A DNA stretch of 57,626 bases from Actinomycetes bacterium. Its GTDB lineage: Bacteria; Actinomycetota; Acidimicrobiia; IMCC26256; Chersky-534. Both the position numbers and the translations under genes were made by a program. The notes beneath the pieces are model-generated. The model was not told where the DNA came from, ran no database searches, and worked only from the letters and a program-made list of their open reading frames with translations. Below are positions 1 through 57,626 of this stretch, piece after piece. The stretch is from contig JAODBH010000078.1 of assembly GCA_025463865.1 (NCBI GenBank), positions 1-57,626 of the forward strand, read 5' to 3'. Within the stretch, counting starts at the first letter, position 1, and every line of letters begins with the position of its first letter.

Positions 1-1
1 C

Positions 2-1537
2 GCGGCCGAGGAGGCCGCGCTCGACGGCGCGGCAAGCCGGCGCGTGCCCACCGATCCTGCGCCGGGGCCGGCGTCATCCTCGGAGCCGGCCTCCGCATCG
101 CCAGAGCCGCCGGCGGCGTCGCGAACTCCGGAAACCCGCGCCGACCCCGAGACGACCGCCGCAGCGTCGGCCCCGGACCTCGGCGCGAGCGAGCCGGTCA
201 CGGCTTCCGCCCCCGAACGTGCGGCCAACGGCAACGGGTCCCACGCGGGCCCGAATCCCGCTGACGAAGCGGGCGGGGAAGGAAGCCGTCGTCGTCGCCG
301 GCGCCGCGGCCGCGAACGGGTTCCGGGCGGTCAGGGGAGCGACGCGCGCGAGCCACGCGAGTCACGTGAGGGGCACGAGTCGCGTGAGCCCGTCGGCGAA
401 CCGGTCGACTGCGAGGGCCTGCTCGACCTGCGCGACGAGGGCTACGGCTTCCTGCGCACGAAGGGCTACCTGGCCGGGCGCGCCGACGTCTACGTGTCGG
501 CATCGCAGGTACGGCGGTTCGCGTTGCGCAAGGGCGACCACATCAAGGGCACGACGCGTCCGGCCGCGAGCACCGAGAAGTACCCCGCGCTGCTGCGCGT
601 CGACACCGTCAACGACATGACGCCCGACGAGGCGCGCCAGCGCCCGCAGTTCGAGGACCTGACCGCGCTCTTCCCCGACGTGAAGCTCAAGCTGGAGCTC
701 GAGGACGAGCCGCAGCAGATCGCCGGCCGCATCATCGACCTCGTCGCGCCGATCGGGAAGGGCCAGCGCGGTCTCATCGTCTCGCCCCCCAAGGCGGGCA
801 AGACGACGGTGCTCAAGCAGATCGTGTACTCGATCGAACGCAACAACCCCGAGGTGCACCTCATGGTGCTGCTCGTCGACGAGCGGCCCGAAGAGGTCAC
901 CGACATGCGCCGGCACGTCCAGCGGGGCGAGGTCGTCGCCAGCACGTTCGACCGGCCGTCGGAGGAGCACACCCACGTAGCCGAGCTCGCGATCGAGCGG
1001 GCCAAGCGGCTCGTCGAGCTCGGGCGCGACGTCGTGATCATCCTCGACGGCATCACCCGTCTCGCCCGCGCCTACAACCTGGCCGCGCCGGCCTCGGGCC
1101 GGGTGCTCTCGGGCGGGGTCGACTCGGCCGCGCTGTACCCGCCGAAGAAGTTCTTCGGCGCAGCCCGCAACGTCGAGGAAGGCGGTTCGCTGACCATCAT
1201 CGCCACCGCCCTCGTCGACACCGGCAGCCGGATGGACGAGGTCATCTTCGAGGAGTTCAAGGGCACCGGCAACATGGAGCTCCGGCTCGACCGCAGGGTC
1301 GCCGAACGCCGGATCTACCCTGCGATCGACGTGGTCTCCTCGAGCACCCGGCAGGAGCAGCTGCTCTTCGACCGCGACGAGCTCCAGCAGGTCTGGAAGC
1401 TGCGCCGGGTCCTCAACGGCCTCGAGACCGAGGGCCGCCCCGGCTCGGGCCTCGAGCTGCTGATGGACAAGCTGCGCACCACCAAGCGCAACCGCGAGTT
1501 CCTGAACGAGATCGCCAAGGCTCCCTCGGCGGGCTGA
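2..1537 (+). CDS. rho: Transcription termination factor Rho (N-terminus probably cut off by window edge)
   Basis: GYGFLR RNA-binding motif, [19 protein letters not shown] Walker [11 protein letters not shown]. The frame is open from base 2 (track start 44). Long low-complexity Arg-rich N-terminal region typical of actinobacterial Rho. Confidence 0.97.
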
Positions 1538-1574
1538 GCAGGCTCCCTCGGCGGGCTGAGCAGGCTCCCTCGGC
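1518..1574 (+). repeat. 22-bp tandem repeat (2.6 copies) spanning the rho stop codon
   Basis: AGGCTCCCTCGGCGGGCTGAGC at 1518-1539 and 1540-1561, plus partial AGGCTCCCTCGGC at 1562-1574. Confidence 0.95.
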
Positions 1575-1575
1575 C

Positions 1576-1581
1576 TAAGAT
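1576..1581 (+). promoter_or_regulatory. Putative -10 element for rpmE2
   Basis: TAAGAT (TANNNT) in otherwise GC-rich DNA, about 80 nt upstream of the L31 ATG. Confidence 0.45.
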
Positions 1582-1657
1582 GTCCCTCCGGTCCCGCGCC
1601 ACCGCTGGACCCGCAGCTTCGACTGATCCGCTTCGAACCCCTGAGATCGGAAATCCC

Positions 1658-1945
1658 ATGCGCGAAGGCATCCACCCCGACTACCGCACGGTGGTGTTCC
1701 AGGACCCGTCGGCGGAGTTCGGGTTCCTGACCCGCTCCACCGTCACGAGCAGCGAGACCGTGAAGTGGGAGGACGGCAACGAGTACCCGCTGGTCCGGGT
1801 CGAGATCTCGAGCGCCAGCCACCCCTTCTACACCGGCAAGATGAAGATCGTGGACACCGCCGGCCGGGTCGAGCGCTTCAACCGTCGGTACGCCGGCAAG
1901 GGCACCCAGGGCGGATCGAAGACCAAGAGCAAGACCCAGGGCTGA
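1658..1945 (+). CDS. rpmE2: 50S ribosomal protein L31 type B (Cys-free)
   Basis: [16 protein letters not shown]...[19 protein letters not shown]...[10 protein letters not shown], with no zinc-ribbon cysteines. The ATG at 1658 fits the family N-terminus better than the track start at 1580. Confidence 0.95.
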
Positions 1946-1965
1946 GACCTACGGGAGGTCGCGTC

Positions 1966-2871
1966 GTGACCGATCGGCCCGAGCCGCGCTACGTCGGCGG
2001 TCAGGCGGTCATGGAAGGCGTGATGATGCGCGGGGAGACCGCATGGGCGGTCGCCGTGCGCAACCCCGAGGGTGGCATCGACCTCGAGGTGAACGATGCG
2101 CCGAGCTGGGCGCAGCGCTACTCGAAGCTGCCGGTCGTGCGCGGGGTCACGACGCTCGTGGAGTCGCTCGCGCTCGGTTTCAAGGCGCTCACGTTCTCCG
2201 CGAACCGCCAGGTTCCCGAGGAGGAGCAGCTCTCGGACACCGCCGTCGGATGGACGTTCGCGGTGGCGATGACCCTCTTCGCCGGTGTGTTCATCGTGTT
2301 GCCCGCGGTCGCGGCCAACAGCGTCGGCGACTGGTTGGGCCTCTCGGGCTTCTGGTTCCACGTCGCCGAGGGAGCGCTGCGGATCGGCATCTTCCTCGGC
2401 TATCTCGTGGCCATCGGGTTCGTTCCCGACATCCGCACGGTGTTCCAGTACCACGGGGCCGAGCACAAGGCGATCGCCGCCTACGAGCGGGGCGCGCCGC
2501 TCGAGCCCGCCGCCGCGCAGCGGTTCAGCACCGAGCACGTGCGCTGCGGCACCAACTTCCTGCTCACGGTGATGGTCGTCACGGTCATCACCTACTCGTT
2601 CTTCGGTCGCCCGGGCTGGCTGGTCCTGATCGGCTCCCGGATCGTGGTGATCCCGCTGATCGCGGGGGTCAGCTACGAGATCATCCGCGGCGCGGCGAAG
2701 CACATGCAGTGGCGTTGGGTGCGTTGGGCCATGCGCCCCGGCCTCGCGCTGCAGCGACTCACCACCCGTGAGCCGACCCTCGACCAGCTCGAGGTCGCGC
2801 TCACCTCGCTGCGGGCCGTGCTGACGGCCGAGCAGCTCGCCGAGGTCGAGGCCCGACCCCGCGCCGCGTAG
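1966..2871 (+). CDS. DUF1385 family membrane protein
   Basis: GGQAVMEGVMMRG, YHGAEHK, HVRCGTNF and LQRLTTREP motifs. GGGAGG SD before GTG 1966. Usual neighbour of rpmE/prfA. Confidence 0.9.
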   Translation: MTDRPEPRYVGGQAVMEGVMMRGETAWAVAVRNPEGGIDLEVNDAPSWAQRYSKLPVVRGVTTLVESLALGFKALTFSANRQVPEEEQLSDTAVGWTFAVAMTLFAGVFIVLPAVAANSVGDWLGLSGFWFHVAEGALRIGIFLGYLVAIGFVPDIRTVFQYHGAEHKAIAAYERGAPLEPAAAQRFSTEHVRCGTNFLLTVMVVTVITYSFFGRPGWLVLIGSRIVVIPLIAGVSYEIIRGAAKHMQWRWVRWAMRPGLALQRLTTREPTLDQLEVALTSLRAVLTAEQLAEVEARPRAA

Positions 2872-2894
2872 GCCGCGTCCGCGCGTCCGCCCGT

Positions 2895-2900
2895 TAGCCT
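2895..2900 (+). promoter_or_regulatory. -10 element, leaderless prfA promoter
   Basis: TAGCCT followed by 7 nt and then the ATG at 2908; no SD. Confidence 0.6.
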
Positions 2901-2907
2901 GATCGCG

Positions 2908-3978
2908 ATGTTCGAACACCTTGCCGACGTCGAGCGCGAGCTCGAGAAGCTCGAAGCCGAGCTCTCCGAGATCTACGCCGCAGGCGACCAGAACGCGGCG
3001 CGCACGGCAGGGCGCCGCGTGGCCGAGCTGCGGCCGATCGTGGACGCGTACCGCGAGTACCGCGGCGTCGAGACCGAGATCGCCGAGACCCGCGCCATGG
3101 TCGCGGCCGAGACCGATCCCGAGATGCGCGAGTTCCTCCGGGCCGAGTTGGGGGAGCGGGAGGATCAACGGGCCCGGCTCGAGGCGGTCATCACCGAGCT
3201 GCTCATACCGAAGGACCCGAACGACGGCCGCAACGTCATCGTCGAGATCCGGGGCGCGGAGGGCGGCGACGAGGCCAACATCTGGGCCGGCGACCTCTAC
3301 CGCATGTATCAGCGCTACGCCGAGCTCCGCGGTTGGAAGACCGAGGTGATGGAGGCGCAGCCTTCCGACATGGGCGGCTACCGCGAGGTCACGTTCCTCG
3401 TGAAGGGCAAGGACGCATGGAGCCGGCTCAAGTACGAGGCCGGCCCCCACCGCGTCCAACGCGTGCCTGCCACCGAGAGCCAGGGGCGCATCCACACCAG
3501 TGCCGCCACCGTCGCCGTGCTCCCCGAGGCCGAGGAGATCGAGGTCGAGATCGATCCCAACGACCTCGAGGTCGACGTCTACCGGTCCAGTGGCCCCGGC
3601 GGCCAGAGCGTCAACACCACCGACTCCGCGGTGCGGCTCACCCACAAGCCGACCGGCCTCGTCGTGACCTGTCAGGACGAGAAGAGCCAGCTCCAGAACC
3701 GCGACAAGGCGATGCGGATCCTCCGATCGCGCCTCCTGCAGCTCGAGCAGGACCGTCGGGAGGAGGAGCTCTCCAGCGCCCGGCGCAGCCAGGTGAAGAG
3801 CGGCGGCCGTTCCGACAAGGTCCGGACGTACAACTACAAGGACAACCGCGTCACCGACCACCGGATCAACCTCACGCTGCACTCGCTCGACCAGTTCCTC
3901 AACGGTCAGATCGACGATCTGGTCGACGCGTTGGCGCAGGACGAACGTCGGAGGCAGCTCGGCGATGACGACACCTGA
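2908..3978 (+). CDS. prfA: Peptide chain release factor 1
   Basis: GGQ motif (GPGGQSVNTTDSAVR), RF1-specific PxT (RVPATES), RTYNY. Confidence 0.98.
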   Translation: MFEHLADVERELEKLEAELSEIYAAGDQNAARTAGRRVAELRPIVDAYREYRGVETEIAETRAMVAAETDPEMREFLRAELGEREDQRARLEAVITELLIPKDPNDGRNVIVEIRGAEGGDEANIWAGDLYRMYQRYAELRGWKTEVMEAQPSDMGGYREVTFLVKGKDAWSRLKYEAGPHRVQRVPATESQGRIHTSAATVAVLPEAEEIEVEIDPNDLEVDVYRSSGPGGQSVNTTDSAVRLTHKPTGLVVTCQDEKSQLQNRDKAMRILRSRLLQLEQDRREEELSSARRSQVKSGGRSDKVRTYNYKDNRVTDHRINLTLHSLDQFLNGQIDDLVDALAQDERRRQLGDDDT

Positions 3979-4903
3979 CGTGGCGGGCCGACCCGCGACG
4001 TGGCGCGAGCTCACCGACCGCGCCGCCGACACGTTGCGCGCGGCAGGGATCGACACCGCCGACATGGAGGCCCGCTGGTTGATGGAGGAGGTCTCCGGCC
4101 TCGACCGGGCCGAGCTCACCGTCGAGGCCGACGAGCTCGCCCCCGACCGGACCGTGCCGATCCTCGACGCGCTGGTCGAGCGCCGGGCCGCGGGCGAACC
4201 GCTCCAGTACGTGCTCGGTCACTGGGACTTCCACGGCCTCGATCTCGCCGTCGACCCGCGCGTGCTGATCCCGCGACCCGAGACCGAGGTCGTCGCCGAG
4301 GTCGCGATCTCCGAGCTCGAGCGGATCGGGGAGCGCCGCGGCCGCAGCGACGCGTGGAGCGGCGCGCTCACCAACTTCACCGTCGCCGACCTCGGTACCG
4401 GCAGCGGCGCGCTCGCGCTCGCGCTGGCGGCGGAGCTGCCGGACGCCGCGGTCTGGGCGACCGACCGCAGCGAGGCGGCGCTGGCCATCGCCCGGGCCAA
4501 CCTCGCGGGAGCCGGGCAACCCGCGGTTCGGGTCCGGCTCGGTGAGGGCTCGTGGTTCGAAGCGTTGCCCGAGGACCTGCGCGGCGGCCTGCGGCTCGTG
4601 GTGAGCAACCCGCCGTACGTCGCGGAGTCGGAGTACCCCGACCTGCCGCCCGAGGTCCGCGACTACGAGCCCTACGACGCGCTCGTCAGCGGTCCGTCGG
4701 GGCTCGAGTCGATCGCGACGATCGTCGAGCAGGCACCCGACTGGCTCGAGCCGGGCGGGGTGCTCGTGCTCGAGCTCGCGCCGCACCAGGTCGAGTCGGC
4801 CCGGTCGCTCGCGGCCGCGGCGGGCTTCGCCGACGTCGAGATCCGCAAAGATCTCAGCGGCCGCGAACGCGTGCTGGTTGCCCGCCGATCACCAGGAGGA
4901 TGA
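3965..4903 (+). CDS. prmC: Release factor glutamine N5-methyltransferase
   Basis: GEPLQY, LIPRPETE, DLGTGSG and SNPPY motifs; overlaps prfA. Confidence 0.96.
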   Translation: MTTPDVAGRPATWRELTDRAADTLRAAGIDTADMEARWLMEEVSGLDRAELTVEADELAPDRTVPILDALVERRAAGEPLQYVLGHWDFHGLDLAVDPRVLIPRPETEVVAEVAISELERIGERRGRSDAWSGALTNFTVADLGTGSGALALALAAELPDAAVWATDRSEAALAIARANLAGAGQPAVRVRLGEGSWFEALPEDLRGGLRLVVSNPPYVAESEYPDLPPEVRDYEPYDALVSGPSGLESIATIVEQAPDWLEPGGVLVLELAPHQVESARSLAAAAGFADVEIRKDLSGRERVLVARRSPGG

Positions 4904-4907
4904 ACCC

Positions 4908-5147
4908 ATGGCCGACGAGCTCGACGTCGACGCGATGATCGCCCGGTTCCGCGAACGTGCGGCCGCGGTGCAGGGCCGGCCCCTCCCTCCCGTCGCGGGC
5001 CCCGAGCGCGAGCGGTTCATGCAGCACGCGCAGGACGACTTCCAGGACTTCGCGATCATCGGCGACGCGTCGTGGACGTTCGACGACGGCGTGCTGGTGC
5101 TCACGGTGGATCTGCGCCCGCCCGTGGAAGACCGGGCGGCCGGCTAG
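4908..5147 (+). CDS. Small hypothetical protein (79 aa)
   Basis: AGGAGG SD before ATG 4908; GC3-biased codons; starts 4 nt after the prmC stop. Confidence 0.7.
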   Translation: MADELDVDAMIARFRERAAAVQGRPLPPVAGPERERFMQHAQDDFQDFAIIGDASWTFDDGVLVLTVDLRPPVEDRAAG

Positions 5148-5160
5148 CGAAATCGGTGCG

Positions 5161-5595
5161 TCAGCCGCCCGGCCCGCGACCGCCCGGCTTGCGGCCGAAG
5201 TGCTCGTCGGCCCGCTCCGACGGGTCCAGGCGTTGGAGATAGCCCCGGTCGACCGCGATCCAGATCGTCTTCGAGAACGGGTAGAAGAGGATCGGGCCGA
5301 ACAGCGCGATCGGGACGAGGATCAGCAGCAGCGGCACGACCGGGATCTCGGGGATCGTCAGCGCGAGCGCGACCACGAAGCTGACGGCGAACAGCCCGCC
5401 CGTCGCCATGATGTTGATGGCGAGGGCGCCGGCGAAGTAGCCGGGCTCCCGCTCGAAGTGGAGACGGCAGCGGGGGCAGTCGGGGACCATCGCGAGGTAG
5501 TGATGGAAGAGGTGGCCCGAGCCGCACCGGGGGCAGCGCCGCGTGAAGCCCCACCACATGATCGTGCCGCGGCTGGTCTCCGGTGCTGCCGACAT
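5161..5595 (-). CDS. DUF983 family zinc-ribbon membrane protein
   Basis: RCPRCGSGHLF...CPRC zinc ribbon followed by two hydrophobic helices; GAGGAG SD. Confidence 0.85.
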   Translation of the reverse strand: MSAAPETSRGTIMWWGFTRRCPRCGSGHLFHHYLAMVPDCPRCRLHFEREPGYFAGALAINIMATGGLFAVSFVVALALTIPEIPVVPLLLILVPIALFGPILFYPFSKTIWIAVDRGYLQRLDPSERADEHFGRKPGGRGPGG

Positions 5596-5667
5596 GGATC
5601 TCCTCGCTCGCGGACGGGTTGTCGGTCACGATAACGGAGCGCCGTGCGGCGCCCTGATCGGAGGACC

Positions 5668-6327
5668 ATGCCCATCGACCTCGACTGCGCAGACCACCTG
5701 CTGACGAGCACCCGGGCGGTGCGCAAGCGGCTCGACCTCGACCGGCCGGTCCCCGACGACGTCATCCTCGAATGCCTCCGGATCGGGATCCAGGCCCCGA
5801 CGGCCTCGAACTCCCAAGGTTGGCGCTTCGTCGTCGTCACCGACCCCGGGGAGCGGGCTGCGCTGGCCGATATCTACCGCAAGGCCGCAGACCCGTATCT
5901 CGGTATGCAGGCCGGCGCCCTCGGCGACATCGAGGGCGGTACGGAGTCGGAACAGGGCCGGGTGCTCAGCAGTGCGCAGTTCCTGAGCGCGCGTCTTCAG
6001 GACGTGCCCGTGCACGTGATCCCGTGCGTGTTCGGGGACCCGCCGATCGGCAACTTCGCCGGTGCGAGCCTCTACGGCTCGATCTTCCCCGCGGTCTGGA
6101 GCTTCCAGCTCGCGTTGCGCGCGCGTGGCCTGGGTTCGGCGTTGACCACGTTGCACCTCGCGCACGAGCAGGAAGCCGCCGCGCTCCTCGGGATCCCGGA
6201 CGGCGTGCTGCAGGTGGGGTTGATCCCGGTCGCCTACTTCACCGGCGACGACTTCAAGCCCGCGGCCCGGCGGCCCATCGAGGAGATCACCTACTGGAAC
6301 CAGTGGAAGAACCCACCGCCCACCTGA
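5668..6327 (+). CDS. Nitroreductase family protein
   Basis: TRAVRKRL, QAPTASNSQGWRFVVV and LALRARGLGS FMN-binding motifs; GGAGG SD before ATG 5668. Confidence 0.9.
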   Translation: MPIDLDCADHLLTSTRAVRKRLDLDRPVPDDVILECLRIGIQAPTASNSQGWRFVVVTDPGERAALADIYRKAADPYLGMQAGALGDIEGGTESEQGRVLSSAQFLSARLQDVPVHVIPCVFGDPPIGNFAGASLYGSIFPAVWSFQLALRARGLGSALTTLHLAHEQEAAALLGIPDGVLQVGLIPVAYFTGDDFKPAARRPIEEITYWNQWKNPPPT

Positions 6328-6336
6328 CGGCCGCGG

Positions 6337-7119
6337 TCACGAACCCTGCATCGAGGAGCCGAGGAGCACGGCGGGCCAGGACGGCTCGCCGGGAGCGAGG
6401 GACTCGGAGCAGAGCGAGCGGTAGCGGCACCGCGCGCACAGCTCGGGTTCGGCGTGCCCGGTGAACGCGTCGTCGGCGCGCATCGCGGTGACGACCGCGG
6501 CGAGCTCGACGCCGATCGCGTCGATGTCGTCGTCGTCGGGGACGAACGGCTCGGGATCCTCGTCGACCTCCGTCGCGAGGTACTCCCAGCGCAGGCGGAG
6601 CTGGAGGCCCTTGCGGTCCGCGAACCGCGCGAGCACCCAGGCCTGCAGCCGGGCCTTCGGATCGTCGGCAACCCGGTCGATCGCGCGGAAGCCGGTCTTG
6701 TAGTCACGCGCGTCGAGCACGTCGCCGACGATCCAGAGCGCGTCGATGCGCGCGCTCGCCATGAACATGACGGGCGGCTTCCGGTAGAAGCGCGTGAGGT
6801 CGACCTCGTGGTGCCCGCTCGTCGGGTCGTGCGGGCAGCGGCGGGCGTGGCGCTCGAGGATCCCACGGGTCTCGGAGTCGTCCTCGAGGCCGTAGGCGGT
6901 GAGGAGATCGTCGACGTGGGCCGCATCGTGGCACGAGCCCTGCGCGTGGAGCTGGTGCAACAGGTTGTGCACGAACAGGCCCCGGTCGGGTGACGCGCCG
7001 GGGTCGCTCTCGGGGAGGCCGAGCACGCGTCCGAGCAGCGTCTCGCGCGGGCATCGCAGCCATTGTTCGAGCGCGGTCGGGCTCAGTCCGATGATGTCGG
7101 GCCACCACTTGTCGCTCAC
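6337..7119 (-). CDS. PD-(D/E)XK RecB/AddB/Cas4-like nuclease with 4-Cys Fe-S staple (260 aa)
   Basis: LSPTAL...RCP, GLFVH, HEV, ARID, RDYKTG and C-terminal CARCRYRSLC. The GTG start overlaps the upstream gene's stop (GTGA). Confidence 0.88.
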   Translation of the reverse strand: MSDKWWPDIIGLSPTALEQWLRCPRETLLGRVLGLPESDPGASPDRGLFVHNLLHQLHAQGSCHDAAHVDDLLTAYGLEDDSETRGILERHARRCPHDPTSGHHEVDLTRFYRKPPVMFMASARIDALWIVGDVLDARDYKTGFRAIDRVADDPKARLQAWVLARFADRKGLQLRLRWEYLATEVDEDPEPFVPDDDDIDAIGVELAAVVTAMRADDAFTGHAEPELCARCRYRSLCSESLAPGEPSWPAVLLGSSMQGS

Positions 7120-7850
7120 TTGTGGGCCTTGCAGCCGGGGACGTAGGCGCACCGGGCGCACTCGTGACCTTGGCGGACGCGGGTCTCGTCGGCGGCCAGC
7201 TTCACGGCTGCGACCCCGGCTTCCAGCCAGGCGTCGACGTCGGAGTCGTAGGGGTCGACCGTGATCTCGTCGTAGGTGGCGTCGACGAGGTCGGCGATGC
7301 ACACGCGCACCTCCGGCCCATCGCGATCCTCGTGGAGGGCCGCGCGGATGCGGGCGACGAGGAACCGCACCTCGACGGTCTCGGCGAGATCGGGACCGAG
7401 CGGGCGCTGGTGGACGCGGAGGAGCCGGACCTCGAGGGCGCCGTGCTCGTCGTCCAGGATGAGCGGTGGCGGCCCGACCAGGCGGACGCCGAGCTCGGGG
7501 ACGTCGACGGACCACTCGATCGGATCGCGCGCGACAGCCGGGCGATCGGCGAACAAGGCGCAATACGCGCGCGTCGTCACCGTGTACAGCATCTGCTGCT
7601 CGGGGAGGAGGTCGGTAGGGGGGTGGAACCAGGTCGGGTCGGCGGACCGGAGCTCGGTGTGCGCGAGCCGGATGTCGGCGTTGATGCGGTCGGAGAGTCG
7701 CCAGCGGACGTTGTCTCCCCACGTGGCGCGCTTCCGGTTGCCGAGCTCGAGCGCGAGCCGGCGCCCGCACTGCTGCGCGGGATCGCGCAGGCTCGCGGCG
7801 GTGATCTTGGGCAGGAGCTCTTCCTCAGACTCTTCCAAGTCGCTCCGCAA
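7116..7850 (-). CDS. Degenerate PD-(D/E)XK-like protein with 4-Cys motif (probable inactive paralog of the neighbour)
   Basis: ITAASL...QCGRR at the N-terminus and CARCAYVPGC at the C-terminus mirror the neighbour. The RID/DYK positions appear to read GPPP/EVRLLR. Confidence 0.65.
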   Translation of the reverse strand: MRSDLEESEEELLPKITAASLRDPAQQCGRRLALELGNRKRATWGDNVRWRLSDRINADIRLAHTELRSADPTWFHPPTDLLPEQQMLYTVTTRAYCALFADRPAVARDPIEWSVDVPELGVRLVGPPPLILDDEHGALEVRLLRVHQRPLGPDLAETVEVRFLVARIRAALHEDRDGPEVRVCIADLVDATYDEITVDPYDSDVDAWLEAGVAAVKLAADETRVRQGHECARCAYVPGCKAHK

Positions 7851-7862
7851 CTTCCGTGAGGG

Positions 7863-8978
7863 TCAAGTCCCCGAGGTCGAGGTCGCCGATCCAGCGGTCA
7901 GCGCGTCGATCGCGGCGACGATCTGGGCGTCGGCGGTGTCGTCGCCGAACGGCGACGGGATCGACTCGAGCCGGGCGTGCTCCGCGGCCGGATCGTCGAG
8001 CACCCGCGCCGCCGCGGCGAGCAGCTCGGGCCCGGGCTGCAGCAGCTGCGCGAAGGTGCCGATCGCTTCCGGGCGCTCGGTGGAGCGGCGCACCACCAGC
8101 AGCGGCCGCTTCAGCACGCTGACCTCCTCCTGGACACCCCCGGAGTCGGAGACCAGCAACGCGGCCTCGGCGGCCAGGCCGAGGAAGTCGCGGTACCCGA
8201 GCGGAGCGACGACCCGGAGCTTCTCGAGCTCGGCGCCGAGCCCGTAGGCCTCCGCCGCGGCCTGGGTGCGGGGGTGGATCGGGAAGACCACCGGGAGCTC
8301 CAGCGCGGCGAGGTCGTGGAGCACGGCCGCGAGCTGGTCGGGATCGTCGGTGTTCTCCGGGCGGTGGATGGTCGACAGCACGAACGACTCCCGGGACACC
8401 GCGTGGCGCCGGAGCAGCTCGATGCGGGACTCCGGGTCGGGGAGGAGCCGGGCGACGGCCCCGACGACCGGGTTGCCGGTGACGGCGATCCGGGACTCCG
8501 GGATGCCCTCGGCGAGGAGCCGGGTGCGGTTCTGCGGGGTGGCGGCGCAGGCGAGGTCGGCGAGATGGTCGATGACGACCCGGTTGTGCTCTTCGGGCAT
8601 TCTGCGGTCGTCGCTGCGCAGGCCCGCCTCGACGTGGACCAGCGGCACCCCCCGCGCATTCGCGGCCAACGCACCCGAGAGCGCCGCGTTGGTGTCGCCC
8701 TGGACCACCACGGCGACCGGGCGATGGTCGGCGAAGACCCCGTCGAGGGCGATCAGGGCGCTGCCGATCTGGATGGCCCGCCCGGTGCCGCCGACGGCCA
8801 GCTGCACGGCCGGCTGCGGGAGCTGCAGCTCGTCCTGGAAGTCTCCGGCCATCTCGGGGCTGTAGTGCTGCCCCGTGTGGACGAGTAAAGCGCGGGCACC
8901 GAGGTGTCGAACCAGACCTGCGAGCTTGATCAGCTCCGGTCGGGTTCCGAGCACCACTGCCACTGTCCGTGGTGTCAC
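7863..8978 (-). CDS. wecB: UDP-N-acetylglucosamine 2-epimerase (non-hydrolysing)
   Basis: VLGTRPELIK, HTGQHY, QGDT, HVEAGLRS, PEEHNR, HRPEN, SDSGGVQEE, TERPE. Start is GTG 8978 or 8993. Confidence 0.93.
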   Translation of the reverse strand: MTPRTVAVVLGTRPELIKLAGLVRHLGARALLVHTGQHYSPEMAGDFQDELQLPQPAVQLAVGGTGRAIQIGSALIALDGVFADHRPVAVVVQGDTNAALSGALAANARGVPLVHVEAGLRSDDRRMPEEHNRVVIDHLADLACAATPQNRTRLLAEGIPESRIAVTGNPVVGAVARLLPDPESRIELLRRHAVSRESFVLSTIHRPENTDDPDQLAAVLHDLAALELPVVFPIHPRTQAAAEAYGLGAELEKLRVVAPLGYRDFLGLAAEAALLVSDSGGVQEEVSVLKRPLLVVRRSTERPEAIGTFAQLLQPGPELLAAAARVLDDPAAEHARLESIPSPFGDDTADAQIVAAIDALTAGSATSTSGT

Positions 8979-9114
8979 AGCGGTCGACTCCACAGCGGAC
9001 AGCGCACCTCGGAAGCTCGGCAACCCAGATCCTTTAACATAACTCCCGGTGGCATCGGCGGGGCGCAATCGCCACGCAATGTGACTGGGTTCGGACCCAA
9101 CCCATCGGAGGAAC

Positions 9115-10356
9115 GTGGACACCAAGGGACCAGCGTCGGCGTCGGCAATGGATCTGCCGTCGGACCGGGACGCATCGGGGCGCAGCTTCGGACCCGAAGA
9201 GCTCGCGCGCGTCGCCGCGGTGCTCGCGTCGGGTTCGCTCACCGCGACCGCGGGCGCGCAGACGCCGGAGCTCGAAGCCGACTTCGCTGCGCTGCTCGGT
9301 GTCCGGCACGTCGTCGCGTGCTCGTCGGGCACCGCCGCGGTGCACGCGGCGATCGCGGCCGTCGATCCCGACCCCGGTGACGAGATCATCACCACGTCGA
9401 TCACCGACATGGGTGCGATCGCGCCGATCCTCTACCAGGGTGCGATCCCGGTGTTCGCCGACGTCGAGCCGACGACCGGCAACGTCACCGCGGCCACGGT
9501 CGAGGCCGCGCTCTCCGACCGGACCAAAGCGATCATCGTCACGCACCTCTTCGGCCTCCCCGCCGAGGTCGACGCCATCACCGCACTGGCCGACGCGCGA
9601 GGCATCGCCGTCATCGAGGACTGCGCGCAGGCGTACCTCGCCGAACGCGGCGGCCGAAAGGTCGGAACCTTCGGCGCGGTCAACGCGTTCAGCCTCCAGC
9701 AGGGCAAGCACATCACGACCGGCGAGGGCGGCCTGGTCGCCGGCGACGACGACCACTTCGCGCGACGCGCCCGGCTCTTCGTCAACAAGGGCTGGCCCTA
9801 CGGCGAGAGCGGCCCCGACCACGAGTTCCTGGCCATCAACTCGCGCATCAGCGAGCTCCAGGCCGCGGTGGCGAACGCCCAGCTCGAGAAGCTGGCCGCC
9901 GGGGTGGCCCAGCGGATCGCGATGGCCGACCGACTGACCGAGCAGCTCGCCGACGTGCCGGGCATCGAGACCCCGCCGGTTCCTGCGGGCGACCGGCACG
10001 TGTACTGGAAGTACTGCCTCCGCGTCGATCCCGAGGTCATTCCGGGCGGGCCGCCCGCGATCGCCGACGAGCTGAAGCTCGGGGGCATCGCCTCGGCGCC
10101 CCGCTACATCCAGAAGCCGGCCTTCCGCTGCGCGGTCATCCGGGACCAGGTCACGTTCGGATCGAGTCACTGGCCGTTCGACCTCGCCCGGCCCGAAGCG
10201 CTCGACTACGACGAGTCCCGCTTCCCCGGCACGTTCGACATGCTCGACCGCGTGCTGGTGCTGCCGTTCAACGAACGGTACGAGGAGCAGCACGTGGACC
10301 ACCTCGCCAAGGCCATCCGCGCTTCGGTCGAGTCGGTTGCGGGCGGTCGGCCGTGA
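9115..10356 (+). CDS. DegT/DnrJ/EryC1/StrS PLP-dependent sugar aminotransferase
   Basis: SSGTAA, IEDCAQA and FSLQQGKHITTGEGG with the PLP lysine; GGAGG SD. Confidence 0.93.
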   Translation: MDTKGPASASAMDLPSDRDASGRSFGPEELARVAAVLASGSLTATAGAQTPELEADFAALLGVRHVVACSSGTAAVHAAIAAVDPDPGDEIITTSITDMGAIAPILYQGAIPVFADVEPTTGNVTAATVEAALSDRTKAIIVTHLFGLPAEVDAITALADARGIAVIEDCAQAYLAERGGRKVGTFGAVNAFSLQQGKHITTGEGGLVAGDDDHFARRARLFVNKGWPYGESGPDHEFLAINSRISELQAAVANAQLEKLAAGVAQRIAMADRLTEQLADVPGIETPPVPAGDRHVYWKYCLRVDPEVIPGGPPAIADELKLGGIASAPRYIQKPAFRCAVIRDQVTFGSSHWPFDLARPEALDYDESRFPGTFDMLDRVLVLPFNERYEEQHVDHLAKAIRASVESVAGGRP

Positions 10357-11378
10357 CCGCCCCGCTGCGGTACGCCGTGATCGGCGCGGGAGGCATCGCG
10401 CAGTCGTACGCGCAGGTGTTCGCGCTCACCGCCGACGCCAAGGCCGTCGTGGTCGTCGACGAGGTTCGCGAGCGCGGCGACGCGTTCGCGGAGCGCCTCG
10501 GGTGCCGGTCGCTGCTCTCCTACACCGACGTCGACGTGTCCACCATCGACGCGGTGCTCGTCTGCACACCGCCGATCACCCACTTCGAGATCTGCTCGCA
10601 CTTCATCGCGGCCGGGATCCCGGTCCTCTGCGAGAAGCCGTTGGCGATCGACACCTCGAGCGCCGAGGCGCTCGTCTCCGCGGCGGAGACCGCCGGCGTC
10701 ACGTTCACGATGGCGGCCAAGTTCCGCTACTGCGCCGACGTCATCCGGGCCAAGAGCATCGTGGCGTCGGGCATCCTCGGCGAGATCATGCTGTTCGAGA
10801 ACGTGTTCGCGTCGCGCGTCTCGATGGGTACCCGCTGGAACGCCGATCCCGCGATCAGCGGTGGCGGGGTCATCATCGACAACGGCACCCACTCGGTCGA
10901 CATCGTCCGCTACTTCCTCGGGCCGGTCGCCGACGTGATGGCCGTGGAAGGCAAGCGGGTGCAGGGCCTCCCGGTCGAGGACACCGCCCAGATGTACATC
11001 CGCACCGTCGACGACGTCATGGCCACGGTCGACCTGTCGTGGAGCATCGACAAGGAGGTCGACAGCTTCATCAGCATCTACGGCTCGCAGGGCACCGTGC
11101 GGGTGGGCTGGAAGGAGTCGAAGTACCGCCAGGTGTCGAGTCCCGACTGGGTGGTCTTCGGCACCGGCTACGACAAGCTCCAGGCGATGGGCGACCAGCT
11201 CGCCAACTTCACCGCCGCGGTGCGAGGCGACGAGAAGCTGCTCATCTCCGGCGAGGACGCCATCGCGTCGGTCAGCGTGATCGAGCGCGCGTACTGCTCG
11301 CTCGCCCGGACCGACTGGGTGGCGGTCACGGGTGACGGCTCGGCGCTCCCGCAGGACTCCGGTGAACTTGTCGGCTGA
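10353..11378 (+). CDS. Gfo/Idh/MocA NAD-dependent sugar oxidoreductase
   Basis: VIGAGGIA, LCEKP, GGGVIIDNGTH; GTGA overlap with the aminotransferase. Confidence 0.92.
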   Translation: MTAPLRYAVIGAGGIAQSYAQVFALTADAKAVVVVDEVRERGDAFAERLGCRSLLSYTDVDVSTIDAVLVCTPPITHFEICSHFIAAGIPVLCEKPLAIDTSSAEALVSAAETAGVTFTMAAKFRYCADVIRAKSIVASGILGEIMLFENVFASRVSMGTRWNADPAISGGGVIIDNGTHSVDIVRYFLGPVADVMAVEGKRVQGLPVEDTAQMYIRTVDDVMATVDLSWSIDKEVDSFISIYGSQGTVRVGWKESKYRQVSSPDWVVFGTGYDKLQAMGDQLANFTAAVRGDEKLLISGEDAIASVSVIERAYCSLARTDWVAVTGDGSALPQDSGELVG

Positions 11379-12132
11379 CACGGTCGCTCGCGACCCGTCG
11401 GGCACGGTCGCTCGCGACCCATCGGGCGCGGTGTCCCGCGACGCGCGGGTTCACCCGACGGCTGACGTGGAGTCGGGGGTCCAGATCGGCGCGGGAACCG
11501 CGATCTGGGACCACGTGCACGTGCGCGCCCCGGCGCGCATCGGCGCTGAGTGCATCGTCGGCGGCAAGACCTACATCGCGGGCGAGGTCGAGATCGGCGA
11601 CCGGGTGAAGCTCAACGCGTTCGTCTACGTCTGCTCGGGCGTGACCATCGAGCGCGGCGTCATGGCCGGCGCCGGCACCATCTTCACCAACGACCGCTTC
11701 CCACGCGCGACCACTCCCGACCTGTCGGAGCTCCGTTCCTCCGACGTCGACGAGCACACGCTCCCGACGCTGGTCCGCGAGGGCGCGTCGATCGGAGCCG
11801 GGGCGGTCATCGGCTGCGGCATCGAGATCGGCCGCTTCGCCATGGTGGGCATGGGCTCGGTCGTCAGCCGAACCGTCCCCGACTTCCACCTCGTCGTCGG
11901 TAGCCCGGCCCGCACCATCGGCTGCGTCTGCCGTTGTGGCGAGCCGTTCGTGCGGTGCGCGCCCGGCGAGATCCCGCGCGCCCGCGCGGCCCGTTGCCCG
12001 GTGTGCGACCGCGTCTATGACGTCGACGCGACCGGCATGGTCACCGAGGTCTTCGAGATCTCCGACAACGAGACCCCCCGCACCGAGACCTCCGACACCG
12101 ACGGGACCACGGCCAGGCCCGGTCCGGCATGA
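11362..12132 (+). CDS. Hexapeptide-repeat N-acyltransferase (WbpD/WlbB-like) with C-terminal Cys-rich zinc ribbon
   Basis: VHPTADV, IGAGTAIW, FTNDRFPR, VVGSPAR, CVCRC...CPVC. Start uncertain (11332/11362/11431). Confidence 0.88.
   Translation: MNLSADTVARDPSGTVARDPSGAVSRDARVHPTADVESGVQIGAGTAIWDHVHVRAPARIGAECIVGGKTYIAGEVEIGDRVKLNAFVYVCSGVTIERGVMAGAGTIFTNDRFPRATTPDLSELRSSDVDEHTLPTLVREGASIGAGAVIGCGIEIGRFAMVGMGSVVSRTVPDFHLVVGSPARTIGCVCRCGEPFVRCAPGEIPRARAARCPVCDRVYDVDATGMVTEVFEISDNETPRTETSDTDGTTARPGPA
11379..11426 (+). repeat. 24-bp tandem duplication at the oxidoreductase/acyltransferase junction
   Basis: CACGGTCGCTCGCGACCC(G/A)TCGGG twice, beginning immediately after the TGA at 11376-11378; encodes TVARDPSG twice. 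Confidence 0.9.
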
Positions 12133-14516
12133 CCGCCGACCGGCAACCGCGCCGGGTCGGCATCGTCGGCGGCGGCATGCTCGGGCTGACGCTCGCGCTC
12201 CGGCTCGCGCAGCGGGGCGACGACGTCACGGTGTTCGAAGGCGCCGAGCGTCTCGGCGGCCTCGCCAGCGCGTGGTCGCTCGACGTCGACGGCGAGGACC
12301 CGGTCGTCTGGGACCGCCACTACCACGTGACGTTGCTCTCCGACCTCGCCGTGCGCGGCGTGCTCGGCGATCTCGGCCTCGAACGCGACATGCGGTGGGT
12401 CCAGACCAAGACCGGGTTCTCCGCCGACGGGCGCCTCTCGTCGGTCTCCGACTCGATCGACTACCTCCGCCTGCCGTCCCTCAGCCCCGTTGCGAAGGCA
12501 CGCCTCGCGACGACGATCCTCTACGGATCCCGCGTGCACGACTGGGAGAAGCTCGAGCAGATCCCGGTCTCCGACTGGCTCACGCGGTGGTCGGGCCGGG
12601 CGACCTACGAGCGGTTCTGGCTGCCGCTGCTGCGGGCGAAGCTGGGGGAGAGCTACCGCGACGCGTCCGCCGCGTTCATCTGGGCCACCATCCAGCGCCT
12701 GTACGCCGCCCGTCGCTCCGGCATGAAGAAGGAGCTCTTCGGCTACGTGCCCGGCGGCTACGCGCGCATCCTCGAGCGCTTCGGCGTCGTCCTCGCCGAG
12801 CTCGGCGTCGACGTCCGGCTCGGAGCGTCGGTGGCGTCGGTCACGCGCGGCCCTGACGCCGACGCGGTGACGGTCACCGCCGGGAACGGCGGCACCGACG
12901 AGTTCGACGACGTCGTGCTCACCACCACCACGTCGACGGTGAGCCGTCTCGTACCGCAGCTCACCGCGGCCGAGCACGACCGCCTGGATGCGGTCCGCTA
13001 TCAGGGCATCGTGTGCGCGTCGGTCGTGCTCCGCCGGCCGTTGAGCCCCTACTACCTCACCTACCTGCTCGACCCCGCGCCCTTCACCGCCGTGGTCGAG
13101 ATGTCCGCCTTCGTCGACCCCAGCCAGCTCGGTGGCCACTCGCTCGTCTACCTCCCGAAGTACGTGGCGCCGAACGACGCGCGGTTCGACGCGAGCGACG
13201 ACGAGATCCGCGCGTCGTTCCTCCCCGCGCTCATGGAGCTGCATCCGCAGCTCACCGAAGACGATGTCCTCGCGTTCCGCGTCTCGCGGGTGCGCCAGGT
13301 CTTCGCGCTCCCCACCATCGGGTTCTCGCGCACGGTCCCGCCGCGCGAGACCAGCCTCCCGGGCGTCCACGTCGTGACGTCGGCCCAGATCGTCAACGGC
13401 ACGCTCAACGTCAACGACACCGTGCAGCTGGCCGAGCAGGCCGCGGTGTGGCTCGGCGGTCCCGCTCCGACGAGACGTGGGCCCGAGCCGCGGCTCGGTG
13501 CGCCGGCAACGGTCGCCACGGCCCGACCCGGAAGCGCGGTCGTCGCGACCGGCAAGCCGACCGCGAGCCTCTCGCTCGACCTCGACAACCTGTGGTCGTA
13601 CCAGAAGACCCACGGCGACCCGGGCTGGGAGAGCTATCCGTCCTATCTCGACCTCGTGATCCCGCGCGTGCTCGAGTTCCTCCGCCGGCGCGACCAGCGG
13701 ATCACCTTCTTCGTCGTCGGCCAGGACGCGGAGCTGGCGAAGAACAAGGACGCGCTCGCGCTGATCGGCGAGGCCGGGCACGAGATCGGCAACCACTCGT
13801 TCCGCCACGAGCCCTGGCTGCACCGCTACACCGAGGCCGAGCTCGACGAGGAGCTCGCCAAGACCGAGGACGCACTCGAGAACATCTCGGGTCAGCGGAC
13901 CACCGCGTTCCGGGGCCCCGGCTACAGCCTCAGCGAGTCGACGCTCCGGGTCCTGTCCCGCCGGGGCTACCTCGTCGACGCCTCGACCCTGCCCACCTAC
14001 ATCGGTCCGCTCGCCCGGGCCTTCTACTTCCGCCAGGCCGACCTCACCGAGGAGCAGCGGACCGAGCGCGAGGCCCTGTTCGGCACCTGGCGGGACGGCC
14101 GCCGGCCGGTCAAGCCCTACCGCTGGGCCATCGACGGCACCTCGTTGCTGGAGCTGCCCGTCACCACGTTCCCGGGCCTCAAGGTGCCCATGCACGTCAG
14201 CTACCTGCTGTTCCTCGCCGGCCGCTCCCCGGCGGCGGCCCGGGCGTACTGGCGGACGGCGCTCGCGGCCTGCAAGCTCACGGGCACCGAGCCGTCCCTG
14301 CTCCTGCACCCGCTCGACTTCCTCGGCGGCGACGACCTCGAGGAACTGGCATTCTTCCCGGGCATGGAGCTCTCGGCCGAGGTGAAGATGGGGCACGTCG
14401 GCACCTTTCTCGACGCGTTCGAGGCCCGGTTCCGGGTAGGGACCATGGGGGAGCACGCCGCCGCGCTCAACGCCCGCACCGACCTCGAGCTCGTCCAACC
14501 GAGGTTCGACCGATGA
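12129..14516 (+). CDS. Fused FAD-dependent oxidoreductase + polysaccharide deacetylase (CE4-like)
   Basis: N-terminal VGIVGGGMLG/LGGLA FAD motifs. After a Pro/Ala-rich linker: SLDLDN, GNHSFRH, FRGPGY and LLHPLD deacetylase motifs. Confidence 0.85.
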   Translation: MTADRQPRRVGIVGGGMLGLTLALRLAQRGDDVTVFEGAERLGGLASAWSLDVDGEDPVVWDRHYHVTLLSDLAVRGVLGDLGLERDMRWVQTKTGFSADGRLSSVSDSIDYLRLPSLSPVAKARLATTILYGSRVHDWEKLEQIPVSDWLTRWSGRATYERFWLPLLRAKLGESYRDASAAFIWATIQRLYAARRSGMKKELFGYVPGGYARILERFGVVLAELGVDVRLGASVASVTRGPDADAVTVTAGNGGTDEFDDVVLTTTTSTVSRLVPQLTAAEHDRLDAVRYQGIVCASVVLRRPLSPYYLTYLLDPAPFTAVVEMSAFVDPSQLGGHSLVYLPKYVAPNDARFDASDDEIRASFLPALMELHPQLTEDDVLAFRVSRVRQVFALPTIGFSRTVPPRETSLPGVHVVTSAQIVNGTLNVNDTVQLAEQAAVWLGGPAPTRRGPEPRLGAPATVATARPGSAVVATGKPTASLSLDLDNLWSYQKTHGDPGWESYPSYLDLVIPRVLEFLRRRDQRITFFVVGQDAELAKNKDALALIGEAGHEIGNHSFRHEPWLHRYTEAELDEELAKTEDALENISGQRTTAFRGPGYSLSESTLRVLSRRGYLVDASTLPTYIGPLARAFYFRQADLTEEQRTEREALFGTWRDGRRPVKPYRWAIDGTSLLELPVTTFPGLKVPMHVSYLLFLAGRSPAAARAYWRTALAACKLTGTEPSLLLHPLDFLGGDDLEELAFFPGMELSAEVKMGHVGTFLDAFEARFRVGTMGEHAAALNARTDLELVQPRFDR

Positions 14517-15607
14517 AGCTGGAACCCGACGACGTGGAGATCGAGGAGCTCGACGCACCCGGTGCCTCGGCCGAGCCCAACCTGCGTCACTCCGCGTCGG
14601 TGATCGTGCCCGCGTACAACGAGTCGGCGATCCTGGTCGACAACCTGTCCACGCTCTATGAATACATGGTCAGCCTCGACGACTTCGACTGGGAGATCGT
14701 GGTCGTCGACGACGGCAGCAAGGACGGAACCGGCGACCTCGCCGACGTCTTCGCCGCGTCGCACCCGCGGGTGCGCGTCCTGCGTCACCGGACGAACTTC
14801 CAGCTCGGGCAGGCGCTGCGCTTCGCGTTCGCCAGCTGCCGCTCCGATTACCTCGTCGTCATCGACGCCGACCTCAGCTACTCGCCCGACCACATCGGGC
14901 GGCTGCTGCACGCCATGGAGGACACCCACGCGCGCGTCGTGGTGGCGTCCCCCTACATGAAGGGCGGGGAGACCACCGCGGTCCCGCCCTTCCGCAAGGC
15001 CATGAGCCGCTGGGCCAACCGGATCCTCGGGCTCGCGGCCAAGGGCGACCTCCACACCCTCACGGGCATGGTGCGCGCCTACGACCGGCGCTTCCTCCGC
15101 ACCTTGAACCTCAAGGCGATGGACAACGAGATCAACACCGAGATCATCTACAAGGCGCAGCTCCTGCGGGGCCGGATCGTCGAGATCCCCGCCCACCTCG
15201 ACTGGACCGCGCAGGTCACCGAGCAGACCGAACGCTCGTCGAAGCTCCGCGTGAGCCGCAGCACCCTGTCGTCGGTGTTCGTGGCCTTCATCTTCCGGCC
15301 GTTCATGTTCTTCATCTTCCCGGGGCTCGTCCTCCTCGCGGCGTCGGCCTACATGCTGGTGTGGATCGTCATCCGGATGGTGCAGGACTACAACCTGCTA
15401 CCGGGGAAGCACGGGATCTCGGGCGCGTTCGCGGTCGCGTACGAACGCGCGCCCTACACGTTCATCGTCGGTGGGCTGAGCCTCATCGTCGCGGTGCAGC
15501 TGCTCTCGCTCGGGATCGTCGCGTTGCAGGCCAAGCGCTACTTCGAGGAGCTCTTCCATCTCGGGTCGTCCATCCTGAAACGCGTCGACCTCGAAGAAGA
15601 CGCATGA
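14513..15607 (+). CDS. GT2 glycosyltransferase (polyprenol-phosphate sugar synthase type, C-terminal TM helices)
   Basis: VIVPAYNE, VVDDGSKDGT, IDADLSY and two C-terminal hydrophobic segments; ATGA overlap with the upstream gene. Confidence 0.92.
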   Translation: MKLEPDDVEIEELDAPGASAEPNLRHSASVIVPAYNESAILVDNLSTLYEYMVSLDDFDWEIVVVDDGSKDGTGDLADVFAASHPRVRVLRHRTNFQLGQALRFAFASCRSDYLVVIDADLSYSPDHIGRLLHAMEDTHARVVVASPYMKGGETTAVPPFRKAMSRWANRILGLAAKGDLHTLTGMVRAYDRRFLRTLNLKAMDNEINTEIIYKAQLLRGRIVEIPAHLDWTAQVTEQTERSSKLRVSRSTLSSVFVAFIFRPFMFFIFPGLVLLAASAYMLVWIVIRMVQDYNLLPGKHGISGAFAVAYERAPYTFIVGGLSLIVAVQLLSLGIVALQAKRYFEELFHLGSSILKRVDLEEDA

Positions 15608-15647
15608 ATCGCGGTTACGCCCGACGCGCCTTGGGTACGTACGGCTG

Positions 15648-17165
15648 ATGGGCGTCGTCGAGGGAGCGCGGGTCGGTTCCCTCGTCACGGGTCACGTGCC
15701 TGAGGAGCCCGACACCCAGATCTACCCGCGCGTCCGTGAGTACGTCGCGCCGGCGGTGCTGGCGGTCGTCATGCTCGCCCTGGGGCTGTTCCGGTTGGGA
15801 TCGAAGCCCCTCTGGCAGGACGAGGGCTTCACCTGGTCGAGCGCGACCCTCAGCGGAGGGAAGCTCGTCCACCACCTGGTCCACACCGAGGCCACCGGTG
15901 GCCTCTACCTGGTCTTCCAGCACTTCTGGGTCAAGGTCGGCAGCGACATCTGGTGGCTCCGCTTGCCGTCGGTGCTGTTCGCGACGGCCGCGGTTCCCGT
16001 CCTCTGGGCCCTGACGCGTCGGCTGTTCGACGCCCGCACCGCGACGATCGCGGCGGCGCTCCTGGTGCTGAACGCGACCTTCCTCGATCACGTGCAGGAG
16101 GCCCGCACCTATCCCCTGGTGGTCCTGCTCGCGTGCACGTCGATGTACTGGTTCGTCCGGGAGATGGAGTCGCCGACGCGCGGCGCGCGGGGCTGGTGGG
16201 TGCTGACCACGATCCTCCTCGTGTTCGCGCACGTGGTGGCCGGACTGGTGATCGTCGCGCAGGTCGTGTCGCTGCTCGTCGCCCGCCCTGATCGCCGCCG
16301 CACCCGGCACGTCGCCCTGGGCGTGGGGATGATCGCGGTGGTGGTCCTGCCCTTCCTGGTGCTCGCCAAGTCGCAGCCACTCGAGGGGCCGGTCAACAAC
16401 CCGACGGTCCGGTTCTTCTACAACACCCTGCGGGTCCTGGCCGGGGGCGGCAACGTGCTCCTCCTGGTGGAAGCGGTGGCCGTCGGCGGCGCGCTGTGGC
16501 TGTTCGTCCGCACCTACCGTGCCCACCCCCGCACCGACGCCGCGTGGCGCCTCGCGCTCCCGGCACTGTGGTTCGGCCTCTCCAGTTTGCTGTTCTTCCT
16601 CTACGGCCAACTGGCGACGGGCTTCCAGCAGCGGTACCTGCTGGCGTTCGTGCCCGGCCTCTTCATCCTCGTCGCCCGGGGCATCACGTCGATCCCCAGC
16701 CGCGCGATCCAGGCGGTCGCCGTGGTCGTGGTGCTCGCGCTCGCGGCGCCCGGCGTGTGGCGCTGGTACGACCAGCCTCGCGAGGGCTTCGACCAGATCG
16801 CATCGGTCCTGGTCCACGACCGGCGACCCGGCGACGTGATCGTGTTCAAGGTCGACCTGAGCCGCATCCCCGTCGCCTACTACCTGCGCGACCAACCGGG
16901 AACCCGGCGGGACATCACCCCGGTCTGGCCCGGCGGCCCGGCGTGGATGTCCGGCTTCCGGACCGGCGACTACCGCTTCTCCGCGGTACCGCCAGCGGTG
17001 ATGGCCCGGGTCGCGGCGCGCAACGACCGCATCTGGGTGGTCGACGTCGGGGCCCTCGGGTCCCGGACCCGCAAGGCCATCCAGGTCCTCCGCCGCACGC
17101 ACCGGCGGGTCAAGGACGTGGAGGTCGGAGGCGCACCCAGCCTGCAACTCTTCGTCCGGAAGTAG
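15648..17165 (+). CDS. GT-C fold glycosyltransferase (GT39/ArnT-like), paralog 1
   Basis: LWQDE motif after the first TM, LRLPSVLF, QEARTY and RY motifs, many TM helices and a soluble C-terminal domain. Confidence 0.85.
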   Translation: MGVVEGARVGSLVTGHVPEEPDTQIYPRVREYVAPAVLAVVMLALGLFRLGSKPLWQDEGFTWSSATLSGGKLVHHLVHTEATGGLYLVFQHFWVKVGSDIWWLRLPSVLFATAAVPVLWALTRRLFDARTATIAAALLVLNATFLDHVQEARTYPLVVLLACTSMYWFVREMESPTRGARGWWVLTTILLVFAHVVAGLVIVAQVVSLLVARPDRRRTRHVALGVGMIAVVVLPFLVLAKSQPLEGPVNNPTVRFFYNTLRVLAGGGNVLLLVEAVAVGGALWLFVRTYRAHPRTDAAWRLALPALWFGLSSLLFFLYGQLATGFQQRYLLAFVPGLFILVARGITSIPSRAIQAVAVVVVLALAAPGVWRWYDQPREGFDQIASVLVHDRRPGDVIVFKVDLSRIPVAYYLRDQPGTRRDITPVWPGGPAWMSGFRTGDYRFSAVPPAVMARVAARNDRIWVVDVGALGSRTRKAIQVLRRTHRRVKDVEVGGAPSLQLFVRK

Positions 17166-17215
17166 CCGAGCCGCCCGGAGGGCGCCTCGCCGGGACCTGC
17201 CTAAACTCCCGGATC

Positions 17216-17287
17216 ATGCACGTTGCGGTCGGTTCCGGCGCCGACGACCCGTCGATCGTCGGCCCCGATGAGCCGATGAGCCGATGA
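17216..17287 (+). CDS. 23-aa leader ORF ending in an ATGA overlap with GT-C paralog 2 (possible frameshifted N-terminus)
   Basis: TAAACT (17202-17207), 8 nt, then ATG 17216; encodes MHVAVGSGADDPSIVGPDEPMSR*. Confidence 0.5.
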   Translation: MHVAVGSGADDPSIVGPDEPMSR

Positions 17288-17291
17288 GCCG
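17265..17291 (+). repeat. 8-bp tandem repeat (CCGATGAG x3 + CCG) containing the start codon
   Basis: Copies at 17265-17272, 17273-17280 and 17281-17288. Confidence 0.95.
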
Positions 17292-18804
17292 CACCGACGC
17301 GGAGCTCTCGGCTCCCCCCGATCGCGACCTGTCCTCCGTGGCCACCCGGCCCGACGGCCCGTTGCGCGAGTACGCCGCGCCGATCGTGCTCGCGGCGGTC
17401 ATGCTCGCGATGGGCCTGTTCCGGCTCGGATCCAAGACGGTCTGGCAGGACGAGGCCTTCACCTGGTCGAGCGCGACGTTGAGCAACGGAACGTTCGTCG
17501 CCAACATCGCCCACCACGAGGCCTCGCTCGGGCTGTTCCTCTCCTTGCAACGCGTCTGGATGTGGTTCGGCACGGGCGCGTTCTGGATCCGGCTCCCCTC
17601 GGTGATCTTCGCCACCGCGGTGATCCCGGTGCTGTGGATCGTCGCCCGCAGGCTGTCCGACGCCCGCACGGCCACGATCGCGGCGGCGTTGTTCGTCGTC
17701 AACGCCGCGTGGCTCTCCCACGTGCAGGAGGACCGCGTCTACCCGCTCGTCGTCCTGCTCGCCTGCTGCTCCACCTATTGGTTCGTCCGCGAGGTCGACG
17801 CACCGGGTCGTCGCAACCGCTGGTGGTGGGTCGTCACGAGCGTGCTCATGGTGCTGGCCCACGTGCTGTCGGCGCTGGTGCTCGTCGCGCAGATCCTCTC
17901 GCTGCTGGTGGCCCGGCCGGACCGGCAGCGCACCCGTCACGTGCTCGGTGGCGTGGGGATGATGGCGTGGGTCGTCGTCCCGTTCGGCCTGGTGGTCGCG
18001 GTGCAACCGGTCTTCAAGCTCGCCGACGACTCGTCGCCGAGCCTGCACTTCTTCACGACCACGATCCGCGATCTGGTGGGTCGGGGGACGCCGCTGCTCG
18101 GGTTGGAGGCTCTGGCCGCGGGTGCGGCGCTCTACGCCCTCTACCGCATCTTCCGCGCGCACGGACGCTCCGACGACGCGTGGCGGATCGCGCTCCCGGC
18201 TTTGTGGTTCGGGTTCTCCGTCGCCGCGTTCTTCGCCTACAGCCAGATCGCTCCGGTCTTCCAGGAGCGCTACATGCTCGCGTTCCTCCCGGGGGCCGTG
18301 ATCCTGGTGGCCATGGGCATCGGCCTGATCCCGACCCGGCCGTTGCAGGCCCTCGCGGTCGTGGTGCTGCTGGCGTTCGCCGGGCGCGGGGTGTGGAGCT
18401 GGTACGACGGCGAGCCCCGTCAGTCCTGGGGCAGCGTGGCCCGGATGCTCGAGCGCGACGCGCGACCGAACGACGCAATCGTGTTCGAAGCCGATCTCAG
18501 CCGCCTGCCGCTGGCCTACCAACTGCGGGATGAGCCGGCGACGCAGCGGAAGCTGTCGCCCACCTGGCCCGGTGGCCGGCCCTGGACCGCAGGCTTCACG
18601 AGCGACGACTACCGGTTCGCGACGATCTCGCCGGCGTCCATCACGCGTGCCGCCGCCGGTCACGACCGGGTCTGGGTCGTCGACGTGGGCGTGCACGACC
18701 GCGACACCCGCGCCGCGATCAGGTCGCTCGAACGACGCTACCGACGCGTGCGCGACGTCCGGTTCGACGACCTGACGCGACTGGCCCTGTACGAGCGTCG
18801 CTGA
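17284..18804 (+). CDS. GT-C fold glycosyltransferase (GT39/ArnT-like), paralog 2
   Basis: VWQDE, IRLPSVIF, QEDRVY; colinear with and visibly similar to paralog 1 along its whole length. Confidence 0.85.
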   Translation: MSRTDAELSAPPDRDLSSVATRPDGPLREYAAPIVLAAVMLAMGLFRLGSKTVWQDEAFTWSSATLSNGTFVANIAHHEASLGLFLSLQRVWMWFGTGAFWIRLPSVIFATAVIPVLWIVARRLSDARTATIAAALFVVNAAWLSHVQEDRVYPLVVLLACCSTYWFVREVDAPGRRNRWWWVVTSVLMVLAHVLSALVLVAQILSLLVARPDRQRTRHVLGGVGMMAWVVVPFGLVVAVQPVFKLADDSSPSLHFFTTTIRDLVGRGTPLLGLEALAAGAALYALYRIFRAHGRSDDAWRIALPALWFGFSVAAFFAYSQIAPVFQERYMLAFLPGAVILVAMGIGLIPTRPLQALAVVVLLAFAGRGVWSWYDGEPRQSWGSVARMLERDARPNDAIVFEADLSRLPLAYQLRDEPATQRKLSPTWPGGRPWTAGFTSDDYRFATISPASITRAAAGHDRVWVVDVGVHDRDTRAAIRSLERRYRRVRDVRFDDLTRLALYERR

Positions 18805-18919
18805 TCCGGGGGAGGCGCGCGACGGATCCCGCGGCCACGACCGCGGTGCGCGGTTGGTTCGCCCGGAACGCGTGCGCATGGGCCGATTCGGCCGGGACCC
18901 TCTGCCTAGACTCCCGGGC

Positions 18920-19378
18920 ATGATCGTTGCGATCGGGTCGGATCACGCCGGCTTCGCGTTGAAAGCGCACTTCATCGAGCTCCTCGAGCTCGAAGGTCAC
19001 GAGGTGACCGATCTCGGCACCGATTCCGAGGTACCGGTCGACTACCCCGCGTTCTGCGCCGCGGTCGGGCGCGCGGTCGCCCGCGGCGAGGCCGAACGGG
19101 GCATCGTCCTCGGCGGGAGCGGCCAGGGCGAGCAGATCGTCGCCAACAAGGTGCGCGGAATACGGGCCGCGCTCTGCAACGACCTGTGGACGGCCCGGCT
19201 CTCGCGCGAGCACAACGACGCGAACGTGCTCTCGATGGGCGCGCGCGTCGTCGGCTTCGGCCTCGCCGACGACATCCTGCGATTGTGGCTCGCGACGCCG
19301 TTCGCCGAAGGACGGCACGTCCGGCGGCTCGAGGAGATCGCCGAGATCGAGCGGGCCGAGGCCCGGGCGGCGACGTGA
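18920..19378 (+). CDS. rpiB: Ribose-5-phosphate isomerase B
   Basis: IGSDHAG, VDYP, GSGQGE, ANKVRGIRAA, HNDANV, RH. Leaderless: TAGACT at 18907-18912, 7 nt before the ATG. Confidence 0.96.
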   Translation: MIVAIGSDHAGFALKAHFIELLELEGHEVTDLGTDSEVPVDYPAFCAAVGRAVARGEAERGIVLGGSGQGEQIVANKVRGIRAALCNDLWTARLSREHNDANVLSMGARVVGFGLADDILRLWLATPFAEGRHVRRLEEIAEIERAEARAAT

Positions 19379-19404
19379 GCACGTCCGCGCGGCGGCGGTA
19401 GCGG

Positions 19405-20625
19405 GTGGGCGGCTACGCGGTCGTCCTCGCGGTGGCGGCCGTCGTCACCGCGATCGCCACGCCGCTGGTGCGGTGGACGGCGCTGCGGTTCGGTGCCGTG
19501 CAGTACCCGAGCGCGCGGTCGGTGCACCGCAAGCCGATGCCCACCATCGGCGGCGCCGGCATGTTCATCGGCTTCCTGGCCGCGATGGCGACCGCGTCGC
19601 AGATCCCCCAGTTCCACGAGATCTTCCACAACAGCACGGAACCGCTGGGGCTCGTCCTCGCGGCCGGAGTGATGTTCCTGGTGGGCGCGGTCGACGACCT
19701 CCGTCCGGTCTCGCCTCCGGCCAAGATCGCGGGCCAGGTGCTCAGCGGCAGCCTGCTCTCGGTGCTCGGCGTCACGATGCTGTACTTCCGCGTCCCCTTC
19801 GCGAGCTGGGACTACATCATCCTGTCGCCCGACCTCGCTCCGCTCGTCACGGTGCTCACCGTCGTGCTGATGGCCAACGCGATCAACCTCATCGACGGCC
19901 TCGACGGCCTTGCCTGCGGCATCGTGATCATCGCCGGAACGGCGCTGTTCCTCTACTCCGACCGGCTGTTCAAGGCCCACCTGCTCGAGGGCTCGAACAT
20001 CGGTCCGCTCGTCGCGATCCTCGCTGTCGGCGTCTGCGTGGGCTTCCTGCCGTTCAACTTCAATCCGGCCCGGATCTTCATGGGCGACGCGGGCGCGATG
20101 TTCCTGGGCCTCCTGCTCGCGGCGACCACGATCACCGTCGGCGGGCGCACCGCCGACCAGTTCAGCGGCCAGACCTACTTCTTCTTCGCGCCGCTGTTCA
20201 TCCCGGTGGTGATCCTCGGTGTCCCGATGATCGACACCGCGTTCTCCTTCGTGCGCCGCGTGTACCACCGCAAGTCGTTCGCGGTCGCCGACAAGGACCA
20301 CCTCCACCACCGCCTCATGCGCCTGGGCCACGGTCCCCGGCGCGCGGTGGTCATCCTCTGGCTCTGGACCGCGCTGCTCAGCGCGCTCGTGCTGACCCCG
20401 ACCTACACGAACCGGGGCAACGCACTCGTTCCGGTCGGCGTGCTGGGGCTCGCGCTCCTGCTCTACGCGTTCTTCCACCCCGGTCTGCGTCGGGCAAGGG
20501 AGGAGGCCGCGCTCGCGGCCGAAGAGGACGCAGCCGACGCCGCCCAGCAGGAAGCGGAGGCTCCGCCGCCCGAGGTCGTCCACTTGTCGGAGCGGCGGCG
20601 ATCGGACCGTCGACGGGCGCAGTAA
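19405..20625 (+). CDS. wecA: Polyprenyl-phosphate GlcNAc-1-phosphate transferase (WecA/TagO, MraY superfamily)
   Basis: PTIGG, GAVDD, NAINLIDGLDGL, FMGDAG and HLHHRL motifs; conserved position before the atp operon. Confidence 0.9.
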   Translation: MGGYAVVLAVAAVVTAIATPLVRWTALRFGAVQYPSARSVHRKPMPTIGGAGMFIGFLAAMATASQIPQFHEIFHNSTEPLGLVLAAGVMFLVGAVDDLRPVSPPAKIAGQVLSGSLLSVLGVTMLYFRVPFASWDYIILSPDLAPLVTVLTVVLMANAINLIDGLDGLACGIVIIAGTALFLYSDRLFKAHLLEGSNIGPLVAILAVGVCVGFLPFNFNPARIFMGDAGAMFLGLLLAATTITVGGRTADQFSGQTYFFFAPLFIPVVILGVPMIDTAFSFVRRVYHRKSFAVADKDHLHHRLMRLGHGPRRAVVILWLWTALLSALVLTPTYTNRGNALVPVGVLGLALLLYAFFHPGLRRAREEAALAAEEDAADAAQQEAEAPPPEVVHLSERRRSDRRRAQ

Positions 20626-20713
20626 CGGGCGTCGAAGGTCACCGGAGGCAGCGGACGAACCGTCGGCAGTGCGCCGGCGACTGCTAGTTTCCTCGCCCGC
20701 GGGCGCGCTCGGT

Positions 20714-20743
20714 TTGACGTTCCCCGCCGCGGTCCCATACATT
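20714..20743 (+). promoter_or_regulatory. Sigma-A type promoter of the atp operon
   Basis: TTGACG (20714-20719), 18 nt, TACATT (20738-20743). Confidence 0.75.
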
Positions 20744-20759
20744 GCGAAAACATTCACAA
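20742..20759. promoter_or_regulatory. Putative Rex (NADH/NAD+ sensing repressor) operator
   Basis: TTGCGAA-AACA-TTCACAA has one mismatch to TTGTGAA-N4-TTCACAA and overlaps the -10/start region. Confidence 0.75.
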
Positions 20760-20807
20760 GCTCGCCGGCAACTTTCCGCGCCGGTGGGACGTCGAGGGGT
20801 TCACCGA

Positions 20808-21095
20808 GTGGCGGCACGCAGCAAGCGGGCGATCTACCGAGGGTTCGACGACGGCTGGCAACAGGCCGTCGAGCTGACCGTCGCGCCCGTTCTCTTCGTG
20901 TTCCTCGGCGTCTGGCTCGACGCGAAGCTGGGCACGCGCCCGCTCTGGACCATCGCCCTCGTGCTGTTCGCGGGGGCCGGGTCGGTGGCAACCGCCTACG
21001 TCCGCTTCCAGGCCCGCTCGGCCAAGCAGGACGCGGGGAAGCCGTGGACGCGACGGGCGCAGCGCGCCGCCGCCGACGATCGGGACACCGCGTGA
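20808..21095 (+). CDS. atpZ: AtpZ/AtpI-family small membrane protein
   Basis: GVWLDAKLGTRPLW motif between two TMs; first gene of the atp operon; GAGGGG SD. Confidence 0.85.
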   Translation: MAARSKRAIYRGFDDGWQQAVELTVAPVLFVFLGVWLDAKLGTRPLWTIALVLFAGAGSVATAYVRFQARSAKQDAGKPWTRRAQRAAADDRDTA

Positions 21096-21532
21096 GCACG
21101 CCGAAGGTGACCCCGCCCGACGTCGACGGCATCGAGTCCCGGATCGCCCGCGACATCGCCCGGCACGCGGCGATGATCGCCCCGTTCGTGGTGCTCGTCA
21201 CCGGCCTCGTCTGGGGTTGGGCCGGAGCGCTGGGCGCCGCGCTCGCCTTCGGGCTCGTGGTCGTCAACTTCATGGCCGGCGCCGCCATCCTCGGGTGGGC
21301 GGCGCGCATCTCGCCCGAGACGGTCACGGTCGCGGCCATGGGTGGCTACCTCGTGAGCCTGCTGATCTTCGTCGCCGCGGGTGTGGCCATCAAGCAGGTC
21401 GCCGCGGTCGACTTCAAGGTCTTCTGCTTCACGCTCATCGGTGCGCACCTCGGACTCCTGTTCTGGGAGCTCCGCTCGATCAGTCTCAGCCTCGCATCGC
21501 CGGGTCTCCGACCCGCGAAGAACAAGGAGTAG
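21092..21532 (+). CDS. atpI: ATP synthase protein I
   Basis: Four-TM protein directly before atpB; GTGA overlap with atpZ. Confidence 0.8.
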   Translation: MSTPKVTPPDVDGIESRIARDIARHAAMIAPFVVLVTGLVWGWAGALGAALAFGLVVVNFMAGAAILGWAARISPETVTVAAMGGYLVSLLIFVAAGVAIKQVAAVDFKVFCFTLIGAHLGLLFWELRSISLSLASPGLRPAKNKE

Positions 21533-21538
21533 TCAGGC

Positions 21539-22638
<1,100 letters not shown>

Positions 22639-22651
22639 GGAGCCCTTCACC

Positions 22652-23326
22652 ATGAAGATCCGAAAGCTGTTGGCGACCGCCGGCGTCGCCATGGCGCTGG
22701 TGATCGCGGTTCCGTCCGTCGCGTCCGCGGCGGCCAAGCCCAGCGAGTTCACCGATTGCATGCTCAAGGCCAGCGAGCTGAAGACCACCACCGCGCAGGA
22801 CAACGCGGCGAACAACTGCCACAAGGCGACGAGTCCGATCCTGCCTGCGCTCAACGAGATCGTCTGGGGCGGCATCGCGTTCCTGATCGTGGCCGGTGTG
22901 CTGCTGAAGTTCGCGTTCCCTGCGCTCAAGAAGGGCCTGGCGGACCGATCGGCCAAGATCGCGTCCGACATCGCCGGGGCCGAAGCCGCCCGGGCCGCGG
23001 CCGAGGCCGAGGCCGCCGAGTACCAGGCGAAGCTGGCCGAAGCGCGGTCGGATGCGGGCCGGATCATCGAGGAGGCCCGACAGAGCGCCGAGGCGTTGCG
23101 GGCCGATCTCGTCGCCCGGGCCGAAGCCGACGCCCAGGGCATCCGGGCCCGTGCGTCGGAAGAGGTCCAGGCACTCACCGCCCGGGCCCTCGCCGACCTG
23201 CAGGGCCGGGTCGCCGACCTCTCGATCGAGCTGGCCGAGAAGGTCGTCGAGCACAACCTCGACCACGACACGCAGATCGCGCTGATCGAGGGCTACATCA
23301 ACTCGGTGGGGACGTCGGGCGGATGA
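22652..23326 (+). CDS. atpF: ATP synthase Fo subunit b with N-terminal extension
   Basis: SPILP...TM...KFAFP followed by an Ala/Glu-rich coiled coil; about 60 extra N-terminal residues. Confidence 0.93.
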   Translation: MKIRKLLATAGVAMALVIAVPSVASAAAKPSEFTDCMLKASELKTTTAQDNAANNCHKATSPILPALNEIVWGGIAFLIVAGVLLKFAFPALKKGLADRSAKIASDIAGAEAARAAAEAEAAEYQAKLAEARSDAGRIIEEARQSAEALRADLVARAEADAQGIRARASEEVQALTARALADLQGRVADLSIELAEKVVEHNLDHDTQIALIEGYINSVGTSGG

Positions 23327-23847
23327 GCGAGCGCAGCAAGGCCTACGCCGAAGCGATGCTGGCCGTCGCCAAGGCCGAGGGCTACCTCGCCGACGTCGAG
23401 GACGACCTGTTCCGCTTCGCCCGGACCGTCGAGGCGAACGACGAGCTCCTGCTCGCGCTCACCAATCGGAACCTGCCGACCGAACGTCGTCTGGCCGTCG
23501 TCGAGGACCTCATGGGCGGCAAGGCCCTCGCGACGAGCGTGGCGCTCGCGTCGATGGTCGTCGCCGCGGGCCGAGCCGGCGAGCTCGGCGAGATCGTCGA
23601 CGAGTTCGTCGCCGCCGCGGCCGCCGAGCGCGACCAGGAGGTCGCCGAGGTCCGTAGCGCCATCCCCCTCACCGACGAGCAGATCACCCGCCTCACCGCC
23701 GCGCTGTCCGCGGCCACCGGCAAGGCCGTGGAGGTCAAACTGGTCGTCGACCCCCACGTGCTCGGAGGACTGGTCGCCCGTCTGGGTGACCTCGTCATCG
23801 ACGGCACCGTCCGTCACCGGCTCGACCAGCTGAAGGAGCAGATCTGA
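23323..23847 (+). CDS. atpH: ATP synthase F1 subunit delta
   Basis: [28 protein letters not shown]; ATGA overlap with atpF. Confidence 0.95.
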
Positions 23848-25454
23848 TGGCGGAGCTCACCATCAACGCCGACGAGATCGCCGCGGCCCTGCGCAAGCAC
23901 GTCGCGTCGTTCACCCCGTCGCTCGAGCAGAGCCAGGTCGGGCGCGTGCTCGAGGTCGGCGACGGCATCGCCAAGATCTCCGGGCTGCCCAACGTCGCGG
24001 TCAACGAGATCCTCGAGTTCGACGGCGGTGCCATCGGCCTCGCGTTGAACCTGGAAGAGGACGCGATCGGCGCGGTCGTGCTCGGCCGGTCGGAGTCGAT
24101 CGAAGAGGGTCACGCGGCCCGGGCCACCGGCCGGATCCTCTCGGTGCCGGTCGGCGACGCGCTGCTCGGCCGGGTCGTGAACGCCCTCGGCCAGCCGATC
24201 GACGGCGCCGGGCCGATCACCACCGACATCTATCGCCGCCTCGAGGTCCAGGCGCCCGGGCTCATCGCGCGCCAGCCCGTGGCCGAGCCCCTCCAGACGG
24301 GCATCAAGGCCATCGACGCGATGACGCCGGTCGGCCGCGGTCAGCGTGAGCTCATCATCGGCGACCGCAAGACCGGCAAGACCACGGTCGCCATCGACAC
24401 GATCCTGAACCAGAAGGGTCAGGGCGTGAAGTGCATCTACGTCGCGGTCGGCCAGAAGGCCTCGACCGTCGCGCAGACCCGCCAGACCCTCGAGAACCAC
24501 GGCGCGATGGAGTACACCGTCATCGTCAACGCGCCCGCGAGTGACGAGGCCGTGTTCAAGTACCTCGCCCCCTACGCCGGTTGCGCGGCGGGCCAGCACT
24601 GGATGGACAACGGCGAGGCCGCCCTCATCGTCTACGACGACCTGAGCAAGCAGGCCGAGGCCTACCGCCAGGTGTCGCTCCTCCTGCGCCGGCCACCGGG
24701 GCGCGAGGCCTACCCCGGCGACGTCTTCTACCTCCACTCCCGCCTGCTCGAGCGGGCCGCGAAGCTCAGCGACGCCCTCGGCGGGGGCTCGCTCACCGCG
24801 CTACCGATCATCGAGACCAAGGCCGGTGACGTCTCCGCCTACATCCCGACCAACGTCATCTCGATCACCGACGGCCAGATCTACCTGGTCGACGACCTGT
24901 TCAAGTCGGGTGTGCGTCCCGCGGTCGACGTCGGCATCTCGGTCTCCCGCGTGGGAAGCGCGGCCCAGACGAAGGCGATGAAGGCGGTCGCCGGAACCCT
25001 GAAGCTCGACCTCGCCCAGTTCCGCGACCTGGAGGCCTTCGCCACCTTCGGCTCCGAGCTCGACGCGATCTCGAGTGCCCAGCTCGAGCGCGGCTACAGG
25101 CTGGTGGAGCTGCTCAAGCAGCCCCTCAACTCGCCCATGCCGATGGAGGAGCAGGTCATCAGCATCTACGCCGGTACCACCGGCGTCCTCGACGACCTGC
25201 CCGTCGCGGCGGTCAAGCGCTTCGAGTCCGAGCTGCTGGAGTACTTCCGCACCCGCCACGCCGACATCCTCGAGCAGATCCGCACGTCCGGGAAGCTGCC
25301 CGAGGAGGAAGTGCTGAAGCAGGCCATCGCCGACTTCAAGGCCGGCTTCCAGATCGAGCTCGACCAGCCGGCAACCGGCCCGACCGCGCCGCTTCCGGAA
25401 GACGCCGAGGCCCCGGGTGAACCCGTCTCCGACAAGACGCTGGCGACGGAGTAG
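23847..25454 (+). CDS. atpA: ATP synthase F1 subunit alpha
   Basis: [29 protein letters not shown]. Confidence 0.99.
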
Positions 25455-25457
25455 CTC

Positions 25458-26429
25458 GTGGCGGGTGGGCAGGAGCGAGTCCTGCGGCGACGGATCAAGA
25501 GCATCCAGAGCACCAAGAAGATCACCCGCGCGATGGAGCTCATCGCCGGGAGCCGGATCATCAAGGCCCAGGCGCGTGTGCACGCCGCGGTCCCGTACTC
25601 CGACGCGATCACCGAAGCGGTCCGCGACCTCGCCGCCGCGGGCGCCGGCATCGACAGCCCGTTGCTGACTCCCCGGCCGGAGATCAAGAAGGTGTGCCAC
25701 ATCGTCGTGACCGCCGACCGCGGTCTCTGTGGTGCCTACAACTCGTCGGTCATCCGCGCCGCCGAGGGCTCGATGCGTGAGCAGCAGGCACTCGGCCGCG
25801 ACTATTCGCTCGTGCTGCTCGGCCGCAAGGGCGAGGGCTACTTCCGCTACCGCAACTACCGCATCGACGAGGCGTTCACCGGCTTCAGCGAGCAGCCGAC
25901 CTACGAGGACGCGCGCCGCGTCGCCGCCGCGGTCACCCGTCGGTTCCTGTCCGGTGAGGTCGACCTGGTCGAGATCATCTACACCCGGTTCATCTCCGTG
26001 GGTTCGCAGGAGGTGGTGCTCCGGCCGATCATGCCGCTGGAGCAGGAGGTCGTCTCCGACGGCGACGCCCGCCCTGCACCGTCCGAAGCCGGCGCCGGTG
26101 CCTCCTACGAGTTCGAGCCGTCACCGGAGTCGATCCTCGACCGGCTCCTCCCGCGCTACGTCGAGGCCCGCATCTTCGCCGCGCTGCTCAACGCGTCGGC
26201 GTCGGAGCAGGCCGCGCGGCAACGGGCCATGAAGTCCGCCACCGACAACGCGGAGGACCTCATCACCCGCCTGGCCCGCATCATGAACCGTGCCCGCCAG
26301 GACTCGATCACCACCGAGATCATGGAGATCGTCAGCGGCGCGGAGTCCCTGCGCGGCGGCACCCACGACACCGATGTCCCCGACAAGCTGCTGGCGACGA
26401 CCAACAACGCCGGCACCACGCAAGGCTAG
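25458..26429 (+). CDS. atpG: ATP synthase F1 subunit gamma
   Basis: KITRAMELIA, DRGLCGAYN, RARQDSITTEIMEI. Confidence 0.98.
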   Translation: MAGGQERVLRRRIKSIQSTKKITRAMELIAGSRIIKAQARVHAAVPYSDAITEAVRDLAAAGAGIDSPLLTPRPEIKKVCHIVVTADRGLCGAYNSSVIRAAEGSMREQQALGRDYSLVLLGRKGEGYFRYRNYRIDEAFTGFSEQPTYEDARRVAAAVTRRFLSGEVDLVEIIYTRFISVGSQEVVLRPIMPLEQEVVSDGDARPAPSEAGAGASYEFEPSPESILDRLLPRYVEARIFAALLNASASEQAARQRAMKSATDNAEDLITRLARIMNRARQDSITTEIMEIVSGAESLRGGTHDTDVPDKLLATTNNAGTTQG

Positions 26430-28282
<1,853 letters not shown>

Positions 28283-28306
28283 TCCCGAGGGACCTTCAGG
28301 GAGTCG

Positions 28307-28603
28307 CTATGGAGCGACGGTGGTGACGACCGGTGCGGTCGTGCCCGGGGCGGCCTGGCACGGCGACGGCAGGTGGATCGCCTTCCCGGCGATCTTGCAC
28401 GTGCACGTCTTGGCGCAGTCGTCGAGCGAGCCGCGGTAGACGTAGGCGCCGATCGCCAGCCCCGCGAGGCAGGCGATGATCACCATGCGCAGGAACGCCT
28501 TGGGGATCGACACCGCAGCGAACAACGCCGCCAATCCGGCGATCGCGACGACCACCCAGGTCATCGCCTTCAGATTCTCGAGATCAACCCAGCTCGGCCA
28601 CAC
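28307..28603 (-). CDS. Small two-TM membrane protein with Cys-rich C-terminus (hypothetical)
   Basis: Two hydrophobic helices followed by CAKTCTC...C. TAAGTT lies 8 nt before GTG 28603; alternative start ATG 28564. Confidence 0.6.
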   Translation of the reverse strand: MWPSWVDLENLKAMTWVVVAIAGLAALFAAVSIPKAFLRMVIIACLAGLAIGAYVYRGSLDDCAKTCTCKIAGKAIHLPSPCQAAPGTTAPVVTTVAP

Positions 28604-28689
28604 GGAGCGAGAACTTACCGACGCGATCGCGCCAAGACGCGGATGCTCGGCCTCCGTCGTTGCGCGCGCGATGGCCCGGGGCGAGCGGC

Positions 28690-29688
28690 TCAGTCGTAGC
28701 TGACGGCGCTGTAGCGCATCAGCTTCTGCCACTGGTGGGTGGCGTCGATCTTGCGGATCGTGCCCGTCTTGGCCCGCATGACGAGGGTCTGCGTGTAGGC
28801 GCCGGTGCCCCAGTAGCGGACGCCCTTGAGCAGCTCGCCCTCGGTGATGCCGCTGGCGGAGAAGAAGACGTCCTCGCCGCTCACGAGGTCGTTGGTGGAC
28901 AGCACGCGGTCGAGGTCGTAGCCAGCGTCGAGCGCGGCGTTGCGCTCCTCGTCGTTGCGCGGGTAGAGGCGGCCCTGGATCTCGCCACCGAGGCACTTGA
29001 GCGCGCACGCGGCGATGACGCCCTCGGGCGTGCCGCCGATGCCGATGAGCATGTTGACGCCGCTCTCCGGCCACGCGCACGCGATGGCGCCGGCGACGTC
29101 ACCGTCCTGGATGAGCCGGATCCGGGCGCCGGCCTCGCGGACCTCGTCGATGATGCCGGTGTGACGCTCGCGGTCGAGGATCATCACGGTGACGTCCTCG
29201 ACGTCCTCACCGAGGGCCTTGGCCACCTTCTGGATGTTGTCCTCGATCGGCGCGTTGATGTCGATCACACCCGCGGCCTCGGGGCCGGTGGCGATCTTCT
29301 CCATGTAGACGCATGGGCCCGGGTCGAACATCGTGCCCCGCTCGGAGACGCCGATGACCGAGACCGCGCCCGGACGGCCGAGGGAGGTGAGGGTGGTGCC
29401 GTCGATCGGGTCGACTGCGATGTCGCACGGCGGGCCGCCGCTGCCGGTGCCGATCTCCTCGCCGTTGTAGAGCATCGGCGCTTCGTCCTTCTCGCCCTCG
29501 CCGATGATCACGACGCCTTCCATCGACACGGTGTTGAGCACCAGCCGCATCGCGTCGACCGCGGCCTGGTCGGCCGCCATCTTGTCGCCGCGGCCCACCC
29601 AGCGGCCGGCCGCGAGAGCGGCGGCCTCGGTGACGCGGGCGAGCTCCATGGCGAGGTTGCGATCCGGTGCTTGCGGCTCGTGTTCCAT
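28690..29688 (-). CDS. glpX: Class II fructose-1,6-bisphosphatase
   Basis: [43 protein letters not shown]; GGAG SD. Confidence 0.97.
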
Positions 29689-29812
29689 CGGGCTCCTGCG
29701 TGATCCGGCACCGCCCGGCGGCGGGCGCCGTGGGCTCGTGAGTGCCGAGCAGTGTAGGACGGCACGGGTGCAGGTGCGATCGTTCCCCGGATCACGTGCG
29801 ATCATTCGGCCC

Positions 29813-30499
29813 ATGGCCGCAACCTCCGCCTCCAACGCCCAGCGCGACCACGCCACCGCGGCGGCAGAGGTGGCGATCTCGTCGCTCGATGCGTCCACGC
29901 TGGCCGTCGCCCGCCGCGTGAAGGGCTTCATGCCCGACGACGAGGGCCTGGCCCTGCACCGGGCGGGCCTCCTCGGGGCCGAGGTCGGGCCGTTGCTCGA
30001 GATCGGCACGTACTGCGGCAAATCGGCCGTCTACCTCGGCGCCGCGGCGCGGGCCGGGGGCTCGGTGCTCTTCACGGTCGACCACCACCGGGGCTCGGAG
30101 GAGAATCAGGCCGGTTGGGAGCACCACGACACCGAGCTGGTCGACGACCGCACCGGCCGCATGGACACGTTGCCGGTGTTCCGCCGTTCGATGGAGGACG
30201 CGGGCCTCGAGGACGTGGTGGTGGCGATCCTCGCGTCGTCGACGACGGTGGGCCGCTACTGGCGGACGCCGCTCGGGTTCCTGTTCATCGACGGCGGGCA
30301 CGCGGAGGACGTCGCGCTCGCCGACTACGAGTCCTGGGCCGGCCATGTCGCGCCCGGCGGCATCCTCGCGATCCACGACGTGTTCGAGGACCCCGCCGAC
30401 GGTGGACAGGCCCCCTTCCGGGTCTGGCAACGTGCCGTCGCCGACGGCTTCGTGCCGAAGGGGACGACAGGCAGCCTCCGCGTGTTGCGACACGCGTAG
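29813..30499 (+). CDS. Class I SAM-dependent methyltransferase (Methyltransf_24-like)
   Basis: [32 protein letters not shown]. Confidence 0.88.
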
Positions 30500-30506
30500 G
30501 GCGTCC

Positions 30507-31607
30507 TCAGTCTTCCCGGCTGATATCGGCCGCGTTCTGCAGCAGGTCGGGGGAGAGGCCCGCGGGAAGGCCTTCCCCGCGGAAGAAGCCGTGGGTGAGA
30601 CCCGACCCGCCGAGCGCGTGGGCGGCGAGCACCACTGCGGCCGAGTTCCAGGTCGGCTGCTCCACGGGGAACAGCTCACCCGGCCGGGAGAAGTCGTTCT
30701 CGTCGAAGTTCGCGCCGGTCCAGTAGCCGCCGGACTCGGCCCGGAGGAACTGCACGTCGGTGAAGAGGCGCAGCGCGAGCTCGTGCTCGCGCAGGCCGTC
30801 GAGGGTGAGCACCAGCTCGCAGGTCTCGGCCGCGGTGATCCAGGGCTGGTCCGAGACGCAGCGCACGCCCCGGCCCTCGACCACGAAGGTCGACCATCCG
30901 TCGCGCAGCCGCTCGCGCCCGGGTTCGTCGCGCAGCGCGCCGCCGAGCACGGGGTAGTACCAGTCCATGGCCCAGCGGCTCTTGTCGAGGAACGCCGTGG
31001 GCCGGTGGCGGATCGAGTGGCCGAGGGAGCCCAGCGAGAGCTCCCAGTCGGGGCGTTCGTGGCCGAGGTGGTCGGCGAGCAGCACCGCGCACCGCAGGCT
31101 CGCGTGGATGCTCGACGAGCCCGTGAGCAGCGCCCCGTCGTCCGGGTCGTCGCCCCGCCACGCGATCGCTCCCTCCTCGGCCTGGAAGCCGAGGGCATAG
31201 TCGATCGCGCGTTCGACGACCGGCCAGAAGCGGGACACGAACGAGCGGTCACCGGTCGAGAGGTAGTGGTGGAGCACGCCGTTCGCGATGTAGCAGGTGA
31301 CGTTGGTGTCGCGGGTGGGGTCTTCGATCGCGTCGCCGAGGTAGTAGGCGTGCCATCCGCCGTCGGGGAGCTGGCGCTGCGCGAGCCACTTGTAGGCGCG
31401 GGCCGCGTCGTGGTGCCGGCCGCCCACGTCGAGGGCCATCGCGGCCTCGATCAGATTCCACGGGTCGGTGTGGCCGCCGGGGAACCACGGGATGTTGCCG
31501 TCGGCCAGCTGGACGTCACCGATCGCGTCGACGGTCGCCGCGACGTCGGCCGCGGAGAGGATCCCCCCGACGGACGGACACAGCTCCCGGCGGGCGCACT
31601 CACTCAT
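30507..31607 (-). CDS. Prenyltransferase/squalene-cyclase-like alpha-alpha toroid protein
   Basis: Repeated QxxDG-type motifs (QLADGNI, QLPDGGW, QAEEGAI), DPWN, MDWYYP; overlaps the upstream methyltransferase. Confidence 0.75.
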   Translation of the reverse strand: MSECARRELCPSVGGILSAADVAATVDAIGDVQLADGNIPWFPGGHTDPWNLIEAAMALDVGGRHHDAARAYKWLAQRQLPDGGWHAYYLGDAIEDPTRDTNVTCYIANGVLHHYLSTGDRSFVSRFWPVVERAIDYALGFQAEEGAIAWRGDDPDDGALLTGSSSIHASLRCAVLLADHLGHERPDWELSLGSLGHSIRHRPTAFLDKSRWAMDWYYPVLGGALRDEPGRERLRDGWSTFVVEGRGVRCVSDQPWITAAETCELVLTLDGLREHELALRLFTDVQFLRAESGGYWTGANFDENDFSRPGELFPVEQPTWNSAAVVLAAHALGGSGLTHGFFRGEGLPAGLSPDLLQNAADISRED

Positions 31608-32349
31608 GGGCACCCGTGCGCGTCGCGGTGCGCGGCAACCGCGGCGCCTTCTCGACGTAGATGACGAGGCTCTTGCCGAGGACGGGACGCAGGCCCTTCT
31701 CGACCCAGCCGGCCCAGCGGGGCCGGTTCGTCAGCTCCCACACCAGGAAGCGGTGGTACGTGCGGGTCGGGAGGCGCTCCGGTCGGTCGACGCCGAGCGC
31801 GCAGCGGAGGAACCAGTAGGGGGAGTGGAGCGCATGCGCGTGGTGCGAGCCGCGCAGCAGCAGCCCGGCGGCGTCGAGCTTCTGCTCGAGCTCGTGCTGG
31901 TGGAAGATGCGCACGTGGCCGCCCGGGCGGTCGTGATACTCGTTGCTCAGTGCCCAGTTGACCCGCTCGGGCCAGCGGGTGGGGACGGTGACGGCCATGC
32001 GGCCACCGGGCTTGAGGATGCGGGTCAGCTCGGCGATCGCCCGGTCGACGTGACCGATGTGCTCGAGCACCTCGCTGGTGACGATGTGGTCGAAGGAGTC
32101 GTCGGGAAAGGGCAGTGCGAGCGCGTCGGCGTTGACGGTGCCGCCGTGGAACTCGTCGAGCTCGCCCGCGGCGAGCATGCCGCCGACGACCGCGCGCACG
32201 TCCTTGAGCTCGCCCTCGTCGTAGTCGAGCGCGACCACGGTGGCGCCGCGTCGGAGCGCTTCGAACGAGTGGCGGCCACCGCCGGCGCCCATGTCCAGGA
32301 TGCGATCCCCGGGTCGGAGGCGGAGGCGGTCGAAGTCGACGGTCAGCAT
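31600..32349 (-). CDS. Class I SAM-dependent methyltransferase
   Basis: LDMGAGGGRH, DALALPFPD, SEVLEHI, LKPGG. Confidence 0.9.
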   Translation of the reverse strand: MLTVDFDRLRLRPGDRILDMGAGGGRHSFEALRRGATVVALDYDEGELKDVRAVVGGMLAAGELDEFHGGTVNADALALPFPDDSFDHIVTSEVLEHIGHVDRAIAELTRILKPGGRMAVTVPTRWPERVNWALSNEYHDRPGGHVRIFHQHELEQKLDAAGLLLRGSHHAHALHSPYWFLRCALGVDRPERLPTRTYHRFLVWELTNRPRWAGWVEKGLRPVLGKSLVIYVEKAPRLPRTATRTGAHE

Positions 32350-33629
32350 CAGGCGGCCCCGGTGGGGGCGGCGGGGCTCTCGGCGAGGAGGGCGCGGTAC
32401 TGCTCGATGATTCCCTCGGCGCACCTGCGCCACGTGAAGCGGCTCAAAGCCCGGTCGCGCCCGGCTTCGCCCATCGTGCGGGCCGCGTCGGGGTCGGCGA
32501 GGACCGCCCGGATGGCGCCGGCGAGGGCTTCCGCGTCGTTGGGCTCGACCGTGCGGGCGGTGAGCCCGTCGGTGCCGACGACCTCGGGAAGCGCGCCGCC
32601 GGTGGTGGCCACGAGGGGCACAGCACACGCCATGGCCTCGATGGCCGGGAGCGAGAAGCCCTCGTAGAGGGAAGGGACGACCGCGACCTGCGCTTCGGCG
32701 TAGAGCTCGACGATGCGCTCGGTGGTGACGCCGCTGACCCATTCGACGGCGCCGGTGAGCCCGAGCCGCTCGATGAGCGCGGGGATCTTGCTCTTGTCCC
32801 GGGGCTTGCCGATGACCACGAGGTGCGCGTCCTCGTTGTCGGTGCGCACCTTGGCGAGTGCCTCGAGCAGCGGAGCCAGACCCTTCATCGGGACGTCGGC
32901 GCTCGCCGTGGTCATGAGGCGGCCGGGCACGCGTGCGATGTGCGGCATGGGCCGGAAGATCTCCGGATCGACGCCGACCGGAACGATGTGGAGCTGCTCG
33001 CTGCGCACACCCATCTGGGCGACGATGTCGCGCTTCGAGCTCTCGGACACGGTGATGATGCGCGGCAGCGCGCGGGCAACGTCCATCTGCATGTCGAGGA
33101 AGCCGTACCAGCGCTTGAGCGTGAAGCGGCGCCACGGGTTGGTGGCGTGCTGCAGGTCGAGGTCGCGGTCGACGGTGATGGGGTGGTGCAGCGTGCCGAG
33201 GATCGGCCAGCCGTCGGCCATCGCGCCGAGGAGGCCGGTGCCGAGACACTGGTTGTCGTGGACGACGTCGAAGTCGCCCCGGCGCTTCGAGAGCAGCTTC
33301 CGGACCCGTTCGCTGAACGTGTAGGGCTCGGGGAATCCCGCGCCGCACATGATCGCGAACTCCTTGACGTCGGTGAGGCTGCGGAACTCCCAGGGCCACG
33401 GCACCCGGAACGGGTTCGACGAGCGGTAGAGGTCGAGGCTCGGCACCTTCACGAGCTCCACGCCGTCGTCGAGCAGGGGCCACGGCTGGCCGGCGAAGAC
33501 CTCGACGTGGTGCCCGAGATCACGCAGCTCGCGGGCCACGTACCTCGTGTAGACCCCCTGTCCACCACAGTGCGGGTTGCCGCGGTAGACCAACCAGGCG
33601 ATGCGGAGAGGTCGCTCGGAGGTCGGCAT
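32349..33629 (-). CDS. GT4 family glycosyltransferase
   Basis: GGQGVY, HDNQ, KG, and PSLYEGFSLPAIEAMAC (Ex7E) motif. Confidence 0.93.
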   Translation of the reverse strand: MPTSERPLRIAWLVYRGNPHCGGQGVYTRYVARELRDLGHHVEVFAGQPWPLLDDGVELVKVPSLDLYRSSNPFRVPWPWEFRSLTDVKEFAIMCGAGFPEPYTFSERVRKLLSKRRGDFDVVHDNQCLGTGLLGAMADGWPILGTLHHPITVDRDLDLQHATNPWRRFTLKRWYGFLDMQMDVARALPRIITVSESSKRDIVAQMGVRSEQLHIVPVGVDPEIFRPMPHIARVPGRLMTTASADVPMKGLAPLLEALAKVRTDNEDAHLVVIGKPRDKSKIPALIERLGLTGAVEWVSGVTTERIVELYAEAQVAVVPSLYEGFSLPAIEAMACAVPLVATTGGALPEVVGTDGLTARTVEPNDAEALAGAIRAVLADPDAARTMGEAGRDRALSRFTWRRCAEGIIEQYRALLAESPAAPTGAA

Positions 33630-33716
33630 AGCCGACAAGCCTCGCCGCGCCCGCCATTCTGGGCAAACTCGGCCCCCTGACCTGCACCGGAGCACGAAAT
33701 GCACGAACTCGTAGGT

Positions 33717-33728
33717 GGAACCGGTTCC
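33717..33728. promoter_or_regulatory. Perfect 12-bp palindrome in a divergent intergenic region (putative operator)
   Basis: GGAACCGGTTCC between the GT4 operon and the S9 peptidase. Confidence 0.45.
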
Positions 33729-33766
33729 GGTTCCCCGCCGGTAGCCGCCGCCGGGCGACGTTCCTG

Positions 33767-35692
33767 ATGGACACGAGTGGTGGGGGAGCGGTCACCGCGG
33801 CGATGGTGGCGCGCGCCCGTTCGCTCGCCGACCCGCAGTGGTCGCCGTCGGGCGACCGGCTCGCGTGGAACGAGTCGTTCGGGGGCCGTACCGACGTCCT
33901 GGTCGCGCCGGCCGACGGCTCCGACCTGCCGCTCGTCGTCTCGAGCGCGATCCGCCCGGGCGGCGTCCATCCGTCGGGCGGCGGCGTGTACGCCTGGGCC
34001 GGCGACGACGCGCTCGTGGTCGCCACACGCGGTGACGGGCTCGCGGTGCTCCCCGCGCGCGGTGGACCACCCGTGGCGACGGTGGCCGGGGGCGGTCCCG
34101 CGTTCGCGCCTGCGGTCTCGCCCGACGGACGCTTCGTGGCCTACGTGCGCGACACGGGTTCGGAGTGCCCGGTGATGGTCGCGGCGATCGACGCGTCGAC
34201 CGCGCCGGTGCGGATCAGCGAGGCCAGTGACTTCGCGTGGGACCCGGTGTGGCGGCCCGATGGGCGCGCGGTCACGTGGTTCGAGTGGGATCTGCCCGCG
34301 ATGCCGTGGACCGCTTCGCGGATCGCGTCCCGTGCGTTCCGTGCGGTCGACGGCGCCCCGCCCGAGCTCGGACCGGTCGAGGTGCTCGCCGGCGGTCCTG
34401 CGGTCGGCGTCGCGCAACCCCGCTACTCGCCCGACGGCACGTGGCTGGCCTACGTGAGTGACGCCGGTGGGTGGGCCAACGTCTGGATCGCGCGTCCCGA
34501 CGGCGCCGACGCGCGTCCGCTGCTACCGGAGCCATTCGAGCAGTCGCGGCCGCCGTGGGGGCCGAGGGTGCGCTCGTTCGCGTGGTCACCCGACTCGGCC
34601 CGCGTCGCGTTGGTCCGCAACGAGGGCGGATTCGGTCGGCTCGTCAGCGTTGCGGTCGCCGACGGCTCCGGGCGCGACGAGGCCCGGGCCTGGCACGTCG
34701 GTCCCGACTGGGGCCCGGCCGGGATCGCCGCGATCCGGTTCGGGGCCCGCACGGTCCCGCAGGTGACGGTCCGGTCGCCCGCGGGCGGGGCGCGTACTGT
34801 CCTGGCCCGGGGCACGCCGGGCGGGTTCGAGACCGAGAGCCGCGGCGAGCCCGAGGCGGTGACGTGGAGCCGCGACGGCGTTCCGGTCCACGGGCTGGTC
34901 TGGAGCCCGAGAGCCGCGGCCGGGGTGCCGGACGATGCGGGCGCCCCGCGGGCGCCCGCCCCGATGCTCGTGCTCCTGCACGGCGGGCCGACCGACCAGG
35001 CCCTCGTCGACTGGCAGGCGCGCCGCGCCTTCTTCCTCGACCGCGGGTGGGTCGTCTTCACGCCCAACGCGCGCGGCTCGACCGGCTACGGGCGCGAGTA
35101 CCGCGACGCGATGAACGGCGGGTGGGGGGAGGTCGACGTCGACGACGTCGCCGCAGGGATCGACGCGATGGTGACGCGCGGCGTCGCCGATCCGGCGCGC
35201 GTCGCGGTCATGGGCGGCAGTGCCGGTGGCTACTCCGCGCTGATGCTCTGCGTCCGCCACCCGCAGTTGCTCCGCGCCGCGGTGAGCCTCTACGGCGTCA
35301 CCGACCTCCTCGGGCTCGCCGCCGGCACGTGGCGATTCGAGTCGCGCTATCTCGACCTGCTCGTCGGCCCACTCCCGCAGGAGGCCGAGCGCTACCGCGC
35401 CCGGTCCCCGATCAACCGGGCCGCGGAGATCCGCACCCCGCTGTTGTTGCTCCAGGGCGACGCGGACGAAGTCGTACCGCTCGCGCAGACCCGCGCGCTG
35501 GTCGACGCGCTGGAGCAGGCCGCGGTTCCCGTCGAGCACCACGTCTACGAGAGTGAGGGCCACGGCTGGTCGCGGCCCGAGACCGTGATCGACGAGCTCG
35601 ACCGGGTCGAGGACTTCCTCGCCCGTCACGTGCTCGGCCGCGCCACCTCGGTGGCCGATACGACGACTGCGGAGGATGCTCAGGATGCCTGA
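33767..35692 (+). CDS. S9 family prolyl oligopeptidase/acylaminoacyl peptidase
   Basis: WSP/SPDG propeller repeats, HGGP, RGSTGYG, GGSAGG nucleophile elbow, QGDADEVV, EGHG. Confidence 0.92.
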   Translation: MDTSGGGAVTAAMVARARSLADPQWSPSGDRLAWNESFGGRTDVLVAPADGSDLPLVVSSAIRPGGVHPSGGGVYAWAGDDALVVATRGDGLAVLPARGGPPVATVAGGGPAFAPAVSPDGRFVAYVRDTGSECPVMVAAIDASTAPVRISEASDFAWDPVWRPDGRAVTWFEWDLPAMPWTASRIASRAFRAVDGAPPELGPVEVLAGGPAVGVAQPRYSPDGTWLAYVSDAGGWANVWIARPDGADARPLLPEPFEQSRPPWGPRVRSFAWSPDSARVALVRNEGGFGRLVSVAVADGSGRDEARAWHVGPDWGPAGIAAIRFGARTVPQVTVRSPAGGARTVLARGTPGGFETESRGEPEAVTWSRDGVPVHGLVWSPRAAAGVPDDAGAPRAPAPMLVLLHGGPTDQALVDWQARRAFFLDRGWVVFTPNARGSTGYGREYRDAMNGGWGEVDVDDVAAGIDAMVTRGVADPARVAVMGGSAGGYSALMLCVRHPQLLRAAVSLYGVTDLLGLAAGTWRFESRYLDLLVGPLPQEAERYRARSPINRAAEIRTPLLLLQGDADEVVPLAQTRALVDALEQAAVPVEHHVYESEGHGWSRPETVIDELDRVEDFLARHVLGRATSVADTTTAEDAQDA

Positions 35693-36356
35693 CGAGAAGC
35701 TCGTCACCGACTACGAGCTCGAAGGGCCCGAGCGCGGCGCCGACCGGGCCGTGCTGCTCGCGCACGGCGCGGGCGCCGACATGCACGCGGCGACACTGAC
35801 CACGGTCTCGGCCGCGCTCGCCGCGGCGGGCGTGCCGGCATTGCGCTTCAACTTCCGGTACCGGAGCGCGGGTCGCAACGCGCCCGACCGCGCGCCCGTC
35901 CTGCTCGCCGCGGTTCGCGAAGCCGCGGCCGAGCTCGCGCGGCGCACCAAGCTCGATCCCGACCGGCTCGTGCTGGGAGGCCGGTCGATGGGCGGCCGGA
36001 TGGCGTCGATCGCGGTGGCCGACGTCGACGACCCGCTGCCGGCGCTCGGGCTCGTGTTGCTGGGCTATCCGCTGCATCCCGCGGGCAAGCCCGACAACCT
36101 GCGGACCGAGCACTTCCCCCGCATGCGGGTCCCGTCGCTGTTCGTGAGCGGCACGCGCGATTCGCTCGCTCCACGCGACTCGCTGCTTCGCGAGATCCCG
36201 CAGATCCCCGGCCCGGTGACCGTGCACTGGCTCGAGTCGGCCGACCACGGCTTCAAGCCGTTGAAGGTGTCAGGGCTCACGCAGGCGGACGTGCTGGTCG
36301 ACGCGGCGGCGGCCGTCGTCGACTTCGTCGGCGCGCTTCCGGGCCCGAGCCGCTAG
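35685..36356 (+). CDS. Alpha/beta hydrolase
   Basis: LAHGAG, GGRSMGGR, LGYPLHP, GTRD, DH. Confidence 0.9.
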   Translation: MPDEKLVTDYELEGPERGADRAVLLAHGAGADMHAATLTTVSAALAAAGVPALRFNFRYRSAGRNAPDRAPVLLAAVREAAAELARRTKLDPDRLVLGGRSMGGRMASIAVADVDDPLPALGLVLLGYPLHPAGKPDNLRTEHFPRMRVPSLFVSGTRDSLAPRDSLLREIPQIPGPVTVHWLESADHGFKPLKVSGLTQADVLVDAAAAVVDFVGALPGPSR

Positions 36357-36370
36357 TCGCACGGGTTCGC

Positions 36371-36895
36371 TCACGCGCCGGGCGCGGCCCCGTCCGGCTC
36401 ATGGTTGCCCGGGTCATGGCTTCGCTCGGCCGCGAGCTTGAGCCGCTCGAGCGTGGTGATCATCCCGTTGCGGTTGTGGTCGCTGCGGTTCCACACGCCG
36501 GACGCGAGCCCACCGAGGACCTTGATGGTCGGGCCGCGGCGGTCTTGCCAGATCTCCTCCACGGTGCAGGCGACGCCGTCGCGCGTCGGCGCGATCGAGT
36601 ACGTCCAGCGGGCCACGGGCAGGTTCGCCACCGTGTGGATCTCGAAGCTCAGCTCCACGCCGGGATCGGCGACGAGCACGGTCCCGAGCGTGCTCCACCG
36701 CCGGCGCCCCCGGCGGTTGCGGCCGGAGAACCGCGCCCCGGGGGTGGCCTTCGTCGCGCCGTCGAGCCAGGTGCAGCCGTTGCTCTCGGGGCTGAACTCG
36801 CCCATGCGGGTGAGATCGGCGACGAGTGCATAGACCCGCACGGCGGGTGCGTCGATGTCGAGCGTGACGGAGATCCGGTCGGGCTCGGTGGTCAC
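36371..36895 (-). CDS. SRPBCC (polyketide cyclase/dehydrase-like) protein
   Basis: IDAPAVRVYALVADLTRMGEFSPE...TLERLK. Leaderless: TATCGT 6 nt before the GTG. Confidence 0.88.
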   Translation of the reverse strand: MTTEPDRISVTLDIDAPAVRVYALVADLTRMGEFSPESNGCTWLDGATKATPGARFSGRNRRGRRRWSTLGTVLVADPGVELSFEIHTVANLPVARWTYSIAPTRDGVACTVEEIWQDRRGPTIKVLGGLASGVWNRSDHNRNGMITTLERLKLAAERSHDPGNHEPDGAAPGA

Positions 36896-36953
36896 CGGCG
36901 AACGATAACAACGCATCGCCGCGTACCTGGGGCGGATCGGGGAGAATGCGGCC

Positions 36954-37475
36954 ATGCGAGTCGAGCGCACGTTTGCCTTCGTGGACCTCTGCGGGTTCAC
37001 CCGCTTCACCGATGCCCAAGGGGATGACGAGTCGGTCCGGGTCCTCACGCAGTTCCGGACCGCGGTGCGGGAGACCGCGACCGACTTCGGCGTGCGGGTC
37101 GCGAAGTGGCTGGGCGACGGCGCGATGTTCGTCGGCGTGCAGACCGAACCCCTCGTCGCCGCGATCGTGGGGCTGGAAGCCGACCTCTCGGAGACGGTGC
37201 CGCTGCCGTTGCGGGGCGGGATCGCCGCCGGTGCCGTGATCGTGTTCGAAGGCGACGACTACACCGGGAGCGCAGTGAACCTGGCCGCGCGCCTGTGCGA
37301 CCTCGCCGGACCCCACGAGGTGCTGTGCACGCCCGAGGTCGCGGAGCTGCGGCCTCCGGGAATCGACGCGTTGCCCGTCGGCGAGGTCGACATCAAGGGA
37401 CTCGTGCACCGCGTGTCCGTCGTGCGGTTGACCGCGCACCCCGCTCCGGAGCCGCTGCCCGAGATCGCTCGGTAG
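36954..37475 (+). CDS. Standalone class III adenylate cyclase catalytic domain
   Basis: FVDLCGFT, KWLGDG and DYTGSAVNLAARL contain the metal-binding Asp pair, adenine-specifying K/D and catalytic N/R. Confidence 0.88.
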   Translation: MRVERTFAFVDLCGFTRFTDAQGDDESVRVLTQFRTAVRETATDFGVRVAKWLGDGAMFVGVQTEPLVAAIVGLEADLSETVPLPLRGGIAAGAVIVFEGDDYTGSAVNLAARLCDLAGPHEVLCTPEVAELRPPGIDALPVGEVDIKGLVHRVSVVRLTAHPAPEPLPEIAR

Positions 37476-37488
37476 CTAGCCTCCTTGC

Positions 37489-38313
37489 ATGGCTGAGTGG
37501 AACACGCTGCGGCTCGAGATCGACGATCACGTCGGGCATCTGTACCTGGCCCGGCCCGACAAGCTCAACTCGTTCACCCAGGAGATGTGGGGCGAGCTGA
37601 AGGCGCTCGGCGAGCAGCTGTGCGCCGATCCCCGCGGCATCCGGGCCCTCGTCGTGATCGGCGAGGGACGCGCGTTCTCGAGTGGCATCGATACGTCGGT
37701 GTTCGCCTCCGACCTGTTCGCGCCACCGGAGGGAGCGGGCGCCACCGACGACGGGCTCGCGCACCTGCTCGCGACGATCGCCGAGTTCCAGGCCGCGTTC
37801 ACCTGGTGCGAGGACGCTCCCTTCGTCACCATCGCCGCGATCCGCGGCTACGCCTACGGCGCCGGCCTGCAGCTCGCGATCGCGTGCGACATCCGCGTCG
37901 CGGCCGAGGGTTCGAAGCTCGGTCTGCTCGAGCTGCAGTACGGGATCCTGCCCGACCTCGGTGGGACGCAGCGGCTCCCGCGCCTCGTCGGCTACGGCAA
38001 GGCGGTCGAGCTCACCTGCACCGCGGCACGGATCGACGCGGCCGAGGCGCTGCGCATCGGCCTGGTCGAGCAGGTCGTCGCCGACGGCGATCTCGAGTCC
38101 ACCGCCGACGCTCTCGCGACCACCATCGCCGCCCAGCCCCCGCTCCCGGTGCGGGGTGTGAAGCGCGCGATGCAGGCCTCGTACCATCTGGACCGGGCTG
38201 CGGGTCTCCGCTTCGAGGCCGAGCAGCAAGCGGTCTGCATCCGCTCCGACGACATGCGCGAAGCGCTCGCCGCGTTCATCGAGGGACGCCCCGCCGTCTA
38301 CGAAGGACGCTGA
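37489..38313 (+). CDS. Enoyl-CoA hydratase/isomerase family protein
   Basis: RPDKLNS, FSSGID, GAGLQLAIACD, PDLGG. Leaderless: TAGCCT 6 nt before the ATG. Confidence 0.9.
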   Translation: MAEWNTLRLEIDDHVGHLYLARPDKLNSFTQEMWGELKALGEQLCADPRGIRALVVIGEGRAFSSGIDTSVFASDLFAPPEGAGATDDGLAHLLATIAEFQAAFTWCEDAPFVTIAAIRGYAYGAGLQLAIACDIRVAAEGSKLGLLELQYGILPDLGGTQRLPRLVGYGKAVELTCTAARIDAAEALRIGLVEQVVADGDLESTADALATTIAAQPPLPVRGVKRAMQASYHLDRAAGLRFEAEQQAVCIRSDDMREALAAFIEGRPAVYEGR

Positions 38314-38386
38314 GCGCTGCCGCTCCTCCCCACCGAGCGCGCGTACCGCCTCCTGCGTGCCGCGCGCGCCTACGATGCCCAGCCAC

Positions 38387-39646
38387 ATGGACCGCATCGC
38401 CGTCCGCGCCGGCCAGCCGCTCTCGGGAACGATCCGGGTCGCGGGCGCGACCAAGAACTCGGGGCTGAAGCTGATGGCCGCCGCGCTCCTCGCGCCGGGC
38501 AAGTCGGTGCTCCGCAATGTGCCGCCGGTCGCGGACCTCGACGTGATGATCGAGGTCATGCGCGCCATCGGCGCGCCCACGGAGTGGACCGGTCCCGACG
38601 AGCTGACGATCGACGCGTCCGGCGAACTGACGCCCGAGGCGCCGTACGAGCTGGTCAGCAAGATGCGCGCCTCCATCAACGTGCTGGGTCCGCTGCTCGC
38701 TCGCTGCGGCGAGGCGCGCGTCGCGATGCCCGGCGGCGACAACATCGGCAGCCGCAAGCTCGATATGCACTTCCGCGGGCTCGAGCAGATGGGCGTCGAG
38801 ATCGAGGTGCGCCACGGCTTCATCGAGGCCCGACACAACGCCCTCGGCGGCGCCCGCGTGGTGCTGGAGTTCCCGAGCGTCGGCGCGACCGAGAACCTGC
38901 TCACCGCGGCGGTGCTCGCCAAGGGCAGGAGCGTCATCGAGAACGCGGCCCGCGAGCCCGAGATCACCGATCTGGCGAACACCCTCATCCGCATGGGCGC
39001 CGACATCAGGGGTGCCGGCACGTCCACCATCGAGATCGAGGGCGTGACCGAGCTCGTGGCGGTCGAGTCCGAGATCATGGGTGACCGCATCGAGGCCGGC
39101 ACCTTCCTCATGGCCGTTGGCGTCGCGGGCGGTGACGTCACCCTCGAGGGCATCCGCATCGAGCACCTCGAGATGGTGGTGCTCAAGCTGGAGGAGATGG
39201 GCATGCGGGTGTCGCCCACGCCCGAGGGGCTCTGGGCCCGCAGCGACGGGCGCCTCCGGTCGGTCGACATCGCCACCCTGCCGTACCCCGGCTTCGCCAC
39301 CGACTACATGCCGCTCGTCGTCGCCCTGCTCGCCACCTGCGAGGGCACCGCGATCGTCACCGAGAACGTCTTCGACAGCCGCTTCAGCTTCGTCGACGAG
39401 CTCAATCGCATGGGCGCCGACATCCGCAACGAGGGCCGCCATGCCGTGATCCGGGGCCGGGGCCGGCTGTCGGGCGCGCCGGTCCGTGCCCTCGACGTGC
39501 GGGCCGGCGCCGCCCTGGTGCTGGCGGGCCTGGCGGCGGAGGGCGAGACCATCGTCCACGAGCCCCATCACGTGTACCGGGGCTACGTCGACCTGGTGGG
39601 CAAGCTCCGCAGCGTCGGGGCCGATGTCCGCTACTTGCCCGACTGA
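38387..39646 (+). CDS. murA: UDP-N-acetylglucosamine 1-carboxyvinyltransferase (Asp variant)
   Basis: KN, KMRAS, PGGDNIGSR, SVGATEN, NAAREPE, PYPGFATD. Confidence 0.97.
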   Translation: MDRIAVRAGQPLSGTIRVAGATKNSGLKLMAAALLAPGKSVLRNVPPVADLDVMIEVMRAIGAPTEWTGPDELTIDASGELTPEAPYELVSKMRASINVLGPLLARCGEARVAMPGGDNIGSRKLDMHFRGLEQMGVEIEVRHGFIEARHNALGGARVVLEFPSVGATENLLTAAVLAKGRSVIENAAREPEITDLANTLIRMGADIRGAGTSTIEIEGVTELVAVESEIMGDRIEAGTFLMAVGVAGGDVTLEGIRIEHLEMVVLKLEEMGMRVSPTPEGLWARSDGRLRSVDIATLPYPGFATDYMPLVVALLATCEGTAIVTENVFDSRFSFVDELNRMGADIRNEGRHAVIRGRGRLSGAPVRALDVRAGAALVLAGLAAEGETIVHEPHHVYRGYVDLVGKLRSVGADVRYLPD

Positions 39647-39753
39647 TCCCGCTCGGCGGCCCGGGTTCGGGACGTGCGGGAACGAATGCGATACTGGCGG
39701 GGTTCCACCCTCCCGACGCAGCGTCGCGAGGCCGTAGGAACGAGGAGTCCAAG

Positions 39754-40005
39754 ATGCCGGCAGACACCCAGACCGACGAGAACCAGGAATCGCAGATCCT
39801 CGAGGCGATCGACATGATCCGCCCTGCGCTCCAGTCCGACGGTGGTGACATCGTCTACAACGGCATCGACGGCGACGGCGTGGTGCACGTGACGCTCGTC
39901 GGCGCCTGCGGGAGCTGCGCGGTGTCGACGATGACCCTGAAGGCCGGCGTCGAGCGGATCATCATGGACCGCGTGCCCGGCGTCACCGAAGTCGTCGCGG
40001 ATTGA
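39754..40005 (+). CDS. NifU/Nfu-type Fe-S carrier protein
   Basis: IRPALQSDGGD, GACGSC, TLKAGVE; GAGGAG SD. Confidence 0.92.
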   Translation: MPADTQTDENQESQILEAIDMIRPALQSDGGDIVYNGIDGDGVVHVTLVGACGSCAVSTMTLKAGVERIIMDRVPGVTEVVAD

Positions 40006-40943
40006 CCGACGCCGGGGCGCTGGTCGACGGCGTGCTCGGCGCAGACCGCGGTGCGATCGCCCGCCTGCTGACGCTGGTCGAGCAGGGTGGGCCTGAGGCG
40101 GTCGCGGCGGTGGCCCGTCTCTACCCGGAGAGCGGGAAAGCCCACGTGGTCGGCATGACCGGCGCGCCCGGGGCGGGCAAGTCGACCCTCACCAACCGCC
40201 TGATCGGGCGGATCCGTGCGACCGGCGACCGGGTGGGCGTGCTCGCGATCGACCCGTCGAGCCCGTTCACGGGTGGCGCCATCCTCGGTGACCGGGTCCG
40301 CATGCAGGATCACGCCGTCGACCCCGGAGTGTTCATCCGATCGATGGCCACACGGGGCCATCTCGGGGGGCTCGCGCTCGCTGCGCCGCAGGCGCTCCGG
40401 GTCCTCGACGCCGCGGGCATCCCGTGGCTCATCCTCGAGACCGTCGGCGTCGGCCAGGTCGAGGTGGAGGTCGCCGCAACCGCCGACACCGTCGTCGTGG
40501 TGCTCAACCCGGGATGGGGCGACGGCGTGCAGGCGAACAAGGCGGGCATCCTCGAGATCGCCGACGTCTTCGTCGTGAACAAGGCCGACCGCGACGGGCT
40601 GCGGCAGACCGTCGCCGATCTCGAGGGCATGCTCGCCCTCGCGGGAGCGGGTCGCGACGGGTCGTGGCGCCCGCCGATCGTGGAGACGGTCGCCAGCCGC
40701 GGCGAGGGGACCGACGAGCTGTGGTCCGCGATCCTCGGTCACCGCGACTGGCTCGCGACCGACGACCACGCGCACGACCGGCGCACCGCGCGCATCGCGG
40801 CGGAGCTGCGGGCGATCGTGGTCGCCCGGCTGGTCGCCGGTTCCGGAGTTGCGTACGACGGCCCGGAGTTCGACGCGCTCGTGGACCGGATCGAAGCACG
40901 GACCCTCGACCCGTACGCGGCCGCCGACGAGCTCCTCGCGTGA
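40002..40943 (+). CDS. meaB: Methylmalonyl-CoA mutase-associated GTPase MeaB/ArgK
   Basis: GAPGAGKST, DPSSPFTGGAILGDRVRM, ETVGVGQ, NKAD. Confidence 0.95.
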   Translation: MTDAGALVDGVLGADRGAIARLLTLVEQGGPEAVAAVARLYPESGKAHVVGMTGAPGAGKSTLTNRLIGRIRATGDRVGVLAIDPSSPFTGGAILGDRVRMQDHAVDPGVFIRSMATRGHLGGLALAAPQALRVLDAAGIPWLILETVGVGQVEVEVAATADTVVVVLNPGWGDGVQANKAGILEIADVFVVNKADRDGLRQTVADLEGMLALAGAGRDGSWRPPIVETVASRGEGTDELWSAILGHRDWLATDDHAHDRRTARIAAELRAIVVARLVAGSGVAYDGPEFDALVDRIEARTLDPYAAADELLA

Positions 40944-41707
40944 GTCCGCGCTTCGATCTGGACGCCGTCTTCGCGCCCGACGACTACCTCTACTTCTTCG
41001 AGACGTTGCTCACCGACGACGTCAGTGACGAGGAAGCCGCGCTGGTTGCCACGCTCCTGGATGTTGGCCCGGGTGCGAACGTGCTCGACGTCGGGTGTGG
41101 CTACGGGCGGCTCGCCATCCGGCTCGCCCAGCTCGGCGCGGAGGTCACCGGCCTGGATCGCTCACGCGGGTTCCTCGAACGCGCGGCCCGAGACGCGGCG
41201 AAGGCCGGTGTGGACGTCGACTGGGTCGAGTCCGACATGCGCTGGCTCCCGTGGGTCGACGAGTTCGACCGCGTGCTGCTGTGGGGATCGACGTTCGGGA
41301 TCGCCGACGACGCCGGGAACGCAGCCGTCCTCGACGCCGTCTTCCGCGCGCTGCGCCCGGGCGGGCGCGTGCTCGTCGACGTCGTCAACCGCGACCACGC
41401 GATCTCGCGGCCGCTGCCGGCCCGCATCAACATCGAACGCGGCACCGACTGGCTCTCCGACGAGTGGGACTTCGATCCCGAGACCAGGCGCTCCGAGACC
41501 GAGCGGACGATCGTGCGCGGGAAGGACACCCGGACGATGCACTACAGCATGCGGCTCTTCGACGCCCCGGATCTGCGCGACGCGTTCGAGGCCGCGGGCT
41601 TCACCGTCCTCGGCGCGTTCGACGAGAACGGCAGCCCCCACCCGACCGCCGTCAGCACCCTCGAAGCCCACCGCCTCGTGATGCTCGCCACCAAGCCCGG
41701 CGCCTGA
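40940..41707 (+). CDS. Class I SAM-dependent methyltransferase
   Basis: VLDVGCGYGR, GLDRS, SDMR, LRPGG; GTGA overlap with meaB. Confidence 0.88.
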   Translation: MSPRFDLDAVFAPDDYLYFFETLLTDDVSDEEAALVATLLDVGPGANVLDVGCGYGRLAIRLAQLGAEVTGLDRSRGFLERAARDAAKAGVDVDWVESDMRWLPWVDEFDRVLLWGSTFGIADDAGNAAVLDAVFRALRPGGRVLVDVVNRDHAISRPLPARINIERGTDWLSDEWDFDPETRRSETERTIVRGKDTRTMHYSMRLFDAPDLRDAFEAAGFTVLGAFDENGSPHPTAVSTLEAHRLVMLATKPGA

Positions 41708-41721
41708 GGACCTGCGCGTCG

Positions 41722-42681
41722 CTACGTCGGGATGACGGGCTCGAGGACGGCGTCCATGGCGGCGAAGACCTCGGGGCCGAGCTCGAGATCCGCGGCGGCC
41801 ACGTTCTCGTCGACCTGACTCGCGCGGGTCGCGCCGATGATCACGCTCGACACGCCCGGCTTGCGCAGGCACCACGCGAGCGCGAGCTGACCGAGCGTCG
41901 CGCCGGCCTGCTGCGCGATCGGCCGGAGCTCCTGCACCGCATCGAGCACGGGCTGCTGCATGAACCCCTGCATGAAGAACGCGTCGTCGGTCGCGGCGCG
42001 CGTGCCGGCCGGCGCCGCGTTGGCGTCGGTGTACTTCCCGGTCAGGACGCCCTGCGCGAGCGGGGACCAGACGACGTTGCCGAGGCCGAGCCGCTCGCTC
42101 GTCGGCAACACCTCGAGCTCGATCCCCCGGTGCAGGGCGTTGTACTGCGGCTGGTTGCTGACCGGCACCGACCAGCCCCGCTCCTGGCAGAGGTCGACGG
42201 AAGTGCTGATCTGCTGGGCGGTCCACTCGGACACGCCCCAATAGAGGACCTTGCCCTGGCGGATGAGGTCGTTCATCACCTGGCAGGTCTCTTCGAGCGG
42301 CACGGTCTCGTCGTAGCGGTGGCACTGGTAGAGGTCGATGTAGTCGACGTCGAGGCGGCGCAGCGACGCGTGACACTGCTCGAAGACGTGCTTGCGCGAC
42401 AGGCCGTGGTCGTTGGGCCGGTTGCTCATCGGGAAGTAGACCTTGGTCGCGAGCACGAAGCTCTCGCGACGGAAGCCCTCGACCGCCCGGCCCATGACCT
42501 CTTCGGCCGCGCCCCGCATGTAGCCGTTCGCGGTGTCGAAGAAGTTGACGCCGAGCTCGTAGGCGCGGCGCACGCATTCGGTCGCGGCGTCCTCCACGAC
42601 AGACCCGCCGTAGGTGAGCCAGGACCCGAGGCTCACCTCGGATACCTCGACGCCCCAACGACCGAGTTTGCGGTACTTCAT
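41722..42681 (-). CDS. Aldo/keto reductase
   Basis: LGSW, FDTANGY, ATK, IDLYQCH, WSPLAQG, IIGAT. Confidence 0.93.
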   Translation of the reverse strand: MKYRKLGRWGVEVSEVSLGSWLTYGGSVVEDAATECVRRAYELGVNFFDTANGYMRGAAEEVMGRAVEGFRRESFVLATKVYFPMSNRPNDHGLSRKHVFEQCHASLRRLDVDYIDLYQCHRYDETVPLEETCQVMNDLIRQGKVLYWGVSEWTAQQISTSVDLCQERGWSVPVSNQPQYNALHRGIELEVLPTSERLGLGNVVWSPLAQGVLTGKYTDANAAPAGTRAATDDAFFMQGFMQQPVLDAVQELRPIAQQAGATLGQLALAWCLRKPGVSSVIIGATRASQVDENVAAADLELGPEVFAAMDAVLEPVIPT

Positions 42682-42740
42682 GGTTTCACCTTCGTTGGGG
42701 GACTCGGCGAGTATGACGCACGCGCGCCTAGTCTCGGCGC

Positions 42741-43529
42741 ATGTCCGACGGTGAATTCGAGCTGATCCACACCGAGCGTCGTCCCAACGGCGTCGAGCTG
42801 CTGCGGCTCGATCATCCGCCCGTCAACGCGCTCAACGGCGCGTTGCTCGAGGAGCTCGCGATCATCGCGACGCGGCTCGCTGTCGACCCCACGCTCAAGG
42901 CCGTCGTGGTCACGGGCAACGGCAAGTCGTTCGCCGCGGGCGCCGACATCACCGAGTTCGGCGGCGAGGCCGCCGCCCGCACCATCGGCGCGAAGTTCCG
43001 ACGCGCGTTCGACGCGGTGGCCGCGATTCCGCGCCCGGTGATCGCCGCGGTCAACGGCTTCGCGCTCGGTGGTGGCTACGAGCTCGCGCTGTCGTGCGAT
43101 CTGCGCGTCGCCACCGAGAAGACCCGTATCGGGCAACCCGAGATCCTGCTGGGCATCATCCCGGGCGCCGGTGGCACCCAGCGGCTCGCCCGTCTGGTCG
43201 GGCCGGCCCGGGCCAAGGAGATCGTCTGGAGCGGGCGGCAGATCAAGGCCGACGAAGCGCTCCGGATCGGGCTGGTCGACCGCGTCGTCCCGGTCGACGA
43301 CCTGCTCGACGCCGCGACCGACTGGGCCGACACGTTCGCGAGCGGCCCCGTCGTCGCGATCGGCCTGGCGAAGCTCGCGATCGACGGCGGTCTCGACGGT
43401 TCGCTCTCCGCCGGCCTCGACCTCGAGGCCGAACACTTCGCCGAGGTGTTCGCCACCGAGGACGCGTCGATCGGCGTCACCAGCTTCCTGGAGAACGGCC
43501 CCGGTAAGGCCCGCTTCCAGGGCCGTTAG
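42741..43529 (+). CDS. Enoyl-CoA hydratase
   Basis: FAAGADI, GGGYELAL and GQPEILLG (both catalytic Glu). Leaderless: TAGTCT 6 nt before the ATG. Confidence 0.92.
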   Translation: MSDGEFELIHTERRPNGVELLRLDHPPVNALNGALLEELAIIATRLAVDPTLKAVVVTGNGKSFAAGADITEFGGEAAARTIGAKFRRAFDAVAAIPRPVIAAVNGFALGGGYELALSCDLRVATEKTRIGQPEILLGIIPGAGGTQRLARLVGPARAKEIVWSGRQIKADEALRIGLVDRVVPVDDLLDAATDWADTFASGPVVAIGLAKLAIDGGLDGSLSAGLDLEAEHFAEVFATEDASIGVTSFLENGPGKARFQGR

Positions 43530-43597
43530 CCCGGGGCGTTCGTCGAGCCCACGGAGCGGGCGCTGGACGCGGGGCGATCGGGAGCTGGGGTCGCGGT

Positions 43598-44044
43598 TCA
43601 GCCGGCGCGGGTGACGCGGGCGGCGAGGCGGCGGAGGTTGCCGCGCCAGATGCGGTGCATGAAGGGGCGGGCGGCCAGCTCGCCGACCGGTCCGCCCATC
43701 CACCACGGGAACGTGAGCCGCTCGTCCCAGCACATCTCGGCCCGGTCGCCCGGGGCCCGGGTGAGGTCGAAGCTGCCGTTGCCGGTGACGACGCCGGTGT
43801 GCTCGATGCCCATCGTGTGCGGCGGGGTCCACGCGGTGAAGCGCAGGACGTCGGTCGTGTGGAGGGGGCCGATGCGGGTGAGGCACGCGATCTCGGTGCC
43901 GACGCCCCGTGTCTGCTCCGACCGGAACGTGATCTTCTCCGCGTCGGCCATCCAGTCGACGTGGTGCTCGACCTGCTCGAGCTCGGCCCACACCGCCTCC
44001 GGTGGGGCGTCGATGACCGTGCAGAGGTGGATGTGCACGGTCAT
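43598..44044 (-). CDS. SRPBCC family protein
   Basis: IDAPPEAVW...GVGT...NLRRL; GGAGG SD. Confidence 0.85.
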   Translation of the reverse strand: MTVHIHLCTVIDAPPEAVWAELEQVEHHVDWMADAEKITFRSEQTRGVGTEIACLTRIGPLHTTDVLRFTAWTPPHTMGIEHTGVVTGNGSFDLTRAPGDRAEMCWDERLTFPWWMGGPVGELAARPFMHRIWRGNLRRLAARVTRAG

Positions 44045-44063
44045 CGACGCCCTCCGTCGCGGG

Positions 44064-45140
44064 TCAGGGCTCGAGGTCGACGGCTGCGTCACCTGCGTCA
44101 CGGAACCCGGCATGGGCTTCGCGCAGGCGCATCGCCGCGAGCTCGGGCGGGACGATGTTGACCCACACGCCGGCACCGAGCTCGAAGCCGGCGATGGTCT
44201 GCAGGCGGGGCGTGATGTGGACGTGCCACTGGTAGTCGTCGTCGCGGTCGTTGGGGCGGGTGTGGACGAGCACGTTGTAGGGCTGCTCACCCACCGCGTC
44301 GCGCAGGGCCCGCAACGTGTCGCGCACCGCGATCGCCACCGCGGCGACCGCCCCGTCGGAGGCGTCGGCGAAGCTCGGGCCGTTCTCGCGCGGCGCCACG
44401 ATGCTCTCGTACGGGGTGCTCGACGCCCACGGCGCCCACGCGACCGCGGCCGCCGCACCGTCGCCGGCGCCGTCGGTACCACTCGGCGGCACCCGGTGCT
44501 CCAGGATCGCCAGCTCGCCGGCCGCCTCGCGGTCGCGCCCGTCGCGCGCGAGCACCACGCCTTCCACGCGTTGCTGTTGCAGCTCCTCGAGCAGGACCGC
44601 GGGCGCGAAGTCGACCGAGATGATCTGCGCGTGCGGGTGCTCGATCGACGCGCCGGCCGCCTTCCCGTGGTTCACGATGACCTGGGTGTAGACGTGCCCG
44701 AGGTCCCGGTGCGCGACGACGCGGTCGCGCAGCACCCGGAAGAGCTCGACGGTCTCGGCGTCGGTGAGCTCGGTCAACGAGCGATGGTGCTCGGGCGAGA
44801 AGGTGGCGACCTCATGCCGACCCGTGGCCGGCATCGACCGGCGCCACCGGTCGGTGGATTCGACCGCGGGAGGCGCGCCTTCCGCCGCCGGCGCCGGGGT
44901 CACGATCGGGAACTTGTTGGGAAAGACCCGGACGCGCCAGCCGGGAGTGTCGGGGTCGCCAGTACCGGTGCGGAACACCTCCGGGGGGGTCTCAGCCTCG
45001 TTTCCGGGGCAGAACGGGCACCCGGGTGGCGCGTCGGCCGATATGGGCTCGAGCGCGCGGAAGGTGTGCGGACGCGCAGCCCGCTCGGCTGCGACCACGA
45101 CCCAGCGGCCGGAATGCGGGTCGTAGCGCAGGTCGGGCAT
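44064..45140 (-). CDS. galT: Galactose-1-phosphate uridylyltransferase-like HIT protein
   Basis: RAARP, CPFCPGNE, FPNKFP, GASIEHPHAQ, WHVHI, AGFE. Leaderless: TAGATT 6 nt before the ATG. Confidence 0.88.
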   Translation of the reverse strand: MPDLRYDPHSGRWVVVAAERAARPHTFRALEPISADAPPGCPFCPGNEAETPPEVFRTGTGDPDTPGWRVRVFPNKFPIVTPAPAAEGAPPAVESTDRWRRSMPATGRHEVATFSPEHHRSLTELTDAETVELFRVLRDRVVAHRDLGHVYTQVIVNHGKAAGASIEHPHAQIISVDFAPAVLLEELQQQRVEGVVLARDGRDREAAGELAILEHRVPPSGTDGAGDGAAAAVAWAPWASSTPYESIVAPRENGPSFADASDGAVAAVAIAVRDTLRALRDAVGEQPYNVLVHTRPNDRDDDYQWHVHITPRLQTIAGFELGAGVWVNIVPPELAAMRLREAHAGFRDAGDAAVDLEP

Positions 45141-45230
45141 CGGGGAAATCTAAACGCAACCGGCCGACCCCCACGCCCACCTGTGCTGAAGGATCAAGGG
45201 GTGACTGGCGCCCGTCGATACTCTGTTCCT

Positions 45231-46589
45231 GTGGCAGTTGAGATCGTGATCATCGGAGGCGGCCCCGCGGGGAACACCGCCGCGACAGTGGCGGCGACCC
45301 TCGGGGCGCACGTCACCCTGGTCGAGCGCGAGGTCGTCGGCGGTGCCGCCCACCTCTGGGACTGCATCCCCTCGAAGGCCATGATCGCCACCGGCGGCGA
45401 GCTCTCGGAGCTCCAGCGGTCCCGCAGCATGGGGCTGATCGCGAGCGGAACCCTCGAGCTCGACGCGCTGCGCGAGCGGCTCGCCTCCATCGAGGCCCGC
45501 CTCCAGGGCTCGGTGTCGAGCATGCTGCGCGACCAGGGCGTCCGGATGCTGCACGGCACCGCTCGCCTCAAGGGTCCGCACGAGGTGGTGGTCGAGACGG
45601 CCGACGGCCTCGAAGAGGTCCGGGGCGACATGATCCTGCTCGCGACCGGCTCCCGGCCCCGCGTCCCCGACGGCGTCATCGTCGACGGCGACCGCATCCT
45701 CACCACGCGTCAGGCGTACCCACCGCCCGAGATCCCCGAGCACCTCGCGATCATCGGCTCCGGCGTCACCGGCGTGGAGTTCACGCACATGTTCAGCGCC
45801 CTCGGGTCCAAGGTGACGCTCGTCGTGAGCCGCCAACAGGTCCTTCCGCAGAAGGACCCCGAGGTCGCGGCGGTGCTCGAAGCCGAGTTCCTCAGCCGCG
45901 GCGTCAAGTTGCTCAAGGGCGCCCGGGCCGAGTCGATCGTGCGTCAGGGCAACACCGTGCGGGTCCTGTGCGACGACGGACGCGTGGTCGACGCGTCCCA
46001 CGCCGTGCTCACCGTCGGTGCGATCCCCAACAGCGACGGCCTCGGGCTCGAGGACGCCGGCGTCGAGGTCGGCGACGGCGGCTACATCCCGATCAACCAC
46101 CACTGCCAGAGCAACGTCGCGCACATCTACGCCGCCGGCGACCTGTCGGGGAAGCTGCCGCTGTCGTCGGTCGCGGCCATGCAGGGCCGCAAGATCGCCG
46201 AGCACATGATGGGCCTGCACACGCTGTCGCACCGCCACCTCGACTACGAGAAGGCCGCGTCCGCCATCTTCACCGAGCCCGAGATCGCCGACGTCGGTCT
46301 GCCCGAGGCCGAGGCGTTCGCGATCGGCCGCAAGATCCGGGTCACGAAGGTGCCGTTCTCGGCCAACGCCAAGGCGCTGATCCAGGGCGACCCCCGGGGC
46401 TTCGTGAAGATCATCTCCGACCCGGCCACCGGTGTCGTCCTCGGCGGCTCGATCGTCGGCCAGCACGCCGCCGAGCTGATCAGCGTCATCGCCCTCGCGG
46501 TCACGTGCAACCTGAAGACGAGCGACATCGTCGACTCGCTGCTCGTGCACCCCTCGATGGCCGAGTCGATCACCGACGCCGCCACCTGA
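45231..46589 (+). CDS. NAD(P)H-quinone reductase of the LpdA type (flavoprotein disulfide reductase family)
   Basis: IGGGPAG and AHLWDCIPSK (single Cys, no CxxxxC), IGSGVTGVE, AAGD, VHPS. GTG 45231 lies 6 nt after TACTCT. Confidence 0.85.
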   Translation: MAVEIVIIGGGPAGNTAATVAATLGAHVTLVEREVVGGAAHLWDCIPSKAMIATGGELSELQRSRSMGLIASGTLELDALRERLASIEARLQGSVSSMLRDQGVRMLHGTARLKGPHEVVVETADGLEEVRGDMILLATGSRPRVPDGVIVDGDRILTTRQAYPPPEIPEHLAIIGSGVTGVEFTHMFSALGSKVTLVVSRQQVLPQKDPEVAAVLEAEFLSRGVKLLKGARAESIVRQGNTVRVLCDDGRVVDASHAVLTVGAIPNSDGLGLEDAGVEVGDGGYIPINHHCQSNVAHIYAAGDLSGKLPLSSVAAMQGRKIAEHMMGLHTLSHRHLDYEKAASAIFTEPEIADVGLPEAEAFAIGRKIRVTKVPFSANAKALIQGDPRGFVKIISDPATGVVLGGSIVGQHAAELISVIALAVTCNLKTSDIVDSLLVHPSMAESITDAAT

Positions 46590-46591
46590 CC

Positions 46592-46638
46592 TTCGTGCGT
46601 CCCCTGAGCACACTACGTGTGCTCAGGGGACGCACGAA
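46592..46638. terminator. Perfect 22-bp inverted repeat between convergent genes
   Basis: TTCGTGCGTCCCCTGAGCACAC-TAC-GTGTGCTCAGGGGACGCACGAA. Confidence 0.8.
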
Positions 46639-46641
46639 CGG

Positions 46642-48420
46642 CTAGGGCTCGATGACCACCACGACGTCGCCGGCGCCGACGGTCTCGCCGGTTGCCACGC
46701 GCAGCTCGGTCACGGTTCCCGCGATCTCGGCGTTGATGTGGTTCTCCATCTTCATGGCCTCGAGGACGAGCAACGCTTGACCCGGCTCCACCGCGTCGCC
46801 CACCTCGACGAGCACCTTCACGATCGTGCCCTGCATCGGTGAGCTGACGGTCCCACCGCCCGCGGCTCCGCCCGACGCGCTGGTCTTGGGTCGGGCCGCG
46901 CGCGCGGAGACCGGCGCGCCGGCGGGCGCGGCGGCCGTCATCTCGGGCAGCCACACCTTCACCGCGAAGCGCCGGCCGTCGACCTCGACGGGGACGGTGC
47001 GCTCGACGAGCGGGGCTGCGGCAGGCGCGCCAACGGCTGCGGCTTCCGGCACGGGCTCGGCGCCTGCCTCGGCCCACGCCGACGGGTCGACCTCCTCCTC
47101 CAGCCAGCGGGTGGAGTGCGTGCCGGCGACGAAGTCGGGGTGCCGCAGGACCACGACCTGCGCGGGGACGGTGGTGTGCACGCCCGTCAGCTCGAGCTCA
47201 CCGACGGCCCGGAGCATGCGCTCGCGTGCGGCTTCACGGTCGGGGCCCCACACGACGAGCTTGCCGACGAGGTTGTCGTAGTACTGCGAGACCGCGTCGC
47301 CCTCTTCGTAGCCGGCGTCCCAGCGAACGCCCGGACCCGCGGGGACGCGCAGCCGCAGGATCGGGCCGGGCGAGGGCATGAAGTTCTTGGCCGGGTCCTC
47401 GGCGTTGATCCGGCACTCGATGCTGTGGCCGTGGTGGCGGATCGAGTCCTGGCTGAACGAGAGCGGCTCACCCGACGCGACCCGGATCTGCTCGGCCACG
47501 AGGTCGAGCTGCGTGACCTCCTCCGTCACGCAGTGCTCGACCTGGAGCCGGGTGTTCATCTCGAGGAAGAAGAACTCGCCGTCCTGGTACAGCATCTCGA
47601 CCGTGCCCGCGTTGACGTAGCCGCACGCCCGCGCGACCTTCACCGCGGCCTCGCCCATGGCCTCGCGGATCTGCGGGGTGAGGCCGGGAGCGGGTGACTC
47701 CTCGATCAGCTTCTGGTGGCGGCGCTGGGTCGAGCAGTCGCGCTCGCCGAGCCACACCGTGTTGCCGTGGGTGTCGGCGAAGATCTGCATCTCGATGTGC
47801 CGGGGCCGGGTGAGGTAGCGCTCGAGGTAGGCCTCGCTGCGCCCGAAGTAGGCCAACGCCTCGCGTGACGCGCTCTCCAGCGCGCTCTCGGCGTCTTCGG
47901 CCCGGTCGATGACCTTCATGCCCCGGCCGCCACCGCCGTACGCCGCCTTGATGGTGACGGGGTAGCCGTACTCGGTGCCGAACGCGAGGACGTCGTCGAC
48001 CGACTCGATCGGATCGACCGTGCCGGGGACCGACGCGACCCCGGCTCGCGCCGCGGCCTTGCGGGCCGAGATCTTGTCGCCCATGACGTCGATCGCGTCG
48101 GGCGGCGGGCCGATCCAGCTGACCCCTCGCTCGGTGATCGTGCGGGCGAAATCGGCGTTCTCGGAGTAGAAGCCGTAGCCGGGGTGCACGCCGTCGGCAC
48201 CGGAGCGGGCGATGACGTCGAGGATGGCGTCGGTGTTGAGGTAGCTCTCGGCCGCGGTCTGGCCGCCCAGTGCGTAGGCCTCGTCGGCGAAGCGCACGTG
48301 CATGGCGTCGCGGTCGAGCTCGGAGTACACCGCGACCGTCGTGATGCCGAGCTCGCGGCAGGTCCGCATGACCCGCACCGCGATCTCGCCACGGTTCGCG
48401 ATGAGGATCTTCTGCAGCAA
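46642..48420 (-). CDS. Acyl-CoA carboxylase alpha subunit (biotin carboxylase + biotin carrier, AccA3/BccA type)
   Basis: ANRGEIA, HPGYGF, GGGGRG, EMNTRLQVEH and the EAMKM biotinylation motif; AAGGAG SD before TTG 48420. Confidence 0.95.
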   Translation of the reverse strand: MLQKILIANRGEIAVRVMRTCRELGITTVAVYSELDRDAMHVRFADEAYALGGQTAAESYLNTDAILDVIARSGADGVHPGYGFYSENADFARTITERGVSWIGPPPDAIDVMGDKISARKAAARAGVASVPGTVDPIESVDDVLAFGTEYGYPVTIKAAYGGGGRGMKVIDRAEDAESALESASREALAYFGRSEAYLERYLTRPRHIEMQIFADTHGNTVWLGERDCSTQRRHQKLIEESPAPGLTPQIREAMGEAAVKVARACGYVNAGTVEMLYQDGEFFFLEMNTRLQVEHCVTEEVTQLDLVAEQIRVASGEPLSFSQDSIRHHGHSIECRINAEDPAKNFMPSPGPILRLRVPAGPGVRWDAGYEEGDAVSQYYDNLVGKLVVWGPDREAARERMLRAVGELELTGVHTTVPAQVVVLRHPDFVAGTHSTRWLEEEVDPSAWAEAGAEPVPEAAAVGAPAAAPLVERTVPVEVDGRRFAVKVWLPEMTAAAPAGAPVSARAARPKTSASGGAAGGGTVSSPMQGTIVKVLVEVGDAVEPGQALLVLEAMKMENHINAEIAGTVTELRVATGETVGAGDVVVVIEP

Positions 48421-48473
48421 CTCGCACTCCTTGTCTGGTCGGCCCCGGTCCGGGCGGCCGTATCCTACGGTCG

Positions 48474-49214
48474 ATGCCGGACGCTCCCGCCACCTGGACC
48501 GTGTCCAGCTTCGAGACGCTGGATTCCACCAACCGCTACGCGCTCGACGCCGCCCGTGCTGGCGCGGACGCCGGGCTGGTCGTCGTCGCGGCGGAGCAGA
48601 CGGCGGGCCGGGGTCGTCTCGGCCGCAGCTGGATCGCGCCACCGGGCGCCGCGCTCCTGTGCTCGGTGCTGCTCCGGCCCGATCTCGCGCCCGAACGGCT
48701 CCACCTCCTGACCGCCGCCGGCGCGCTCGCGATGGCCGAGGCGGTCGAGGACGTGTGCGGTCTGCGCCCGGATCTGAAGTGGCCCAACGACCTGTTGGTG
48801 GGCGACCGCAAGCTCGCGGGAGTCCTGGCCGAAGCCGACATCGACGGCCGGGCGGTCCACGCCGTCGTCGTCGGGGTCGGGCTCAACGTCCAGTGGGACG
48901 GCTTTCCGCCCGAGCTGGCTCGCATCGCGACGTCGTGCAGCAGGGAGACCGGCGCGCCGGTGTCGATCCCGGACGTGCTCGCCGCCTTCCTCGCGCGGGC
49001 GTCGATCCGGCTCGCCGACCTCGACGCCGCGTTCGCGGAGTACCGGTCCCGCCTCGGGACCCTCGGCCGCTCGGTGCGGGTCGAGCTCGCGTCGGGCCCG
49101 GTCGTCGGGATCGCGGTCGACCTCGCGCCCGACGGCATGCTGCTCGTGGAGACCGCGTCCGACGGCGTGGTCGCGGTCACCGCCGGCGACGTCGTCCACC
49201 TCCGCCCCGCCTGA
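48474..49214 (+). CDS. birA: Biotin--[acetyl-CoA carboxylase] ligase (no HTH)
   Basis: DSTN, QTAGRGRLGRSW, KWPND, KLAGVL, GLN. Leaderless: TATCCT 7 nt before the ATG. Confidence 0.95.
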   Translation: MPDAPATWTVSSFETLDSTNRYALDAARAGADAGLVVVAAEQTAGRGRLGRSWIAPPGAALLCSVLLRPDLAPERLHLLTAAGALAMAEAVEDVCGLRPDLKWPNDLLVGDRKLAGVLAEADIDGRAVHAVVVGVGLNVQWDGFPPELARIATSCSRETGAPVSIPDVLAAFLARASIRLADLDAAFAEYRSRLGTLGRSVRVELASGPVVGIAVDLAPDGMLLVETASDGVVAVTAGDVVHLRPA

Positions 49215-49224
49215 CCCGCGAGCT

Positions 49225-49278
49225 CCGTGCGTGCCTCAACAACCGCAGAGGTAGTTGAGGAACGCTCGGGACGCACGG
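49225..49278. repeat. Imperfect inverted repeat between convergent birA and pabC-like genes
   Basis: Outer CCGTGCGT/ACGCACGG and inner CCTCAAC/GTTGAGG stems; termini resemble the element at 46592-46638. Confidence 0.6.
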
Positions 49279-50112
49279 CTACGGATCGGGGGTTGTGGCC
49301 ACGAGGTCGGAGAAGGCGGCGGCGAGCTTCGCGGTGACGGGGCCGGGGGCCGCGAGGGGACGGTCGTCCACGGCGGCGATGGCGTGCACCTCGCGGGTCG
49401 AGCTGGTGATGAAGGCCTCGTCGGCCGCGTCGAGCGCGTCGGCGGGGAGCGCGGTCTCCTCGACGGCGATGCCCGCGTCGGCGGCGAGCTCCAGCACGAG
49501 CGCACGCGTGATGCCCGCGAGGCAGCCGGCGTCGAGCGGGGGAGTGCGCAGCGCGCCGTCGGCGACGACGAAGACGTTGCTGCCCGTGCCCTCGCACAGC
49601 TCGCCGCGGTTGTTGGCGAGCAGGGCCTCGTCGGCGCCGCGTTCGTGGGCGAACGCGAGCGCGCGCACGTTCTCCGCGTACGACGTGGTCTTGAGCCCGA
49701 CCAGTGCACCGCGTTCGTTGCGGGTCCAGGGGGCCATCGCCACCCGCGCGGTGGGCGGCCAAGGTGTGAACCGGCCGGCCACGACCATTCGGGTGGGGGA
49801 GTCGTGACCCCGCTCGGAGCCGAGGGGCGCCGGGCCGCCGGTGAACGTGACCCGTACCCGGGCGTCGTCGAGGCCGTTGACGCTCAACACGTCTTCGACG
49901 GCCGCCCGGAGCTCGTCGCCGTCAGGTTCCGGGAGCCCGAGTGCCCGCGCCGACCGGGCCAGCCGCTCGGCGTGACGGCTCCACGCGAACGGCACGCCGG
50001 CGTAGGCGCGCAACGTCTCGAACACGCCGTCGCCGACGGTGACGCCGTGGTCGAGCGGCGAGACCCGCGCCTGTCGGACCTCGAGCAGGCTCCCGTCGAG
50101 CCAGACCATCAT
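49279..50112 (-). CDS. Class IV aminotransferase / aminodeoxychorismate lyase-like protein
   Basis: GDGVFETLR, LKTTSY, EGTGSNVF, LAGITR; ATGA overlap with the pabB-like gene. Confidence 0.88.
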   Translation of the reverse strand: MMVWLDGSLLEVRQARVSPLDHGVTVGDGVFETLRAYAGVPFAWSRHAERLARSARALGLPEPDGDELRAAVEDVLSVNGLDDARVRVTFTGGPAPLGSERGHDSPTRMVVAGRFTPWPPTARVAMAPWTRNERGALVGLKTTSYAENVRALAFAHERGADEALLANNRGELCEGTGSNVFVVADGALRTPPLDAGCLAGITRALVLELAADAGIAVEETALPADALDAADEAFITSSTREVHAIAAVDDRPLAAPGPVTAKLAAAFSDLVATTPDP

Positions 50113-51368
50113 CGGACCGGCCCCTCCACGCCCGCGGTGGGTCTGACAGCGGCGCCGGGTCTGACAGCGGCGCCGGGTCGGGCCACGGCCTCGAGGAGCC
50201 GGGCCGCCTTCAGCTCTGTCTCCTCCCACTCCCGCGCGGGGTGCGAGTCGGCGACGATGCCCGAGCCCACGCCCAGCGCGGTCCGCCCGCCGGCAATGGT
50301 GAAGGTGCGGATCGCCACCGACAGGTCGCCGGTGCCGCGGCGGGTGTCCATCCATCCGAGCGCGCCGCAGTAGTAGCCGCGACGCACCGGCTCGAAGTCG
50401 TCGATGACCTGGAGCGCGCGCGGCTTGGGCGCGCCGGTGACCGAGGCGGGTGGGAGCGTGGCCCGCAGCACGTCGGCGAGGCCGATGCCGGGAGCGAACG
50501 CGCCGTCGACGGTGCTGACGAGGTGGACGAGGCCCGGGTGCTCCTCGGGCTCGCACAGGTGCGCGACGTCGATCGAGCCGGGCGCGCAGACACGCGACAG
50601 GTCGCTGCGGCTGAGATCGACGATCATCGTGTTCTCGGCCCGCTCCTTGGGATTCGCGACGAGCGCGCCCGGGTCGACGCCGGTCCCCTTGATCGGGCGG
50701 CTCACGACGGTGCCGTCGCGCCAGCGGAGGAAGCACTCGGGCGACGCCGACACCACCGACACCCCGCCGATGCGGACGAGCGCGGCGTGGGGCGAAGGAC
50801 TGGTCTCCAACAGCGCGCGGAACAGGGAGACGTCGTCGGCAGGCTGGTCCCACAGGATGCGACGCGTGAGGTTCACCTGGTACACGTCGCCCGCCGCGAT
50901 CAATCCGTGCAGCGCGCGGACCCTGCTCTCGAACCCGTCCCGGTCGAGGCTCGACGCGCCGGCTCCGAGACCGCCGCGGTGTGCAGCTGCACTCGCCGCG
51001 GGCCCGGGTCGCCGCAACCTCGCCGCCCGTATCGCCGCGGCCGAGCGCGCGTCGTTCGCGGAGCCGTCGGGCGCGAAGACCGCGCGGCGCTCGAAGCGGG
51101 CGAGCAGCACGTCGGGCACGTCGAAGTCGGGAGTGGGGCGCCCGCCCGCGGCCTCGAGGTCGCGACCGAGGTCGTAGCTGAGCGCGCCCGCCCACCAGCC
51201 GGCGCCCAGGTCGTCGAGGCGGCCGAACGCGAGCGGCCCGGAGCTGCGGATGACCGCGCTCGGTTCCCACGCCAGGATGGTCCGCGTCCCGGCCCGGACC
51301 ACGACCAGGTCGACGTCGGGCGGGAGGCCGGCGGCCAGCTCGGCTGCAGCCTCGAGGCCTGCGTCCAT
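50109..51368 (-). CDS. pabB: Chorismate-binding enzyme (aminodeoxychorismate synthase component I-like)
   Basis: YQVNL, SPECF, RPIKGT, KERAENTMIVDL, SVTGAPK, VAIRT, EWEET. TACGGT lies 6 nt before ATG 51368. Confidence 0.78.
   Translation of the reverse strand: MDAGLEAAAELAAGLPPDVDLVVVRAGTRTILAWEPSAVIRSSGPLAFGRLDDLGAGWWAGALSYDLGRDLEAAGGRPTPDFDVPDVLLARFERRAVFAPDGSANDARSAAAIRAARLRRPGPAASAAAHRGGLGAGASSLDRDGFESRVRALHGLIAAGDVYQVNLTRRILWDQPADDVSLFRALLETSPSPHAALVRIGGVSVVSASPECFLRWRDGTVVSRPIKGTGVDPGALVANPKERAENTMIVDLSRSDLSRVCAPGSIDVAHLCEPEEHPGLVHLVSTVDGAFAPGIGLADVLRATLPPASVTGAPKPRALQVIDDFEPVRRGYYCGALGWMDTRRGTGDLSVAIRTFTIAGGRTALGVGSGIVADSHPAREWEETELKAARLLEAVARPGAAVRPGAAVRPTAGVEGPVR
50139..50179. repeat. 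18-bp tandem duplication in the pabB 3' end
   Basis: GGGTCTGACAGCGGCGCC twice plus GGGTC; encodes RPGAAV twice. Confidence 0.9.
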
Positions 51369-51455
51369 CACCGCACCGTACCGCTCCGGCATCGGGCCCG
51401 GACTCCTCGACGGGCCGCGACGGGCCGCCGACCCGCCGGGTCGACCCGGTCCGGC

Positions 51456-52442
51456 TCAGCCCGGTGCGGACCCGGTGTCGAGCACGACCTTGCCGATGGC
51501 CCGCCCATCGCCGACGTACCGCAACGCGGCCGCGGTCTCGTCCAACGGGAACGTGGCGCCGATGTGCGGTGCGACGCGTCCTGTGGCGAGCATCTCCATC
51601 AGCTCGATCTCGTTCCGGGCGGTCTCGTCGGGCACGCGCTCCATGAAGGAGCGGAAGTCGAAGCCGAGGATCTTGATGCCCTTGAGCAGCACGAGGTTGA
51701 GCGGGATCCGTGGGATGACCCCCGACGCGTAGCCGACGGTGACGAAGCGACCGCCCCAGTGCAGCGCGCGCAGGGCGGGCTCGGCGAGGTCGCCGCCGAC
51801 GGGGTCGATGACGACGTCGGCTCCGCCGGGCAGCTGGTCGCGCAGTTGCTGACGCAGGTCACCCGAACGGTGGTCGATGAGGCGGGTCGCGCCGTAGGAC
51901 GCGGCGACCTCGAGCTTCTCCGCGCTGGATGCGACCGCCGTGACCGAGGCTCCGAGCGCGGCACCGAGCTGGACGGCCGCGAGGCCGACCCCGCCGCCGG
52001 CGCCCAGCACGATGAGCTCCTCGCCGGGCGCGAGCCGGGCCACCGAGCGCAGCACGTGGTACGAGGTCCGGTGCGCGACGCCGAACGCCGCCGCGGAGCG
52101 GAGGTCGACGCCGTCGGGGATCGGCTTGACCGCTCCCGCGGCGATGACGACCTCCTCGGCGAACGCCCCGGAGATCCCGGTCCCGTAGACGTGGTCGCCG
52201 ACGGCGGCACTGGTGACGCCGTCGCCGAGCTCCACGATCTCGCCCGCGAACTCGCTCCCCGGGACGAACGGTGTCGGCACCGACACCTGGTACTGGTTCG
52301 CGACGATCAGCACGTCGGGAAAGTTGACCGCGGCGGCGTGCACCCGGACGCGCACCTGTTGCGCGTCGAGCGGGGGAGAGGGGACCTCCTCGATGGTGAC
52401 GACCTCGGGCGGTCCGTACGACGTGCACATCGCGGCGCGCAC
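51456..52442 (-). CDS. NADPH:quinone oxidoreductase (zeta-crystallin/MDR family)
   Basis: VNFPD, PGSEFAG, GAGGGVG, DPVGG, GKVV. Confidence 0.9.
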   Translation of the reverse strand: MRAAMCTSYGPPEVVTIEEVPSPPLDAQQVRVRVHAAAVNFPDVLIVANQYQVSVPTPFVPGSEFAGEIVELGDGVTSAAVGDHVYGTGISGAFAEEVVIAAGAVKPIPDGVDLRSAAAFGVAHRTSYHVLRSVARLAPGEELIVLGAGGGVGLAAVQLGAALGASVTAVASSAEKLEVAASYGATRLIDHRSGDLRQQLRDQLPGGADVVIDPVGGDLAEPALRALHWGGRFVTVGYASGVIPRIPLNLVLLKGIKILGFDFRSFMERVPDETARNEIELMEMLATGRVAPHIGATFPLDETAAALRYVGDGRAIGKVVLDTGSAPG

Positions 52443-52443
52443 G

Positions 52444-53226
52444 TCAGCGACCCTGCCATTGCGGGGCGCGCTTCTCGACGAATGCCCGGGCGCCTTCTTG
52501 CGCGTCCTCACTCTCGAACACGACCGGAAGCAGCTCGTACCGGCGCTCGGAGGCGTTCTGGGCCCCGCTGCCCGCCAACCTGACGAGCTCCCGGGTCGCT
52601 GCGACCGCGAGCGGTCCGTTGGCGGCGATCCGCTCGGCGACGGCCAACGCCGCGCCGAAGACGTCGTCCGGTGGGACCACCGCGTTGACGAGGCCGAGCT
52701 CGTAGGCGCGATCCGCGTCGATGCTGTCGCCGGTGAGCGCGAGCTCCAACGCGACGCCGAGCGGGATGCGCTTCGCCAGCTCGAGGACACCGCTGCCGGC
52801 GAAGAGTCCCCGCTTGACCTCGGGCAGCCCGAACTTGGCCTCCGAAGACGTGACCACGACGTCGCAGGCCAGCATCAGCTCCAACCCTCCCGCGAGTGCG
52901 CTCCCGTTCACCGCGCCGACGACCGGCAACCCGGCGCCGCCCTCGAGCAACCGCATGTAGGCAGCGGTGCCCTCCTCGCGCTGGAGGCCGCCGGTGCCGT
53001 CGTCGGCCGAGAAGGCCCGCAGGTCCATGCCGGCGCAGAACGCGCGGTCGCCGGTGCCGGTCAGGACGACGGCCCGGATCCCCGGGTCAGCCGCCGCGCC
53101 GGTCATCGCGGCGCTGATCCCGGCGATCATCGCCCAGCTGAGCGCGTTGCGCGCCTCCGGGCGGTTGAGCCGCAGCGAGAGGACGGCGCCGTGCCGCTCG
53201 GTCACGAGCTCGTCGGCGTCGGTCAT
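52444..53226 (-). CDS. Enoyl-CoA hydratase/crotonase
   Basis: NRPEARNA, FCAGMDL, AGGLEL, LPEVKRG. Confidence 0.9.
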   Translation of the reverse strand: MTDADELVTERHGAVLSLRLNRPEARNALSWAMIAGISAAMTGAAADPGIRAVVLTGTGDRAFCAGMDLRAFSADDGTGGLQREEGTAAYMRLLEGGAGLPVVGAVNGSALAGGLELMLACDVVVTSSEAKFGLPEVKRGLFAGSGVLELAKRIPLGVALELALTGDSIDADRAYELGLVNAVVPPDDVFGAALAVAERIAANGPLAVAATRELVRLAGSGAQNASERRYELLPVVFESEDAQEGARAFVEKRAPQWQGR

Positions 53227-54245
53227 CCCTTGTAGTCGGTCGTCTCGGCGAGGTCGGCGGCGCCCTTCATGAGGTCGAGGACGATGGGCCCGAACGCCAG
53301 GAGCTTCTCGTCGTCGCCGGAGCGCTGGAAGCCCTGCTCGAGCACGATCGCGAGCTTCCACTTGGCGAGGACGATGTAGTAGTCGATGTCGTCGACCTGG
53401 CGGCCGGACACGTCGGAGTAGTGGGCCAGCAACTTGTCGCGCGACGGCATGCCCCGCATGTCGACGTAGCTCGCCTTCGACGCTTCGACCGCGCTGGTGT
53501 CCTCGGGCCAGCTCTGCACGACCCAGCCGAGGTCGAGCTTCGGGTCACCGACGGTGCCCATCTCCCAGTCGACGATCGCGGCGAGCTTCGCCGGCGCGCC
53601 GTCCTGGTACATCACGTTGGCGAACTGGTAGTCGCCGTGCATCACGCCGGGGATGTAGTCGATGGGGCGGTGGGAGCGCAGCCACGCCGACGCCTCGTCG
53701 AGCCCGGGGATCTCGCGGCCCTTGATCCGCTCGAGGAACGCGCTCCAGCGGTCGACCTGGCGCTCGTGGAATCCGTCGGGGCGGCCGAGGCCCTCGAGGC
53801 CCCGGGCCTTCCAGTCCACGTTGCCCAACAGGGCGATGCCTTCGACCAGCTGGTAGCCGAGCCCGGCGCGGGCGTCGATGTCGCTGTTGAACGGCTCCGG
53901 CCAGCCCGTGCGGCCCATCGGGGACCAGCCGTCGACGAAGCCCATCAGGTAGAACGACCGGCCGAGCACCGACGTGTCCTCGGAGACCGCGACCGCGGCG
54001 GTGTGCGGAACGTCGGTCCCGTCGAGGGCCTCGACGATCCGCCACTCGCGCATGATCCCGTTGTCGCGGTCGGCGGGAGCGGTGGGCGGAGGGATCCGGA
54101 TCGCGCAGTGGAGGTCACCGCGGCGAAGCTCGTAGATCTCGTTCTGGCTCCCGCCGGAGAGGTACTCGTGCTCGAGCGGCTCGCCCGTTCCGGGCAGGCC
54201 CTGCTCGTCCATCCACAGTGAGAGTCGTTCGAAATCAATGCTCAC
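53223..54245 (-). CDS. APH-family phosphotransferase (ACAD10/11 kinase-domain-like)
   Basis: LSGGSQN, RE, HGDYQFANV, DWE, GDPKLDL; overlaps both neighbours. Confidence 0.9.
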   Translation of the reverse strand: MSIDFERLSLWMDEQGLPGTGEPLEHEYLSGGSQNEIYELRRGDLHCAIRIPPPTAPADRDNGIMREWRIVEALDGTDVPHTAAVAVSEDTSVLGRSFYLMGFVDGWSPMGRTGWPEPFNSDIDARAGLGYQLVEGIALLGNVDWKARGLEGLGRPDGFHERQVDRWSAFLERIKGREIPGLDEASAWLRSHRPIDYIPGVMHGDYQFANVMYQDGAPAKLAAIVDWEMGTVGDPKLDLGWVVQSWPEDTSAVEASKASYVDMRGMPSRDKLLAHYSDVSGRQVDDIDYYIVLAKWKLAIVLEQGFQRSGDDEKLLAFGPIVLDLMKGAADLAETTDYKG

Positions 54246-55540
54246 AGGTTCCCCACCTCGTGCTCGATGTAGTCGGCGTACTTCGCCCGGGCTGCTTCCA
54301 GTTTCCGCGGGATCCACTCGGTCGGCCAGACGTCCGCGCTCGGCTTGTAGTCGTGCAGAACCTGGCGCGCGACCGTGACCTTGTGCACCTCGGTCGGGCC
54401 GTCGGCCAGACCCATCACCGCCGCATTGTGGATCATGGTGAAGAACGGCATCTCGTTGGTCGTGCCCAGGGCACCGTGCACCTGCATCGCCCGCCAGGCG
54501 ATGTCGTGGAGCACCGTCGGCATGACCACCTTCGCGGTGGCGATGTCCTTGCGGACCCGCTTGTAGTCCTTGTACTTGTCGATCTCCCACGCCGTGTACA
54601 GCACGAAGAGCCGGAACTGGACGAGCTGCGCGTACGAGTCGGCGATGTAGCCCTGCACGAACTGCTTGTCGGCGAGGAGGCTGCCCGCGGTCTCGCGGCT
54701 GAGCGCGCGCTCGGCCATCATGTCGAGGGCCTTCTGGGCGAGGCCGATCGTGCGCATGGCGTGGTGGATCCGACCGCCGCCCAGGCGGGTCTGCGCGATG
54801 GCGAACGCCTGGCCCTCGCCACCGAGCAGCGCGTCGGCCGGGACGCGGACGTCCTCGTAGTGGATGAGCGCGTGGGAGCCCTCGTTCATCGGGTCGTACG
54901 CCAGCCCGACGTTGCGGACGATGTTGACGCCGGGCGTGTCGGACGGCACGAGGAACATCGACATGCCCCGGTAGGCGCTGACGTCGGGGTCCGTGACCAC
55001 CATCACGATCAGGAACGAAGCCGTCTTCGCGTTCGAGGAGAAGAACTTCCAGCCGTTGATCACCCACTCGTCGCCGTCCTTGACGGCCCGGGTCGTGAAC
55101 ATCCGCGGGTCCGCGCCCGCGTGGGGCTCGGTCATCGAGTAGCACGAGAACATCTCACCGTTGAGCAACGGCGTGAGGTACCGCTCCTTCTGCTCCGGTG
55201 TGCCGTAGTGGGCGATGATCTCCGCGTTGCCGGTGTCGGGCGCCTGCGTGCCGAACACCACCGGCGCCCAGGACGACCGGCCGAGGATCTCGTTGAGCAG
55301 CGCCAGCTTCAGCTGCCCGTAGCCCTGGCCACCGAGGTCGGGGCCGAGGTGGCAGGCCCAGAGGTCGTGGCTCCGGACCTGGTCCTTCAACGGGTCGATC
55401 ACCTTCCGGCGCGCCTCGTCGAGCGGGATGAACTGCTGGTGCGGCCACAGCAGGTCGATGGGCTCGACCTCCTCGCGCACGAACGTGTCGACCCAGTCCA
55501 GCTTCTGCTGGAACTCCGGTTCGGTCTCGAAATCCCACAT
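54242..55540 (-). CDS. Acyl-CoA dehydrogenase (ACAD10/11-like clade)
   Basis: APDTGNAE, SMTEP, NGWKFFSS, RLGGGRIHHAMR, QVHGALG, ADGPTEVH. Confidence 0.93.
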   Translation of the reverse strand: MWDFETEPEFQQKLDWVDTFVREEVEPIDLLWPHQQFIPLDEARRKVIDPLKDQVRSHDLWACHLGPDLGGQGYGQLKLALLNEILGRSSWAPVVFGTQAPDTGNAEIIAHYGTPEQKERYLTPLLNGEMFSCYSMTEPHAGADPRMFTTRAVKDGDEWVINGWKFFSSNAKTASFLIVMVVTDPDVSAYRGMSMFLVPSDTPGVNIVRNVGLAYDPMNEGSHALIHYEDVRVPADALLGGEGQAFAIAQTRLGGGRIHHAMRTIGLAQKALDMMAERALSRETAGSLLADKQFVQGYIADSYAQLVQFRLFVLYTAWEIDKYKDYKRVRKDIATAKVVMPTVLHDIAWRAMQVHGALGTTNEMPFFTMIHNAAVMGLADGPTEVHKVTVARQVLHDYKPSADVWPTEWIPRKLEAARAKYADYIEHEVGNL

Positions 55541-55563
55541 GACGTCTCCCTCCGAAGACGCGG

Positions 55564-55578
55564 CAGAATAGAGTTCTG
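55564..55578. promoter_or_regulatory. Putative TetR operator overlapping two divergent -10 elements
   Basis: CAGAA-TAGAG-TTCTG contains TAGAGT (+ strand, 7 nt before the tetR ATG) and TATTCT (- strand, for the ACAD operon). Confidence 0.6.
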
Positions 55579-55581
55579 ACT

Positions 55582-56220
55582 ATGCCGAACGCAAGCAGCG
55601 ACGAGGCGAACGTCGTTCCGGGGCGGATCGCCCAGCGGACCCTGGCCGCGCGCAACGCCCGGTACAACGACGAGGTCCGCAGGCTCCTCGACGCCGCCCT
55701 CGAGCTCATGCAGCAGTGCGGCACCACGTCGAAGCCGCGGGTCGTCGACATCGTCGCTGCGGCGGGTCTGTCGAACGACGCGTTCTACCGGCACTTCGCG
55801 TCGAAGGACGCGCTGGTCGCCACGCTCCTCGACGACGGCTCCGAACGGCTCCGCGGCTATCTGGAGCACCAGATGGCGAAGGAGGGCAGCCCGGCGGTCA
55901 AGGTCGCGCGTTGGGTGGAGGGCGTGCTCTCACAGGCCGACGACGACATCGCCGCGACCACCCTCGCGGTGCTCTGGAACGGGGGCAGTGTCGGACAGGG
56001 ACCGGCTTCGGGCCGCCACTTCGCGAGCGGCCCCCTCTCGACGCTGCTGCTCGAGCCGTTCGCCGCGCTCGGGTCGACCACCCCCGAGCTCGACGCGTCG
56101 CTCGTCGCCCACGCGACCTTCGGCAAGCTCTCCGACTACCTGTGGCAGCAGGAGCGCCCGACGCGCGCCGAGATCGAGCGCATCACCGACTTCTGCCTCT
56201 CCGCGGTCACCCGATCCTGA
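55582..56220 (+). CDS. TetR/AcrR family transcriptional regulator
   Basis: LLDAALEL...VVDIVAAAGLSNDAFYRHFASKDAL HTH. Confidence 0.92.
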   Translation: MPNASSDEANVVPGRIAQRTLAARNARYNDEVRRLLDAALELMQQCGTTSKPRVVDIVAAAGLSNDAFYRHFASKDALVATLLDDGSERLRGYLEHQMAKEGSPAVKVARWVEGVLSQADDDIAATTLAVLWNGGSVGQGPASGRHFASGPLSTLLLEPFAALGSTTPELDASLVAHATFGKLSDYLWQQERPTRAEIERITDFCLSAVTRS

Positions 56221-56289
56221 GGGCGCCGATCGAACGGGTGGTGGGGATGACCAGGGGCCGGGGATGCGCGCCTCTAGGCTGACGTGATC

Positions 56290-57626
56290 ATGTACAGCGC
56301 TCTTTCCCCACGCGCGTTCGTGGGACGGTTCGGCGTCGCGCTGCTCGTCGTCGTGGTCCTGATGACGGGGGTCGTGGTCGGCGTCAACGCCCGGGTGCGG
56401 GTGACGCTCAACGGGATCCATCGCATCCCGTTGAAGACCGATGCCTCGCTCGGCCCCGGTCAGCCCGCGAACATCCTCATGATCGGGTCGGACTCGCGTT
56501 CGTTCGTGGCCAACCAGACGCAGAGGAACGCGTTCGGTGACACGCAGAATGCGGGCGGCCAGCGCTCCGACACGATCATGGTGCTGCACGTCGATCCGCA
56601 GGCGAAGAAGGTGCTGCTCGTCTCGTTCCCGCGTGACCTGTGGGTCGACATCCCGGGCACGGGCCCGTCGAAGATCAACGCCGCGTTCAACAGCGGCCCC
56701 CAGAAGGTGATCGACACTCTGAAGGCCAATTTCCAGATTCCGATCAACCACTACATGGAGGTCGACTTCCAGAGCTTCCAGGGTGTGGTCGACGCGCTCG
56801 GCACCGTTCCGGTCTACTTCCCGTTGCCCACCCGCGACCTCAAGACGGGGCTCAACGAACCCGCGGGGTGCCAGGCGCTCAACGGGCAGCAGGCGCTGCA
56901 ATACGTGCGGTCCCGCTACCTCCAGGTGGCGTCCTTCGGCAAGTGGCGCTATCCCGATCCGATCCCCGACCTCGGCCGCATCGCCCGGCAGCAGGCCTTC
57001 CTGCGCAAGTTGGCCATGCTCGCGGTCCGCAAGGGGCTCAACAACCCGCTCGCGGCCAACGACATCGCGAGCAGCGTGCTCTCCAAGCTCCAGATCAGCC
57101 AGAGCTTCTCCACCGACGACATCCTGCGCCTCATCAACGCCTTCCGGTCGGTGAACCCCGGCGACCCGAACTCGATCCAGACGATGACGCTCGCGACGCA
57201 CCCCGCCGCGATCGGCGGTCAGGACGTCCTGCAGATGACGCAGCCCGACGCGAACTCGATGCTGACGGCCCTGCGCACGTTCACGTCGTCCAACGCGACG
57301 TCGGCCGTCGCCAACGGTCCGAAGCCGGCGACGATCCGGGTCCGGGTCCTCAACCGCGCCAACGGAGTCGGCGGTGCCGCCGGGAAGGCGCTCACGTCGT
57401 TCCAGCAGGACGGCTTCGTCGGCGTCGGCGTCGGCAACGTGGGCCGGAACGTGGCGAAGACCGAGGTCCGCTACGCGTCGGGGGCGTTGGAGAAGGCCAA
57501 GGTGGTCCAGAGCTACCTCGCGGGCGTCGGGACCCTGATCCCCGACGCGAGCCTGACCGACACCGACGTCGCCGTCGTGCTCGGCCAGGACTACACCGCA
57601 GTCACGCTCCCGGCCGGGGCCACCGC
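56290..57626 (+). CDS. LytR-CpsA-Psr (LCP) family phosphotransferase with LytR C-terminal domain (runs off window end; absent from ORF track)
   Basis: Translated by hand: N-terminal TM, NILMIGSDSR, RSDTIM, SFPRD, KINAA, ALQYVRSR, DLGRIARQQ, VRVLN. TAGGCT lies at 56275-56280. Confidence 0.92.
   Translation, partial: MYSALSPRAFVGRFGVALLVVVVLMTGVVVGVNARVRVTLNGIHRIPLKTDASLGPGQPANILMIGSDSRSFVANQTQRNAFGDTQNAGGQRSDTIMVLHVDPQAKKVLLVSFPRDLWVDIPGTGPSKINAAFNSGPQKVIDTLKANFQIPINHYMEVDFQSFQGVVDALGTVPVYFPLPTRDLKTGLNEPAGCQALNGQQALQYVRSRYLQVASFGKWRYPDPIPDLGRIARQQAFLRKLAMLAVRKGLNNPLAANDIASSVLSKLQISQSFSTDDILRLINAFRSVNPGDPNSIQTMTLATHPAAIGGQDVLQMTQPDANSMLTALRTFTSSNATSAVANGPKPATIRVRVLNRANGVGGAAGKALTSFQQDGFVGVGVGNVGRNVAKTEVRYASGALEKAKVVQSYLAGVGTLIPDASLTDTDVAVVLGQDYTAVTLPAGAT

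Follow-up and report, generated by a model that had tools for sequence, protein, structure and literature searches.

A predicted nuclease/pseudonuclease heterodimer of the Cas4/AdnA type that is conserved in an order of uncultured Acidimicrobiia

What is the function of two small overlapping genes whose products both resemble Fe-S nucleases of the Cas4/AddB type, when one of the two appears to have lost its active site and neither has a helicase or a CRISPR system nearby? This question is raised by a locus in an Acidimicrobiia contig of 57,626 nt (JAODBH010000078.1), the whole of which was analyzed and is referred to here as the window. The original prediction, made from the sequence alone, described two minus-strand open reading frames of 244 and 260 aa that overlap by GTGA, each encoding an N-terminal Cys and an identically spaced C-terminal CARC-x5-C, and both the nucleotide sequence and the translations agree with this description (Table 1). 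The overlap of the upstream gene, P0001, with the downstream gene, P0002, suggests translational coupling. One correction concerns the start of P0001, which is probably TTG 7838, giving a protein of 240 aa and not 244 aa. This start is favored because the database cluster is 240 aa long, because the Atlas record begins at residue 5, and because a GGAG is located just 5' of this TTG.

Table 1. Positions in the window of the two genes, their overlap, and the residues assigned to the putative cluster and active sites
Feature	Position	Strand	Basis or conservation
P0001, upstream gene	7116..7850	minus	longest ORF, 244 aa from TTG 7850
P0002, downstream gene	6337..7119 (including stop codon)	minus	260 aa ORF from GTG
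GTGA overlap (P0001 stop TGA and P0002 start GTG)	7116..7119	minus	sequence read
P0001 Cys28, N-terminal ligand of putative four-Cys iron staple	7767..7769	minus	79/79 family sequences
P0001 C231-x2-C234-x5-C240, three C-terminal putative cluster ligands	7131..7160	minus	78, 79, and 78 of 79 sequences
P0002 Cys23, N-terminal putative cluster ligand	7051..7053	minus	56/57 sequences
P0002 C228-x2-C231-x5-C237, three C-terminal putative cluster ligands	6409..6438	minus	57/57 sequences each
P0002 catalytic core, D126 (6742-6744) and D139-Y-K141 (6697-6705)	6697..6744	minus	codons read
P0002 H51	6967-6969	minus	codon read
P0002 E105	6805-6807	minus	codon read

The arrangement of Cys residues is the feature that the two proteins share most clearly. 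The N-terminal Cys is found in the context QQC28GRR in P0001 and LRC23PRE in P0002, and the C-terminal residues, C231-A-R-C234-x5-C240 and C228-A-R-C231-x5-C237, respectively, have the same spacing. A single N-terminal Cys combined with a C-x2-C-x5-C motif is the signature of the iron-staple nucleases (AddB, AdnA, Cas4, Exo5, and Dna2), and we infer that P0001 and P0002 each contain such a staple, a separate iron-sulfur cluster held by four Cys. Because the two families retain invariant Cys and motif residues throughout an order, the pair is more than a chance arrangement.

P0002 can be assigned to a known nuclease family. It matches PF12705 (PDDEXK_1) over residues 12-237 with 60.1 bits, compared with a curated cut-off of 22 (E 4.1e-16); the only other Pfam match at E<=1 is a sub-threshold match to zf-POGZ, and PHROGs returned a generic exonuclease family only. 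The motifs of the RecB family that had been read in this protein, G47-x3-H51, E105, R124-I-D126, and D139-Y-K141-T-G, are intact and are followed by Q159. In the P0002 family of 57 sequences, H51, D126, and K141 are present in every member and E105 and D139 in 56. Q159 is invariant in 28 of 28 sequences. P0002 has the His, Glu, Asp, (D/E)xK, and following Gln that characterize active RecB/Cas4-type nucleases and, judged by these residues, is probably the catalytic subunit. Its predicted model (pLDDT 85) retrieved AdnA (1.1e-07), ACE1, and AddB (1.2e-05) in a Foldseek search, and the P0002 profile could be aligned over its whole length with the C terminus of an AdnA-like protein encoded by the same genome (hhalign 94%).

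The assignment of P0001 relied on structure prediction and on profile comparison. P0001 has no match to any Pfam family at E<=1, so by the PF12705 test only P0002 is a member; NCBIfam gave no family for either protein, and a sequence search of the PDB yielded nothing significant for P0001, P0002, or their profiles. The AF2 model of P0001 (pLDDT 83) takes a PD-(D/E)XK/Cas4-like fold, as the proposal of a dead nuclease required. The best Foldseek match was an AdnA chain (9np6_A, 4.7e-07), followed by ACE1, Dna2, MGME1, and Cas4; 16 matches were obtained at E<=0.001, and the top 15 ranks listed are AdnA, ACE1, Dna2, and MGME1. Alignment of the model with VIA-align gave a Z of 12.4 for AdnA residues 789-1039 (rmsd 4.7 over 213 residues), 10.7 for ACE1, and 7.8 for AddB.

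The relationship between the two proteins is distant. BLASTP of P0001 with P0002 detects the C-terminal Cys region only (E 0.008), and hhalign reached 17% when the first, small alignments were used; deeper profiles were required for the paralogy. Profiles built from 79 and 57 sequences were aligned by hhalign at 88.9% (E 2.4e-6, 219 colinear columns), which identifies P0001 as a distant paralogue of P0002 at the level of sequence profiles. In this alignment C28 of P0001 is paired with C23 of P0002, N57 with H51, a gap with E105, P129 with D126, L143 with D139, R145 with K141, and L164 with Q159. P0001 reads RLVGPPP and EVRLLR where the catalytic motifs of P0002 stand, and every catalytic residue is either replaced or gapped, in accord with the earlier reading of the upstream protein as dead. 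Across the 79 family sequences, positions 143 and 145 are variable; at position 129, opposite D126, 31 sequences still have an Asp and 36 have a Gly. By the profile alignment P0001 is without the catalytic set of an active RecB/Cas4-type enzyme, and its description as a predicted dead nuclease is supported by this distant alignment together with the predicted models.

The P0001 profile matched 63 of 301 Acidimicrobiia genomes, all of them in the order of the window (63 of 76). A P0002 relative is located directly 3' on the same strand in 62 of these 63 genomes; in the exception (G020), the two matches are found on separate contigs, the second at a contig start. No full-length copy of one partner without the other was found among the 301 genomes. 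The two profile matches are separated by -2 to +80 nt, apart from one outlier of 474 nt that involves a fragmentary copy, or else share one frame. The latter arrangement, a single open frame, is found in 22 of the 62 genomes, such that about a third of the pairs are fused. Among 20 loci that were fetched, the seven fused ones all translate as one ORF, and both domains are present on one protein in 28 of the best 149 representatives.

Modeling of the P0001-P0002 complex points in the same direction. The ipSAE, which is the complex model's own confidence, was 0.85 in three of three runs, compared with 0.01 for the best of three controls; the runs showed at least 92% contact agreement and a partner pLDDT of at least 85. 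Of 157 solved complexes, 116 reach the ipSAE mark, as do 2 of 215 mismatched pairs; these counts apply only roughly here because our own alignments, which lie outside the calibration, were used. The predicted interface involves E84 and the helix 82-99 of P0001 as well as the conserved C-terminal W248-P249 tail of P0002, and the cluster regions of both proteins (P0001 227-243 and P0002 233-238) are included. The model supports the binding of P0001 to P0002. The proposal of a standalone nuclease/pseudonuclease heterodimer whose genes remain paired in other genomes is thereby upheld by the gene pairing, the fusions, and the predicted complex, and the two proteins very probably work as one two-part enzyme.

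A different use of the same interface is conceivable, in which P0001 is a dedicated inhibitor or regulator that restrains a potentially toxic P0002, in a toxin-antitoxin-like manner, until a signal such as cluster oxidation is received. Tight gene coupling with the dead paralogue upstream would suit such a system, as would the participation of both cluster regions in the predicted contacts. However, in about a third of the relatives the two are permanently joined in one covalent chain, which suits a structural partner more than an antitoxin that has to be released. The locus also shows no mobility, and the listed interface residues include none of H51, E105, D126, D139, and K141 of P0002. Inhibition, which the original prediction had offered as one option and which finds no support in the context, is in our view very unlikely.

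The genomic setting of the pair is stable. In 19 of 20 loci, prfA and/or prmC are convergent with the pair and adjoin it, which marks a fixed chromosomal place. On the 5' side, relatives carry a divergent glyA-wecA-atp arrangement or a polysaccharide cluster; rpiB was seen 5' in one locus and the rpiB start in further loci. In the window, wecB lies 24 nt ahead of the pair, which may therefore be co-transcribed with this sugar-biosynthesis gene, an adjacency that says nothing for a repair role. The annotated flanks consist of housekeeping and sugar-biosynthesis genes, with no recognizable defense genes. Each genome has one copy of the pair, and the pattern across the order is vertical. The pair is dispensable, as it was not found in 13 of the 76 genomes of the order, including all seven of a small-genome genus (g7). 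All 80 genome loci returned belong to Acidimicrobiia or Actinomycetota MAGs, and the family comprises 549 representatives at E<=0.001 among 1.84 billion; all carriers are uncultured, and the pair is conserved in a group of soil Acidimicrobiia. The one locus inspected for dN/dS analysis (G196) is, by eye, too diverged. Rfam at the gathering score gave no family in the window or in nine related loci, and a promoter/terminator scan of positions 6000-9600 found nothing. Among the 15 sequencing runs listed, there is no RNA run that carries the sequence, and no run carries half or more of its sequence words.

A core-genome location of this kind is also compatible with immunity, and the pair could be a chromosomally fixed anti-plasmid or anti-phage nuclease, in effect a two-subunit "solo-Cas4" immune effector. 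Solo-Cas4 proteins are reported in PMC12094033 to interfere with plasmid DNA, and the PADLOC model PprPDDEXK gives weak colinear matches to P0001 (E 1.5e-4) and P0002 (E 1.1e-6), as well as a match to one fused relative (8.6e-5). PprPDDEXK is a model without a description in the PADLOC library, and its name was not found in the literature. Not only are these matches weak, but the other five of six fused relatives do not match PprPDDEXK, the pair is inherited vertically as a single copy at one syntenic housekeeping site, and no match to it was found in 50,697 phage records, 72,556 plasmids, or viral contigs. The defense option raised by the original prediction draws no support from this context, and we consider an immune effector unlikely.

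The earlier observation that neither a helicase nor a CRISPR system accompanies the pair holds for the window. Tandem Repeats Finder lists no repeat above 2.8 copies in the window, Cas1 (PF01867) and Piwi (PF02171) have no match in the pair's own genome, which is 93.5% complete, and no helicase family is found in P0001 or P0002 by Pfam or NCBIfam. The genome contains five UvrD-helicase matches, all off the window on contigs C30, C57, C274, and C261. These UvrD-type helicases are in keeping with a reading in which the pair is a detachable nuclease module that docks in trans onto a helicase (a UvrD/PcrA-like, RecQ-like, or AdnB-like motor) and cleaves during end resection. Both subunits have their nearest structural counterparts in the nuclease domains of the helicase-nucleases AdnAB and AddAB, and, according to PMC12094033, a motor-less Cas4-like channel is unable to unwind duplex DNA alone. 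However, no conserved helicase neighbor was detected in 19 loci (5' ORFs were scanned with Pfam and the 3' side by tblastn with the window neighbors), a helicase fusion is absent from the 18 longer family members examined, and an adnA-like gene in this genome has a nuclease domain already. Docking onto a helicase is a doubtful explanation to which we assign a low probability.

The adnA-like gene also bears on whether the pair is the remnant of a decayed addAB/adnAB locus that has lost its helicase parts, the outcome that would have undone the original proposal. A remnant would account for the AdnA nuclease domain being the best structural match of both proteins. However, contig C274 carries an intact adnA-like gene of 1072 aa beside a UvrD-type helicase gene, which argues that the pair is not a decayed adnAB. 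In addition, the motifs are strongly conserved across the order, the fixed site is unrelated to adnAB, and only P0002 aligns over its whole length with the C terminus of the genome's own AdnA, P0001 aligning to its partner only. Decay is, in our assessment, scarcely credible. Thus none of the three outcomes that the original prediction named as refuting it (another fold for P0001, a lack of pairing, and locus decay) was obtained.

The explanation that we prefer is that P0001 and P0002 form an obligate heterodimer of two paralogous PD-(D/E)XK domains of the Cas4/AdnA type, and we hold this anatomy with high confidence. P0002, with H51, E105, D126, D139-x-K141, and Q159, would be the catalytic subunit. 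P0001, in which the catalytic residues are lost but the fold is kept, as are the cluster ligands, the interface helix (E84 and Y96), and a few arginines, would be the non-catalytic partner. By analogy with the ssDNA threading of AdnA and ACE1, P0002 would cut a single strand, and P0001 may hold or orient DNA, such as the opposite strand where an end is frayed or a flap or fork is present. The Fe-S content, nuclease activity, substrate, stoichiometry, and cellular role given to the pair are presumptive, and the enzyme has no motor of its own. The pair is inherited vertically at a fixed position in the core genome, where it probably forms a small operon by itself. The fixed position and the vertical inheritance favor a part in the repair or processing of chromosomal DNA over defense against mobile elements; this role is tentative, and we hold it to be plausible rather than probable. 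For the statement as a whole, that of an obligate nuclease/pseudonuclease heterodimer that processes chromosomal ssDNA ends or forks, the balance of our judgment is slightly favorable.

No link to DNA damage was found: upstream of 62 loci, a LexA-box pattern and a RecA-NDp pattern were not enriched (0.47 vs 3.26 per kb and 0.047 vs 0.054 per kb, respectively). The 7-mers that were enriched upstream proved to be the start/promoter region of the divergent rpiB-like gene and TAnnnT hexamers, and they were rejected as a signal. RecJ, considered as an anticorrelated function, is non-discriminating because none of the 301 genomes of the class is without an above-cut-off match.

A more speculative form of the proposal, to which we give a modest chance, is a motor-less two-channel end-processor that corresponds to the nuclease ends of an AddAB/AdnAB-type resection machine existing independently of the rest. 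The two strands of a frayed end or fork would be divided between the subunits, the dead one guiding or protecting its strand and the live one cutting the other. Two Fe-S clusters would lie near the interface, and P0002 may have a further metal site of the Cys2His2 kind, made up of C63, C95, H58, and H91, that could lead to redox or metal regulation. If true, this would be a previously unrecognized DNA-repair activity of Acidimicrobiia.

Known nucleases of the Cas4/AddB/AdnA type form homo-oligomers, act together with Cas1 or Argonaute, or are domains tethered to a helicase motor. No description of a free-standing and repeatedly fused live/dead heterodimer was found in the openly accessible literature, including the available part of PMC5704561, and with the pair this family would gain an architecture in which a pseudoenzyme serves as partner. 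The two genes represent a conserved set of putative DNA-processing genes in widespread uncultured soil actinobacteria, and a compact two-protein target for learning what an iron staple and a non-catalytic paralogue bring to motor-less strand handling. Since the family is small, lineage-restricted, and dispensable, its general importance is probably limited.

Among known systems, Cas4 and solo-Cas4 proteins (SSO0001, PDB 4ic1; Pcal_0546, PDB 4r5q; and M. mazei Solo-Cas4) resemble the pair in being small Fe-S PD-(D/E)XK proteins with 1+3 Cys that often occur outside of CRISPR systems, yet Cas4 structures match P0001 and P0002 more weakly than those of AdnA and ACE1. P0002 also falls below the Pfam Cas4 family at E<=1, the PADLOC Cas4 models reach E 0.006-0.04 only, values that do not identify a Cas4 of CRISPR adaptation, and the genome has no Cas1 match. 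The characterized Cas4 proteins are homo-oligomers or monomers, none of them a live/dead heterodimer; a size of about 318 kDa is reported for M. mazei Solo-Cas4, and Pcal_0546 is reported to be a monomer.

AddB of AddAB (PDB 3u44 and 4cej) shares the iron-staple nuclease fold (P0002, Foldseek 1.2e-05; P0001, Z 7.8) but is about 1150 aa long and carries an inactivated helicase domain, whereas in the pair the degenerate module is the nuclease itself. Both nuclease domains of AddAB are active. AddAB does pair a working with an inactivated paralogous module, in its helicase parts, as described in PMC3321194. The N-terminal UvrD-like motor that AddB and AdnA subunits carry on the same polypeptide is absent from the 244 and 260 aa proteins.

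ACE1, the second-best structural match, is likewise stand-alone (266-269 residues in chains) and shares the fold, with a D-DxK site and a bound Fe4S4 cluster. PMC12094033 describes it as a motor-less ssDNA endonuclease that forms a heterodimer with a partner. That partner is a long-A pAgo, whereas the partner in the pair is a dead paralogue, with no Piwi match in the genome; similarly, ACE1 is a defense accessory and the pair has a core-genome context. The neighbors annotated in 19 related loci are housekeeping or sugar-biosynthesis genes, and co-encoding with a long-A prokaryotic Argonaute, the mark of ACE1, is not seen.

The best structural match of both subunits is the nuclease domain of AdnA from mycobacterial AdnAB (PDB 9np6, 6ppr, and 7sjr), which has the same 1+3 Cys Fe-S staple as P0001 and P0002 and a sequence identity of about 16-21% in the structural alignments. 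According to PMC12094033 and PMC8789073, ssDNA passes along a narrow channel in AdnA and ACE1 to reach an active site that is buried, and the Fe-S subdomain of AdnA is located at the Y-junction. In AdnAB each nuclease is tethered to its own motor subunit, whereas P0001 and P0002 are proteins of 240-260 aa without a UvrD-like motor, in which two nuclease-fold domains, one of them predicted to be active, would bind each other or are joined in a single chain.

Two overlapping genes encode P0001, the upstream member of the pair, and its downstream partner P0002 in a window of ~71% G+C. Every element that the original prediction had described was found in the sequence. The stop codon of P0001 (TGA) and the start codon of P0002 (GTG) overlap within the four bases GTGA, each protein carries one N-terminal cysteine (QQC28GRR in P0001, LRC23PRE in P0002) and a C-terminal cysteine triplet (C231-A-R-C234-x5-C240 and C228-A-R-C231-x5-C237, respectively), and P0002 contains G47-x3-H51, E105, R124-I-D126, and D139-Y-K141-T-G, with RLVGPPP and EVRLLR in the matching stretches of P0001. 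Translation of P0001 probably begins at the second TTG of its longest ORF, since the stored cluster is 240 aa long, the Atlas record starts from residue 5, and a GGAG lies just upstream. This TTG is 24 nt past the stop of the same-strand UDP-GlcNAc 2-epimerase gene. At the other end, 9 nt separate the convergent stops of P0002 and a nitroreductase gene, and no terminator-like hairpin was detected between them (6325-6339).

Features of the window and of related loci (window coordinates unless a genome or locus is named)
Feature	Position	Strand	Remark
rho, DUF1385, prfA, prmC, unassigned ORF, nitroreductase		plus	3' side of pair
rho stop	1535-1537	plus	
nitroreductase stop	6325-6327	plus	
P0002	6337-7119	minus	ORF, 260 aa by translation
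P0002 stop	6337-6339	minus	
GTGA	7116-7119	minus	P0001 stop/P0002 start
P0001	7116-7850	minus	longest ORF, 244 aa by translation
Probable P0001 start, TTG	7838	minus	240 aa
UDP-GlcNAc 2-epimerase		minus	
DegT, GFO/IDH/MocA, hexapeptide transferase, amine oxidase-deacetylase, GT2, PMT_2		plus	beyond epimerase
Polysaccharide/sugar-modification cluster	7863-17165		UDP-GlcNAc 2-epimerase to PMT_2
Amine-oxidase + polysaccharide-deacetylase ORF	12129-14516	plus	domains joined
GT2-bearing frame	13013-15607	plus	
Tandem repeat	1518-1574		22 nt x 2.6
Tandem repeat	11379-11442		24 nt x 2.7
Tandem repeat	50139-50189		18 nt x 2.8
adnA-like and helicase genes, own genome	C274, L115:3-6061	minus	
Solo PDDEXK_1 gene, own genome	G000 C146, L116:5066-5938	plus	290 aa
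P0002-like fragment	G108:C26:58826-59062		87-aa frame
Odd fused ORF	G244:C1:1327441-1328802 (L034)		

P0002 belongs to Pfam PF12705 (PDDEXK_1; 60.1 bits, cut-off 22), and P0001 matched zero Pfam or NCBIfam models at E ≤ 1. A sequence search of the PDB returned no significant match for either protein or for the profile of either. AlphaFold2 models built on the family alignments (pLDDT 83.4 for P0001 and 85.3 for P0002) had the same top Foldseek match, the nuclease domain of AdnA from mycobacterial AdnAB (4.7e-07 and 1.1e-07, respectively), followed by ACE1, Dna2, MGME1, and Cas4 for P0001 and by ACE1, AddB, RecE, Cas4, and RecB for P0002. An independent structural aligner, run for P0001 against 48,161 representative chains, gave Z 12.4 with AdnA residues 789-1039 (213 residues, rmsd 4.7) and Z 10.7 with ACE1, and the rows below were also PD-(D/E)XK nucleases. 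The upstream protein is thus predicted to adopt the PD-(D/E)XK fold that had been proposed for it.

BLASTP aligned the two proteins in the C-terminal cysteine region alone, and hhalign with small initial profiles gave 17%. Deeper profiles, for which both domains were cut from the top 149 representatives in a search of the whole library (79 P0001-like and 57 P0002-like sequences), aligned at 88.9% (E 2.4e-6) over 219 colinear columns. In this alignment C28 of P0001 pairs with C23 of P0002, N57 with H51, a gap with E105, P129 with D126, L143 with D139, R145 with K141, and L164 with Q159; L-E140-V-R142 of P0001 aligns with L-D136-A-R138 rather than with the catalytic DxK. The catalytic residues are kept in 56 or 57 of the 57 P0002-like sequences. 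Among the P0001-like sequences, only C28, E84, Y96, E140, R142, R167, G228, C231, C234, and C240 reach at least 90%, positions 143 and 145 are variable, and position 129 is Asp in 31/79 and Gly in 36/79. P0001 and P0002 are therefore paralogous nuclease-fold proteins with an iron staple (the one N-terminal and three C-terminal cysteines around the nuclease core), with the active site intact in P0002 and absent in P0001; judged from the profile alignment, the suggestion of one active-type member and one dead partner is supported.

The P0002 profile aligned over its whole length with the C-terminus of the AdnA-like protein of the same genome (94%) and with a solo 290-aa PDDEXK_1 protein (96.8%), and the P0001 profile aligned with these two at the last Cys motif only. 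The sole full-length sequence relative detected for P0001 was its partner. The solo protein (E 4.7e-33, weak DUF2800 match) is encoded by a gene flanked by those for a luciferase-like monooxygenase and a PAP2 protein. Besides the staple cysteines, the P0002 family also keeps H58 (57/57), C63 (53/57), H91 (56/57), and C95-P96 (55/57), all in the helical insert that separates the GxxxH helix from the first catalytic strand. These residues are absent from P0001; H58, C63, H91, and C95 may be ligands of an additional metal site of the Cys2His2 type.

A survey of 301 genomes sampled across the class revealed that the pairing recurs. The P0001 profile was positive in 63, comprising 63 of 76 in the window's order and 0/225 elsewhere, and these 63 also gave strong matches to the P0002 profile (E below 1e-40). 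In 62 of these the P0002 match lies directly downstream of the P0001 match on the same strand, with -2 to +80 nt between the closest matches; in the exception, G020, the two are on separate contigs and the P0002 match is at a contig start. Both matches fall in one open frame in 22 of the 62 genomes (23 with the fragmentary G248 copy). Leaving out G275 and G212, which are flagged unpublished, gives 61 positive genomes, of which 60 have the two matches adjacent and 21 have them fused. Seven of 20 further loci fetched contain a continuous ORF of ~500 aa with both domains, all seven among the 22, and 28 of the 149 best representatives carry both on one chain. Outside the order, G006 gave a P0002 match (E 1.5e-33) and, with the deeper profile, a P0001-like ORF directly upstream of it (E 1.3e-14); other P0002 matches were weak and mostly in open frames of ~900-1500 aa, the AdnA/AddB size class. 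No full-length P0002 was found in genomes of the order without P0001. A few copies look like decaying or odd ones: a G108 frame matching only the C-terminal third of P0002, a fused G244 ORF with a weak N-domain match (E 1e-9) and its C-domain in two matched stretches, and several fragmentary copies on short contigs C7-C9 of G248.

The complex predictor gave ipSAE 0.85 for P0001 with P0002 in 3/3 runs, compared with 0.01 for the best of three controls, with at least 92% of contacts in agreement and partner pLDDT of at least 85. The ipSAE mark was reached by 116/157 solved complexes and 2/215 mismatched pairs, figures that are a rough guide only, own alignments having been used. The confident interface is predicted to include P0001 residues 43-52, 82-99, 188-192, and 227-243 and P0002 residues 3-13, 29-36, 107-124, 233-238, and the C-terminal tail 246-256. 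It contains E84 and Y96 of P0001, which are universally conserved and non-catalytic, and the conserved W248-P249 of the P0002 tail; a role in the interface would give these residues a reason for conservation. The model supports binding through a large interface of family-specific conserved residues, and the natural fusions are stronger evidence of binding than the model. The heterodimer anatomy is very probable, in line with the proposed nuclease/pseudonuclease pairing.

The two genes always occur together, frequently fused into a single chain, and occupy a fixed site in the core genome. On the 3' side, prfA, prmC, or both are convergent with the pair in 19 of the 20 loci compared. A Pfam scan of the 5' side (133/140 candidate ORFs) found divergent glyA, a GT4 of the wecA type, and the atp operon in one group of loci and a DUF4012/sugar-transferase cluster in a second group; rpiB was identified by Pfam in one locus, and an rpiB-like gene start was recognized in further loci. 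Many relatives have rpiB-glyA-wecA-atp directly next to the pair where the window has its sugar cluster. Within that cluster the amine oxidase-deacetylase ORF overlaps the long GT2-bearing frame, leaving gene limits unclear. The window also contains three short perfect or near-perfect tandem repeats, one of which spans the rho stop. In many relatives (L055, L083-L087, L062, L072, and others) a TAnnnT hexamer (TAGCCT or TAGCGT) stands ~7 nt before a GTG start, in a zone about 10-35 nt upstream of the P0001-like domain start, and a similar TACACT stands just before the divergent rpiB-like gene. The hexamer presumably resembles an actinobacterial leaderless-mRNA promoter.

The original prediction of a pair with no helicase or CRISPR was borne out: no helicase, Cas, or Argonaute gene adjoins it among the scanned 5'-side ORFs or the window's neighbours, the window has no CRISPR-like array, and the five UvrD-helicase matches in the genome are on four other contigs. 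Cas1 and Piwi had no match in the genome, and the 18 longer family members scanned carried neither a helicase nor any other informative additional domain. The pair could alternatively be the remnant of a decayed addAB/adnAB locus. This is ruled out, because the genome has an intact adnA-like gene on C274 (1072 aa, C-terminal PDDEXK_1), followed immediately downstream by a UvrD-type helicase gene (at least 948 aa, running off the contig start).

A fused member matched none of 50,697 phage records and 72,556 plasmids, the family profile had no match in a viral contig collection, and 80/80 loci returned from a species-genome collection were from Acidimicrobiia or Actinomycetota MAGs. A chromosomal repair/processing role is more likely than defence, given that the pair is inherited vertically, is present as a single copy, has housekeeping genes beside it, and is absent from mobile elements. 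The loss of the pair in 13/76 genomes of the order and the lack of any damage-response motif found upstream of it count against repair, and a repair role is proposed tentatively. By analogy with relatives, four cysteines would hold an Fe-S cluster in each subunit. In AdnA and ACE1, as described in PMC12094033, ssDNA is threaded to a buried active site, and P0002 may likewise cleave ssDNA threaded to its buried D-DxK site. P0001 would act as a partner that holds the DNA or separates its strands; a parallel is the Fe-S subdomain of AdnA, which is located at the Y-junction and prevents contact between the unwound strands (PMC8789073).

The PADLOC model PDLC02423 'PprPDDEXK' (449 positions) matched residues 156-242 of P0001 at positions 105-187 (E 1.5e-4), residues 15-106 of P0002 at 210-304 (E 1.1e-6), and the fused relative P0169 colinearly over 83-314 (E 8.6e-5); the model may stand for a remote relative with tandem domains, included among defence candidates. 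No paper using the name was found, nor was a live/dead pair or tandem of such nucleases described in the open-access literature covered. Excerpts of a Cas4 phylogenomics paper (PMC5704561) describe no such pair; they report that type I-A adaptation modules contain two different cas4-like genes, and mention one inactivated viral Cas4 derivative. Neither protein is Cas4, by family model and by association. The pair is not AddB or AdnA because it is without a motor domain, and not ACE1 because it is without an Argonaute. The AdnA nuclease domain is the nearest structure to the predicted models, and the pair would work in a manner like that of a solo Cas4/ACE1-type nuclease. Its architecture is a new variation within a well-known nuclease family, confined to a single order of actinobacteria, most of them uncultured.
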